A stretch of 64,000 nt of DNA from Takakia lepidozioides (Eukaryota > Plantae > Bryophyta): NCBI GenBank assembly GCA_030704615.1, contig CM060734.1, forward strand, positions 54,064,001 to 54,128,000, in the 5' to 3' direction. The position numbers were made by a program, and so were the translations under genes. Numbering within the stretch: the stretch's first letter is position 1; every line of letters begins with the position of its first letter. Shown piece after piece: positions 1-64,000 of this stretch. The notes beneath the pieces were generated by a model, which was not told where the DNA came from, ran no database searches, and worked only from the letters and a program-made list of their open reading frames with translations.

Positions 1-521
1 CAACCACTGTTGGTAAAACAATGCATTGTTTTATTCAACCTATTATTTATTATGCGAATTCTCTTTCGCATATAGAGAGTCTTCATTCATTCATTTCTTA
101 ATAAAATAAAATAAAAAATAAATACATATATAGTTTTAGGTCACCATAATAGAAAGAGACAAAGAGATAAGACTTTGGCCGTACCCAACGTAAAGTATGA
201 GCCACTTTGCCTTGCAGCTACTACCCTATAAAGAAAGCAGGTCGTGCCAATGGGGTATCCAAGGTACCTAGGGTACCAAGGGTGGATATGTCACCATAAA
301 ATAGTTATGTATCAAATTACAGCAAAATTATATACCAAATTATTATAGTATACAAATTTTTAGTCAATACTCTTACAGAGTGAAGTAGAATCTATGTTTG
401 TGGTTCTACCAAAGATATGTCACACTCTTATCAATCAATATTCTTACAGAGGTATCATCTTGAAAATGAATCAATGTTTGTTTCCCCTCTCCCGGCGGTA
501 TATCAAATTCATATCCATCAA

Positions 522-1255
522 CCCTTAAGTTCCCAAGCCCTTTTTTGACTTTTTATCAATTTTGGGTACCTAGCTGCAGTAAATTGCCCCTAGAAACCTA
601 CCGAAAATCATCCAGAGATTCCAGCCTTATAGCAATGGGCCCAGCTCATTTATGCATGACATACCAAAAAAGGAGCCAAGTCCACCGTGGAAATTGTGAG
701 ATTATAGCGTTGGCCCCGACCTCAAATATTAGGTCCCAAAGAAAAAGTGAGAAAGAAATTGGTTTGACCAAATCAAAACCTAGCTTTATCCAATTTTGCT
801 TGCCCCAAGACCCACCATTTCCAAATCAAAATCTCAAAATTGACAAGAGAAAATGTGCCTCCAAATGAAGTATTTTTTTTTCTACAATTTTTTTAAAAGC
901 CAATGGTGGATGTGTGTATGTAATGCTCACACACCACAAGGTGAAGTGCTTTTTCCAAAATTGCTAATTTTATGCCAAAAATGGCCTTTGGAGTGTAATC
1001 TGTTTTGGGCTTGTTTACCTGCCACGTCAGCGGTCAACAAGCCCTTTTCAGGCCCCAAAACGTAAATGAGAGATCTAAGATATTTTTGTAGGTCGAAGAT
1101 TTTGTTTTTTTTTGTTTTTGTTTTTTGCATCGTACTCGAGACAAATCCCTTGTTATTAAAGCTTCAGGAGTGGGCCCCATCAGATTAGATCTGCAAATTT
1201 AGGTCGAACTGCAAATTCAAAGTGACCCGATTTAGGTCGCTTGGGAACTTAAGGG
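522..1255. mobile_element. piggyBac-like non-autonomous element (MITE)
   Basis: Perfect 17-bp TIRs CCCTTAAGTTCCCAAGC (522-538 and 1239-1255). Flanks are TCAA (518-521) and TTAA (1256-1259), i.e. a TTAA-type target with one substitution and CCC termini. No coding capacity. Confidence 0.7.
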
Positions 1256-1699
1256 TTAACACTCCAATAGAGGTACCATATCATACTATTTGCTTTATTA
1301 TACATAACGTTTCATGTCATGCCCCATCAGAAGTGCTTTGACGATGTCAAGAAACAGGATGGCAGGCACAGGCGGTCCCGATTTGTCTTTTTACATTATA
1401 TATTAGAGTGTCATTGAACCGCTCGCTTTTATTTCCTTAATTATTTAAGAACAACACAACGCCAGGGCTGACGGTTTTATTTTTTTAGTTTCTATTTTTA
1501 TGTATCAAAATAGCCAGCTCCGGCGGTCTTAGGACGTTTTTTTATTTCTTTGAGTAATTATTTTTAAAGTTTGGGAAGGTCAGAAATGACGGTCCTGATT
1601 TTCTTTTTCTCTTTCCCATGTTTTCCATTCCAGACCACTAGAAGCTGGCGTTGCATATTTTTATATTATATTTGGGAAAAATATGCATTAAATAAATTA

Positions 1700-2790
1700 A
1701 AGCTGAGAAAAAACAATCCGGGCGACCACCATAGCGGTCGCCCAGGAAAGAGCGTCTCCACTGTGGTGATTGCCCTGGAAAAAAAAAGCTTTCTTTTAGA
1801 GATTTAAAATTATATTAATAGAATAGGATTTCTTTTTTGAGTGGTCGCCTGGGAAGAAATTAAATTTAAGTAATAAATAACAGAAAACTAAATAAATAAC
1901 AGAAATTAAAAAATAAATAAAGAAAACAAACTATAGAGATTAGACTAAAAATAAACTAAAATATTCAGTAAAACAATAAAATCGACGGTGACCACTGGGA
2001 CAACGGTTTCCGGGAAAGAGCCTGCGGGAAAAAGATAATGTGAATAATATAAATCAAAAAGAAAATCTGGGCAACCGGGAAAGAGTGTCTGCTGCTGCGG
2101 TCGCTGAAAAAACAAAAGAGACAAAAACAAAAACTCTTACATAAAATAAGGAAAAAATGACTGGGGAAAGAGCGTCTGCTGTGCCGAGGTCGCCTGAGAA
2201 AACAAATTAAAATATAAAGACTTAAAATGATAAAACTAAAATAAGAAATTAAAATAAGAAAACAAAACAAAAAATTAAATCCACAGCGGTTGTCAAGGAA
2301 GGTGCATCGCCCGTGCAGTGGCCAGGGAAAAACAATTTAAAAAAACAAAAAAAAGGAAGAAAAAGAAAATCCGGCGACTGTAGCGCCTGGGAAAGAGTGT
2401 CTGCCGCTGCGTTGTCCCATCAGAAAAAAAACTGAAAAGATGAACTTCAAATTAAAATAAGGAATAAAAAGAGAGAGAGAGAGAGGAAAAAAAATTGGGT
2501 GACCCCTGTGGCAGCAGTCGCCTGACAAAGAGTGTCTGCCGCTGCGTGGTTGCGTGAGAAAAAAAATAAAAAAATAAAAAATATGAATTTAAAATTAAAA
2601 TAAAGGAAAAAATCAAGAATATCCGGGCGACCGCTATGGCTGTGGTCGCCTGGGAATGAGCGTCTGCCGCTGTGTGGTCACTGAAAAAATAATATTAAAA
2701 AACCATAAAACAAAAGAAATAAATTAAAATAATAAAAACAAAAAAATCGGGCAACCGGTGTGACAGCTGTCACCCAGGAAAAAAAAATAT
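1700..2790. repeat. AT-rich region with dispersed GC-rich motif repeats (GGGAAAGAG(C/T)GTCTGC(C/T)GCTG / GGTCGCC), probably subterminal repeats of an older TE interrupted by the hAT insertion
   Basis: The motif recurs roughly every 110-130 bp between A-rich spacers. Similar sequence resumes after the hAT TSD at 7467. Confidence 0.5.
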
Positions 2791-3829
2791 AATGATAAGA
2801 TAATGATATAATATAATGATCGGTAGAACTGTCGTCCTAGAAATACCTTTAAACCAGTGTTGGTCTGGTATCAGGTTTAGGACATACCAGACTCCTCCTG
2901 GTACCAGACCCATCACAAAACTTTCATACCAGTCTGGTCTATATAATGGTGGATGTATTTTTTTTCAAATACTGGTATGAGTATGAGTATCATGACCACA
3001 ATACCAGCTGGTATGAGATATCAATTTTGGTATCATTCCAAAGCCATCTTGACTTACAAATTTATCAAATATCAAGTGAAAACAAATACAATAAACATAA
3101 AGTAAATATAAATAAGTACATGTATGTACCAGTGTTGGTCTGGTATCCCATGCAACACATACCAGTCTGGTCCTGGTATAGAGGATTCTAAAGATGTTTG
3201 ATACCAGCTGAACTCTTGTACCAGCTAGATATTGACATTTCCACTACCAGTATGGTATGAGTAATTGTTGAGATTGGAATTGTGCAATATTGGTATAAAT
3301 ATGAGCAATATCAAAGTTATACCATGAAGTATTGGTGATTAATGTTGGTATCAACTTGGAATTCATTTGAAATGAAATTTTCATGCATAAAGAATATTCA
3401 AAACAAGTGTGGCTCATATTGCATATCACATATCACACCGCAAATCAACCGACATATTCACTTGGAAGCAAATTTTGCTCCCCAAAATTCTCAGAAGCAA
3501 ATCATCTCATCCCAATGAGCACCACTCACTAACTTACAGCCTCAAACCATTGCAATTACCAAGCTCCATGAACTAGTACAATCTGATAGCACAAAAAAAG
3601 ACAATCTCTCTACAGTCAAAGCGAAATAAACATGCAAACATTGTACAGTTTCAAGTGCACCATAATTCAATTTGTAGCAGAAGTCATACGATTGCCCCCA
3701 ATCCACTGAGTCACAACATTTGCAAACCTGTTAAGAGTACTGAAGTTGCCACACAATTGCAGACATCCTCACAGTCAGAAGCAAATACTGAAACTAAGTG
3801 CTATAACACATCCTCAAAGTAACTAGCAT

Positions 3830-6166
3830 CTTAAGTTCTTCTTCATAATCTTCCAGGAAATCATCTTCAGCAACGAAAAATTCCTCCACTCCCTTATCAG
3901 CGAGAGGGCAACCAGTCTTTGCATCGCTAGGCTAGTTCTTTAAAATCATCACTAATTTGTCCATGTTCTTCACTCCAAGTCGGCATCGATGCATGCTGGT
4001 AGAGAAGACTCCGGCCGAAGCCGACATAACTAAGAGCCACTTTGCCTTGCGGCTACTGCCCCCTTTCGGGGGTGGGCCCTATCCATGCTGGTAAGTATCC
4101 CTGCAATGCTGAATATGCGTTTGGTCTCAATCTGCAAACCTGGTATTCCTAGGAATTGGCGAGCAAAAAACCCTACATTGGGGAAACGACTTTCATGATC
4201 CTTCCACCACAATAATGGAGACTTGACATCATCTAGATTCACAATCAAACGACGATACATTGACAACTCACCTTTAAACAGCCCTGAGCTCGCCTCTTCA
4301 GTCGAGGCAGAAACTCCCCATAGTGATTCGTGAGGGAGTGGCTCTGTTGGAGGAGGACTATCTGCACGGCCTGGATTGAGATGCTTGAATGCAGTAACCA
4401 ATAGTGGCAACATGACTTGTTGATCATACTCTTTTGTAATAGCCTTTGTATTTTCTCATCCTCCATAGTCCATGATGCACTGCAGGCCTTTGTACCGAGG
4501 ATCAAGCATAAGTGCACACATAATATTCTATGCATGGCCTCGATTAAAAGTGACTGCAAAAGACAGAAAAGGCTGCAAGACATTGATAACTTCTAATCCC
4601 ATTTGAGCATACAAGATTTCCAACTCCTGCTCAAAATCACCACATGTTAGTGGAGGGTTCATGGCTGCCCGACGATTATAATCTTGACTCAGTTTTGTAG
4701 CAACAGAGAATGCAACAACAGCCAATATCCTCTAGTCTAATCTACAATGCTTTGTTTCACAATAGGTGTGAGAGTTCAGTGACTGCCTTGGCAATGGCCC
4801 ATGTTGAGCCACCAGGTACCCGAGATTGAAGTCGTGACGTCTGTCGACTGTAGCACAAGTTAATCGTTGTAGAATATTCCAAGGTCTCCTGGAAGAGCAC
4901 CACCTTTGAGGCAAATCGCGTTTTGACAAGGGTTTTAAGCTTTCTTGGCCGCAATCCAACTTCCTTACAAGCAAGATCCCATTCATGTCTTCCCTTTCCT
5001 GATTTTTTAGTCCATGTTATTGTCTTCTGCAAGGCACTTTGAGCATCCACAAGGCTAACCTCTTTCATTCCAGCTCCCACTTTGCTCTCAGTTGTGGCGT
5101 ATTGGCAAGCCTTTGACATGAGATGCCCAAAACAAAACACCAACAAATGGTGATTGAAGTTGCAGAGGTGTGCAAGACACAATTGATGTGAGAGCTTGAG
5201 CAAGAGTATTTAAGTTAGTCCCTTCATCCTTCACATACGAGATAATTTTGTCTGTAAGCTTGTACTCGGCTAGAAGCTTCTTAACATGTTCCGCCAGTGT
5301 TGCGCCAGAAGTGTCTGATGCCTCAAACTAACCTACAGTAATATCGCATGGAAGCCACTTCTCATTGATGAAGTTAATGACCAGAGCAAAAGTGTCAAAT
5401 CCTGATCTGGACATCCACAAATCAAAAGTGGTTGTGGCTGTGGCACATTTTGCAATCGACGGGAGTACGTAACACTCCGTTGTTTTTGCTAGCATCGCCA
5501 GGATGTGCTCATGCACAAGCTGCTTGCGAGAAGGAAAGTGCACCTTATCACAATGCCGTAAAACCAATCGCCGCAACCAACTGCATGGTCTCAACAACTG
5601 ACATATGCATGTAACCTCTGGCCATGAACAAAACCAGATATTCTATAAAGTGTAGGTGACCAAGGTCGTTAGTCTCTGTAAGGATGTTTGCAACCAAAGA
5701 ACTCCGTGATGACAGTGGGTGCAGCCGAGTTCCTTCTCTTCTTACATTTTTGGCGTCCACCTTGAGCCTCATCTGCAGATCATTTGTGCTCCTTATATCT
5801 TGTGAGTGCAACACCGTGTTCGTTACCCACATGTTTCTTCATACTCGTAATGCCATGAGAAGGATTGTATGCAATAACACCTTTTGGAGATCTAATTCCG
5901 TTGCTGGAACTGGAAGATGGGCTTGTAGGATGACATAACACACACCACATGATTTGACAAACATGAACGTCCATGGCTGTTGCTGGGTCATTGAGCACAA
6001 AAAATGCCCAAGCAGGTGTAGATCTGTGATATATTGGGTACCAAACTTTTGGTTCTTCACAAGTTGTAAGCTCGCTGAACTTTCCAAATCGCTTCTTCCT
6101 CGGCAGCAAGCACCTCAGCCGTCGTCTCCATTGTGTGCTCACATGGTCAGTCAAAACTACTATCAA
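3830..6166 (-). pseudogene. hAT transposase pseudogene (BED finger, DDE core, C-terminal dimerisation domain)
   Basis: Fragments WAFF...CVLC...ITSMKKHVGNEH (BED finger), TFDLWMS, VKTRFAS, PLLWWKDHESRFPNVGFFARQFLGIPGLQIETKRIFS. Multiple stops and frameshifts. Confidence 0.92.
4002..4083 (-). mobile_element. 82-bp structured insertion with a 10-bp TSD (probable 5'-truncated retroposon 3' end)
   Basis: Direct repeat CATGCTGGTA at 3992-4001 and 4084-4093. It interrupts the transposase. A related copy lies at ~164-250 (shared GAGCCACTTTGCCTTGC(A/G)GCTACT). Confidence 0.75.
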
Positions 6167-8893
6167 AATATCCGTCAGAAGAGCCAGCTTAATCTTTTTC
6201 CACGTCAGGTATGAACTTGGTGTGATTTGGATTTTTTAGCATGACCATGAAAGTTCACACCTGGCTTAAAGAACATAGTTAACCTATTACCAAGGGTGGT
6301 GTGAACTTGGGCTCTTTTCACCGTGAAATGTGTGAGAAGAGCTATTGGAAGACCCACTTTCTCTAGTGGTGTATGAAGCCAAAAGTAGCTTGAATAATCA
6401 TATGGGTCGATCCGGACAACCTCTACAACCACACGGAGAGTCTAGTCGTCCATGAATCGTCGCAGTTGCTTATGATAGAACGACATTTGAGGCGCGTAGG
6501 CTCCAAATGATGTGTTCATGGCGTACGCGGTATAACTTGTTGTGTTCAAAAGCAACTGTCAGGTAGCAAAAGCAATATGGAAGAATGATCCCAACAATCT
6601 GCGGAGCTTAGAGATGTACATGTCATAATTCCTAAGTACTTTGTTCTTCTTATGTTATACTATGATGTACTTGTTGTATTTGTTCATTTGGATCCATGAT
6701 GAACGATCAAACCTTACCAAATCAAACACTATAATTCTGGAAGTAGATAAGTTGGGTTAAACATATCGTTCATTTGATAACACACAAACAGAAACACAAG
6801 TTCAGTGCAACGTAAGTCAGTTACACAGAACAAAACCTCAGTGGAAAGCTGCGCTGATGCTTGGCCGGCAGCATTGAAACGTGGCCGGCGCCACAAACCC
6901 TACCAACTACCAACACATTAAGAATGAATGCCGCCATTGCAATAATCAGTTGCAACAACCCTCCATAGCTACTTACTGAGAACCCTAAGTTTGCAGGATA
7001 GCGATACCAGGCTATAAAGAAGGAAGAAAGTGAACGTGCATTGAGTATGAAGTCTGGTATTCCAAAAGTGCTACCAGGCTGGTATGGTCCCTTCCCATGT
7101 CTTGTAAACTCTCATACCAGGGGTATACTAGTTTGCACCCGAGTATCACAACTGTTTGAGACCAGCCTGGTCTGGTTCTTCATACCAGTGTTGATACCAT
7201 TCTCGATACGAGATTTACCCATATATACCAGACCAACACTGGTATGTACACATAAATTAGTATAGTACACATACCAGAGTAAATGAGAAAGATGGCGGGG
7301 GGTACTGGTATCGTGGCTGGTATGAGAAAACGGATATCAGGCTGGTCTGGTATTTGATCTGGTATGTACATCTTAAGACCATGCTTGTCTGGTCCCTGAT
7401 ACCAGGGTTGATACCAGCGTTGATACTCGGGTCTGATACCCATACCAGACCAACACTGCTTTAAACCATGGTGACCGATTGTTTGGGAAAAATAAATAAA
7501 TAAATAATAAAACTAAATTCATTTAGTTTCATAAATGAACAACTAGGTTGCAAGTGGGTTGTTCGGAACAAGTAGGTTGTACAAGTGGGTTGTTAACAAG
7601 TGGCCCCGTTAGGAATAAGTGGGTTGTTAAGAGCACCCCCAACGGAGGTACGCCCATCCCATTTCCAACGCCATTTTGGCATGGCGTTTCATGGATCGTG
7701 ACCCACCGTACCCCGCCAACACTATATTTGGCACGGAGGGACCTATGCCAAGGGCAAGGGGTACGCCATATTCGCAATCTTTGGCGTGTCTCGCCAAATC
7801 TCCGCCAAGGCCCAAGCATTGGGAGCAAATCTGGTGCGTGCACATCGTGCAGAGTTATGAAGAACGCACGCAAAGTTACGAAGAAATGCCTTTGGGGATA
7901 TGAACAGCAGGTGTGGCGGAGCCTAGAGCCACCACGTGGCTTCCGCAGACTGGCCAACCCACATTGGCGCCGGATTTAAGCATAATCCCGGTGGACATCC
8001 TTCCGCCACACTCCACGCCGTGAACCAAACTCTACGCCAAAACTCCACGCCATGAGTAGCTTGGCCTGGCCCCATGGCGTTCATTGGAGATACTCTAACA
8101 ACTATGTTGTTTGGAACAAGTATCAACAGGGCTGTCCGAAAGGTGTCTATTGCATGCGGGCCCCACATGGCTATTGCCAGCCTCTGACAATTGCATGTGG
8201 GGCCCATTTGATGGCTGCGTGAAAGTGCTAACCGATAGGAGCCATCAGAACGGGCTCGACGACGAAGCGGTGGTCGATGTAGGGCCCCTGACCACTGCCA
8301 CAGTGGAAGAGCACAGTAATATCCTTCTTCAAAGTTGGGTAAAAGCACACGTTCTTGAGCAGAGTTTGGAGTTCGTTGTTCCTCATCGTGTAGAGCCCAA
8401 TGGAGCCCAAAACAACTTGCATGAATGTTGTTGAAAGCTCACTAGCACCCCTCAGTAAAGGACCTTGTCACAATGTTGATACTGTCGGATTTCCGAGCAC
8501 AAACCTCTGCCTTGGAGCACGGAGTAGAGCTGGCATGAGTTTTTTAAAGATCCTTCACGACGGTGGGACAACCGCAAATGCAAGGTGTGGCTTTTTCTTA
8601 ATGTACGATGTGAAGAAGCTTGTCCATCCTGCAAATGTGGGCTCTTGGCTCCTGTTAGTACCATGATTTGGTATTCTTCCTGATGTTTACAAGGTTCTTG
8701 GGAGAGCCAGCTTGGTCTTAGCAGGCCGTGTTTCAATCTCTGCCTGCTCAGCTGCACCGTGGCGGTTCTCACAGACCAATCCGACATTACCTAACTACAG
8801 ACACGAGCAGCACACACAAGAGGTCGTTTTGGGTTGATGGTCGGTCAAATCCTGCATGGGCCATGACACAAGGTCATGGACAATGTGGTGAGG

Positions 8894-10029
8894 GCACCTT
8901 CTTTTTCGACCTATTTCAGCCTGTTTTGCCCTCTCATCAGACTCGGCCCTGAATTTGCATATTGAATTCTGTAAGTTAGCTCGTTGGGTGGATCTGTGGT
9001 GGTTTGGAGTGACTTAGACAAGTTACTGCCGATGTGGCAGCAGGAAAGTGTCCAAAAACAGATAACAGAGATGAGGAGAAGCTTTGGAATGAACACTTTT
9101 CCGACCCCATCAATGGTGGGACAATGGAGACAAAAAGGTGAATGCCTGTTGGAAGCAGATGCATGTCAGCATAGGAACTAGTGTGGTAAGTATGGTTGGG
9201 GTGTTGGCTGGGAGAATTCTAGGCTGTCATTGTCAGTTGCTAGCAGCAAGGCAAGGATGTATGCATGATTTGTGCAGAGGCATGGATAGCTGAAGGAGCA
9301 GGGATAGAGTCCAGATTCATCCGAGAGGGCCAGATTTCATGCACAAGATTACCTGTGATTCCCTGTGGATCAATAGCTACAAGAAACCTGCATGGGTAGA
9401 TGGTCAACTGGAAGCCGCAGCAGCAGCGGCACAATCGATAAAATCAGGCACTGCTAATGAATGCACCTTCTTCAACACATTTCACCCTGTTTTTCCCTCT
9501 TATCAGAATCGGCCCTAAATTTTCATGCTGAATTCTGCAAGTTAGCTGGTTGAGTGAATGTAGTTTGGAGTGATTTTGACATGATACTGCCAATGTGACA
9601 ACAGGAAAGTATCCAGAAACAGGTAACAGAGACGAGGAGAAGCTGTGGAATGAATACTTTTCTGACCCCAGTCCATGGTGGGACAATCGAGGCAAAAAGG
9701 TGAATGCCTGTTGGATTACAGAGAGTAGCAGACACAATTGAGCATAGGAACTAGTGTGATAAGTTGAGTTCGGTGTTTCCAAGAGCAAATCTAGGCTGTC
9801 ATTGTCAGCTGCTAGCAGCAAGGCAAGGATGAATGCATGATTTGTGCAGAAGCATGGATAGCTGAAGGAGCAGGGGTAGAATGTGGGTCCAGATTTATCC
9901 AAGAGGGGCAGATTTCAAGCACAAGATTACCTATGATTCCCTGTGGATCAATAGCTACAAGAAACCTGCATGGGTAGATGGTCAACTAAAGGCAGCAGCT
10001 GCAGCGGCACAGTTGATAAAATCAGGCAC
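8894..10029 (+). repeat. Tandem ~560-bp duplication of the PDF-motif exon pair upstream of the PPR array
   Basis: 8894-9450 and 9463-10029 align throughout (EEKLWNE..WWDN..KK exon, intron, I.PRG(P/A)DF.HKIT.DSLWINSYKKPAWVDGQL exon). Copy 1 has a 1-nt deletion at ~9110. Confidence 0.85.
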
Positions 10030-12817
10030 CTCAACCATGAGCACAGCTTCTGGAAGAGGATCAAGAGAGGGAGTCCACAATGCCTCTTCTGGCACTTCTG
10101 GGCATGTGAAGATGCTTTGTGAGGCAGGCAGACTGAAAGAGGCTCTACAGACTTTAAACCAAGGAGGCATTTCAGCAGATTCAGATACGTATGTCAGTCT
10201 CTTGCATGAGTGCATCAAGATGAAAGGCCTGGAAGCTGGAAAGCAGGTGCACACTCACATTATCCAAAGTGGATTCACGCCAAATGTTTTTCTACTCAAC
10301 ACCCTTGTCAACATGTATGTTAAGTGCGGGAGCATCATGGATGCTCACCAAGTGTTCAACCGAATGCCTCAACGATCTTTGATCACGTGGAATATAATGT
10401 TGGCAGGATTTACCAAGCATGGGTGTGGTAGGAATGCTTTGGAGACCTATGAGCAAATGATGCGCGAATGGGTGAAGCCCAACCACATCACGTTTGTTTG
10501 TGTTTGCAATGCGTGTGCAAGCCTGGGAGCTCTGGAAAAGGGGAAAGAGGTCCATGGTGACATTGTCAAAGCTGGAATCGTACCAGATGTGATTCTGAAC
10601 AATACCCTCGTGGACATGTATGCCAAATGTGGGTGCATGGAGGATGCGAAGGGAGTGTTCAACAATATGGCTGAACGAAATGTGGTGTCGTGGAGTGCGA
10701 TGATTGCAGGGTATGCACAGCAGGGGCGCGGGATGGAGGCTTTGGAGACATATGAGCAAATGATGGGGCAAGGGGTGAAGCCCAACCACATCACATTTGT
10801 GTGCATTTGCAATGCGTGTGCAACCCTGGCAGCTCTGGAAAAGGGCAAAGACGTCCATGGCGACATCGTCAGAGCTGGAATTGTACCAGATGTGATTCTG
10901 AACAATACCCTCGTGGACATGTATGCCAAGTGTGGGAGCATTGAGGATGCGGAGGGAGTGTTCAGCAATATGGCTCAACGAGATGTGGTGTCGTGGAATG
11001 CGATGATTGCAGGATATGCACAGCAGGGGCGCGGGATGGAGGCTTTGGAGACCTATGAGCAAATGATGGGGGAAGGGGTGAAGCCCGACCACATCACGTT
11101 TGTGTGCGTTTGCAATGCGTGTGCAAGCCTGGCAGCCTTGGAAAAGGGCAAAGTGGTCCATGGCGACATCGTCAGAGCTGGAATTGTACCAAATGTCATT
11201 CTGAACACTGCCCTGGTGGACATGTATGCAAAATGTGGGAGCATAGAGGATGCAAAGGGAGTGTTCAACACTATGGCTGAACGAGATGTGGTGTCGTGGA
11301 GTGCGATGATTGCAGGATATGCACAGCAGGGGCGTGGGATGGAGGCTTTGGAGACGTATGAGCAAATGATGGGGGAAGGGGTGAAGCCCAACCACATCAC
11401 GTTTGTGTGCGTTTGCAGTGCGTGTGCAAGCCTGGCAGCCCTGGAGAAGGGCAAAGAGGTGCATGGTTGCATTGCCAAAGCTGCAATTGTACCAGATGTC
11501 ATCCTGAACACTGCCCTGGTGGACATGTATGCCAAATGTGGGAGCATGGAGGATGCGAAGGGAGTGTTCAACAATATGGCTGAACGAAATGTGGTGTCGT
11601 GGAGTGCGATGATTGCAGGGTATGCACAGCAGGGGCGCGGGATGGAGGCTTTGGAGACGTATGAGCAAATGATGGGGGAAGGGGTGAAGCCCGACCGCAT
11701 CACGTTTGTGTGCGTTTGCAGTGCGTGTGCAAGCCTGGCAGCCCTGGAAAAGGGCAAAGATGTGCATGGTTGCATTGTCAAAGCTGGAATTGTACCAGAT
11801 GTGATTCTGAACAATACCCTCGTGGACATGTATGCCAAATGTGGGTGCATCGAGGATGCAAAGGGAGTGTTCGACAATATGGCTGAACGAAATGTGGTGT
11901 CGTGGAATGCGATGATCGCAGGATATGCACAGCATGGTCGTCATAGGGAGGTCGTGCAACTATTTGAAGGAATGCAAAAGTCCGGCTTGAAGCCGGACAG
12001 TATCACCTTTATATGTGTTCTCTCTGCATGCAGCCACGCTGGCCTACTGAATGAAGGAAGACGCTACTTTGATTCCCTGAGTCAAGATCATGGTGTCATT
12101 CCGACAGTAAAGCACTTTGGCTGCATGGTGGACCTTCTTGGACGTGCGGGACAACTGGATGAGGCAGTGGACCTGATTAATAAAATACCAATCAATCCAG
12201 ATGTTGTGATGTGGAAGGCCTTGCTTGGTGCCTGCAGAATCCATGGCAATGTGGAGATGGCTGAACGTGCGGCAACATCTATCCTCAAGTGGGATGAACA
12301 GGATGCCGCGACTTATGTGTTGCTCTCAAACATCTATGCTGCAGCTGGCAGGTGGGATGATACTGCAAAGGTGAGAAGAATGATGAAGGTCAGAGGGGTT
12401 AGAAAGGAGCCAGGTCGCTGCTGCATTGAGGTTGGCAACAGGGTGCACACCTTCGTTGTAGATGACAAGTTGCATCCCAGAATTAAGGAAATCCATGCTG
12501 AGCTGAGAAGATTGTCTGGGCAGATGAAGGAGGCGGGGTATGTGCCTGACACGCGCTTTGTATTGCACGATGTGGGGGAGGAGGAAAAGGAATTTTCTCT
12601 TTGCCACCACAGTGAGAAGCTGGCCATTGGTTTTGGGCTGATCAGCACGACCCCTAGGACGCCTCTGCGTCTCATCAAGAATCTTCGAGTGTGTGGCGAC
12701 TGCCACACCTCCACCAAATTCATCTCCAAGATTGTTGGCCGAGCAATTGTTGTACGGGACGCGACCCGCTTTCACCACTTTGAAGATGGGATTTGTTCCT
12801 GTGGGGATTACTGGTGA
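9605..12817 (+). CDS. PLS-class PPR protein with E1/E2 and DYW cytidine deaminase domain (organellar C-to-U RNA editing factor), N-terminal OSB-like PDF motif
   Basis: Open 978-aa frame with 20 P/L/S motifs, PG box PGRCCIEV, HSEKLAI, CGDCH and terminal DYW. Predicted upstream exon 9605-9699 splices by GT..AG (9700-9892) in phase 0. The true start and transit-peptide exon are uncertain, possibly ~8680-8887. Confidence 0.96.
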
Positions 12818-13849
12818 AAGGATGTTTTCTTGGAAAGATGTGAGTGTCTTGATTCTTTTGTTGATCTGTGTAGCTACTCAGATCATCCACCATTTCCTGA
12901 GAGTATTGACCATGATGTACTGTTGAGTGCATTTCTGTACTGTTGAGTCATAGAGGATTGGTCATAGACGCCTGTTCGGTCATAGGCCAACTTACCCTAG
13001 CGTTTTGGATGGAAGGCTAGTGATGAATTGAGAATCCCCAGAGTTCTCGACGTTGATCTTATAAGGTCAAAGTGGGGGGCTCTACTCTTCCCACCACAAG
13101 AACTAAACAGGGCCACTCACCCCGTCAGTCCAATGCGACCGCATCATGCCGCTGCAGTGGAAGAGAAAACGATATGGGCGGCCACACCCGACTTTCACTT
13201 AACACATTCATCCCTTAAGTGACTCCCTGTTCATTTGTGCATGATTGCGCGAGATACCATCGCGTGTAGGCCACGCGTCCAAGCACCTGCACTTTGCCAT
13301 CCCTCACTGAGCTACACCATGTTCAACGGTGTTAATCTGATCAACGTGTCCCTAGATATCACTGCAGGCAGTCCTCACTACTCTGTATTCTACCAATCTC
13401 TGCCCACATTGACGATTCACAGTTCGCCGTTGCTGTCTAGATGCTCGCGCTCATTACACCTAAGTGGTTGATTTTAATCATGTTCTAAACTAGTCTGATG
13501 CACTCTCAAGGCTGTCATTTCTGAGCTATTTCTACATATTCAGTACTATGAGATCTGTCTGGACCTTGCTCACAACTTAACAGCGTTCATGCCATGCAAT
13601 GACTACGCAAAGATAGGTGACACATCATGTACAAATCTACTGTTTCCACTTCTCTCATTGCTTCATAATACATGTCGTTCATACAACCCATGATTAGATT
13701 CACTTGGTGGTTAAGTGACGAATCCTATTACTCATTCTCTCAGTATGCAGTAGTGTAGTTTACCCCTAGGATATACATCTCTAGAGGCACCAGCAGTGTA
13801 AGTTCCTTAGGAGCTGCTGTAGTGGGAAATCCAATATCCTTAGTTTCTT

Positions 13850-14543
13850 GGCACTACGTCTGAGTTGCTCTGTATGCTTGCTGAGCTTCGGTTGTTGATT
13901 GGTCCGGCAATGGCCACTCGTGATCATTGAAGCCTGGAAGTGGAATCGGCACCAGTCGCCCAAAACCTGTGTTCGAGGATCGGGGTATATAGGACACATT
14001 GTAAAAAAATATTCCATTATCCAAGAGTTCTTTATGTGGACGATTGCCTCGGGTAAGCTCTCCAATCTTTGCGTGCGTTACTGGAATCACTCATTATGCA
14101 TTTCGGGTCTACCCAATCCTCAAAGTTGGAAGGAAACAAATCTGTCACAACCAACCATATCTTTAGTATGAACAACTGGACCAGCATCAAAGAGAGGCTT
14201 TTAGATTCATAGTCAGAGTTGTAAACCTACAATTGCAAGCACCCGCGGTAGGTAGGTCATTCGGATCCAGATCCAATTGCCGCCTCATGTATGCATGTTG
14301 CACCCGCACTGCAGACACAACTGTAGATCCGGCATTCACTCGAAACTTCAACACCTTTGCTTTGTAACAACCATCCATGCTACTACTGCCCCCATGCTTC
14401 ACTGCATCTCTTGCATGACTTCCATTTCTACCGGCCATGAGCGTAACCCAAGAGTTAACCTCAATTTTTGTAGGTATCCACCTTCCATTACTGTCGAGTG
14501 AATTGAACAAAAGAACCCCCTCAACTGAAGATCGATGCCTCAT
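13850..14543 (-). pseudogene. Intron-containing gene fragment with a BAH-like domain, probably TE-borne
   Basis: IEVNSWVTL...CYKAKVLKFRV...VRVQHAYMRRQL spliced (GT..AG) to YLFPSNFEDWVDPKCIMS-IPV resembles the BAH consensus. Frameshifted. Confidence 0.4.
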
Positions 14544-15020
14544 TGAGATTGGGCTGAAGCGAAGGCTTCGTTGGCGCCAAGGCTTCTAAGCACTCAAGCC
14601 AGCAACAAATTACAAAAGGCAATGTTCTTATGGATATTGCGGGCTCCAAACGTTCCTAATGCAACTCCTTCGTTGAAACCATCGTCTATCACCGACTTCA
14701 TTTCCTTCAGGTATGCTCTGCAAAAAGCCAAGTTGGTGGAAAAAGCTCGGTTGGGTTAAAAAGGGGGGTGCTATTCCGTGAGCCCGGAGGCGTGAGCCTA
14801 TGAGCCTAGGAGCCCGTGAGCCCACGACAGGCTCACGCCACGTCAGCATGCATACAGGGCCTATTTCCGCGGGTGTCACCTATTACCGCGGATTGATCAG
14901 CCCTTTCCAAGGAATGCAGACTGGATGTGTTACATCCATTGTATCCATCATTTCTATCCATTGCATCCATTTAGACGTTATTAACATACCAAGCCTTTGC
15001 ATTGGAATGTGGCTACGTCG

Positions 15021-15325
15021 TGAGCAGGTGCACCCTCACATCATCCAAAGCGGATCCCTGCGACATGTTTTCTTACTCACCACCCTTGCGAACATGTATG
15101 GTATGTGTGGGAGCATCATAGATGCTCACCAGAAGAATGCCTGAACAATCTTTGATCACGTGGACTTTAACGTGATGGATTTACTAAGCATTCTTCTGGC
15201 AGGAATGGTTTAGAGACCAACGAGCAAATGATGCGAGAGTGCTTTGCCCAAACCAAAGACGTTTGTTTGTTTTTGCAATGCACACAAGCCTGTGAGCTCC
15301 GGAAAACACTAAAGAGATTGAAGGA
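15021..15325 (+). pseudogene. Degenerate copy of the first L-S-P motifs of the neighbouring PPR gene
   Basis: EQVHPHIIQSG..VFLLTTLANMYGMCGSIIDAHQ...GRNGLETNEQMMRE matches ~10243-10540, with deletions and frameshifts. Confidence 0.85.
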
Positions 15326-15334
15326 ACAATCTAT

Positions 15335-17550
15335 GTTGACGCACACTGTTTGGTGCTTCCAACCACGGGTGCTTTCAACTTGGCACACTGGCCCTGTGTG
15401 GCCCATTTAGACATCAAAAAACAACTGGAAAGGGGGTCACAAACAATCTGCATTGACGCACACTGTTTGGTGCTTCCAACTACGGGAGTTTTCAACTTGG
15501 CACATTGGCCCTGTGTGGCCCATTTAGACATAAAAAAACAACCGGAAAAGGGGGCACAAATAGTTTGCGTTGAGCACACTGTTTGGTGCTTCCAACTACG
15601 GGTGTTTTGACCTTGGCACACTGGCCCTGTGTGGCCCATTTAGACATCAACAAACAAGCATAAAGGGGGCACAAACAGTGTGCTTTGAAGCACACTGTTT
15701 GGTGCTTCCAATTAGGGGTTTTTTGACATGGCATATTGGCCCTGTGTGGCTCATTTCGAAATCAAAAAACAGGCTGAGAGAGGTGAACAAACAGTGTGCA
15801 TTGACGCACACTGTTCGATGCTTCACTATGGGGTTTTTTGACATGGCATACTGGACCTGTGTGGCCAATTTAGACATCAATAAACAAGCATAAATGGGAG
15901 CACAAACAATGTGCTTTGAAGCACAATGTTTGGTACTTCCAATTAGGGGTTTTTCGACATGGCATACTGGCCCTGTGTGGCTCATTTTGAAATAAAAAAA
16001 ACAGGCTGAGAGAGGGGTACAAACAGTGTGCGTTGACGCACACTGTTTGATGCTTCCAACTATGGGGTTGTTTGACATGGCACACTGGCCCTGTGTGGCC
16101 CATTTAGACATCAATAAACAAGCATAAAGAGGAGCACAAACAGTGTGCTTTGAAAAGCACACTGTTTGGTGCTTCCAATTAGGGGTTTTTTGACATGGCA
16201 TACTGACCCTGTGTGGCCCATTTTGAGATTAAAAAACTGGCTGAGAGAGGGGCACAAACAGTGTGCGTTGACGCACACTGTTTGGTGCGTCCAACTATGG
16301 GGTTTTTTTTACATGGCATTCTGGCCCTATGTGGCCCATTTACACATCAAAAAATTAGCATAAAGGGGAGCACAAACAGGCTGTTTGGTGCTTCCAATTA
16401 GGGGTTTTTTGACATGGCATACTGGCCTTGTATGGCCCATTTAGAAATAAAAAAACAGGCTGAGATGGGGGCACAAACAGTGTGCGTTGACGCACACTGT
16501 TTGGTGCTTCCAATTATGGGGTTTTTTGAGATGGCATTCTGGCCCTGTGTTGCCCATTTAGACATCAATAAACAAGCATAAAGGAAAGCACAAACAGTGT
16601 GCTTCGAAGCACACTGTTTGATGCTCCCAATTAGGGGCGTTTGGTGCGTCCAACTTTGGGGTTTTTTGACATGGCATTCTGGCCCTATGTGGCCCATTTG
16701 GACATCCAAAAACAAGCTGAGAGAGGGGCACAAACAGTGTGCGTTGACGCACACTATTTGGTGCTTCCAACTATGGGGTTTTTTTGACATGGCATACTGG
16801 CCCTGTGTGGCCCATTTAGACATCAATAAACAAGCATAAATGGGAGCACAAACAGTGTGCTTTGAAGCACACTGTTTGGTGCTTCCAATTAGGGGTTTTT
16901 CGACATGGCATACTGGCCCTGTGTGGCCCATTTAGACATCAAAAAACTGGCTGAGAGAGGGGCAGAGACAGTGTGCGTTGCCACACACTCTTTGGTGTTT
17001 CCAACCACGGGTGTTTTTAACATGGTACACTGGCCCTGTGTGGCACATTTAGACATCAAGCATGGCCCATTTTTTAATCAAAAAACAGGCTGAGAGGGGT
17101 GCACAAACGGTGTGCGTTGACGCACAATGTTTGGTGCTTCCAACTTCGGGTGTTTTCAACTCGACACACTGGCCCTGTGTGGCCCATTTGAACATCATAA
17201 AACAGCTGGAAAAGGGGGGCACAAATAGTGTGCGTTGACGCACACTGTTTGGTGTTTCCAACAATGGGTGTTTTGAACTTGGCACACTGGCCCTGTGTGG
17301 CACATTTTGACATCGAAAAACAATCAGAAATGGCGCACAAACAGTGTGCGTTGACACAACTGTTTGTTTCTTCCAATTAGGGGTATTTTGAACATGGCAT
17401 ACTTTCCTTGTGTGGCCCATTTTGAAATCAGAAGACAGGCACAGAGGGGGGCACAAACAGTGTGCGTTGCCACACTTTGGTGCTTTCAACTGCGGGTGTT
17501 TTGAATAAGGCACACTGGCCCTGTGTGGCACATTTAGACATCAGAAAACA
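15335..17550 (+). repeat. Tandem array 1 of ~120-bp units (~18 units) with palindromic core CAAACAGTGTGC(G/T)-TTGA-(C/A)GCACACTGTTTG
   Basis: Directly visible. Alternating unit types give a ~240-bp higher-order repeat. Confidence 0.95.
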
Positions 17551-18593
17551 AGCAAAGAGGCTTTAGTTTGCACACACTTCAGCTTGCATAACTGGGCCAG
17601 TATAACATGAAGCAAAACAAAAAGTAGCTTCCATGACAGACTTGTACCTTTTCTTGTGCTGCATTCGATGTCTCTCGAATCGCAGGAGACCCTTTGCGCT
17701 TCGGACTGCTGTCTACACCATGCATGTTCTGCAACATGTCCTCAATCCTCTTTTCCACTATCAGCTTCTTCATGAGGCCACCATCAACATCCTCTTCGGC
17801 GTCCGTCTCTCCCTCGGATGCAGTCTTCTCCTCACCTGTTCTCGCCAGTACGGGGGGCTGTTGTTCCTCTCCAAAATCCTGCTCTTGCATCGCCAACCTT
17901 TCCTCATTTCCCTCTTCGTCCTCCTTTCCTTCTTCGTCTACTCTTTCCAACCTCATTCTATCTCTGGCTCTCTTCCTATCCCTAGTGCTGGTATAGTATA
18001 GCAACTTTCTTCTCTTCTTCCTCCGGTGGAAACAAACGCTCCCCACGCTGCCTCAACAGCTCTCCAGTTTGATGTTTGCAACAACGGTTGCTTTGGCATG
18101 TATCGAAATTACAATTTGAACATTGGCAATAATTGTGATGCTTCACACATCCATGTATGTTGTACTGCCTATCCTGCGATTTGCATTTCGCGGTCACCGG
18201 CGCAATGCAGTGATTTCAGTATAAAGCTTGATGTCGGCAATCGTAATGTGTTGCGCACCTTTGTGCGGAGTGTCCCCTGAGTGTCACTGTTTGTGTTGTG
18301 CTCTTCTGGCACAGCACAAACAAATTTGATTTGGGGTATCCTGTTTATTTGTGGCCACCAAACAAAACTAACCCTAACCTAGATATAATTGTACGCCAAA
18401 AAATTATACTATGGATGTGTATCGCCGTTTTGGATGAAACGGGTCATTTCTAGGCTAAGCAAATATGGGGCATTACAACCTCCTACGGAGGCAGTACCAG
18501 CGTAGAAAGTCGCTCATGTTCATGCTCACTAGAGAATAAGTCTTCCCTCTACCCTCAAAGTCCCAACCTGATGACTGTCTATGTACCTATTGG

Positions 18594-18934
18594 CATGGTA
18601 AGTATCCACTGTGAGGTTGGAGAATGGAGACAGGACTTGGATGTTGGATCATCATGGTCTTTGGCAGACCTTCGGCAGGAGATTTTGATACAGTTGGGTC
18701 TGATCCGGATGCAAACTTGGAAATGTGGGTCATTGAAGTTGAGAATACGCCAGTTAAGGTTAGGAACTTCCCCTATTCAATACTATCTTCACTGTTTTGG
18801 TCATATGGTCGATAGCAAGAACCCTAAATCCTTTGCCTTATTTTGGACACGCAGGTGAATGCAAAGAATGAGAAGAACATGCTGGTCCAATATGTTTTGC
18901 CACCCAAAATGGTGCGATTGCTTGCAAGGACCTG
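18594..18934 (+). pseudogene. Small two-exon gene, possibly ubiquitin-like fold
   Basis: MVSIHCEVGEWRQDLDVGSSWSLADLRQEILIQLG/SDPDANLEMWVIEVENTPVK, GT..AG intron, then VNAKNEKNMLVQYVLPPKMVRLLART*. One frameshift. Confidence 0.35.
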
Positions 18935-19847
18935 AGGCTATCAGCAGATTACTACATGCCGAATTGAGCATTCACGCCTGGGGGTTTAAGCTTGGGGTTA
19001 TTGATGGTGAGGGGCCTCTTTTCTGGGTGGTGGTAGTGAGAGTTAGAGTCATGTTTCAGCATGTACAGTCTGTTGGAAAGAGATGAAACAATTTTCTTTG
19101 CGAGATCTCTCTTCTGCTACCATTTTTGGCAGATCTTATATCTCAGCTGGACATTCACATGGATTGATGTTTTCTGTCTCCCTTGCTGTTTTACTTTTTC
19201 CATGGACTCCTCAGGGCTCCCAGTAAGCTGTCTGAGCTTCCCGTGGGCATTATCAAGTTTCTTTCTCTCTCTCTCTCCACAAAGGGGCAGGACCTTTATG
19301 ATCAATGTACTAATAGGGAATTGAGTATATATGACCCCATAAGGCATGCTAATTAAACCTGCCAAGGGCAGCCAAACTAAGTCAACAACAGAAAGCTCTC
19401 TCAAAGTAGTTGGTGTGGGGTAACTGAACAGTGGGACAGCTGGGGATGCAAGGCGGCTGGTAGTGTTGGTCATATTCATCGGCCTTGCCAGCCTATATGT
19501 GATCCCAAGGCCTCGACTCATCTCAACTGCTCTGTAGCAGCTGGCAAGGGAACTCCCAGCCCTCCCCACGCCATTCCATTTCTGGGTTATACATTTTCTA
19601 GGTCTTTGGCCAATTCCAACTGCAATCACAGGTGGGCCCTTCTCCAACAACCAACTCGATGCTACATCCGCGATTGCCACCACACCCCAGACCAGTAGCT
19701 ATGCCGCCCGTTGGCATACTTGGTACTTCTCAGCAAACTATTGGCTTTCAATACCAGGGACATCCAGTGGCTGTCCTTGCTCCTGTGCTTGATTCAACGC
19801 AGGAATGGTATTTTGCGAGAAGACCCAACTCAATGTTTCATAGGTTT

Positions 19848-21137
19848 CCTCAAACAGTGTGCGTCAACGCACACTGTTTGAGCCCCCCTTGTGCCTAGTT
19901 TTTTGGTGTGGAAATGGTGCACACAGGGGCCTCTCTATCTGGTTCAATCCACCCCTACTACGAAGCTCAAACAGTGTGCGCCAACGCACACTGTTCGAGC
20001 CCCCCTTCTCACTGCTTTTTTCATAATAAAATCGTCTAGACAGGGTATCTCTATGAGGTTCAATCAACAATTTCCTGGCGGCTCCAGCAGTGTGCGTCAA
20101 CGCACACTTTTTGAGCCCACCTTGTCATTGTTTTTTTCATGTGAAAATCGGCCACATAGGGCCAGTCTTGCAGGTTCAATGCACACTTACCTGGCAGCTC
20201 AAACAGTGTGCGTCAACGCACACTGTTTGAGCCCACCTTGTTATTGTATTTTTCATGTGAAAATTGGTCACATAGGGCCAGTCTTGCAGGTTCAATGCAA
20301 ACTTACCTGGCAGCTCAAACAGTGTGCGTCAACGCACACTGTTTGAGCCCACCTTGTCATTGTTTTTTTCATGTGAAAATTGGCCACATAGGGCCACTCA
20401 GGCAGGTTCAGTCCACCCCGAATTGGAAGCTCAAACAGTGTGCGGCACCGCACACTGTTTGAGCCCCCCATTTTGCTTGTTTTTTCATGTTCAAAACGGC
20501 CACATAGGGCCACTCTGGCAAGTTCAATCCACCCCGAAATTAGAAGCTCAAACAGTGTGCGGCACCGCACACTGTTTGAGCCCCCCATTTTGCTTGTTTT
20601 TTCATGTTCAAAACATAGGGCCACTCTGGCAGGTTCAATCCACCCCCAATTGGAAGCTCAAACAGTGTGCGTCAACGCACACTGTTTGAGCCCCCCTTGT
20701 GCCTTGTTTTTTTGGTATGGAAATGGTGCACACAGGGGCCTCTCTGTATGGTTCAATCCACCCCTAATTCAAAGCTCAAACAGTGTGCGTCAACGCACAC
20801 TGTTTGAGCCCCCCTTCTCATTGTTTTTTTCATAATAAAATCGTCCAGACAGGGTATCTCTGTGAGGTTCAATGAACAATTTCCTGGTAGCTTAAACAGT
20901 GTGCGCCAACGCACACTGTTTGAGCCCCCCTTCTCATTGTTTTTTTCATAACAAAATCGTCCAGACAGGGTAACTCTGTGAGGTTCAATCCACACTAACC
21001 TGGCAGCTCAAACAGTGTGCGTCAACGCACACTGTCTGAGCCCCCCCTTGTAATTGTTTCTTGAATGTGAAAATCGTGCACACAGTCGCCTCTCTCTAAG
21101 GTTCATTCCACCCCTTTTTGGAAGCTCAATCAGTGTG
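19848..21137 (-). repeat. Tandem array 2 (~11 units) of the same family in opposite orientation, core GCTCAAACAGTGTGCG-(TCAA/GCAC)-CGCACACTGTTTGAGC
   Basis: Directly visible. It ends mid-palindrome at the inversion breakpoint. Confidence 0.95.
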
Positions 21138-21747
21138 TGGCGATGTCATTTGTTTGCTTCAAATTCCTCATCTTGTCCTGGGCAAGCCAGGACGCGTTGA
21201 GGGGCACAAACTGTCTCTTCATCAATTCCTTGAACCCACTCCAGTTCAAGGTTTCCGGGCTTGGGCCTCGGTCGTGAAGGCGTTTCTGCCACCATTGTTG
21301 AGCATAGCCCCTCAAATAGGTGGGAGCCACTTCCACCCGATCCTCGTTACTCAACTTGGCCGCCCGGAAGTACTGCTCTAGCTCCAAGAGCCAGGTGTTG
21401 AGTGCCTTCCGATTTCGAATGCCCTCGAAGGTGCCGGGTTCCTTAGGCTTCACCTTAAACTTTGCCTTAGTGGAAGTGGCATTAGCCGCCTTCAACACGT
21501 CTTTCAACGTCCCGCCAAACTGCGCCAACAACCCTTCCCAAAAGGCTGCCGGCATGGGAGGCATCTCTTGGTTTGTCGGAGCTCTCAAGGATTCCTCGGA
21601 TTCCTCCCGCTCTTGAGCGGCCTCGTTTTCGGAAACATTCATCGCTTCCTCAAACGGCCGCCTCGGTGACACGTCGCCCCCATCGGGCTCACCAGGATCA
21701 TCATCTTTTGGGCCGTTCCGCTTTCGCTTTGGCTTGCCCGACCCCAT
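21138..21747 (-). pseudogene. 5' half of chromovirus gag (inverted relative to the rest of the element)
   Basis: PKEPGTFEG..WLLELEQYF..YLRGYAQQWW..WSGFKELMKRQF..LKQTNDIA. It joins in frame to KHVQAFNVLLLEV at 25704. Confidence 0.9.
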
Positions 21748-21788
21748 GATGAGGCCAATCCCAAGGACGATCGCGTACTGAACTCTAA

Positions 21789-21800
21789 GCTCTAATACCA
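21789..21800 (-). other. Primer binding site, tRNA-iMet type (TGGTATTAGAGC)
   Basis: Lies 2 nt from the 3' end of the 5' LTR, one mismatch from TGGTATCAGAGC. Confidence 0.85.
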
Positions 21801-21802
21801 AG

Positions 21803-22528
21803 TGTCGCGCACCTCACTTCGGTAAGCTCCCCTTCAAGTCATAGTTACTCGCTTTGATGCGCGCGCCTGACTCCCAACCTGGCCGCCCGGGCCAACTTGG
21901 AGCTTCGGCTGCTCACCGGGACATAACGGTCCCCCTTCGCTTCCCTCTAAACCCTCCACCTATTTGGGACTAGGAGAATTCCCTTTGGTAGATGGCAGTC
22001 CGGAACAGCTCCCCTCTCTTTGGTCGCTTTCCGGCTCGTTCGCTTACTCACTAGTTTTTGGTCACCAACAGGCTTGCACCGTTCTCGGGGTTACTACTCC
22101 ATATATATACTTCTGTAGCTGTCCGCGGGGGTTTCATAACCAGCCATGCCATTTTATGGCGAACCACCATGAAAACCCTCGACTCCCGGTGATGAGTCGC
22201 GGTGAGTCTTGGCCCACTCATCACGGCCCCTATGGACCGTGATGAGTCCCAAGACTCCCCACGACTCCCACCACGAGGTCTCCGCCCCCATGGTGAGTCC
22301 TATGCCACCCCCACTAAGTCCCGCTAAGCTACCACCACCCCTTGTGGAGCTACCCCCACCGCAACCCGGTGTGCGGGGCTCCACCTAGTGAGCGCCTCCG
22401 CCTCCTTGAGTGCCTTGGGCACTCAAGGGTGCTTCAGCCCCCCATACCTATCGCTGCCGATGCCCCCACTACAGGGGCAGCCCCTCATGTGTCCCGACCC
22501 CCTGCCCTCAAGGCAAAGGGTCGCGACA
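21803..22528 (-). repeat. 5' LTR of the chromoviral Gypsy element (inverted)
   Basis: TGTCGCGA...GCGCGACA termini. Near-identical reverse complement of 30548-31272. Flanked by TSD GTAGG (CCTAC at 22529-22533). Confidence 0.95.
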
Positions 22529-24897
22529 CCTACCCCTTCCTTTCCCCACACCACCAGCAACATCCTTTCCATTTGCCTTTCTGCCTTTACCCGGTGTATC
22601 CCGAGCGGGAGGCTCCTTCTCTGCAAGAGTCCTCAACTTCTCTCATGAATGTCGAGGTCGGCTGCTGCGGCGGTAGCTGCTATACGCTCATTCTCTCTCC
22701 TCAAAGACACCTCCTGAGCTGGGGTCTCTGAAGCAGGGCAATCCAAATACCAACCACAAGCAGAAAGATGGTCTGGGCCCCAGTCATGCAAGATCCCCGT
22801 AGTAAACATGGTCTGGTTGCCAGCAGGGACAAGCCAAAGGTCCACGAAATCAGGATGTTTGTCCAAGCAGTTCTCTGCCATGAGAACATACTTTATGTAC
22901 CTGCAGGAACAGAGACAACCTCATTATGCAATGCAAATATTGTCTCCCAGCTTTTCCACCCCATCACGAAGACCCCCTAAAAGAGTATGCGACACATTAC
23001 ACTCCACCACAAACTCATATGAGCCAGCCAAAAACAGGTTGGATGGAGGAGATTGTGTCTATGCAAAACAAAGAAGCACAGTCCATTTCGCACTTGTAAA
23101 GGCATCGTTTCCAGGCTTCCTCTCCTTTCTCTTGCTGGTCAAGTTCATTTGTTCGACTGATGCCAGCATCCTTGCTGAACTCTCTGAAGAAACAAGATTG
23201 TCACACTGTGGCTCTCCATTTCCTCATGTATGCTTGGAAGGAGACCTTCGGTTCTGTCATGGTGATCCCATAGTCAGCTAGCTGCGTATGTAGAACCGAC
23301 CGGGCCCTTTCCTCCAACTGCAGACCAATACAGAAGCAAGAATGAACACAAAAACAATCACAACCAATGTAACATGGAAAAAGAATGACAGAAAAAACGA
23401 AAAGAAAGTGACACAGCAAATGACATCATACCTGGCTCCAGTAAGTGGCCTTGTGAAGCCATGTGTCCAGCACATTGTCACTGACAGGAATGACACGCTG
23501 GGTCTTCTTCTCTTTCTCCAGCCTGGGGAACATGTGGGTATCCCTAACAGTAGGATCGGAGTTCCATATCTGTAGCTACTTCACCTTCTGTTCTGAAGAC
23601 ACAACGGTAGTAGACAACCTGTGTAACTTCTCCTGGGCCATCTCCGGCTTGCCTGGCTTGTTGTAATGGTTTTTCACCTCTTGAAGGAACTCTGGTCCGA
23701 AGGTTGGGTCAACAATTCTCAGTTGTTTCACAAAAGCACTCATAATAGTCTTTCTTGTGGCGGTCATCTCTTACTGGATGTGACTCTCAACACCCTTTGC
23801 TGTCCTTTTCTCCTCAGGGGTAGAGCTGTAGTATTCCAGTTTGCCACGCTCTCCTGCATCTGCAATGTCTTGCTGCAAGGGAATGCACGAGAGTTGCATC
23901 AACCCAAGGGCAAGGGAAACAAACAGAAACAAACATGTGGAAGCAGGAATATCGAAAGGCCAGATGATGGAAGATGTATCTCACCGCATACATATACTCC
24001 ATGAAAGCCTCACGGGTCAACGAGTACCACGTTTCTGATGTCTTGGAGCTTTCGCACTTCTTGTACGTCTCTACTGAAAGGATGGTCTTGAAGTTGGTCA
24101 AGGGCATCTGCCCGATCCTTTGTATCCTGTACAGTGTGTGAACCAGACTCGTTTTGACATGCGATGTCTCCGTCCCTCTGCAGAATGATGTGTGAAAGTC
24201 AGAATGAAATTCAAGGACCGTCAACAGAGGACTGGAACCAAAGAACCACAGAACCACAAGTGGAACATGTAGAATGAGAAACCAACCTATTCACATCATT
24301 CATTGCCGTCAGAAGACCCATCATGTTCCCGTCACAATCCAGCACCATCGATCAAACAGAGTAATGCCACTCTTCCTCATGTGAGTGCAGCCTCCCAATG
24401 ACAGCCATCCATGCAAGCAACTGGTGGTTGCCATCCCAAACGTGAAACATCTTCCCTGAGAATGCCTGGGTGGAAGGTTTCCTGGAGAGAAGAAGTTTGA
24501 AGGATTCGTTCACCTGTCTCCAAATGGGATCCCAGGAGTCCACGATTGACTCATCCACAAGGAGCTCATTGCCTCTGGAATCCTTTGTAGAAACGTAAAA
24601 GACTGCGGATCCATCCAAATACCCATGAACAAACTCGGCCTCCAGCTTCAAGATGTCCTTGATGAGGGGTGGACAAACAACGGGCATGGAAACCAACCTA
24701 CACATGGGAATCTTCAACCTCCCACCCGGGGCAAGCATACTTGCACCACAAGCTGAGAGTTTACCTTCTGACCCCCCAGCATCTCAGCAACTTTGCTTTC
24801 ATAGAACTCATCGTCCACATCAACAATGATCTCCTTCCCCTGCCCCGAAGGGATCTCATCCGCCACACTTTGCATCTTCTCCTACAGAATTGTTCAT
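22529..24897 (-). pseudogene. 5' part of a multi-exon ParB/Srx-like + methyltransferase gene (ParB-like N-terminal region)
   Basis: LKIPMCRLV..ILKLEAEFVHGY..KMFHVWDGNHQLLAW resembles the ParB/Sulfiredoxin DG(N)HR motif. Several GT..AG introns, stops and frameshifts. The frame ending KDVAGGVGKGRGR continues across the Gypsy TSD into 31278. Confidence 0.65.
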
Positions 24898-24919
24898 TCA
24901 AATTGATATAAGAGAGAGG

Positions 24920-25703
24920 CATGAAACGATGGTGTTTTGAGCATGGCGCATAGGCCCTATGTGGCCCAATTTCTCATCAGAAAACAAGCAGTGTCGGGGC
25001 CAAAAATAATGTGCATTGCCGCACAATGTTTTAGCTTCCAAATAGTGGTGTTTTGAACATGATATTTGGCCCTATGTGGCACATTTCCACAAAAAAAACA
25101 GGCAGAGAGGGGGCCAAAAAGGGGGCACAAATAGTGTGCGTTGCCGCACACTCTTCGTGCTACCAACTATGGGTGTTTTGAGCATGCATACTGGCCCTCT
25201 TTGGCCCAATTTCACATAGAAAAACAAGCAGAGAGGGGGCTCAAACAGTGTGCGTTGCCGCACACTGTTTGAGATTCCAATAAGGGTTCGTTTCAACCTG
25301 CCAGAGTGGCCCTAGGTGCCCGATTTTCACAACAAAAAAACAAGCAGACAAGGGGGCTCAAACAGTGTGCGTTGCCACTTTTTGAGCTTGTAATAAGGGG
25401 TGATTTTAACATGGCATAGTGGCCATGAGTGGCCGATTTTGAAATAAAAGAAAAGTCAGTGAAGGGGGCTCAAACAGTGTGCGTTGCCGTACACTATTTG
25501 AGCTTCCATTTCGGGGTGGATTCAACCTGCCAGACTGGCCCTCGGTGCACAATTTTCATGTACAAAAACAAGCAAATCAGGGGGCTCAAACAGTGTGCGT
25601 TGACGCACACTGTTTGGGCTGCCAGATAAGTGTGAATTGAACTTGACAGAGATGACCTTTGTGGTCAATTCTAAAATGAAAAAATAATGTCAAATGTGGG
25701 CTC
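24920..25703 (+). repeat. Tandem array 3 (~6-7 units), originally the continuation of array 2 before the inversion
   Basis: Same ~120-bp palindrome-cored unit. It ends at GGGCTCAAACA abutting gag. Confidence 0.9.
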
Positions 25704-28700
25704 AAACATGTCCAGGCTTTCAATGTGCTGTTGCTCGAAGTTGCGGACATGGCAGAACCAGAAATGGTCTTCAACTTTGTGGCGGGACTGGCCTCATGGG
25801 CCAGGCGGAAGTTGGAGGAGAAGCCACCCAAGACTTTGAACGAGGCAATTGAGAGGGCTGAATGTTTCTCGGATGTCCCTAGGGGTGAGAGACAAGGCCA
25901 TACGGAGCTGAACCACAAGAAGACCCGGCGGGAAGGTGACTCCTCCCGACCGGAAAAGAAGTGGGATAGGCCACGCGGCGATAATGGCACGTGGAAATCG
26001 AAGGGAGGGCCTTCACACGTCAAGGCGGCACCCGGTGCTTCGAAAGAAAAAGCGGGTGGAGCGGCTTATGGCGGACAGAAGGCGACCTTTGATGGAGTGT
26101 GTTTCAATTGCGGGGAGCCCGGGCACATGGCCAAGAAGTGCACGAAGCCCCGGCAATTGAACATGACTCGGGCGACCACGGAGCTGTCGGAAGATACCAT
26201 CAGTCGCTTGGTGGAAGCGGTGGTCGCCAGGACTTGCAAGGTAGGCAACTATTCTTGTGAGTTGTATCAGGAAACTGGCGCCCTGCGTAAAGGGAGTCAG
26301 TTATTGTTCGTGGATGGGATAATATCCGGAACTAATGTGTCGTTGTTGGTGGACACAGGAGCGTCGCACTCCTTCATGACACCGGCGGCGGCACAAAAGC
26401 TAGGACTCCTGACAAGTGACGTGGGGGCCTCTTTATGAGGTGCGTTCTGCCAAAGGAGAACCACAGTTGGCGACAAGGTTGGCGTTTAATGTTCCTCTTC
26501 AACTGGGGAGTTGGGAGGGACGTGAGAACTTCACCATCTGCGAGATCAATGGAGTAGATCTCATTTTGGGGATGACCTTTCTGAGTAAATCCGGAGCGGT
26601 CATAGATGGCCGCAAGAGAGTAGTCACGCTGCCATGTGGGAATGGTGGCGAGGTCTTACGAGTGTCGGAAACGCCCAAATCCGTGGGAGGGCGAATAAGC
26701 CTTCTGTCAGCAAGGGAGTGGGCCGTGGAAGAGGCACACGAACCCCAGTTTTTGCTTTACATTAGAGAAGTGAAGGGAGAAGGCGATGGGGAGCCGAACC
26801 CAGATTGGATCAAGGGGATTTTGGAGAAATACCAGGATGTGATGCCGGAGGATTTACCAAGCGGCTTGCCACCGCGAAGAGGAGTTGACCACAAGATTGA
26901 GGTGATACCGGGATTGGAACCGCCTGCCAAGGCGCCCTACCGGTTGAGCCACAGAGAGTTGGTCGAGCTGAAGACTCAGCTCAAGGATCTAATGTCAAAG
27001 GGGTACATCCGGCCGAGTAAGTCACCTTACGGAGCCCCGGTGCTATTCGCAGACAAGAAGGATGGGACGCTGCGGATGTGTGTCGATTACAGGGCTCTGA
27101 ATAAGGTGACTATCAAAAACCGGTACCCTTTGCCAAGGATCGACGACCTCTTCGATCGGTTGGCAGGAGCGAAGTATTTCAGCCGGATCGACTTGCGCTC
27201 CGGCTATCATCAAATTCGGGTGGCGGAAGGAGATGAGGAGAAGACCGCGTGCAGGACAAGGTATGGTTCATATGAGTTCTTGGTGATGCCTTTTGGGCTC
27301 ACCAATGCACCAGCGACCTTTAGCACGCTGATGAACAGCCTTTTTCAGGAGTGGTTGGATGACTTTGTGATCGTGTACATCGACGACATCTTGGTGTACT
27401 CGAAAACAAAGGAGGAGCACCTGGAGCACCTCAAAAGGGTGTTCCAAAAGTTGCGGGAAGGGAAGCTGTACGCCAAAGCTTCAAAGTGCGAATTCGGGGT
27501 CACGAAAGTAGAGTTCTTGGGGCATGTGATTACACAGGATGGGATCAAAATGGATGACAGAAAGGTGAGGGCGATCTTGGACTGGGAGCCTCCGACTTCG
27601 GTCCCGGGAGTGCGATCCTTCCTAGGACTCGCCTCCTATTACCGGAAGTATGTGAGAAATTTCGCCAAGATCGCGGGGCCGCTGTCGGACCTTCTGTGTA
27701 AATCCAAAGTCTGGGTATGAAACACATTTTGTGGCCAAGCTTTTGCTGAATTGAAGCAGCGGATGGCGGAAGCTCCAGTCTTGAAAATCCCGGAGTTCGA
27801 TCGTCCATTTGAGATTCATACAGATGCGTCGGACTTCGCGATTGGGGGTGTACTTATGCAAGATGGACGTCCAGTGGCTTACGAAAGTAAGAAACTGAAT
27901 GAAGTGGAGCGACGGTGGCCTACGCACGAAAAAGAGATGAAGGCGGTGGTGCATTGCCTTGAGCTTTGGCGCCACTATGTTGGTTCCAACCCAGTGAAGG
28001 TGTTCACGGACAATGTCACGGTGAAGTATTTTGCCACGCAGCCCAAGTTGTCCCCAAAACAACTTAGGTGGCAAGATACTTTGGCGGTGTTCGATGTGGA
28101 TATCCAGTACAAACCAGGACGAGACAACGTGGTGGCCGATGCTTTAAGTAGAAAACAGCAGCTCTTGTTGGTGTACAAGGGTGAGACGGCGCTCCAAAGG
28201 AAGATCCGAAAGGCTTGCCGGAAGGATGAGCTGACGAAGTCCGTGATGCAGGACTTGAGGATGGGGGTTAAATCGCAGTTCCACTTGCAAAATGGACTGC
28301 TCCGGTATAAGCAAAAACGTCTCTACGTGCCAAAGGGAGGGATCAGAGATAGCCTCTTGAGAGAATGCCATGATAGCCCGCTTGCGGGCCACGGCGGAGC
28401 CAAGCGCACTGCAGCACTCTTGAAGAAAGAGTATTTCTGGCCCAAACTGAGGGAGGAGGCAGAGGAGTATGTCAAGACATGCACCACATGCCAACAAAAC
28501 CGGAGCGAGTACAAAAAGCAAGCGGGGCTGTTACAACCCTTGCCGATTCCAGAGGGGACTTGGGAAAGCGTCTCGATGGATTTCATGACTGCTATGCCGC
28601 TGTCAAAAGGATTCGATGCAATCATGGTGGTGGTGGATAGGTTCAGTAAAATGGGCCATTTCATCCCCACCAAGGAGACGGCAACGGCGCAGGAGACAGG

Positions 28701-29643
28701 GCGACTTTACTTCGCCCACGTCTTAAAGCATCATGGAGTCCCGAAGGATATTGTCTCGGATCGCGATCCAAAGTTTACGAGTAAATTTTGGAGGACACTT
28801 TGGAAGAAGATGGGGACGAGGCTGAAGATGAGCACCGCCTTCCGACCTACAACCGACGGCCAAACAGAAAGGGTGAATTCCGTAGTGAAGCAGATCTTGC
28901 GGAATTACGTGTCGGCAGACCAAACAGACTGGGTGGAACACTTAGACGCGGCAGAGTTCTGTTATAATAACACAGAACACTCCGCAACGGGAGTTTCCCC
29001 TTTCGTATTGGTCTATGGAAAAGCACCTCTGGTGCCGACAAGTTGGGCCGCCTAGGACGTTGAGGAACCGGCAGTAGCGGCGGTACTGGAAGAACGCGAA
29101 CGTTTGTTGAAGCTCGCAAAGTACAACATTGCCAAAGCCAGGAAACGGTATGAAAGGCAGGCGAATCGGAAGCGGAGGGAAGTGAAGTTTGAGGCAGGCA
29201 CAGAGGTCTGGTTGAACATCAAGAATTTCCGACTACCTCCGGAAGTGAGTCCGAAGTTCGTACCTCCGTATGCGGGACCCTTTCGCATTCGAAAGGTTAT
29301 GAATGAGGATGTGTATGAATTGGAGCTGCCGGCAAACAGCAAGGTGCACCCAGTATTCTATGTCTCCCTTTTGAAGCCTTACTTCAAAGATGAAGCGCGT
29401 CCGAATCGGCATCAAGTGTTGCGTCCGCCACCTATGCTGTTAGATCATGAAAATGAACCTGAGTACGAGGTGGAGGCAATACTTAAGTCGAGGAGGTTCA
29501 AGAACCGAGAAACGGAGTATCTCGTCAAATGGAAGGGCTATCATCATGTGAAGGCATCTTGGGTGCGTGCCTCAGAAATGGGAAACGCATCCGAGGCGGT
29601 TGCAGCTTTCGAAGGGCGACCTCAAAAGCGGAAGAAACGTTGA
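25704..29643 (+). pseudogene. Ty3/Gypsy chromovirus gag(3')-pol: zinc knuckle, protease, RT, RNase H, integrase, chromodomain
   Basis: CFNCGEPGHMAKKC, LVDTGA, YIDD, TDASD, HHCC and DDE integrase, GPF, YEVEAIL..YLVKWKGY. Frameshift at ~26430 and stops at 27718 and 29053. Confidence 0.96.
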
Positions 29644-30547
29644 TGGGGACATCAACCTTGGAGCGTGGGGGAGGAAATGCATGCCTAGCCCGGCTTAGCT
29701 AGCTTAGGAATCCGATTACAAAAACTTGTATTGTACAAAAATTTGTTATAAAGGAAATGGGTTCCAAATGTTGTGCGTCCTATTTTGTTTGGAATGGTGA
29801 TGCATGGTATGGTTGGCTAGTGTGTAGAATGCATGCTAGCTTATAAAAGTGGGAGAGGTAAATGGGTTAACCGTGTGTTTGCGTAGTGCCGAAATCGGGT
29901 GACCCCCATCCAAGGGGCAAGGAAACTTGCGACTTCTTTGGGAGTTCACGTGCTAGTGCGCACCTGGCGCGTGCGCGTACTATAACTGCGCTACCGAGGG
30001 GGTTGCCTTGTAAAGCGGGCTAACGCGGAAGCTACGTGCTTCCGTTCACGTACTATAATCGTGTAGCCTCGGGACGAAGTTGTAGTGCGGCTTCGGCGTG
30101 TTCCCGTACCTCAGGCCAGCATTCCAAGGCGGACCCAATTGTAGTGATTGGGGCGCACGGTTGGTTCAAGGTTATCTTCCTAGTCAAAGAGGGTTCCAGG
30201 GAACCCTTGCTCAAGGTGATGCCAAAAGCGGCATCATGAGCGATCGCAAGCAATGTTGTTGCAGTAAGGCGATTCGATCCTCGGGGAGGATCGTTCCTTG
30301 GCCTTGAAGTAGGCCAAGAAGAGTGCACTGGGAGGAGCTGGAGAGGCTCCACCCTTGGCCGGGACTTGGAGGAAGTCGGCCGAACTAGCTAGTGGAGAGT
30401 AGAGTCAAGTGTGGGGTTTGGTTCTTTGCCATGGGACGCCATGGTGCGGAAACAAACTCCTTGATGTGGGACGCCACAGCTTGGATGTTCGTTTCTACAA
30501 AATGGACAAGTCGATGAGGACATCAACTCCCTGTTGGTAGGGGTGTG

Positions 30548-31272
30548 TGTCGCGACCCTTTGCCTTGAGGGCAGGGGGTCGGGACACATGAGGGGCTGCC
30601 CCTGTAGTGGGGGCATTGGCAGCGATAGGTATGGGGGCTGAAGCACCCTTGAGTGCCCAAGGCACTCAAGGAGGCGGAGGCGCTCACTAGGTGGAGCCCC
30701 GCACACCGGGTTGCGGTGGGGGTAGCTCCACAAGGGGTGGTGATAGCTTAGCGGGACTTAGTGGGGGTGGCATAGGACTCACCATGGGGGCGGAGACCTC
30801 GTGGTGGGAGTCGTGGGGAGTCGTGGGACTCATCACGGTCCATAGGGGCCGTGATGAGTGGGCCAAGACTCACCGCGACTCATCACCGGGAGTCGAGGGT
30901 TTTCGTGGTGGTTCGCCATAAAATGGCATGGCTGGTTATGAAACCCCCGCGGACAGCTACAGAAGTATATATAGGGAGTAGTAACCCCGAGAACGGTGCA
31001 AGCCCGTTGGTGACCAAAAACTAGTGAGTAAGCGAACGAGCCGGAAAGCGACCAAAGAGAGGGGAGCTGTTCCGGACTGCCATCTACCAAAGGGAATTCT
31101 CCTAGTCCCAAATAGGTGGAGGGTTTAGAGGGAAGCGAAGGGGGACCGTTATGTCCTGGTGAGCAGCCGAAGCTCCAAGTTGGCCCGGGCGGCCAGGTTG
31201 GGAGTCAGGCGCGCGCATCAAAGCGAGTAACTATGACTTGAAGGGGAGCTTACCGAAGTGAGGTGCGCGACA
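30548..31272 (+). repeat. 3' LTR of the chromoviral Gypsy element
   Basis: TG...CA termini, preceded by purine-rich GGTAGGGG, followed by TSD GTAGG (31273-31277). Confidence 0.95.
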
Positions 31273-31277
31273 GTAGG

Positions 31278-32414
31278 GGGAAGGGGGCACAAGGGCAGGT
31301 AGGTGGGCAGGGAAGTGTTGCTGATACTGGCCCTCTGGTGGTTGTCCAGCAGACTCCACCGCATGGTAGGGGATCCGGGAGAAAGAACAAGGGGGTGGTT
31401 GATCCCAAGGACCCGTACCATGCAGTGGAGCATCCCACAAGGGTCATTCGCCCTACCAGGTTGGAGATGGCCAACGTTGGGTTCCTTGCCATGATGGAGT
31501 CCAAGAAATCTGATTACAAGGGCGAACCATCACCAGTGTGGGAGAGGATTGTGGAGTTCCTCGGCACGGTGCGTGTTGTCTTTTGCTTCTTGTCTGTTGT
31601 GTGCATGGATCGTTTCAATCCTCTTGAGCATTCCATTGCATGCTTGTTTGCAGGCTAAAATGACCAAATCCTGGGTGAACGGGAAGGAGAAGCCATATGC
31701 AGCCGAACTCATCATCTTGGACATCCCTGATGGCTTGCCAGTCCCGGATGTCCCTCCATCGGGTGCTTGTCCAGGTTGGAATGCTTTTGATGAGCGCTAC
31801 TGGCGGTGGATTTTCTCCTTTTGCAATTTCTTTCTGTCCGATGCAGGTGTTTTGGTGTTCATCCAATCCATCGACCTTCACTGTCACCGTGCACTTGCCA
31901 GCTATTTGAAAGCCTCCGGTATGAGGGTCGTGAAGACATGGAATTGTGTGAACAGCATGTACCTGACGAAGGGGGATAGTCCCGGAGAGATGGTAAATCT
32001 GCCTTCTTATTCCTCTTCTTGGTGGTTCTCGGATGGAGTTGCATAAGTCGCTCAAATGAATATGTAGGGGCCTGGTTTTCAAGCTTCTTAGTTCCTTGTG
32101 GATGTCCTGTTCATAGACTCGTTTGTTTGAAGCTATTTGTCTCGTCCGAGTGCATCCACCTACGACTCCAGCCGTCATTAGGGAGTTCGCCATCACTCAT
32201 GGGGGCAAGTTCATAGACGAGAGGACAGATCCTCCCACGGATGACATGCACCACAACTACGTGGACAACAACGTGGACAACAACGTGTGCTTGCGAAGGG
32301 GGAATGGGGTTCCTTGGAGAGGGGCCAGGGAGAGGAGCCTGGCTTTCATTCAGACGATTGTGGAGTGCTGCACCTACACAGACGCCAGAGTTTTGGATTT
32401 GTCAATGGGCATAG
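31278..32414 (+). pseudogene. 3' part of the ParB-MTase gene: beta-class N4-cytosine/N6-adenine DNA methyltransferase-like domain, truncated
   Basis: Predicted exons 31278-31568, 31654-31992 and 32117-32414. Motifs occur in beta order: IV AELIILDIPDG, VI FLSDAGVLVFI, VIII FEAICLVR, X RERSLAFIQTIVECCT, I RVLDLSMGIG. Cut off by the right TIR. Confidence 0.75.
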
Positions 32415-32565
32415 GTTCGTCTCTTCAACATTCACATTTCGTGAGGTTTGTTTGACCTTGCACTTTCAGCTCTTCCCACCGTTCCAAATGTGTCTTCAAT
32501 GTCTGTTTGCTCACGGTTTCCTGGGATCACAGGCTCACGCCTCTGGGCACACATAATAGCCCCCC

Positions 32566-32974
32566 CTCATTCTCATAGACTGGAGCATTCAAGGCGGTGA
32601 ACTGTGGCACTCGGCATCAATTGTCGCGGCAGCTCCGATTACAATAATGCGGGGAACCATGGAGCACTGCAATAGTTGATGACCGTCATCAACGATATCA
32701 ACCCCAATCGTTTTTACAACAATAAAAAATAAATTATATGCGGCGCTTTCGAGGGACAATTCATTTGTGTCTTTTTGCAAAAGGTCCGGCGACACTCCCG
32801 ACTACTCGATCAAGACCTTGATTCAACAACTTGCAGATCACGGTTGTAAGGTCCGTGGGAGTATCCACTTGTCTATGACAAGACAACAATGTTATCGACG
32901 GGATGCTGACCGTCAATGCGATCGTTTTTGGGTGCAATTATAATGACAATGTCAATAACGTTGATTTATGCTAA
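32566..32974 (+). pseudogene. KP4 killer-toxin-like pseudogene, copy 1 (5' truncated)
   Basis: ALGINCRGS...INPNRFYNN...LADHGCKVRGSI...GMLTVN, with stops and frameshifts. The start of the signal peptide is missing at the TIR junction. Confidence 0.85.
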
Positions 32975-33488
32975 GCGGAAAGCAAATCTCCTAAAGCGAA
33001 CATCGTGACAATGATATGAATATAGCAAAGCAAAAGACTTTAGCCTAAGTTGATATCCGTGGCGTTCCAAAGATGTCAGCTGCATGATACAAATCATTGT
33101 TTTTTTATTTTTTGTTTATTTTTTCTGGAAAATGGCAGGAAATAGCCGTATATTTTGTTCATTTTATTTGGAGAAGTTTGGCGATTTCATCCTTGAAATA
33201 ACAACATTTGCGACAAAACAGTTTATTTACGTATTCTTTGTTTTGTTGTGGATTTGAATTTTTTTTTTTGTATTTTTAGATCAACAAATTTAGATTTTTA
33301 AAAGGTTGTTGATCTATGCGGACATCAAAGTCCTCCACCGGCAACTTTACTACCAAACTACTACAACTCGATCTCAAGTATATATATGTCTCCGCTTGAA
33401 GGTTACAATAAAATACATTAGACTCGCAACCAAGCAAACACGAGCGACCTCCTCGTAATATTTCTTCGTCTTACCATTGCATTTCATC

Positions 33489-33947
33489 ATGGCACTACAT
33501 TCATCAGTTGTCCTCACCGTTCTCATTCTCATAGCCTTGAGCATTCAAGGTGGTGTTGTGGCACTCGGCATCAACTGTCGCGGCAGCATGTTTTGCTGGA
33601 GTTATTGGGACTATAGAGAAGTACTATTTGCGTTGGAGAGCGTCATCGACTTTCATATCGACCCTAATCGCTTTTACAACAATGAAGAACAGATTGCCTG
33701 CGGCTTTTTTGAAGGACAAAGTTTTTATGGACAAAACTTTTGTGTCTTCTGCCAAAGTTCCGGTGGCGCTCCCGGCTACTCGATCAAGACCTGATTGGAG
33801 AACTTGCAGATCACGGTTGCAAGACCTGTGGGAGTATTCCACTTTTCTATCCACAACAATATTGCCAACGGAATATTGACAGTCAACGTGGTCAAAAACG
33901 CCTGCAAATATGATACTTATGATGGTTACACCGTTGGCCTATGCTAG
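33489..33947 (+). pseudogene. KP4 killer-toxin-like secreted protein, copy 2 (two frameshifts)
   Basis: Signal peptide MALHSSVVLTVLILIALSIQGGVVA then LGINCRGS (the KP4 N-terminus). After frameshifts: LIGELADHGCKTCGSIPLFY and NNIANGILTVNVVKNAC, matching KP4 HGCRVCGSDP..GQLTVNYV. TATA-like element at ~33379. Confidence 0.9.
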
Positions 33948-36144
33948 TGAGCGGAAAGCAAACACTACAACATCCCATGGGATTTCCAACCAGCAAGGTT
34001 TCACTGTTATTTTCACTATTGACATATTTCACTATCATTTCACTATAGTTAAGAATTGCTGACAAAACTTTAAACTCACTATGTAATAGTTACGCTGGAA
34101 GTGATATTTATGATATTTCAATAACTAATGGTAGTGGCAAATGTTTAAAAGCAATGTGTACAACAATTCAAATGTATATGAACATTTGGATATTTTCAAC
34201 TATCTATGGCTTAAATAATACTTAAGCAGTTCACACATTCAAAGTGACAATATATCAAGGAAGAAACCAATTTACTTTGGAAAAATCCATTGATTTTGGG
34301 TAGAAGGCCAAAAATGAAAACCATGTGTGGATGGGTAGAATTGTGAGTCCTCTAGCTATTCCCCAAAAAACTACGTCAAAGAGGTTTCATATGACCAATA
34401 TATGGCCAAACCTATAAAGTATAATCTAAATCTGACCTTATAAATTTTTAAATTTAAAACAATAAATATTAATTCCGCATTCATTACAATAATTTGAAAA
34501 TTTGGCTTAGAAGCATATAATTGACCGATTAGTAAAATCTTTCACTATAGCTAGGGAACATTACTCACCTATACACGTGGAACAATATGAGTGGCTGAAA
34601 AATGCGTGGTACCAACTACGTGGGATATACAGTCATGGACATTTTTTGATTCAATCTCTTCGTCTTTAGTTTAACGAAGTCCTACATGTGCGAGCTTGCG
34701 TGATTATGTGTAGGAGCTAAGTCCTAAAATGTGTGATTTGTATTGTGTGTGTGATCTTTGAAGGTGGTTGAGCTAGCTTTTCTCATGTATAAAAAAAGTA
34801 TGTTGTCACTCACCCACTACTGCGATTAGGGGGGTCTAACGACGCCCACGCCCGATCGCGGGCTTGGGCGAGCGACACCAGCCGCAAAGGCCAAAAAACG
34901 ATGCCCCAGACAGCACCCCAGACGCCCCAAAAGTACTTGAAATTATGAGACCAAGTTGGTGTACCCCTCCTCATCGTGCACCCCTCCTTATCGAGGGCTT
35001 TCCAACAGTACGAAGCACCAGGGTTGGTGCCCGCGGTTTGAAAGATCTCAACGTTACAAAACAAAACAAAACAAACAAGCGGCTCGTCGCGTAATGGCTC
35101 CTCTTAGTTGATGAACTATGTTAATATCAAATAATATAAGTAGGTAATTTAAAATCAATATATAAAGTTTATGGTCTGTCCAACATGCCTTTGTTTAATA
35201 CCAGATAGTAATGTCGGTGAGGCACGTTTGTCCAAACATCACTAATTGAAAGCCATAAATTGTAGTACTGAAAAGAATCATGAATATTTATAATTATTTT
35301 GTTGATACAAAATTATTATGTAAATATCTACACTAAAATCTCATAATATTATTGTTGGATAAAATAAACATTAAACTTATCACTATTTTGTATTTTTTGT
35401 TTTGAAAATCAGTGAGGTAAGAAGCACTTTAAATTAAAAAGAGGCGGATTACAAAAGAAAAATATAACTTTACGAGTCCGTAATTAATTATAGTGGATTA
35501 GATGAAAGCCACCTATAATTTTTTACAAGTGGCTTATCAAGGTTTTGGTCATGGTTAGTTGGAATTACCTACTTCTAGTTAACTATGACATTTCGGATAT
35601 TCATATTAGTATTTTGTGTGTTGGGACCTCATTTGGTCTCATATGACGTAAGGATGGTTTTCCGCTTGTGATGATTGATGAGGCTCACATTCTTGTAGTT
35701 GAGCCTCCATGAGTCTCTCTCACCTCCATAGCTCTAGGTATTGAGAGAGAGTGTAATAGAGGGCTTTATAGGGTGGATTCCTTATCAAAAGTGTCATTGG
35801 CTTGACTTAGTTTATGTTATGTGATTGAGTGGATTTTCACTTGGTGGAGTGTGCCATTGCGTTTCTATCTTCTCTTCACGTTTCACAAGTCCCTAGGAAT
35901 CAACTAAGTGTGTGAAAACATGAGTGACAAGCATGAGAAAAGGGTGGATTCCAAAAGAGCACCAAACAGCAGACTGCGTAAAAACACTCTGGGTGCTGCG
36001 TCTCAAGCTGTACACACCTGAAGAATGTTGAGCCAATAAGTCACACACACATGTCCACTGATGTCCCCTAAAAAATTCCAAGCAGCCCAAGCTGCTGGGT
36101 TCTTTGGCATCAGCCTCGTATCCCGATGCACATTCACTTTCATT

Positions 36145-36700
36145 ATCATTGTGGCATAGCTTTCTAGGATGGCTTGTTAGGAAATGTGGTTAGATAGCGA
36201 TGTGGGTTGTGGCACGATGCTTAGGTATACGACATGCTCAAAATTTAAATGTGTTGTCGTGCGCATACATATCGCTACACAACTACATCGCTGTCCAAAC
36301 CACACCACACATATATGCACAATAAAGTAGTCTGCCACAATAGATAAACAAGCTAAACATGACACACACTCTCAACACAAGAAATATGAAATCCATCGCT
36401 ATCACTCTTTAAAATAGAAGTTGAGCCAGGGGCACCCCACGCTATGGGGACTCCACCCCACAACAACCTATACTCCCATCATAAGCACACTCAGATCTAA
36501 ACGCATGAAGGAGCTCGGTCGCGCAGGCTCAACTCGAGAGAGATGAGCTGCGCGACTGCCGCTCTCGTGAAGATAAGACGGTTTAGGTGTCAAACTAAAC
36601 TTGACACCTGATTTAACACTTGACCTAAATCCAAGTGTTAAATACAAATAACTAGCTTTATTCTAGTTGTTTTCACACTGTGCTTATTTAACTTGACAGC
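36145..36700. repeat. Patchwork of segments copied from 47361-48042 plus a copy of the 85-bp LTR-like unit
   Basis: 36145-36253 matches 47931-48042 (direct), 36254-36338 matches 36701-36785, 36343-36503 is the reverse complement of 47361-47522, and 36504-36699 matches 47698-47892. Confidence 0.85.
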
Positions 36701-37299
36701 TGTCGTGCGCATACATATCGCTACACAACTACATCGCTGTCCAAACCACACCACACATATATGCACAATAAAGTAGTCTGCCACAATCGCCCCCCTAGCT
36801 GGTGGATAGGTCCCTCTACCTCCAGATAGCTACAAGATGTAATAGCCACAACCGTATTGAGTCCTCTATCACTGTCCCTATTGCACTCAAACCCTATAGA
36901 CCAAGAGGCCGGGTACAAGAGTAGCCCCATTGTTAGTCGCCGTCTTGCAATCTGTGAACTTGAGCCAGGACCTCGTGTGTTTAAGGTCTCCTAGTAGCTG
37001 GGCCTTGCGTTTCTTGTTAGCCTTCCATGGTTGTATCCACTCCCACTATCCAATGCAATGTGGACATAACCAATCCCCATCCGGAACCATCTTCCACACA
37101 ACCACGTCCTCAGTTGAGCAGACTACTTGGTTCTACTATTAACTACTGTTAGCAGACTACAACAGTCTCCGTCTGTTTAACCAGTCTGCCGCGTAGTCTG
37201 TTGGCCGCTGAGCAGTCTGCCGGCTAGTCTGTTGCATGTTGAGAAGTCTGTCGCGTAGTCTGCTGGCCGCTCATCAGTCTGCTCGGCAGAGTGTGTGGC

Positions 37300-39958
37300 A
37301 TCAAACCTGCAGATACCACTGCCAAGTTTGGGTCTATCCTGCCATCGACATTCGGAAGGTGACATGGCGCACAATTACGCACATGGTCATTCCAAGTTAT
37401 GCCATCCTGACCCTCCAAGACCAAGACGCCTGAGGGCAAGACCTCTCGAACCCTCAAAATAACACGTCCTGCAGTCACATCCAAGGTCGTAGGAGCAGTT
37501 TGCTGCAGATAGACATAGTCACCAGGGTTGAATCTCCGAACCCCAGGACGATAGCCCCCACCACGTATGGTAGCATACCTCAACGTATCACGGTGTTGTG
37601 CAATGGCAAGGTTCTCGAAAGCCATGGGCATGACTCTCTTGAACAACTTTGCACGCTGCTCACATGCACGTGCCTACACGTCCGGATCGTCAAGGTTAAG
37701 AACTGTAGCAGCTTCTCTGCGAATGGATATAGGCAAATCCGGCTCTCGGCCAAAGAGAAGAAAATATGGTGAGAAGGAGGCAAGTGATGCTTGCTTGCTG
37801 AACCTGTAGCCCATGGCTAACCAGGGTAACTAAAGGTCCCAATCTCCTAGGTGTCCCTTCTGCAAGCCATACTTGCTTACTGTCTGAACAACTCTCTCTG
37901 CCAAGCCATCGGCCTCAGGATGATCCTGAGAAGTGGTGCGGTGGTCTATCAAGGCCTTGTCACACAAAGCCTGAAACTCCCCCAAGAACTCTCTCCCTTG
38001 GTCCGTGAGTACCTCAGCTGGAGCACCGAATCGGCTAAGCACACAATCCAAGAATGCATACGCAGCTCCCTCACTAGGAACCAATTCAATCCACTTGGAG
38101 AAGTGCTCCACCATCACCAACACGTACTTGTTGTGGCGCATGGTCAGTGGCAACGGCCCTGCGAAGTCAAGACTCCACCTGTAGCCCAATCCCATGATCG
38201 GAAGAGGGTGCAATTGTGGAGTAGGGGCGTTGAATGAAGCACGCACCCTGTCACACACCATGCACCTAGCCACAAATTGTTGCACCTCTGTGTGCATACC
38301 ACGCCACCAATATTGCCCCTGCAGTAGACTATGAGTGCGTCGCACCCCAAAATGCCCCAACTCCTCATGGGCATGCCGCACTAACCGTGCCCACTGTTTT
38401 GGGTGAGGCACAATCCTCACTCGACCATCCTCCCACACTCGGAGCAGGTGTGTCCCCTCCCACTTGAACCTCTTGGCTCGTTGTAGGATCCGATCTCTCT
38501 CCTTGGCAGTCACAGTGGCTGCAGTGTCTCCAGTGCGGAGGTAGTCCAACACAACTGAATCCTCATGTATATCTTTGGCGCCACCTTGCTCCTTGTTGGC
38601 CTCAGGGTCCTCAGACACTTGATCTACAGTCATCCCTGTTGCAGGTCCAACTTGGCCTTCCGCTGCCAAGATATACAGAAATGCAGATGCATGCCATCCG
38701 GGCACCATCTCCTCGTCCGTCTCACCATGCCACCGAGCTCCAATGTTATCCTGCTGGCTCGTGCATGGATTACGACTCAACCCATCTACATTGCGATTGA
38801 CCAAACCCGGTCGATGCACCACCTGAAAGTCATACTCTTGAAGGATGAGTGCCCACCGTGCAAGCTTCCCTGTAAGCTTGTCTGACTCCATCAACCACTT
38901 GAGTGGTTGGTGATCCGTGACAAGGGTGAAGAGATTGCCGTATAGATAGCACCTGAAGTGTGCCACGGCCCACACTGCAGCTAAGCATTCTCCCTCATAT
39001 GAGCTATACTTAGATTTTGCAGCATTGTTTGAGCGGCTAGCATAAGCCACTACGAACTCTCTTCCCTCATCATCCACCTGTCTGAGCACCGCTCTAAGCC
39101 CCAGCATGCTCCAATCTGTATGCAGCTGAAAAGGACGCCCCCTGATAGGTCGTCTCAAGATGGGCGCCGAGGTCAACCTCGCCTTGAGCTCTTGAAAAGC
39201 TTGTTCTTGCTCATCTTCCCACTGCCACTCCTGGTCCACCTTGGTCAGCTTGGTTAGAGCCTTTGCAATGGCACTAAATCCCTTAACGAACCGTCTGTAA
39301 TAGTTTGCTAACCCCATGAAAGCTCGAACTCGGCTCACATCCGTGGGGCGTGGAACCTGTGCAATGGACTCTACCTTAGTCTACTGTACCCCCAATCCTC
39401 CAGGATATATCATGTGACCCAGATACTCAATCTGGTTGTGGAAAAACTTGCACTTTCCCGGATGTAACTTCAATCCGTGCGCCCTCAAGCGCTCAAATAC
39501 CCCCTGAAGGTGTCTCTTATGCTCCTCCACCGTAGCACTAAAGATGATGATGTCATCTATGTAGCACCGAGCAAACTCCACCCCTGCTAGAATCCTGTCC
39601 ATGACTCTTTGAAACTCAGCGGGAGCGTTTTAAGCCCAAATGGTAAGAACCGCCACTGGTATAGGCAATCCATCCCGTGCTCATTGATCCCCCAGAATGC
39701 TGTCTTTCGCTTATCCGCCTCCTTGATCGGCAACTGGTGATATCCGGATCGTAAATCCAACATGCTAAAGACCTTGGAATGCCCAATGGCATCAAAGATC
39801 TCCTCTAGTGTTGGCATGGCATACCTATCGGACTTGGTCTGACGATTTACAGGCCGGTAGTCACCGCACATACGTCTCTCCGTCCAATTGCCATAGACAT
39901 CCTTCTTGGCTGGCATCACTGTGGCTGAAGCATACTCTCCACCAGAGAGCTCCACCAA
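37300..39958 (-). pseudogene. Gypsy RT-RNase H-integrase (frameshifted)
   Basis: [58 protein letters not shown]. Several frameshifts and stops. Confidence 0.95.
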
Positions 39959-40261
39959 ACTTGCCTCTCAGAGATCTTGAGTCCTCATCTGAATCAAAGA
40001 CCTCTCCATGTCACTGTATCTATAGGGTCTCCGAAAGATTGGCGTGTCAGTGGCCAACTCAATACGGATCTCTTGACCCTTCAGTGCTCCCAAGTCTTTC
40101 AAACTGAAGGCAAAGCAATTCCTGTAAGCCCTCAGGAACCGCCGTATACATCGTCTCTCTCCTCCGATGACAATGGGTCCAATGTCAGGCTCCCAATTGT
40201 CCTCCGTAACTGCAACCTTAAGTCCAGTGGGCTTAGAGGTAGAGGACGCGTCCCGTGGTTG

Positions 40262-43012
40262 CTATGCTGCAACCTCTTGAGCAGTACTCCCTTCCTGCTC
40301 AGTCAATGACAAAGCCTCATCCTGCCCCATCATCTCATCATTGAGAACCTCCTCATCCCGAGAAGAATCCCCAACCTCATCCATCACAGCTGCCTTGGCT
40401 GCCAACTCCCTCTGAACCTCAAGCACCTCCCACGTGTGCCATGGATGTCTACACCCCGTGGTCCTCACCGGCTCGCCCCCACTCGCTGCCTGTACTGTCT
40501 CGGTAGGCAGAGAGACCGTCAAGGGAAGTGCACTTCGCACTCTATGTTGCTCAGCCATAGCCAAGCTGATAATCCAGGTCAAGCAATTGAGATCCATTGC
40601 TTGCCCCAACACCTGACGACGTGATGCCTCAGAAAGAGAAGGCACCGCCGTGGTCCCAGTGGAAAACCCCATAGCCCGCTCTCGCTCGTCGGCATTAGGC
40701 TCCACTAACTGCTGCAACTGAGCATCCCACAGGAGGCCAGGTCCACCATCCCGAAAAGCATGGGATCCTGGGAAGCTGAGTAGTGTAGGTAATGCTGCTC
40801 GTGGTTGACCCACTATGTTGACCACTGCCAAAGGCGAATGGTCATCGTGTCTCACACGTTGAGACTGCCTCCCTGTGTCTAAAATGCCATCCACGGTGAG
40901 GTGTGTTGGCCGCTGCACCCCATCAAATGCACGCTTGAGCAGTGCGGGTGGCATCAAGTTAGTCCACCAAAGTCGTGGATGATGAGCCCGTGACCCCACT
41001 GCAGCTGCATCCAGCAACGCTGCTGACCCAAGCCACGACCGGACTTGATGCACACTGGCCATCACCCTAGCCCGAGAATCACCCATCGGTGGCACATTCT
41101 CCAAGATGTATGCTGGAGATACAGCTTGATGAAGCTGCAAGTGGCGCAAAACCCGCACCATCTCCCAAAACAGACCCGTCCTTGAGTCTCGCAATCCATT
41201 GCCATGCCCGGCTGATGAATGCCCTTGGCAGGGCCAACCTGCCACTACCAGATTAATGGAGCCAACCTGCTCCAAATCCGGCGCCCCCAGCAACGAAATG
41301 TCTGCTGGCAAGGCTTGTTGGTATCCACGAACTACAGACACTGGCAACAAAGCATGGTACTGCTGTACTAACTGAGCAACATGGCGCAGTGAGACGCGTC
41401 GTGCAGTCTCATCCCTCTCCACATACATGTAACGCCTTACCCGCACACCTGCCTGTAGCACAGCAGCCAATCCGGTGCTAATCCCGCCAAACAAGTCCAG
41501 AAGGCAAATGCCTTCATCCGGATACTGCCACACAATAGGTGTGGTATCCAATGGTGACAACTGAGGTGGTCCTGGTGCAATACCCACACTCTCCTCCTCT
41601 CCTGACAGTACAAAAGCCTCTACCCAGGCTTGTTGCACCCGTCGATCAGCAACCTGCTGCAAATCCTTGCTCGTACCCAATGGAGTGTGAGCAACCATGG
41701 CAGGCAACTCCGCCATACCATGCATGTCATCCTGCTCTGCTGGAGGTGGCACATCCTCTGCATGGGCATTGCCTTCCAGCAACTCTCCAGGCCAACTAAC
41801 TGCAGCTGTAAAGGCGGCTAGTGTTGGCATCTTGCCCCGTTGGGCAACCGCAATACCCCCAATGAATGTCACAGGGAGCTGTGCACGACGACCATCCCCT
41901 GACTGCCATCCAGGCCTGTAGAATGCTGACTCCTCCCAAAAGTCCAGGGTGAAGCCCATGGGGTATAACACTGCCCCACCAATGAGGACATCGTAAGAGA
42001 CCGCGTCTGTCACAATGGCCTTGGCTCGCATTATTGAGCCATCGATAGGATGATCCGGCTGCAGTCTAATGGCCAACTGATGCCGTGTCATGCCCCGAGC
42101 CTGCTCTGATCCTTCCAGAGATGTCTGTATCTGGAAAAGACAAGACTCCATATCCGCCTCCATGAGGCCCAAACCTGCAATAGCAGCTCTGCCCAACATC
42201 AGTGGCTGAGCTCCCGAGTCCAACAAGACCCGCAGTGGCCGGTACTTCTTGCCTGCCGGTCCACTCAAAGAGAAAATGTCATCCTGGTTGTCTAACAAGA
42301 CAACTCCAGGTGTCACCATGGCGCGCTCAAAGGCTGGCCTAGCTGGCAGCTCCGTCAACCTGGCAGCTATAGCTTGCCAGGGCGCAGCCGTGGCAGTCTT
42401 GACCCTCAAATCCGAGGATCCCTCTGCCACTACACCTTTCACTAACTCCGCAGAAGATGAAGTGACCTCCCCACTCTCACAGAGTGTTGCTGTTAGTCTG
42501 AACACTGCAGCTGGTCTTACCCCCGGCGTCGCAATCATGGTTGCCGAGAACAGTGGGGCTTGACACACAGAGGTGGCTGCCCCCAATAACACACCGGCTG
42601 CACTAGCTTTGGTAGCAGGTGTCAGTGCTGCACGTGTAGCTCTCCCCAATGGCATAGTAACCTCCGCCTCGGTAACAGTTGGGCGAGAACTAGGTGCCAT
42701 GGATGGCGTCGACACTGTCTCCGCCAATGTAAATGACTGAGGAAGCCTCGCCTGACGGCTTGCCTCCCCACGCTGTGGATCCAATTCCACCTGTGCACCT
42801 CGTGGCTCAGGAACTCGTGATGCTCCTCGAGTCACGGCTGCAGCAGACTCCACCTGCTCTAGTGGTAGTGCTGCTCCGCACATGAATCCCATGCCTCCCA
42901 TATCTCCTCCCTCAGGAATAGGAGGTGGACCATCCCGCCTGGGAGCCGGTACCGCCTGAGCTGTAGCCATGGTAGTGAGCCTTTGCTCTAGCTGCTGAAG
43001 CCGGTTGGCCAT
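40262..43012 (-). CDS. Retrotransposon polyprotein segment: aspartic protease + DNMT3-like C5 methyltransferase (~40550-41510)
   Basis: Protease LLDSGA and DVLIG. MTase motifs: I LLDLFGGISTG, II YVERD, IV AGWPCQG, VI YILENV, VIII RAHHPRLWWTN, IX ERERAMGF, X RRQVLGQAM. All lie in one open 916-aa frame. Confidence 0.93.
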   Translation of the reverse strand: MANRLQQLEQRLTTMATAQAVPAPRRDGPPPIPEGGDMGGMGFMCGAALPLEQVESAAAVTRGASRVPEPRGAQVELDPQRGEASRQARLPQSFTLAETVSTPSMAPSSRPTVTEAEVTMPLGRATRAALTPATKASAAGVLLGAATSVCQAPLFSATMIATPGVRPAAVFRLTATLCESGEVTSSSAELVKGVVAEGSSDLRVKTATAAPWQAIAARLTELPARPAFERAMVTPGVVLLDNQDDIFSLSGPAGKKYRPLRVLLDSGAQPLMLGRAAIAGLGLMEADMESCLFQIQTSLEGSEQARGMTRHQLAIRLQPDHPIDGSIMRAKAIVTDAVSYDVLIGGAVLYPMGFTLDFWEESAFYRPGWQSGDGRRAQLPVTFIGGIAVAQRGKMPTLAAFTAAVSWPGELLEGNAHAEDVPPPAEQDDMHGMAELPAMVAHTPLGTSKDLQQVADRRVQQAWVEAFVLSGEEESVGIAPGPPQLSPLDTTPIVWQYPDEGICLLDLFGGISTGLAAVLQAGVRVRRYMYVERDETARRVSLRHVAQLVQQYHALLPVSVVRGYQQALPADISLLGAPDLEQVGSINLVVAGWPCQGHSSAGHGNGLRDSRTGLFWEMVRVLRHLQLHQAVSPAYILENVPPMGDSRARVMASVHQVRSWLGSAALLDAAAVGSRAHHPRLWWTNLMPPALLKRAFDGVQRPTHLTVDGILDTGRQSQRVRHDDHSPLAVVNIVGQPRAALPTLLSFPGSHAFRDGGPGLLWDAQLQQLVEPNADERERAMGFSTGTTAVPSLSEASRRQVLGQAMDLNCLTWIISLAMAEQHRVRSALPLTVSLPTETVQAASGGEPVRTTGCRHPWHTWEVLEVQRELAAKAAVMDEVGDSSRDEEVLNDEMMGQDEALSLTEQEGSTAQEVAA

Positions 43013-43075
43013 GCCTTGGTCAACACCCTGACCTCCGCGTCCTTGGCCATGTTGAGCTTGCCCTTGGCCTGCACC

Positions 43076-44462
43076 TCATGCCCGACCACCTCGTCCTCTC
43101 TGGGCTGGTCCACCTCGCCCCCGGCCACCATTGTTCCCTTGGAACTGGCCTGGGCGCAACTTAGGATGCAAGTCATAACACTGGGCATCTCCATGCCCAT
43201 ACTTGCCACAATGCCCACACTGCAACTGTGCAGGTTGTATTTGTGCCGGCCTTCTGCCACTCTCTGGGCAATCTCTTTTGACATGGGGTCCTCCACATGT
43301 CCAACATATCACCCCTGGTTGCTGTTGGCCTGCAAAAGATGCCACGGGCCTCTGCACCTGAGGTCCCCTGTAAGCTCCATGGAACTTGGGTTGGGAAACC
43401 TTGCCCCCCTGACCACGTTGTTGGGCAGTCCCTTGTGCCTGTGGGCTGGCAGCTACGCCTCGTGCACGCATGTCCTTACCAAATCCAATGGTAACAACTC
43501 GCTCCTCCACCATGTTGAGCTCAATCCGCTCAGCCAGCAGAAACACATCTGCTAATGTGGGTTGGGCTGCTTGTAACAGAGTTGCATCTCGCACCCTTCT
43601 CTTGAGCTCCTTGTCCAGAATTCCATACCAAAACTGGATTGCCTGAGCTTCAATAACCCCTTGGGTCACACTTATCAAGCGCCTCATACGAATGTACGCC
43701 TCTCGCAGGCTCTCACTGGGTTTGTGCTGGAAGTCTTGCAAACTTCGCAGCTTCTCTGTCCGTACACCTTGGTAGTTCCTCCGCAACTCCTGGAAGAACT
43801 CCACCACCGGGTTGAATCTAGGCACATGTGTTGTAGTCGTGGTAGGAGGAGTAGTAGCACCTTTTGAACTGGTACCACCTGCAGAAGTACCGGCACTACT
43901 TGCTCCACTACTAGTGCTGGCACTGGGAGATATTGGTACTGATGCAGCTACTGGTCGCGTCGTGCCTCGAGTAATGGAGACGTAGTCAGGTGACCAATAC
44001 ATCCTCCACTCCTCAATTTCTGCTTCATGTCCTCGCCTGAACTCGTGGTAATCGTCCATAGGCGGGCCTTCCAAATGCTGGAACAGTCCCTTCCACGCCA
44101 TGAATGGGGTGAATAGCTGTGGATTGCGCATCTGCTGCAAATCACACCAGCTGTCAAACTCCTGGATAAAGTCATCCAACTCGATTGTGCCCACAGCTCC
44201 AGAGTATCTACGAGGCCCCTTGGTAGCTCCATACATCTCCTTCCATGTCGTCCCACAACAATGGCGAATGAAACTGCACACCTGTTGATGAAGCCTCCGA
44301 GTCTGTGTCTGACTCTACAGTAGTTGAGGGTGGCGGTGAAGGTGGTCTGAACCGAATACCTCGTCTTGTGAACCCACTCTCACTGTTACTGCCTGTAGCC
44401 GTACTCCCCTCAAAACCCTTGGGTAACTCCGTGATGACACTCACAATGTGCACCTCCTCCAT
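43076..44462 (-). pseudogene. Gypsy gag with two zinc knuckles (frameshifted)
   Basis: LDDFIQEFDSWC..LQDFQHKPSESLREAY, CWTCGGPHVKRDC and CGHCGKYGHGDAQC. Confidence 0.85.
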
Positions 44463-44987
44463 GTGACACTATAATGCTCTAGTATTAATCTAATAGTGAC
44501 ACGGGTGGGCACCTGTTGCAGTCTAAGGGTCATATCCCAATGGCTCAGGGCACCTGCACCTGCATCCACCGCAAGAACTCCTATGGTTGGCTGGTCATCA
44601 ACCCAGCCTCACCATAGAAGAAACACTAGTGGTCTTGCTGGTCATCACTCCAGCCTCACCACCGACATCATACTCTAGGATTGACCGGTGATCAAATCCG
44701 ACCTAATCCCTATGAAAGCAAGCGCCCACACAAAACCAACATGGCGCACAGTCAAGCATGCAGGTGTTGGGGGGGGGGGGGATCCAAACACAAGAAATCA
44801 AAACATCAACACCCCCACACCAAAATCCAGCTGCAATGCTGATCCTGCAGAATATCCCAGCCCAAAACCCCGGACTGACTGGCCTCCACCAAGAGAGGCT
44901 TTGGCAACTACAAGTATAAGGTAATGAAAATAGTACAGAGATGGAGGGGAAGAATAGAAGCCCGACCAAGCAAGATCTAATCCTGAT

Positions 44988-45737
44988 CTATGCTATCAAC
45001 TGCCAGACTTCTCTCAAAGTGCCTCGCTCTGCATGATGGTAAGGTGTAGGAGGTATATCTATGTCCAGAAACCTGCCACTAACCTTGTCCCAAGCTACAG
45101 TAGCTCGCTCTAACCAACCCTCCTCCTCTTTCTGCCAGGTAGAGACAAAGCAACACTCTGCTATCTCCCGCTCACTGAACACTAAAGAAAACAAAGGTAG
45201 GGTCTGATAGTCTCTCAACTCGAAAGCTTTGAGACGGTTGCGGGTGTCCTCATTGCGAATGACTGCATCTCCTTCAAACAGAACAAACTTGTCCTTGCTA
45301 ATGAACCCCTGCTCGTGGTTGCCTTGTGCAGAGCGTGTCCGGCTGCAACGCTGTCTGATTGCACAAACTTGTGTAGCTCCTGCTCCTCTACTCCAGTACA
45401 CCACGGCCTTGTGGCTGAACACCTTGGTACCCGGGGCTGTCTTTGGCTGTGTTCCAAGCTTAGCTTTCACCCACTTTGGTATTTCACCTACAGCTGCAAA
45501 ACTGCTGGCTCCAACAGAGTTCTGACTGTCCAAGGCGATATTGAGGCCCTCAACGCCAACTACAGCAGTTTGTTGTCCACTGCTAATGCCTGACTCCCAG
45601 TATGCAATCAACTCGTCCAACTGTTCTCCACTCAAATCAGTCTGAGTTCCTTGGGAAACATAAATCTTGTCCCCTTGGGTGCACAGGCTAAGAGAAGAGA
45701 CCTGCCCTTCAATTACGTCCTCATTTCCCCCAGCCAT
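44988..45737 (-). CDS. Accessory ORF upstream of gag, unknown function
   Basis: 249-aa ATG-started open frame inside the element, on the same strand as gag-pol. Confidence 0.45.
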   Translation of the reverse strand: MAGGNEDVIEGQVSSLSLCTQGDKIYVSQGTQTDLSGEQLDELIAYWESGISSGQQTAVVGVEGLNIALDSQNSVGASSFAAVGEIPKWVKAKLGTQPKTAPGTKVFSHKAVVYWSRGAGATQVCAIRQRCSRTRSAQGNHEQGFISKDKFVLFEGDAVIRNEDTRNRLKAFELRDYQTLPLFSLVFSEREIAECCFVSTWQKEEEGWLERATVAWDKVSGRFLDIDIPPTPYHHAERGTLREVWQLIA

Positions 45738-47360
45738 ACAAGGAGTACATCCCCAGATTTATCTCTCATGTAGACCAGAACAGGTTCTAGAAACAGGATT
45801 GCGGATCTTTCATGGCACACTCACACTCTAAAAATTCCATAGATTTCTAGCAGAGTCCCAAAAACAAAAACCAGATGGATAGATTTCCCCTTTCTGCAGC
45901 TATCCCCTCAAAAACTGAGTCAAACGGAGCTCATTTGACAAAGATATGACCAACCAGGCTCTTTAAACATTTAAATTAGATCAAAAAGGCCATTTTTTTT
46001 TTTTTAACACCAAAACATTTTTGCCATTACAACCTGTTCCCAGGTTACAAGCGGGTGTAGGTCAGCCGAGTCTTGTGGTAAGGTGAAGAGGATGCTCGGT
46101 GCATGAAGAGCTGGGTCCGATCAGCTGGCTAAGATTTGCGTTACAGATGAGATATAAACCTCTTGAGTAGCTCATGATGGTGGAGTTGGGTCTGACATTG
46201 ACTCGTTATGATTCATCTTCTGGCCATGGCTGGTCCCGATTTGACATGCGCAGTACATCTCCAGTATCATATTCTTGTCTTTTCGAGTCCTGGCAACCTC
46301 CCGGCTCAGCAGGTTCTTGCAAGTGCGTCAAAAGTCGGGTTTCCTCCAATGCGTGTGCTCATTATCTTGCGCAGGTTGATGATGGGTCTCGTGCACCGGT
46401 CAAGCATGTCCCTCCCTATGCTTCATTCTTTCTCTTTTCGCAGGTTACAACTATATCTCCCTTTAATCCTCTCGCACGGTTGGGCAGAGAGTTGAGGCAG
46501 CTTCTTCTTCAAGAAATGTTATCTCAATCACAATTTGGGTCGTTGGACAAAGTATCCGAGTTGGCTTGTACATCTTTGAAGCCTTCCTCCTCTTCACAGG
46601 CCGCTTCGAGTGCTCTCTGTTTGCAGCACCTTCTTCCTATCTCTGAATCTCTCCCTCAGTCTAAAGAAACAGGATGCCCACAAGTAACCTATCGCATGCG
46701 ACTTCTGCTTAAAGCAAGATGGGTTGCATTCCTCCTGTTTGCTGGTGTCGTGGCCACTTTCATGTGGAAGAGGGTTCCCTGTGCCCTGTCAAATCCTACC
46801 ACCTTCTATCAAACCGACACCCGAAGTAGAAAGCAATCAAGTAGATTGGTTCCCACATTGCCATCCGCATATTTTGTGCATGGCGATTCGGGTGAGGCCA
46901 GACATTTCCTTGCTGAGCGAGGAAAAATAAGGGCGGAGAACTGCTCATGTCAAAAGGTCAAAGCCAAAGAGGTTGAAACATTGTGCGAAGGGGGACTGCA
47001 GCTGGATGCTCTGGAACCCATCGCCAGCACTCTTTGCAAGGAGTCCATCCGTCACCATCCTCAAGAAGATCAACCTGGGCCACTCGAGAGTATTGAGAGT
47101 TCTTGAGGTAAATAGAGCTACCATACCTGGTAGCCAGGACATTGAAGCTACTATGATCGTTTAAAAAAGTGGCTTGACACAAACCACGGCGTTTCTGCTG
47201 CCCTCTCCCACTTCAGCGCAGCATTCAGCGTCCAGAGAGTGAAGTCCCTCTTTCCATAAAGGTAGACCTCCACGGTAAAGAGGATGAAATGCCCGCCACT
47301 TTCTATCAGCTTTCTGTCTTCGCATATGACTCCTATCCCAAAGTGCAGGCCTGTCGTGTG

Positions 47361-49140
47361 GCGTTTAGATCTGAGTGTGCTTATGATGGGAGTGTAGGTT
47401 GTTGTGGGGTGGAGTCCCCATAGCGTGGGGTGCCCCTGGCTCGACTTCTATTTTAAAGAGTGATAGCGATGGATTTCATATTTCTTGTGTTGAGAGTGTG
47501 TGTCATGTTTAGCTTGTTTATCACTCGAGAGAGATGAGCGTTATCTAGTGTGCTGGTGCTAAGCTAGATACAATGTTTGTTTTAGCATTATTATAATATA
47601 TATCTTGGGGCGGGAGTCCATCTGGCCCTGCTGTTTCCATGGGCTGTGCGCGCAGATTCATCTCTGCTCGTGAGTTTGAAAACCAAGAGGTCTGGATATG
47701 AAGGAGCTCGGTCGCGCAGGCTCAACTCGAGAGAGATGAGCTGCGCGACTGCCGTTCTCGTGAAGATAAGACGGTTCAGGTGTCAAACTAAACTTGACAC
47801 CTGATTTAACACTTGACCTAAATCCAAGTGTTAAATACAAATAACTAGCTTTATTCTAGTTGTTTTCACACTTAGCTTATTTAACTTGACAGTGTTTTAT
47901 AATTATGAGTTCCTATTTTTGTGATACTTATATCATTGTGGCATAGCTTTCTAGGATGGCATGTTAGGAAGTGTGGTTAGATGGCGATGTGGGTTGTGGC
48001 ACGATGCTTAGGTATATGACAAGCTCAAAATTTAAATGTGTTTTCAATTATGAGTTCATATTTTTGTGATACTTAGATTGTCTGAAATTTTGTTGTAAAC
48101 TGAAAATAAGGTCTGTAAAATTGAAAATTGAAGTCTGTAAAACTGAAATCAATGGTAGTAAAAAAATATCTGAGATGTCTTACGGACTCGTTGAAAATCT
48201 TGCTGTACACTGAAAACCAAAGTTTGTAAAACTGAAATCTGAAGTATGAAACAGTAACATCAAACAAAATAGCCTATAGATCTAGAAAGTCAAATGAAAT
48301 TAGAGCAAATCCAGTAAGTCCTAGCATATACGAAATGATTGCAAAGGCTGAAGCAAGATAGATGTGAAAATAGTCATATAGACTAATATGCTGTAAGTTC
48401 TAGGTCATCTACACATAGTAGAGGGAGAGCAGCAACCTGTTCAAGCACTTTCAACTTCTTTCTCCTACCAACGTTCTCCCTCCTGAAATCCGTGGAAGAC
48501 CCTGGAATCCCCATAATGGCCTCAGCGGGACACTTCGCAATCTGCAAGGGTGGCTCGTAACTGCAATTACGACATAACATATTAGATCATATTTTGCAAG
48601 AATGATGATTTGGGGAAATGGGAACATTCAGAACATGCTAACAATGAAGACACTTACATAGAAGTTGGACTTCCTCACTCCAGCGATTGTACGTGAATCT
48701 GAATGCCATCCATGTCATCGTTCAACCAGTCAGTGTCGGCAGGTATGTTAGTGACAATGTCAAGTTATTTTACCACTAGTGTGAAACTAGCTAGGAAATA
48801 GCTAGCTTTTACATATTGACATTTGGGATTGGCCCAAGTGTCAATCCAGGGGTCAAGGCAGATTTAGGCCCTGGAGTGGTTATCTTCACGGCAAGCGCGG
48901 GAGGCTCATCTTTCTCGAGTTGAGCCTCACCACGCCTAGCTATGGCGCCGTAGTGTGGATTCCCCATGGCGTGGGGTGCACTTGGCTTGACTTGTATTTG
49001 AGTGATGAGTTTATATATGCATGAGTTTATGCTTCAGCTTTGTGAGCTCGCATGAGCTTGTGCTTGTATTCTTCTTCTTTATCACTCGAGAAAGATGAGC
49101 TCGTATCTGTGAGTGCCAGATACGAGTTAGTTGTAGCACT
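47361..49140. repeat. Unclassified repeat with multiple short hairpins and a recurring CTCGAGA(G/A)AGATGAGC motif
   Basis: 47400-47570 resembles 48950-49130. Hairpins include GGTGTCAA-ACTAAAC-TTGACACC and TTTAACACTTG..CAAGTGTTAAA. Confidence 0.5.
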
Positions 49141-50289
49141 TGTGGTTTTTGCTTGAGAATGAGAGAAACCAGGTTGTTATGTAAGGAGCACCGTGGAGCT
49201 CTTGGTTGTTAAAAGCGGAGGCGATGTGGGTTACGAGGTGATAGACCTTGGCATTCAATCTTCAGCTTCAGAGATGAAAGCACCATGCTGCAGGATTGCA
49301 AGACCAAGCGAAAGGGCTGATTTGGCTTGGGGCAAATCAGTGCACTTTGTGGAGTATGTTGAGATTGGGTTTCAATCTCGAGCTTCAGCATTGAGAGGGC
49401 TCTTGTCATAGCAAGAGCAGGGCTGGAATAGGAGCTAAGAGGTGCGGCAAGGCCATGGAATGTGCACCTAGGGTTTCAGAGCTTGGAAGAAGAGCTCTTG
49501 CACCACAAGAGGAGTGTCTTGTGGCTGTCGGCAGTTTTGGTTGCCGACCTCCACCTTCGATTAGGTTCGGTGTAGGTTCGGGCGAGGGTAGGGAACCTCT
49601 GCTCATGCTCATGCGCTCACCCCTCATGCTCATGGATTTGCAACCCCCTATATAGCCGTCGGGGTCTTGTTGATCTCGTGGGGCACATATACTCCTTCAT
49701 TATGTCAAATTGAGCTTGGCTCTTGATAAACTCCAACCGGTGTGAAGGGGAGGTAGTCCTCTTTGTCGCCCGATCTGAGCAGTGTGTTGAGAGGGGTAGA
49801 GCGCCACTTGGATCTGTAGTCATATATTTTCCTGGTGTCTCTGGTAGTGGGGGCAAGGGGGTACCCCGACCAGTGTTGATGGGCGGCCTCGTTGCTTTGG
49901 TGATATAAGAAAAGATGGTGACCTTCCTGATACTATGTGGAATCCACAACTGTGCGCGAGATGCAATCTTGGGCCTGTCGTGGGCAGGTACTGAACCTTG
50001 GGTCAGGGTTGGGGGGTTTGTTGAGTACTATTGAACAGTCCAGTTCTTCTTCGCATAGACGGTGCGGATCCCCAGCTTGCTGGGAGCCTTATGGTGCCTG
50101 AAGGAACTCGTGGGGTAGTTTGGATGCATTCGTTGGGTACAAACTTGATCTTGATGTAATCTCCGCCCCAACGCAGTCATGGGCACACATAACACGAAGA
50201 AACAAAGGAGTTTGAGAGAAACATAAGGTCACATTTATACTATGGAATAGTGCTCTTCCGGTGACGTCTTTTCATACTTAGTAGTTATC

Positions 50290-52400
50290 AATGACCTAAA
50301 TGAAAGACCTAAAAATAAATTTCCTACAAATAAAAGACCTAAAATGAAGATGCTTTTATGTGACGTCCTTTTATAGGGGTAGTTATGAATGACCTACATG
50401 AAAGACCTAAAAATGAAAGACCTACAAATAAAAGACCTACATGAACGTGCTTTTTTTGTGTCGTCTTTTCATAAGGAGTAGGTATGAAAGACCTAAAAAT
50501 AAAAGCTTCTCATTGTTGAATAATTGGGTCTTTAAGGCTCACGTGGGCTTGGATAGTACGGGCTAGGGGTGGTTTCGGGTGGCCCTGCCGCCACCCCGAC
50601 CCGGCGTAGGTCCGCGAGGTAAGGTCTGCCGGCCCTAACCTGCTCGGGTGTGCCGACGTAGGGTGTGCCGCAAAGGTGGGTCCACCATCCCAGGCTACGT
50701 TGGGGCTAAATAGGGCAGTTTTCTAGGATAAGGGATAAAAAGTTTGTTGGTGTAGTAGCAAGCAGCGGGTAGTGTGGTGGTTAGGCGCATTGTATGGTAT
50801 CCATGGGGTTGCGGGTTTACCTCCGGCTGACGCTGAATGTGCATTGATGATGATTTTTTTGAGGGCGAGTTTCCCGAATTTTTTTTCAAGTTCCAAGGCG
50901 GGTTGCGGCGCGGTGAACAGACCCAAGGCAGGTTACGGTGTGGCGAGCAGACCTGAGCAGACCCAAGGGCACTGCGGCGAGCAGACCCAAGGGCGGGCAG
51001 ACCCGGACCGGCGAGCAGACCCAAGTAGACCCGCCGGGTGGTCGTGGGGAAAGGTGGGGTGACCCCGCGTCCGTACCTTCGTGCACTGCCTCGCCCACAC
51101 GTGAGAATTTAAGACCCAATTAATCTAAAATGAGAGCCAAAATAAAATACATAAAAAAAAGACCTAAAAGCTTCTCATTGTTTGATAATTGGGACTTGAA
51201 TGCGGGCATGTGTGGTTGTGGCGGGGCCCGCGGGTGGTAGAGGGGGTCGCGTAGGGCGGGGCGACCCCTACCCGGCGGGGTCAGTTAGCTCGGGTGAGCC
51301 GCCCCGGGGGCGTGCAGGGGAAGCGAGAGGGGGAGCGAGTCTATTGGGCCCACAAAACACCCGAAGATATGTAGATATATAATTAACTATTTCATGGATT
51401 TGTATAAAGCAGCGGCTAGTGCGATGGTAAAGAGCATCTTGTGATGAATGTGAGGTGTGCTATCGAATCCTGGCATGTGACATTGTGGTGATAATGTCTG
51501 TTAATTATAAATATATATTTTGTTTGAGGAGGGTCTGAGGGTCCGAAGGTTGGAGTTACGTGCTCGCCAGTTGGAGTTTGTCGCCAGTCAGTCCACTCGT
51601 CAATCGCCAGTCTGCTAGTGAGTCCGCTCGCCAGTCCGCCGGTCAGTCCACTCGCCGCTCGCCAGTCCGCTCGCCAGTCCGCTCGCCAATCTGCTGGTCA
51701 GTCCGCTCGCCAGTTGGAGTCAGTTGAGGGTTTGGCCAATCCGCTAGGTCCGCCGCTGTTAAAGAACTAGGACTTAAAAAAAATTCAGAATCTATACCCT
51801 GTGAAAGGGGGGTGGGTTCATGAGCTCACCCCATGGGCGGTACTAGCGGGCCCATAGGTGCATTCAAGACCCAATTATTAAAAAATGAGAGGCCACCTAA
51901 AATGAAAGACTTTTGTTTTATATCATTTCTGCCACCCTTTTATAATTCATCACCATGTGATCTTTTTCATTAAACACACTAATTTCTGCAACAAATATAT
52001 ATGACCTAAATGAAAAACTTTTGTTTTGGGTCATTTTTGTCACCCTTTATATTTCATCCCCATCTACAAAGGTTCGATCTCAAAACCTTGGCCATCCAAG
52101 ATCAATGCTGAATATTATATTTATATATTATAACTTTTGTTCCACTAATTTTTAATGGTATTATCTGGTGTAGGTACATCTAGATTTGGCTGTTTTTTTA
52201 GTGTAGGTGTTTTCTGGTGCAGGTATTATCTAATGTAGGTACATCTAAGTTTGGCTATTTTTAGTGCTAGTGTTTTCTGGTGCAAGTATTATCTAGCAGA
52301 AGTATTATCTGGTGTAGGTACATCTAGATATGGCTATTTTTAATATGGGTGTTTTCTGGTGCAGGTATTATCTAGTGGAGGTATTATCTGGTGTAGGTAC
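50290..52400. repeat. Non-coding TE-like region with short repeats (AAAGACCTA motifs; TCGCCAGTCCGC tandem at 51563-51720; TATTATCTGGTGTAGGTA tandem at 52158-52400)
   Basis: Directly visible tandem and dispersed repeats. No recognisable ORF. Confidence 0.55.
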
Positions 52401-54677
52401 AGGAGGATCTTGGCTCTTTTCAGCACTTGAGCCAATAGGGTAAAACACCCTATGACCGGTCACCTCATAACTGCTCGCATGAGCTACCATTGTTGGGACC
52501 AAGACTGCTCATTTTTGCCACTTGGCAAACAGTTGTTTGATAGAACCCCCCAGAAAATGTGATTGACCAATAGCGCCCAAGGTTCACACTTTCTGATTGG
52601 TTCAACTTTGAAGACCCACAACTTTGTGTAGACTTCATGAAATCACGCACTTCCAAGTGTGTTGGGATGCCCTGGATGTGGGACATCTTATCAATTTTAT
52701 CCGGGGTAAAAATGACAAAAATTCACCGTTAGATCTTCCGCCATTGTTAGATGAACGGTCATAGGCCTGTCTACGAGAGGGGTTGAGCCCAACAAGCAAA
52801 GTTTCAGGTTGCCAGAGTGCAGAAATTGGCACTCCTCTGACAGCAAGACAGCTTCGTGGTTGTAATGTGGGAGATTGGCATTGGTGCAAAAAACTTTGAA
52901 CGTTTAAAATGCATGTTGAAACTTCCATTCACTTGTTACTCAGGCCTCAGGGATATTTCACTCGCGACCCCCTCATGTGCACCACCTGCCACTTGCTTTC
53001 TGGTCCCAGGAACTTTGGTGAGTTCTACCTTGTGCTTCCTGGCTTCCGCCATCAACACTGCATCATTGCTGCACATTGTATCCACATGCAGAGAGGGATA
53101 GTATGAAAAAGACAATAGACAGTGGAGAAACCAAGTAGAACTAACAGCCCCACAAAATCTGATGGAGAAGGGCAATTGGATAGGATAAACCAGATTTTCG
53201 CATATGGAAGAAAATCCAACCACACTTTTGAGACATTCTTCCTAAGTAGTCAAACGCAGTCCATGCAGAGGGCAAGAGAGAGGGCATCATGAATGAAGGG
53301 GCAGACCAGTTTGCACGTGAAACATAGGCGCACAAATGTACAGGTACCCACTGGCTTGTGTGTCATGAGATTCTTGACCATGGTGAACAGTATAGGTATG
53401 CTGTTTTGCTGGTAACGTAACCACCACCTGCCTGTCAAGGGTCACTCGCTCCAAAATTTATGGGGATGAAAACTTCACTTGCAGCCTCACATAGTAGCCT
53501 GGACTGAATTGAAGAAACACTAGTGAGTGCAAAGGTAAGCTACAACAGAGAAAACACCTGCAGTGATCAAAAAACAACTAGGACTTCTAACAGAGATTAT
53601 AGTGCTCAAAGTCTCAAAAGGTCGTGCATCTTGTTGTTCCATAAATTCTGACACAAAATCTGACGATGATCATCTTGTAGAACTCATGACCAGGAATACA
53701 AGTGCAACAAGTTACTCACTTCTTCTCTCCACCAACTACTGAGAGAGCTTTGTCTCTGTTTTCCAGGAAAGGACCACATACAAATCCTAGGAATCAGTGA
53801 ATGCCACAATTCAAAGATTAGATCACTTGGATTTTTGGCTACTGAAGGTGAATCCCACCGATGTGAGTAACCTTGTGTGCACCAGACTTGGATATCGAAG
53901 AAGAGGAAGAAAGTACAGCACACCTGCATACACATACTGAGAACAAAGGAGCTGACCGAAGCTCCTGGGCTTTTGCCTTGGGTAAGCAATGATGCCATGG
54001 ATGGATTTGCCGTGTCCGCAGAAACCTACACTCATGCAATAATAGCTGTGTCACATTTGACTGCTCCACAAGTAAGGTCCAGTGTGCCAATCAACCCAAG
54101 CATTGTGTACAAGGCGAACAAGCCAACCTTTATGTCTAACGACCAACACTCCACCAAGAAAACAGGGACCAAACAGCTTCATGATCATGCTTGATCAGCT
54201 GAGATAAGAGACTAGTGACCTGGAATTGCAACAATGCAGTGCCAACTTCCCCTGTGAAAAATCCCAATGGAAGCCAAACACATGTGAAACCAAATCCTTC
54301 CTGGGAGAGGGTTGTTGGACTACCATGTCTGGCCACTGTGACAGGCTTTTCATTTCCAGTGCAGCACCTTACTCCACACTTCCGTTTAAAACATTGCAAT
54401 GGGGGGTTACAACACCTGGAAACTATGCAAAATGCAATGCTATGGCTCGTGCATTCGATTGCATTTTGCTGGGAGATCAGTTAGGTGTCCAATCACTTCA
54501 CAGGATGACAACGTGGTAGATATGGAAGCTTAAGATTATAGGACGCTCAGAATGATGAGGACCATAAAAGCGTTTTAGATAAGCTATTTCAATTGATTGT
54601 GGCTCAAGGAAAAAGAAAAGATGAAGATGAGACCATCATCAATCATAGGATCATATACTTTGCCACCAAATCTTGCC

Positions 54678-57600
54678 AAAGGCATTTCATCAATTCAGGA
54701 TCCTCCTCATGCTCAACGATCCAAGTTACTGCAGCTTCTAGTACCTGTAGTAAGTTCAAGCACAATGCCACTATTATTTTTCAAGATCGCTGCATGGAAA
54801 GTGTAATAACTTTACACAATTTCATATGCGACCACCTAAATCTCAACACAATGTGACTGAATGAAGACGACACGAGGGCGAGACAAGAGAGAGGACTAGC
54901 TTAACCTGCAGGCTACCTGCAACATGTGGCTGATAAGCTCCAGATAGCATTATCAGACTTCATGGGTTCATTCATGTCGAGAAATTGTAGTAGTTTGTAC
55001 CTGTGAAATGGAGAGCCCGAGTAGCCCTCGCAGTTGCAAAACCCATGACAATAACTCCTTGTTTACCTCTGGAACAACCATCTCTGCCACCATTGGTACC
55101 AGACACAAAAAAGCATGAGTGCTTCACCACAGGTTTCCAAAACTGATTCCAAAGCGGGCAAATTCATTAGTACTGTGAACACCAATCACCCAACCCCCAA
55201 CCTTTCCTACATTTGTTAGCTCATTCTTGTGTGAAGGCAAATGCCAGCTATTTTCCAGCATTTCTTGCACATTTCCAAGACACTACCTGACATCCAATGT
55301 CTTCTTTCCTTTCTTTGTGGGATTTAATGAAGATAGACAATGACCTGTCGGTTTGCCATCACTAAGCCCCCCAGCACCACTTGGTCCGGCCACTCCGGAC
55401 CCCACAGGGTTCTCCAACACTAAGGGCTTTGATGCCTCTTCAGTTTTGTCGGTAAACTCAGTATGCCCTGTTCTCTTTGTGTGTAAATCCTTCTCCTGTT
55501 TCCAGCCCAACAAAGAGATATAGTGGATGTGTGTGACATCTGAAGCTCTGCTGGAGAGCATGCTAAATCACAGAGTTTCTTTAGCTGACACCAAACCTGG
55601 CAAAAATCTAGGGCACCTAAGTATGGATTCTGATTTCTTGCCAATCACAATGGTTACCAAAATCCTCCAGCCCTGCCCGAAGTACTCTGACCTTGATGGA
55701 CAACTCCAATTCCCCTTAAAAAGTTATTGTTATAAACCACTCTACTTGTTTGAGCTATCCCAACCCAGACAAAGTACGGTATATGTGTACCTCCAATCAC
55801 ACATCGTCTGAGCTACTCCAGAAGGACACCCTGAGTGTCATGATCTTGTAACATATTGACGGGGTCATTGCAGACCTAAAAGCACTATGATAGTCCCCCG
55901 AGGTCCCATGAGAAACATTCCAGAACTATTCCCTCATCGAAAGTGATCATTATTGAACAAAAAAGGTCTTTGCAACTGCAGCACATTAGATGACCCCTAT
56001 CATCCAGTTTTACTGCAAAAACCTAACAATGACAATACACTAGGGCTGACTGTCACTGAATGGCCAACTACAACTGCTGAAGGAGAATCTTTACAACCTT
56101 CACTGATGCACTTGGTGCGTACACTCAGTCCCTCTAGCCGAAACCAATGTTAGTACTCCACCAATGTATTATCTTCAGCTTTGAAGATCCTAAGTGCCTT
56201 GCTGTATATCTGCTTATACTATTTACCCTGTTCCATAGGCCCCTTATGCCTTTCTGTGGATGTTAGAAAGTTTTTCTCTCACAACCATTCTTTTTCTCAT
56301 CCTACATTAAATGAGATCCAAGGCTGATACTACTGTCTCCCCATCTCGGGTGCATGCCTTCAGCTTTGGGATCAAAAGTGCTAGGCAGCTTATCGGAGGC
56401 ACTTCGTCTCGGGTGTAGTTCGGTGTCTGTTCATGTTGACATTTCTTTCCTACTTGTTCCAATTGGGCCCTCAGGGGCCCCGTGACTGCGTCACTCTTTC
56501 CTTCTCCCCTCTGGAACTACCATGGACGAAGTAAATTTCTTTTGGTCCATATCATTCTCTCTTCCTTTATCCTGACATCCAGACCGTTTTCTGATATTTT
56601 CCAACCAAGTATCCCTCTTCCCATTTCCCCCAAAAGACATTAAGCCTCTTGCTGCTGCATCCCTTACTCTCTCCTGTGGCTATCTTGCTTAGTAACTGTA
56701 TGTCAATTCTAAAGTTCTGGAGGGCGCAATGGTTTGCTGCTGGTTGCCAAGCCGGTATATCCATTCTGAAGTGTCCTAGAAAATAAGAGTTGGAGAGGCC
56801 AAGAAAGAGAACCCGGGAATGAAGGGACACACCGTTTGCGTGCGGCATGGCTTGCCACAGGTAGTGCACACAAGGTTGAGCACCTGCTTGCCACAATACA
56901 ACTTAATCCTGTCAGAAGTATTCCCTCACAACTTGACTACAATCAGGGCTGCAATGTACAAAGAGACAGTGACCCCGTTGTACTCTAGGGTAAACAGAGC
57001 TAGTCTTATCTTCATTCCTCTGCATCACAAGTTCAACTGTCCACCTTGTCAACTTTTATTGACTTGGGTAAGTCCAAACTCCAAACCTGCATTCACGTGG
57101 TAGCCTTGCTCAAAGGTATGATTGTTTACAATCTGAATCCAAATGCCTGATTGACAAATGCAAAAATGGAGGAGCTCACATCATCCAGCTCCACAATTCT
57201 CGATTTGCTCCAGCATTCCAAAGCTACCTTGGTACAGGCTAGTGGTTCCGTAGAGAGGTAAGAAGATACAAACATCATCCTGCGTGCAGAAATTTGCTGA
57301 TATACAAGTCATACGAGCCAGGGCCATATCACTCATCATATGGCATGCACAGGCCTATCACCTTCACAAATAAACCATCCTGAGCTTCTCGGTCATCTTG
57401 AATATGAAGCTTCAAGGGCAGACCATGTACGCAAAGCATGAGTAAATGACCGAATTGCACACTAAAACAATTTGAACAAGGGACAGCACACGCAAACACA
57501 TGAGCATAGGTTGTTTATTGGTAAGAGACATATCAATGCACACCTCATATGCTTCACATGCCAACAGATAATGACATCTCCGATCACACAGAGAGTGGAT

Positions 57601-58132
57601 GTAAACAGAAGCAATCGGCTGGACGATTACGTGACCTTTCGTGTCCAAGGAAGGCATAGGGACGTGCCACCATTTTTGGTTCATTTCTGTTCCGGATGTC
57701 GATAGTTATGAACAACCACTATCCAACACCCGGCAGATGGAGGTCGCGGAATTTGCTACACGATAAATTCTGTTAAAAATTAAGGTTCCTTCAGAGTGCT
57801 GTGATTGTACTGCGTTGCATTGCAATCCAACACTTTGAAAAGCAAAGTTAAGCCAATCAAACCTAATCAGCCACGATTATCCTATAGAAATTGTTTCCCG
57901 CCTAGTTGAACATGCGATGGCGTGGAGAGCGGCAATAGCCTCGATCAAGAGGACCTTCAACTGCGGGGATGAGAGAGAGAGAGAGAGCGAGAGAGAAAGA
58001 TGTAGTACATACAGGCTGAGTAGACTCCTAGAAATTGGCATGGCCGGTCAGCTCTGCATGATCCTGCGCCTCCTCCGCACTTGGGAACTGTGCCTTGCAA
58101 TCCCCACACTCCAGTGACAACAACCCCGCCAT
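54678..58132 (-). pseudogene. Pseudogene of the plant C2H2-zinc-finger/UBA(/PUB) domain protein (Arabidopsis At1g04850-like)
   Basis: Exons 58013-58132 (MAGLLSLECGDCKAQFPSAEEAQDHAELTGHANF*ESTQP), 56833-56883 (VLNLVCTTCGKPCRTQT), 55345-55495 (EKDLHTKRTGHTEFTDKT..), 55001-55083 (EMVVPEVNKELL/MGFATARATRALHFT) and 54678-54744 (LEAAVTWIVEHEEDP..DEMPL). In-frame stop and frameshifts. The 3' PUB exons were not found. Confidence 0.85.
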
Positions 58133-58354
58133 CGCTACTCCCTTCTCTCTCTCGCTCTTCCCTCTTTCAATACTTTCCATTAAACCACTTTCCTAAACTT
58201 CTATATTAGTTTCGCTCATTTTCTCTTTAAGGGACACGTGTAAGAAGTATTCAAAATATTTCGCATTTCGAAAATTAACAATTTTATAATAGTAGTCTAT
58301 ACGTAATTTACTTAGCATTGTGGACCCTTACAGAATGCTGCTCCGCTTCTCAAC

Positions 58355-59284
58355 TTACCACACGTGTAGGCTTGACCAAGTCCACCCCATGCAAGGCCCG
58401 CTATTGGCTGCTCCCACACTCTCTCTGCTGTGGACCTTCCAAAATAACCCCCACCAAAACTTGGATTGCACGGGTAAGGTGGCAAAATTATCAGCAACTT
58501 GTGTAGAGAAGAGGTCTCCAAGTCGTGAAGAACCGGTGGAGCACTTGCAGAAAATTCGAGCAATGTGGACCATCTCCAATTCGTGCGGTTGCACTATTGC
58601 CTTCCAAATAGAACCAGCTCTGTGGAAATCCATTCCACTATTTTTGTAGGGCACCACCCATGCAGCTGCAGGGTAAAACTGCTCAGTAATACAGATGGCA
58701 AATTACCGGCGAGCTGCCTCCGCATTTTATTTGCTCCACATTTGTGCGCGCTCCAATACATTATGGTGTGTGAGGCATACATGTTTTTTCGAGGATGTAC
58801 CGTATCTGATATACAAATCTAGACCTTCCTGCATCTGGTCGGCACTTACGTTTCTGTGCACAAATGTGAAACCTGGTTTATCGGCATTTTTCAGACAATA
58901 ACCAACCATGCCCGTAAGAGTATGAAGGCCTTTTACCACGAAGAGCTTTACAGTGGAGAAGATGTCCGGTGCAAGGTATCCCACCTAAGAGATTTTTTGA
59001 TAAGCTTGTTTAACATAATTAAACTTGATACATACAACCTACATACCATTTGCAAATGCAAAATTGTCGCCTCCTTCAAGCGCATATAAGCCAGAAATGC
59101 AGCGGGTAGCAATAAACTCTTCCATTTTTTGTAAGGATGTGACGTCGATATCTGTTCCACCCACGCCGATAATAACACTTGCCTCTATGAACTTCTCTGC
59201 ACCCTCCGCCACCTTCCCTTTCCCTCTTGCAGCCAATTTGATCCTACCTGCCATACTTGGCCCCACCCCCAACATAGCAAACAA
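58355..59284 (-). pseudogene. Replitron HUH endonuclease (Rep) pseudogene
   Basis: IEASVIIGVGGTDID..CISGLYALEGG/LHLQMVCR..LNKLIKKSLRW/LHTLTGMVGYCLKN..VHRNV..GMDFHRAGSIWK contains the HUQ and YxxK motifs in Replitron arrangement. Frameshifted. Confidence 0.8.
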
Positions 59285-62200
59285 CTACTCACGTGCCTGC
59301 TCTCAAACCACTAGTGAGGCACGCTACTAGTGCCTTGCCAAGACACAAGCTACAAGCAACTAGTGAGTTGCTTCTCATCGGACCGACATATTAGTAGAAG
59401 TATCTAAAACTGGAAATATGTAGAAAGTCAACTTGAACCATCTAGAAAGCCCACACTAAAAAGTCAATCCTTAATTTGGCCCCCTCTTTTAACTCCTGGA
59501 CCACGTTAATTCCTTGACCACTCTAGAATTAATCGGGCCGAATGAAACTACTTTACATATTTACTTTAATTGTGGGTTGGATGATAAATGATAAGGAGTC
59601 GATGATTAGACGGATGGAAAGCACTCGGCGAAGTTGACATATAACTTGGTCCTCTCCAATTACTTTATGCGTCGCGCGTCCTTTTTCTTCCCCGCCACAC
59701 TGGAGATCGCTCATAACTTCTTCTCAATCGACATCCCTCGCGACCCTTCTCGCAATGGACATCTTTTGCCACCCCTTCCATTTCTTGTTTCTGTTTCTTT
59801 CCTTTGTTGCCATTTACAAAGGAAATGCAACACGGCCTGACAGAGAATTGATCGAGAATGTTTCTTGATCAATTCTCTGTCAAGCTGTGTTGCATTTCCG
59901 TGGAGTCCAATACCATTCGGGAAATTTGTTTTGGTCGTCATTGAGAATGCTTTACTCGCATCAGCTTCTTTGCAGAAAGGAGCCCCTGGGACAAATCTGG
60001 TAAGTTCCAAACAGATTCATGAAGCATTGACATCAGTGGTAATGTCGGCAGATATTTTGAAAGTCTAAGCTAGCAGAGATCTTACAAAAGTAGTACTTCA
60101 GTACAAGAGTCCCAAAAAGTAGACAGGTCTATGTAAGTGCAGTTCTACGTAGCAGGTCGATTTTGATATTGAAGGTTGGAGACCGATTTATCATATGATC
60201 TGGAGATTTAGACTTTGCATCTTGTTTCAAGCTAGACTGTCACCAGTTGAACGATGTATAGTGTAATGTTGTTATGTAAACATTCCCGCAGCTACGATGC
60301 GTGCAAAACTGAACAAGAAGAAGACGGCATCAATTGACATCGAGAACATATGGTACTACCGTCACTTGCAGGGCGCAGGCATGTTGCCCTCAAATTTCTA
60401 TTATAACCAGTCCACCGTGGAAGAATTCAAGAAGTCTCATCATTCTAGATAGTACCGGCCCTGAATGCCATTGTTTCTCTCTGATATGCACTATCTACAC
60501 TGACCTCTGTTAATTACTGAGAGCGGAAGTCCTCCACATGTACTATAGAACAAATAATAATCAGCCAATAAATTATTTGCTGTGTACATAAGCCTCACTG
60601 ATTCTTGTCTAATGATCATCAAGGATATCCCGGTTGTTTAGAAAGTTCTCGCTCTATCTTTAACAGTGCTGAATCGAACTTTAGTATGTAGAATACCCGG
60701 GCTCAAATTATTCTGTGCAAGATAATTCCAAGTTGAGAATCAAGTGCGCGCAAGCTAGATATTAATCCTGCTTGAATCTAGCCTTTGAAAGCAATCCGAA
60801 ATTTGTGGGATGCTTCCTGCAATCTGAAGATCATCCACCCTCAGGTTCTCGCACTGCGACTTTCAGGCATTCCCACTGGAATTAAATTACCAAAGTTCGA
60901 GTTTATGCATCCTTCTCATTCACATGAAAACTGAAATGTACTTAAGACCGAGATCATGAATATTAGGTTTGTCTCAATTTGTAAGGAGTAATGCATACCA
61001 GCAGAAATGTTCTGCAGAGGCCTTAAGTACATATTTTGCAAGAAACGAGATATGCTGTGTGTAAATTACTAATTATTCGAGATCCGGATATATTGCAGAG
61101 CAAACAAGAATATTTCTGGCACACCTCCCTCACATGCTATGGACAGGTGTTGTTTCAGGGGGAGTAGTGTATGTTTATCAGCGCAACTTGATGGCCTTCC
61201 AGCTATATGGTAAGGCCTTTAAGCTGCTCCTCGGTTGCTCAGATGCCGATGACGTTCATTCTCATCCATGGATACATCACGTAGATTAATTCACGCTAGA
61301 ACTTTACCTTGCAGTTCACTGCCACAACAAATTAGTCTTTGTGCATCTCGATACTGTATGATCAATCTATCTCGATGGCATGCTCGATTTGATCGCTAAT
61401 TTCGACTATTGTTGTTGCACGTCTCCATTGATCGGGCCAGGAGAAACGGCAGGCTGAGGAACTGAAGCACGCCAAAATGCTGGCGCAGGAGCTCTTGGAT
61501 CTGTACCTTGTTTGTCTCCATTAAATGGCGGTGGTGGACCAGCTTCTTGCTCGCACTGGTTCTTGAACTTGATGGAGGCTATTTTTTCTTAAAGATGCCG
61601 ACGAACATTCATGACTTTTTTGTAAATGTTTTGTAAAAGGTCCAAACGTAGTACTAAGACAAATGTGGACATCTAAAAGGGTAGTAGCCGGGAGGTAGAT
61701 AGATGCCTGAGCTCGGAGGATGGATCAATGTCATGGCTTCCCATGGAACCGGGGCGTCCTGGGCAACCGGGACGTCAAAGCCTGCATCTACATCGTCCAA
61801 GAGCCAGATGGAGAAAAAAAAAGCAGGGAGGAATAGAGGGGCCTGGCCTGTTCTCCATTTGCCTTCTGCAAAGGAGGGGGTGGAGCAGGTTAGAACCCGG
61901 CCTCCACCTCATAGTAAGGCAGTCTCGCCGAGCGGGAGGTGTACTCTTCCCGCGATGACGCCATACCCATGGTATGACTAACTCCTCAAACCTACTAGTT
62001 TTGTCTTTGGTAAGGGAAAAGGCTGGTTAGCATAAAATCCTTTGTGAGATTCCTTCTCTACACTGGTGGCATCTTGTAGGCAGTATGTCTGTTTTGCTGG
62101 GAGGCCTCTGTGTGGATGACACATCAGAAGCTACCACGTCGCTTCATCGTCACCATGCACAGAGGGAGAGACGTTGATGCATCTTCCGATCACCTTACGC

Positions 62201-64000
62201 GTGGCAATAACACTGTGCCCCCTGGTTCTTAAGCTTTGCAGTTTCAATTAGAGCGTTACACCTGGAAGTCATCCAGGTTAATCTTGAAATACTTGAAGGT
62301 TTCTGAAGCTGCATCAGTCCGCTCACCCAATTATTTCTTGTTGGATGAAGGCTTGAAATTCCGTTTTCCCAAATCCGACCTCCATCTATCGCGGGATCGG
62401 AATTCTGCTGCAGTTTTAGCCCATGTTTTTTCAAATCAGCAGTGGCTTTCTGGAGCTAAACCAGGTCGTGCCAAGATTAGCTAGGTGTCATTATTCCACC
62501 ATAAGTTTCCTCCTATTCAGGGTTTCCATCCTTGCCTCTTAGTCAGTAGTTTACCTAGACATGGCTAATCGATGTTAGAGGGGTCTTAGAAACATATCTT
62601 TCCCCCTGTGAATGACCTTGTGTATACACATCAGTTCTACTTTCCACTCCTACTGCATGAATATATTTGCATGGGAAGAGTACAGAAATTCTTGCACTAT
62701 GCCTTCTTCATTCTGCAATCTTTCTTGTTGCCTTTTCGTATGTGTTTACTGTTACTCTCTCCTTGCTTCATAGAGAGTAGTTTGCTTCTTAGAATCAATA
62801 GATCTGCTTTTGCCCAGGACATGCTTTTCTCGTTACCGAGACATGATCCGCAATCATTGCAGCATTTTGTTGCTCCTCCCCTTTGGCCTTGGAGTTAGTT
62901 TTTGGAACTAGTGGCCCATCAAACAAATTTAAACTCATTTTGTGCTGGCAATAATGTTGCAACATCCTGCTTCACTGAAACAGTCGAGTTCCATGACCAA
63001 GGTCGTCAAGGTTAGAGAGCGATACCTCGGACAGGCATAGCAATGCCCCTAGATTCACTTCTTATACTTTGAACCCTCCGAAAACTGAGTTTTCAATTCT
63101 GCAGTGTTGGGCACAAGTACATAGTTGACTGTTATGCAAACCTTACTTATTCCTGGTCTCCTTTGGTAAAGAACAGGTGTCAACAACTGGCAGACCGTTG
63201 CGGTGCATTTGAAGAAATTAAGAAGACGCCGGCTGAAGGTAGTGTAACGAAGAGCCTCTTCCCTGCAATGGTTACTGTCCTCTTTGCAACTAAGCAAACT
63301 TGAAGTTTTAAGGGCTCTGTAAAGTAGCACCTGTAGATGCACAACAGCAAAGGTATGTGCTGTTGAGCCACTATAATAAGCCCCGCACAGAATGCTTCCT
63401 GGACCTCCTCCTTGCCTTCCTACACATTTTATACTGGTTACGTGCTGCAATGAACAGCTCAATTCACATCATGCTTTCAGTAGCTCCTGGTTATGTGCAG
63501 GCAAGGTAGCCCCGTATATAGGATCAAGTGGGTGTCACTCTGACCCCGACTCTCTGGTCCCACAACCTTTCTCCCCCTTTATTAGCCCTCACACAAACTT
63601 TGCTGGACCTCATGGCCACTTTCACTGACATGCGTTGTGGGGACTACAAAAGTATTGTCAACAGACAAACACTAGGCCAACTGCCTACTAACAATGCAGG
63701 GCTTTGCATGCATTCGTGTGGTTTGTTTGCCATGCTTTTCCCAATGTGGGTGACGTCTTGAAGATGTGTGAATTGCTTTTGGAGACCGACTGCTCGTTCG
63801 CGCCAAGAAGATGACCAACTTGTCTCCAGACTTGTTCAATGGTACCACATCGCCTTATGGCGCCTTAAAATATATTTTTTGTCTCCGGGAAGAGGCCAGA
63901 ACTGCAGCGGTTTTGTGACAGGGTCTTTAGCAAGACCAAGACTTAGATCTTGCAATCTTACTTGCCTATGGAGGGCTCCATCTCTCCATGTTTGGTCGAA

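Follow-up and report, generated by a model that had tools for sequence, protein, structure and literature searches.

The 64,000-nucleotide stretch of Takakia lepidozioides DNA analysed here (the window) contains a Ty3/Gypsy element encoding a DNMT3-type C5 methyltransferase between protease and reverse transcriptase (RT), and in the clade of this element the methyltransferase (DNMT) is followed by a conserved stop codon that probably permits readthrough. What a transposon gains from a transposon-silencing enzyme has been a question since 2018, and the one plant-lineage enzyme tested was reported inactive in yeast (PMC5890265). On balance, we favor a model in which the leaky stop would hold the DNMT near capsid level, with the enzyme being packaged and probably CG-methylating the element's own cDNA.

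Architecture of the element

The sequence-only reading had confined the element to 40262..43012; self-comparison and the termini define a far larger unit (Table 1). Its ends are TG...CA and its parts follow the order A-coding-PPT-B-A-B. The A-coding-B-A-B layout recurs in relative loci L043, L050, L076 and L078, and the insertion target is a short tandem repeat. An alternative reading, in which the repeat sequences at 36.3-36.7 kb and at 47.4-47.9 kb are dispersed and unrelated to each other, was rejected because a target duplication bounds the insertion and relatives share its layout.

Table 1. Features of the element and its flanks, in window coordinates
Feature	Position	Strand	Remarks
Whole Ty3/Gypsy element, 11,637 bp	36255..47891	-	self-comparison, termini
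4-bp target-site duplication GTGT	47892..47895	.	partner at 36251-36254; flanks match each other
4-bp target-site duplication GTGT, second copy	36251..36254	.	
5' repeat A1, first part, starts TGTCA	47698..47891	-	190/194 identical to 36505-36698
Inverted segment with remainder of A1 (47361-47522)	47361..47697	+	presumed inversion
Low-copy stretch within 5' region	45950..47360	.	limits approximate
256-codon frame 5' of gag, high-copy region	44988..45758	-	
gag with CCHC knuckles, in frame with protease-DNMT	43079..44236	-	
Nonsense codon TGA, private to window copy	43076..43078	-	relatives' natural ORF1s open here
Aspartic protease, LLDSGA at 42209-42226	41846..42310	-	limits approximate
DNMT3-type C5 cytosine methyltransferase domain (by sequence and model)	40532..41521	-	
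DNMT landmarks	catalytic Cys 41228-41230; ENV 41093-41101; motif VIII His (CAT) 40979-40981	-	
Conserved stop TAG then CAACCA (CARYYA), ORF1/ORF2	40256..40264	-	likely readthrough signal
ORF2 start and 5' part of RT, frame as ORF1	39608..40261	-	nonsense codon 39968-39970
3' part of RT, RNase H, integrase (H2C2 zinc finger, rve core), C-terminal region	37302..39629	-	
C-terminal PHD finger remnant, disrupted in window copy	37048..37130	-	limits approximate; from translation
Polypurine tract-like G run directly ahead of B1	36788..36797	-	
Repeat B1, 85 bp, ends CGACA	36701..36785	-	85/85 identical to B2
B-A junction CGACA-GC-TGTCA, near-palindrome	36694..36705	-	terminal sequences joined across 2-bp spacer
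Repeat A2	36342..36698	-	
Repeat B2, element 3' end	36255..36339	-	

The window copy is dead and its 5' region is rearranged. Positions 47361-47522 match the reverse complement of 36343-36504 at 160 of 162 sites, and 45950-47360 is probably a later insertion, with a summed contig depth of ~700-4,700 as against 3e5-1e6 in the element. The 256-codon frame upstream of gag gave no Pfam match, and no tblastn match in relative loci of at least 6 kb. Marchantia ORF1 aligns to the window as a single tblastn HSP spanning 44236-40370 with one internal stop, and the HSP over 37302-39629 contains three stops. Flanking gag and RT had been taken for frameshifted, but gag shares the DNMT frame and is cut by a single nonsense codon, and the 5' part of RT continues in the same frame past the TAG at 40262-40264; the RT frameshift lies inside RT, near 39,610-39,630.

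The Ty3/Gypsy domain order gag-PR-RT-RH-INT is found, and in the DNMT element clade it reads gag-PR-DNMT-stop-RT-RH-INT-PHD. The Asp_protease_2 match is weak in the intact relative L026 (E 2e-4, below cut-off). PF00628 (PHD) was found in intact relatives L026 and L039 and in Marchantia P0049, and the G run before B1 also occurs in the Sphagnum-like group and L026. Elsewhere in the window lies a PPR-DYW gene 51-71% identical to gymnosperm, moss, liverwort, lycophyte and some angiosperm proteins.

Identity of the methyltransferase domain

A stop-free frame of 937 codons (40262-43075, minus strand) carries the protease motif LLDSGA at residue 284 together with C5-MTase motifs I, IV (GWPCQ), VI (ENV), VIII and IX, and motif X by alignment, as had been read from the letters. 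The Pfam PF00145 search proposed with that reading returned an E value of 1.5e-10 (41.5 bits, cut-off 22). All 26 matches of a single-sequence PDB search were DNMT3A/B/C, and a 19-sequence profile ranked DNMT3A (1.5e-26) ahead of DRM (2.5e-12), M.HhaI (2.9e-8) and DNMT2 (5e-7). Similarly, an AlphaFold model (pLDDT 89.9) matched DNMT3A in Foldseek with an E value of 1.4e-18. The motifs follow the canonical order I-X, and DNMT3 is nearest by both sequence and fold. The sequence-only reading of a DNMT3-like domain between protease and RT of a Gypsy element is supported, and on sequence and modelled fold we assign the window domain as a DNMT3-type C5 methyltransferase.

Motif VIII of the window copy does read HHPR, with His in place of the first Arg of RxR. 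The other 18 of 19 aligned sequences have Arg at this site, so the His is decay private to this copy. The catalytic PC, ENV and RxR are all present in open relatives. As a point against the favored model, 72 of 150 distant representatives carry WEC instead of WPC in motif IV.

A conserved stop after the methyltransferase

The gag, protease and DNMT regions of the window element share a frame with the beginning of RT, and the DNMT part of it closes at a conserved stop, TAG or, in some relatives, TAA. In 29 of the 30 clade members that could be assessed, CARYYA or CAACCC comes directly after the stop; many of these members are near-duplicates, and about six lineages are independent. Of the 81 loci, 38 had both DNMT and RT anchors, as did the window. 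In 29 of these 39 rows a stop with [CT]ARYY lies 334-396 nt upstream of the RT motif; of the other ten, nine fall in a separate clade and L045 has lost the stop. The second codon 3' of the stop varies (CCA, TTA, TCA or CCC), which places the constraint on bases rather than residues. Among 207 stop triplets over all frames of the window element, the ORF1 stop alone has CARYYA; the combination is equally unique in L026 (1/252) and L039 (1/236), and L014 has two among 267, the ORF1 stop being one of them. The CAACCC of the Sphagnum-like subfamily keeps 5/6 motif positions, often with TAA as the stop. In a second, Sphagnum-metagenome-like clade, L055 has CAG where L061, L074 and L081 have TAG/TAA, a difference that could be due to decay. 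Relative L026 is otherwise fully open, with 1369 codons, TAG CAGTTA and then 1047 codons in the same frame.

UAG followed by CAR YYA is the TMV-type (type I) readthrough signal, which works in plants (PMC2754532). The element has the same hexamer directly after UAG and an open frame beyond, and the conserved ORF1 stop is likely read through, judging from this context. Because the stop and its context follow the DNMT, the enzyme is likely made at Gag level and RT-RH-integrase-PHD via readthrough. Most ribosomes would very probably end after the DNMT, with a minority continuing into RT-RH-INT-PHD. Unlike in TMV, the signal here would govern how much Gag-PR-DNMT is made relative to RT-RH-INT. The earlier suggestion that the enzyme is packaged and processed with Pol needs correcting for the clade of the window element, where the DNMT lies outside any continuous Pol and ends the Gag-protease ORF. 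Bypass by RNA editing or by a variant genetic code was rejected because open elements have one such stop only, always at the same position.

The env of SIRE1 is reportedly expressed by stop-codon readthrough, and an internal promoter is said to have been found in Tca2. The latter bears on a second reading, which we consider improbable: the stop would be a true end, the DNMT the last ORF1 domain, and RT-RH-INT the product of a spliced or internally started transcript. Gag and pol of Candida Tca2 are split by a stop whose bypass is described as unclear (PMC2194720), and some plant Gypsy groups are reported to have two ORFs (PMC6317226). Each of the 38 hand-picked proteins of ORF1 type stops 104-213 residues past motif IX and lacks the RT motif. 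ORF2 has no conserved Met: in seven copies the earliest Met is codon 3, 5, 14, 48, 85, 117 and 117, with the RT motif FRRP at codon 70-77. A start 3-14 codons past the stop would therefore suit three of the seven, but in three others the first Met lies inside RT. Furthermore, the frame continues past the stop and the CARYYA bases are kept while adjoining codons differ, both of which argue for readthrough.

Family distribution and selection

Relatives of the element were found in Marchantia, Calypogeia, Riccia, Sphagnum, Closterium and Scenedesmus, and 546 clusters (50% identity) match the DNMT profile at E <= 1e-30; a viral contig scan gave one partial locus. The window copy belongs to an abundant land-plant family. 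In a genome sequencing run the DNMT part is covered as deeply as RT/RH/INT, contig depth being a sign of abundance and not copy number. Three main groups emerge alike from the RT tree and from the DNMT tree, which was made with FastTree from element-borne domains only. Because support deep in the RT tree is low (53-60), we claim no order of domain moves. Some other clades (e.g. Closterium) have the DNMT fused to RT, and in others it follows RNase H and precedes integrase; the family as a whole therefore does not require dosage at Gag level. Every architecture observed keeps the DNMT inside the polyprotein region.

Between lineages the DNMT is under purifying selection, with a dN/dS of 0.13 at an unsaturated dS of 0.26 (L025/L026) and 0.09-0.20 in five other between-lineage pairs with finite dS, rows with saturated dS being left aside. 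Protease values in pair comparisons were 0.12-0.32. These results bear on the possibility that the element acquired its DNMT in a single isolated capture or carries it as a neutral passenger, with the stop being ordinary decay. The window copy, with its several nonsense codons, frameshift and motif VIII change, would fit such an account, as would the near-neutral drift of young dead copies (L003/L005, DNMT dN/dS 0.65). However, the number of matching clusters, the agreement of RT and DNMT trees, several open Marchantia ORF1s (Gag-PR-DNMT, 1278-1281 aa, all four checked motifs intact) and a stop that is the sole break in L026 all oppose it. Selection and conservation refute this reading, to which we give almost no credence; one-off capture and neutral decay in all copies, the outcomes named beforehand as fatal to the original proposal, are contradicted by DNMT coverage, by relatives in bryophytes and green algae and by dN/dS.

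Split repeats and the B-A junction

Split direct repeats (A-coding-B-A-B) stand in place of the two full LTRs expected of Gypsy elements, and inspection by eye found no TGG-type primer-binding site after A1 in L043, L050, L076 and L078, where a Gypsy element would have a tRNA primer-binding site. The integrase is of the DDE type (rve and H2C2 by Pfam); no Pfam match to a tyrosine recombinase was obtained in window frames or intact relatives, rve being found instead. All five distinct A-B-A-B elements with both ends covered have 4-bp target duplications; none of these is NCGN, and the GTGT of the window may derive from NCGN by decay. A further point against the favored model is that copies with a single B occur commonly in the Sphagnum-like group (L005, L012, L017, L045).

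The conserved palindromic B-A junction resembles an integrase substrate. By analogy, in foamy virus a palindromic LTR-LTR junction is reported to be cleaved by integrase (PMC1180852), whereas the junction here has a 2-bp spacer and sits permanently inside the integrated element, and its cleavage is an analogy only. Both ends might be rebuilt from the internal junction, with integrase cutting or processing there before insertion, a step we put at somewhat below even chances. The palindrome hints at a way of integrating that the literature searched does not describe for Gypsy elements.

Target of the methyltransferase

The family's enzyme would likely methylate the element's own new DNA copies. 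The protease would release the DNMT in the particle, the DNMT would methylate CG of double-stranded cDNA and the insertions would then resemble methylated host DNA, a sequence of steps to which we give slightly better than even odds. In yeast, no methylation was obtained with the Gypsy DNMT of Klebsormidium, an outcome that its authors regard as inconclusive, and related DIRS-borne DNMT3s are reported to have CG-methylated in yeast (PMC5890265). Synonymous CG loss is stronger in the element (46/284) than in a chromovirus in the window (76/169, p 5e-11), and the host PPR gene in the window is as CG-depleted as the element (30/181). CG loss does not discriminate between readings, because the host gene is equally depleted, the control is one chromovirus and host enzymes methylate transposons anyway.

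A functional DNMT might instead act on host chromatin or the insertion site, or methylate or bind element RNA, rather than particle cDNA. Purifying selection proves function and not substrate, the integrase bears a PHD chromatin-reader finger, a Gag-level product would be plentiful outside particles too, and the inactivity of the Klebsormidium enzyme on yeast DNA fits this view. We nonetheless regard it as rather unlikely: the DNA-acting DNMT3 fits far better than the tRNA enzyme DNMT2, the DNMT stays within the polyprotein region throughout, and open elements show strong synonymous CG loss.

Relation to known elements

A Gypsy element bearing DNMT3 is an already known kind (de Mendoza 2018, PMC5890265). 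As the sequence-only reading had anticipated, the closest likeness in kind is to charophyte KnitGypsy-Dnmt3 (Klebsormidium nitens), described as having Gypsy domains, a DNMT3-type domain with unrearranged motifs, DIRS-like split repeats A-coding-B-A-B and purifying selection on the DNMT (PMC5890265). In contrast, its DNMT is described as lying in the Pol ORF with RT/RNase H, where a conserved stop intervenes here, and the host here is a land plant with very many copies, compared with 33 DNMT genes in total reported for K. nitens. The portion of PMC5890265 available to us makes no mention of a PHD finger, palindromic junction or target duplications for KnitGypsy-Dnmt3. The comparison is by description, no Klebsormidium-named sequence having appeared among the named matches or 30 clusters looked up.

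SymbioDIRS-Dnmt3 is likewise described as a retroelement with a C5 methyltransferase and split repeats, but with a tyrosine recombinase (PMC5890265); the present family combines a DDE integrase with 4-bp duplications and a PHD finger. EpiLTRs are also C5 methyltransferase-bearing retroelements, but their DNMTs are reported as sister to DNMT4, with a DAM domain and chromodomain (bioRxiv 10.64898/2026.05.21.726589). Phygy/Selgy are non-chromovirus Gypsy elements of seed-free plants with 4- or 5-bp target duplications (PMC6317226); the word methyltransferase is absent from the available text of that paper, with which our family is compared by description only. The literature searched yielded no report of such elements in land plants, of the leaky stop or of the junction.

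Implications

Tentatively, and with doubt outweighing confidence, these elements may form an ancient green-lineage Gypsy superfamily, from Scenedesmus to Closterium to liverworts and mosses, that would replicate free of tRNA primers by way of an intermediate, which the DDE integrase would open at a built-in palindromic junction of the two ends; in land plants the leaky stop would supply DNMT3 at capsid stoichiometry, with copies CG-methylated before integration at PHD-selected chromatin. If true, land-plant genomes such as that of Marchantia contain several open de novo methyltransferase genes that are concealed under hypothetical-protein annotations. DNMT-element ORFs can inflate bryophyte DNMT counts in annotations, and the family would probably escape LTR finders that depend on a pair of complete LTRs. 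The leaky stop leads to a prediction of enzyme dosage, and because Marchantia is tractable and has several open Gag-PR-DNMT ORFs, the question of why a transposon carries such an enzyme can be tested directly in a land plant.

Results

A frame scan of the window found 937 codons without a stop at 40262-43075 (−), and this single frame holds a protease (PR) motif followed by the C5-methyltransferase motifs in canonical order and passes PF00145 in a Pfam search. An intact-looking methyltransferase motif set beside the protease of a Gypsy element, as the sequence-only reading had claimed, is therefore real. A single-sequence PDB search returned DNMT3A/B/C in 26 of 26 matches, and a profile of 19 sequences ranked DNMT3A (1.5e-26) above DRM (2.5e-12), M.HhaI (2.9e-8) and DNMT2 (5e-7). 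The predicted structure is confident (pLDDT 89.9), with DNMT3 chains in every structure-search match shown (best E 1.4e-18). Judged by sequence profile and predicted fold, the domain is of DNMT3 type. Work on DNMT3A indicates that the Arg of motif VIII matters for catalysis. At this position 18 of the 19 aligned sequences carry Arg, the exception being the window copy with His (codon CAT). His also occurs in two homologous proteins (P0004 and P0016), and such repeated change would be compatible with CpG deamination.

Features of the window
Feature	Position	Strand	Description
PPR gene	9866-12817	+	open 983 codons; PLS-type; E, E+ and DYW domains; six 303-bp repeat units
Satellite, ~116-118 bp	15282-17563, 19849-21123, 24931-25708		middle block in opposite orientation
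Chromovirus-type Gypsy element	21130-31277		gag-PR, RT, RH-INT, SH3, chromodomain at 25680-29643 (+)
DNMT-bearing element	36255-47891	−	TG...CA ends, GTGT duplication

The neighbouring PPR gene is likely an organellar RNA-editing factor, and its PLS-E-DYW type indicates that the host is a land plant. In the chromovirus-type element, part of gag (21130-21813) lies in reverse orientation, and the 645-bp repeats (21798-22442 and 30633-31277; 99%) form an inverted pair instead of a direct one; an inversion or a nested insertion is the probable cause.

Frameshifts had been placed in the gag and RT flanking the methyltransferase, which proved wrong: gag, protease and DNMT are all in the same frame, as is the start of RT. 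A natural Marchantia ORF1 (gag-PR-DNMT) aligns as a single HSP across 44236-40370 with one stop within, and the earliest frameshift lies inside RT. The window copy is nonetheless dead: besides the RT frameshift it has nonsense codons at 43076 and 39968, three further stops in the HSP downstream of that frameshift, and a disrupted PHD finger whose middle is replaced by a low-complexity, repeat-like stretch (37093-37300).

The boundary between ORF1 and ORF2 (RT-RNase H (RH)-integrase (INT)-PHD) was surveyed in the window and 81 related loci, 39 rows of which held both DNMT and RT anchors. A stop followed by [CT]ARYY occupies the homologous place in 29 of the 39, many being near-duplicates; in three of the 29, subsequent indels have put the stop and the RT motif in different frames. 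Ten rows lack the motif: nine of a second clade, and one in which the stop itself is gone. The contexts that count as independent are TAG CAACCA (window; L014), TAG CAGTTA (L025/26), TAG CAATCA (L039; L059) and TAR CAACCC (a Sphagnum-like group). These lineages have diverged almost to saturation at synonymous sites (pS 0.50-0.88). The stop is the sole break in the coding frame of L026, and its motif is unique among 207 (window), 252 (L026) and 236 (L039) stop triplets and one of two in L014. No conserved Met was found in ORF2 among the copies compared. Stop context was read from locus DNA alone, ORF1 ends in named genomes being known from proteins: all 38 hand-picked ORF1-type proteins, annotated Marchantia ones included, terminate 104-213 residues past motif IX. 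CAR YYA is an established TMV readthrough signal, functional in plants, according to the accessible text of PMC2754532.

The family is abundant and widespread. In genome run X1, 98,507 contigs were placed on 32-51 kb of the window; summed depth, which is not copy number, reached 0.93-1.06 million over DNMT bins, 0.94-1.20 million over RT/RH/INT and hundreds to thousands over low-copy flanks. A contig from a second organism in run X9 (record 28; 262 differences over about 4.8 kb of the element, window 36781-41817, low depth) points either to that organism's close kinship with the host or to horizontal transfer. Homologues of named origin occur in Marchantia polymorpha (up to 73% identity), M. 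paleacea, Calypogeia fissa (74%), Riccia and Sphagnum, as well as in the algae Closterium and Scenedesmus. One member, P0073, is labelled a Candidatus Obscuribacterales (bacterial) MAG protein and is probably plant or algal DNA within a metagenome bin.

A profile search gave 546 clusters (50% identity) at E <= 1e-30. Among the best 150, RT-RH-DNMT-INT-PHD is the commonest multi-domain order (32), and 44 are DNMT-only fragments. In L054, L056, L063, L068, L069, L071, L075 and P0301 (Scenedesmus) an uninterrupted ORF has DNMT after RNase H and before integrase, which means that the domain has moved within the family. The RT-RH and DNMT trees give identical three locus groups, and a DNMT tree of 36 hand-picked rows unites the stop-bearing members (SH-like 0.91). 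GWECQ replaces GWPCQ at the catalytic motif in 72 of 150 distant representatives (P0290-P0433), those of Closterium among them, and many read ENT or ENA at motif VI. Towards the C-terminus of one DNMT-INT-PHD frame, L058:2-4918, there is a weak, sub-threshold D12-class adenine methyltransferase match (E 0.006).

Across six between-lineage comparisons in which dS is finite, Nei-Gojobori dN/dS for DNMT is 0.09-0.20, comparable to protease (0.12-0.32) and above RT, RH and INT (0.03-0.07); between two young dead copies it rises to 0.65. The element and the nine open relatives tested all show depletion of CG at synonymous sites, which is slight in L039 and L063; it is stronger in the element than in the chromovirus beside it (p 5e-11). 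Since depletion is just as strong in the host PPR gene, this is no proof of self-methylation.

The element is laid out A-coding-PPT-B-A-B, A and B being split direct repeats. Part of the 5' A is inverted, and the 5' region includes some low-copy sequence. The element's repeats differ at 6 of 441 positions, so insertion was probably recent. Self-comparison of loci of at least 6 kb yielded four distinct relatives whose contigs include both ends (L043, L050, L076, L078); they share this layout and have 4-bp duplications. At the internal B/A joint a near-palindrome, YGACA-NN-TGTCA, is conserved in the window, L002, L026, L039, L043, L055/57, L063, L075, L076/80 and L078/79, and hence in all three RT groups; it is decayed in L050. 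Copies with a single B also occur (L005, L012, L017, L045), and of the nine Sphagnum-like loci in which a 5' A is present, none showed A-B-A at that end. The tandem repeat that received the insertion includes 85-bp units (36150-36234 and 47937-48021, +) that resemble B (55/88 and 56/89 columns; scores 65 and 64 versus shuffle maxima of 42 and 51) and may be either remnants of a related subfamily or a favoured target.

Discussion

The DNMT-bearing Gypsy element is a real variant of an already known kind. KnitGypsy-Dnmt3, in the accessible portion of PMC5890265, has the same domain set and split repeats, and its enzyme was inactive in yeast; its DNMT is described inside the RT-bearing ORF, unlike that of the window element's clade, and we therefore class the window element outside that family. 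Later papers, in their accessible parts, name streptophytes and not land plants, and their trees and supplements may include bryophyte sequences. Our search, drawn from partial texts and mostly from outside subscription journals, turned up no description of a DNMT-bearing Gypsy element in land plants, of its ORF1/ORF2 stop or of the B/A junction; nor was any of these found mentioned in the available portions of PMC10952607, PMC6317226, PMC12885004, PMC9477723 and PMC6453930.

The anatomy and conservation of the element are observed in the copies themselves, and we propose a scheme that would entail stop readthrough, an active DNMT, a cDNA substrate and a benefit to the element. By analogy with foamy virus, as described in the accessible text of PMC1180852, the B/A junction may regenerate both element ends, with integrase cutting or processing it. 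Gag-PR-DNMT would be the main translation product and RT-RH-INT-PHD a minor one made by readthrough; DNMT, freed inside the particle, would methylate CG of new cDNA. In K. nitens, gene bodies are marked by CG methylation and silent transposons by CHG/CHH, according to the portion of PMC5890265 available. CG-methylated cDNA may look like host gene-body DNA, or it may prime its own silencing.
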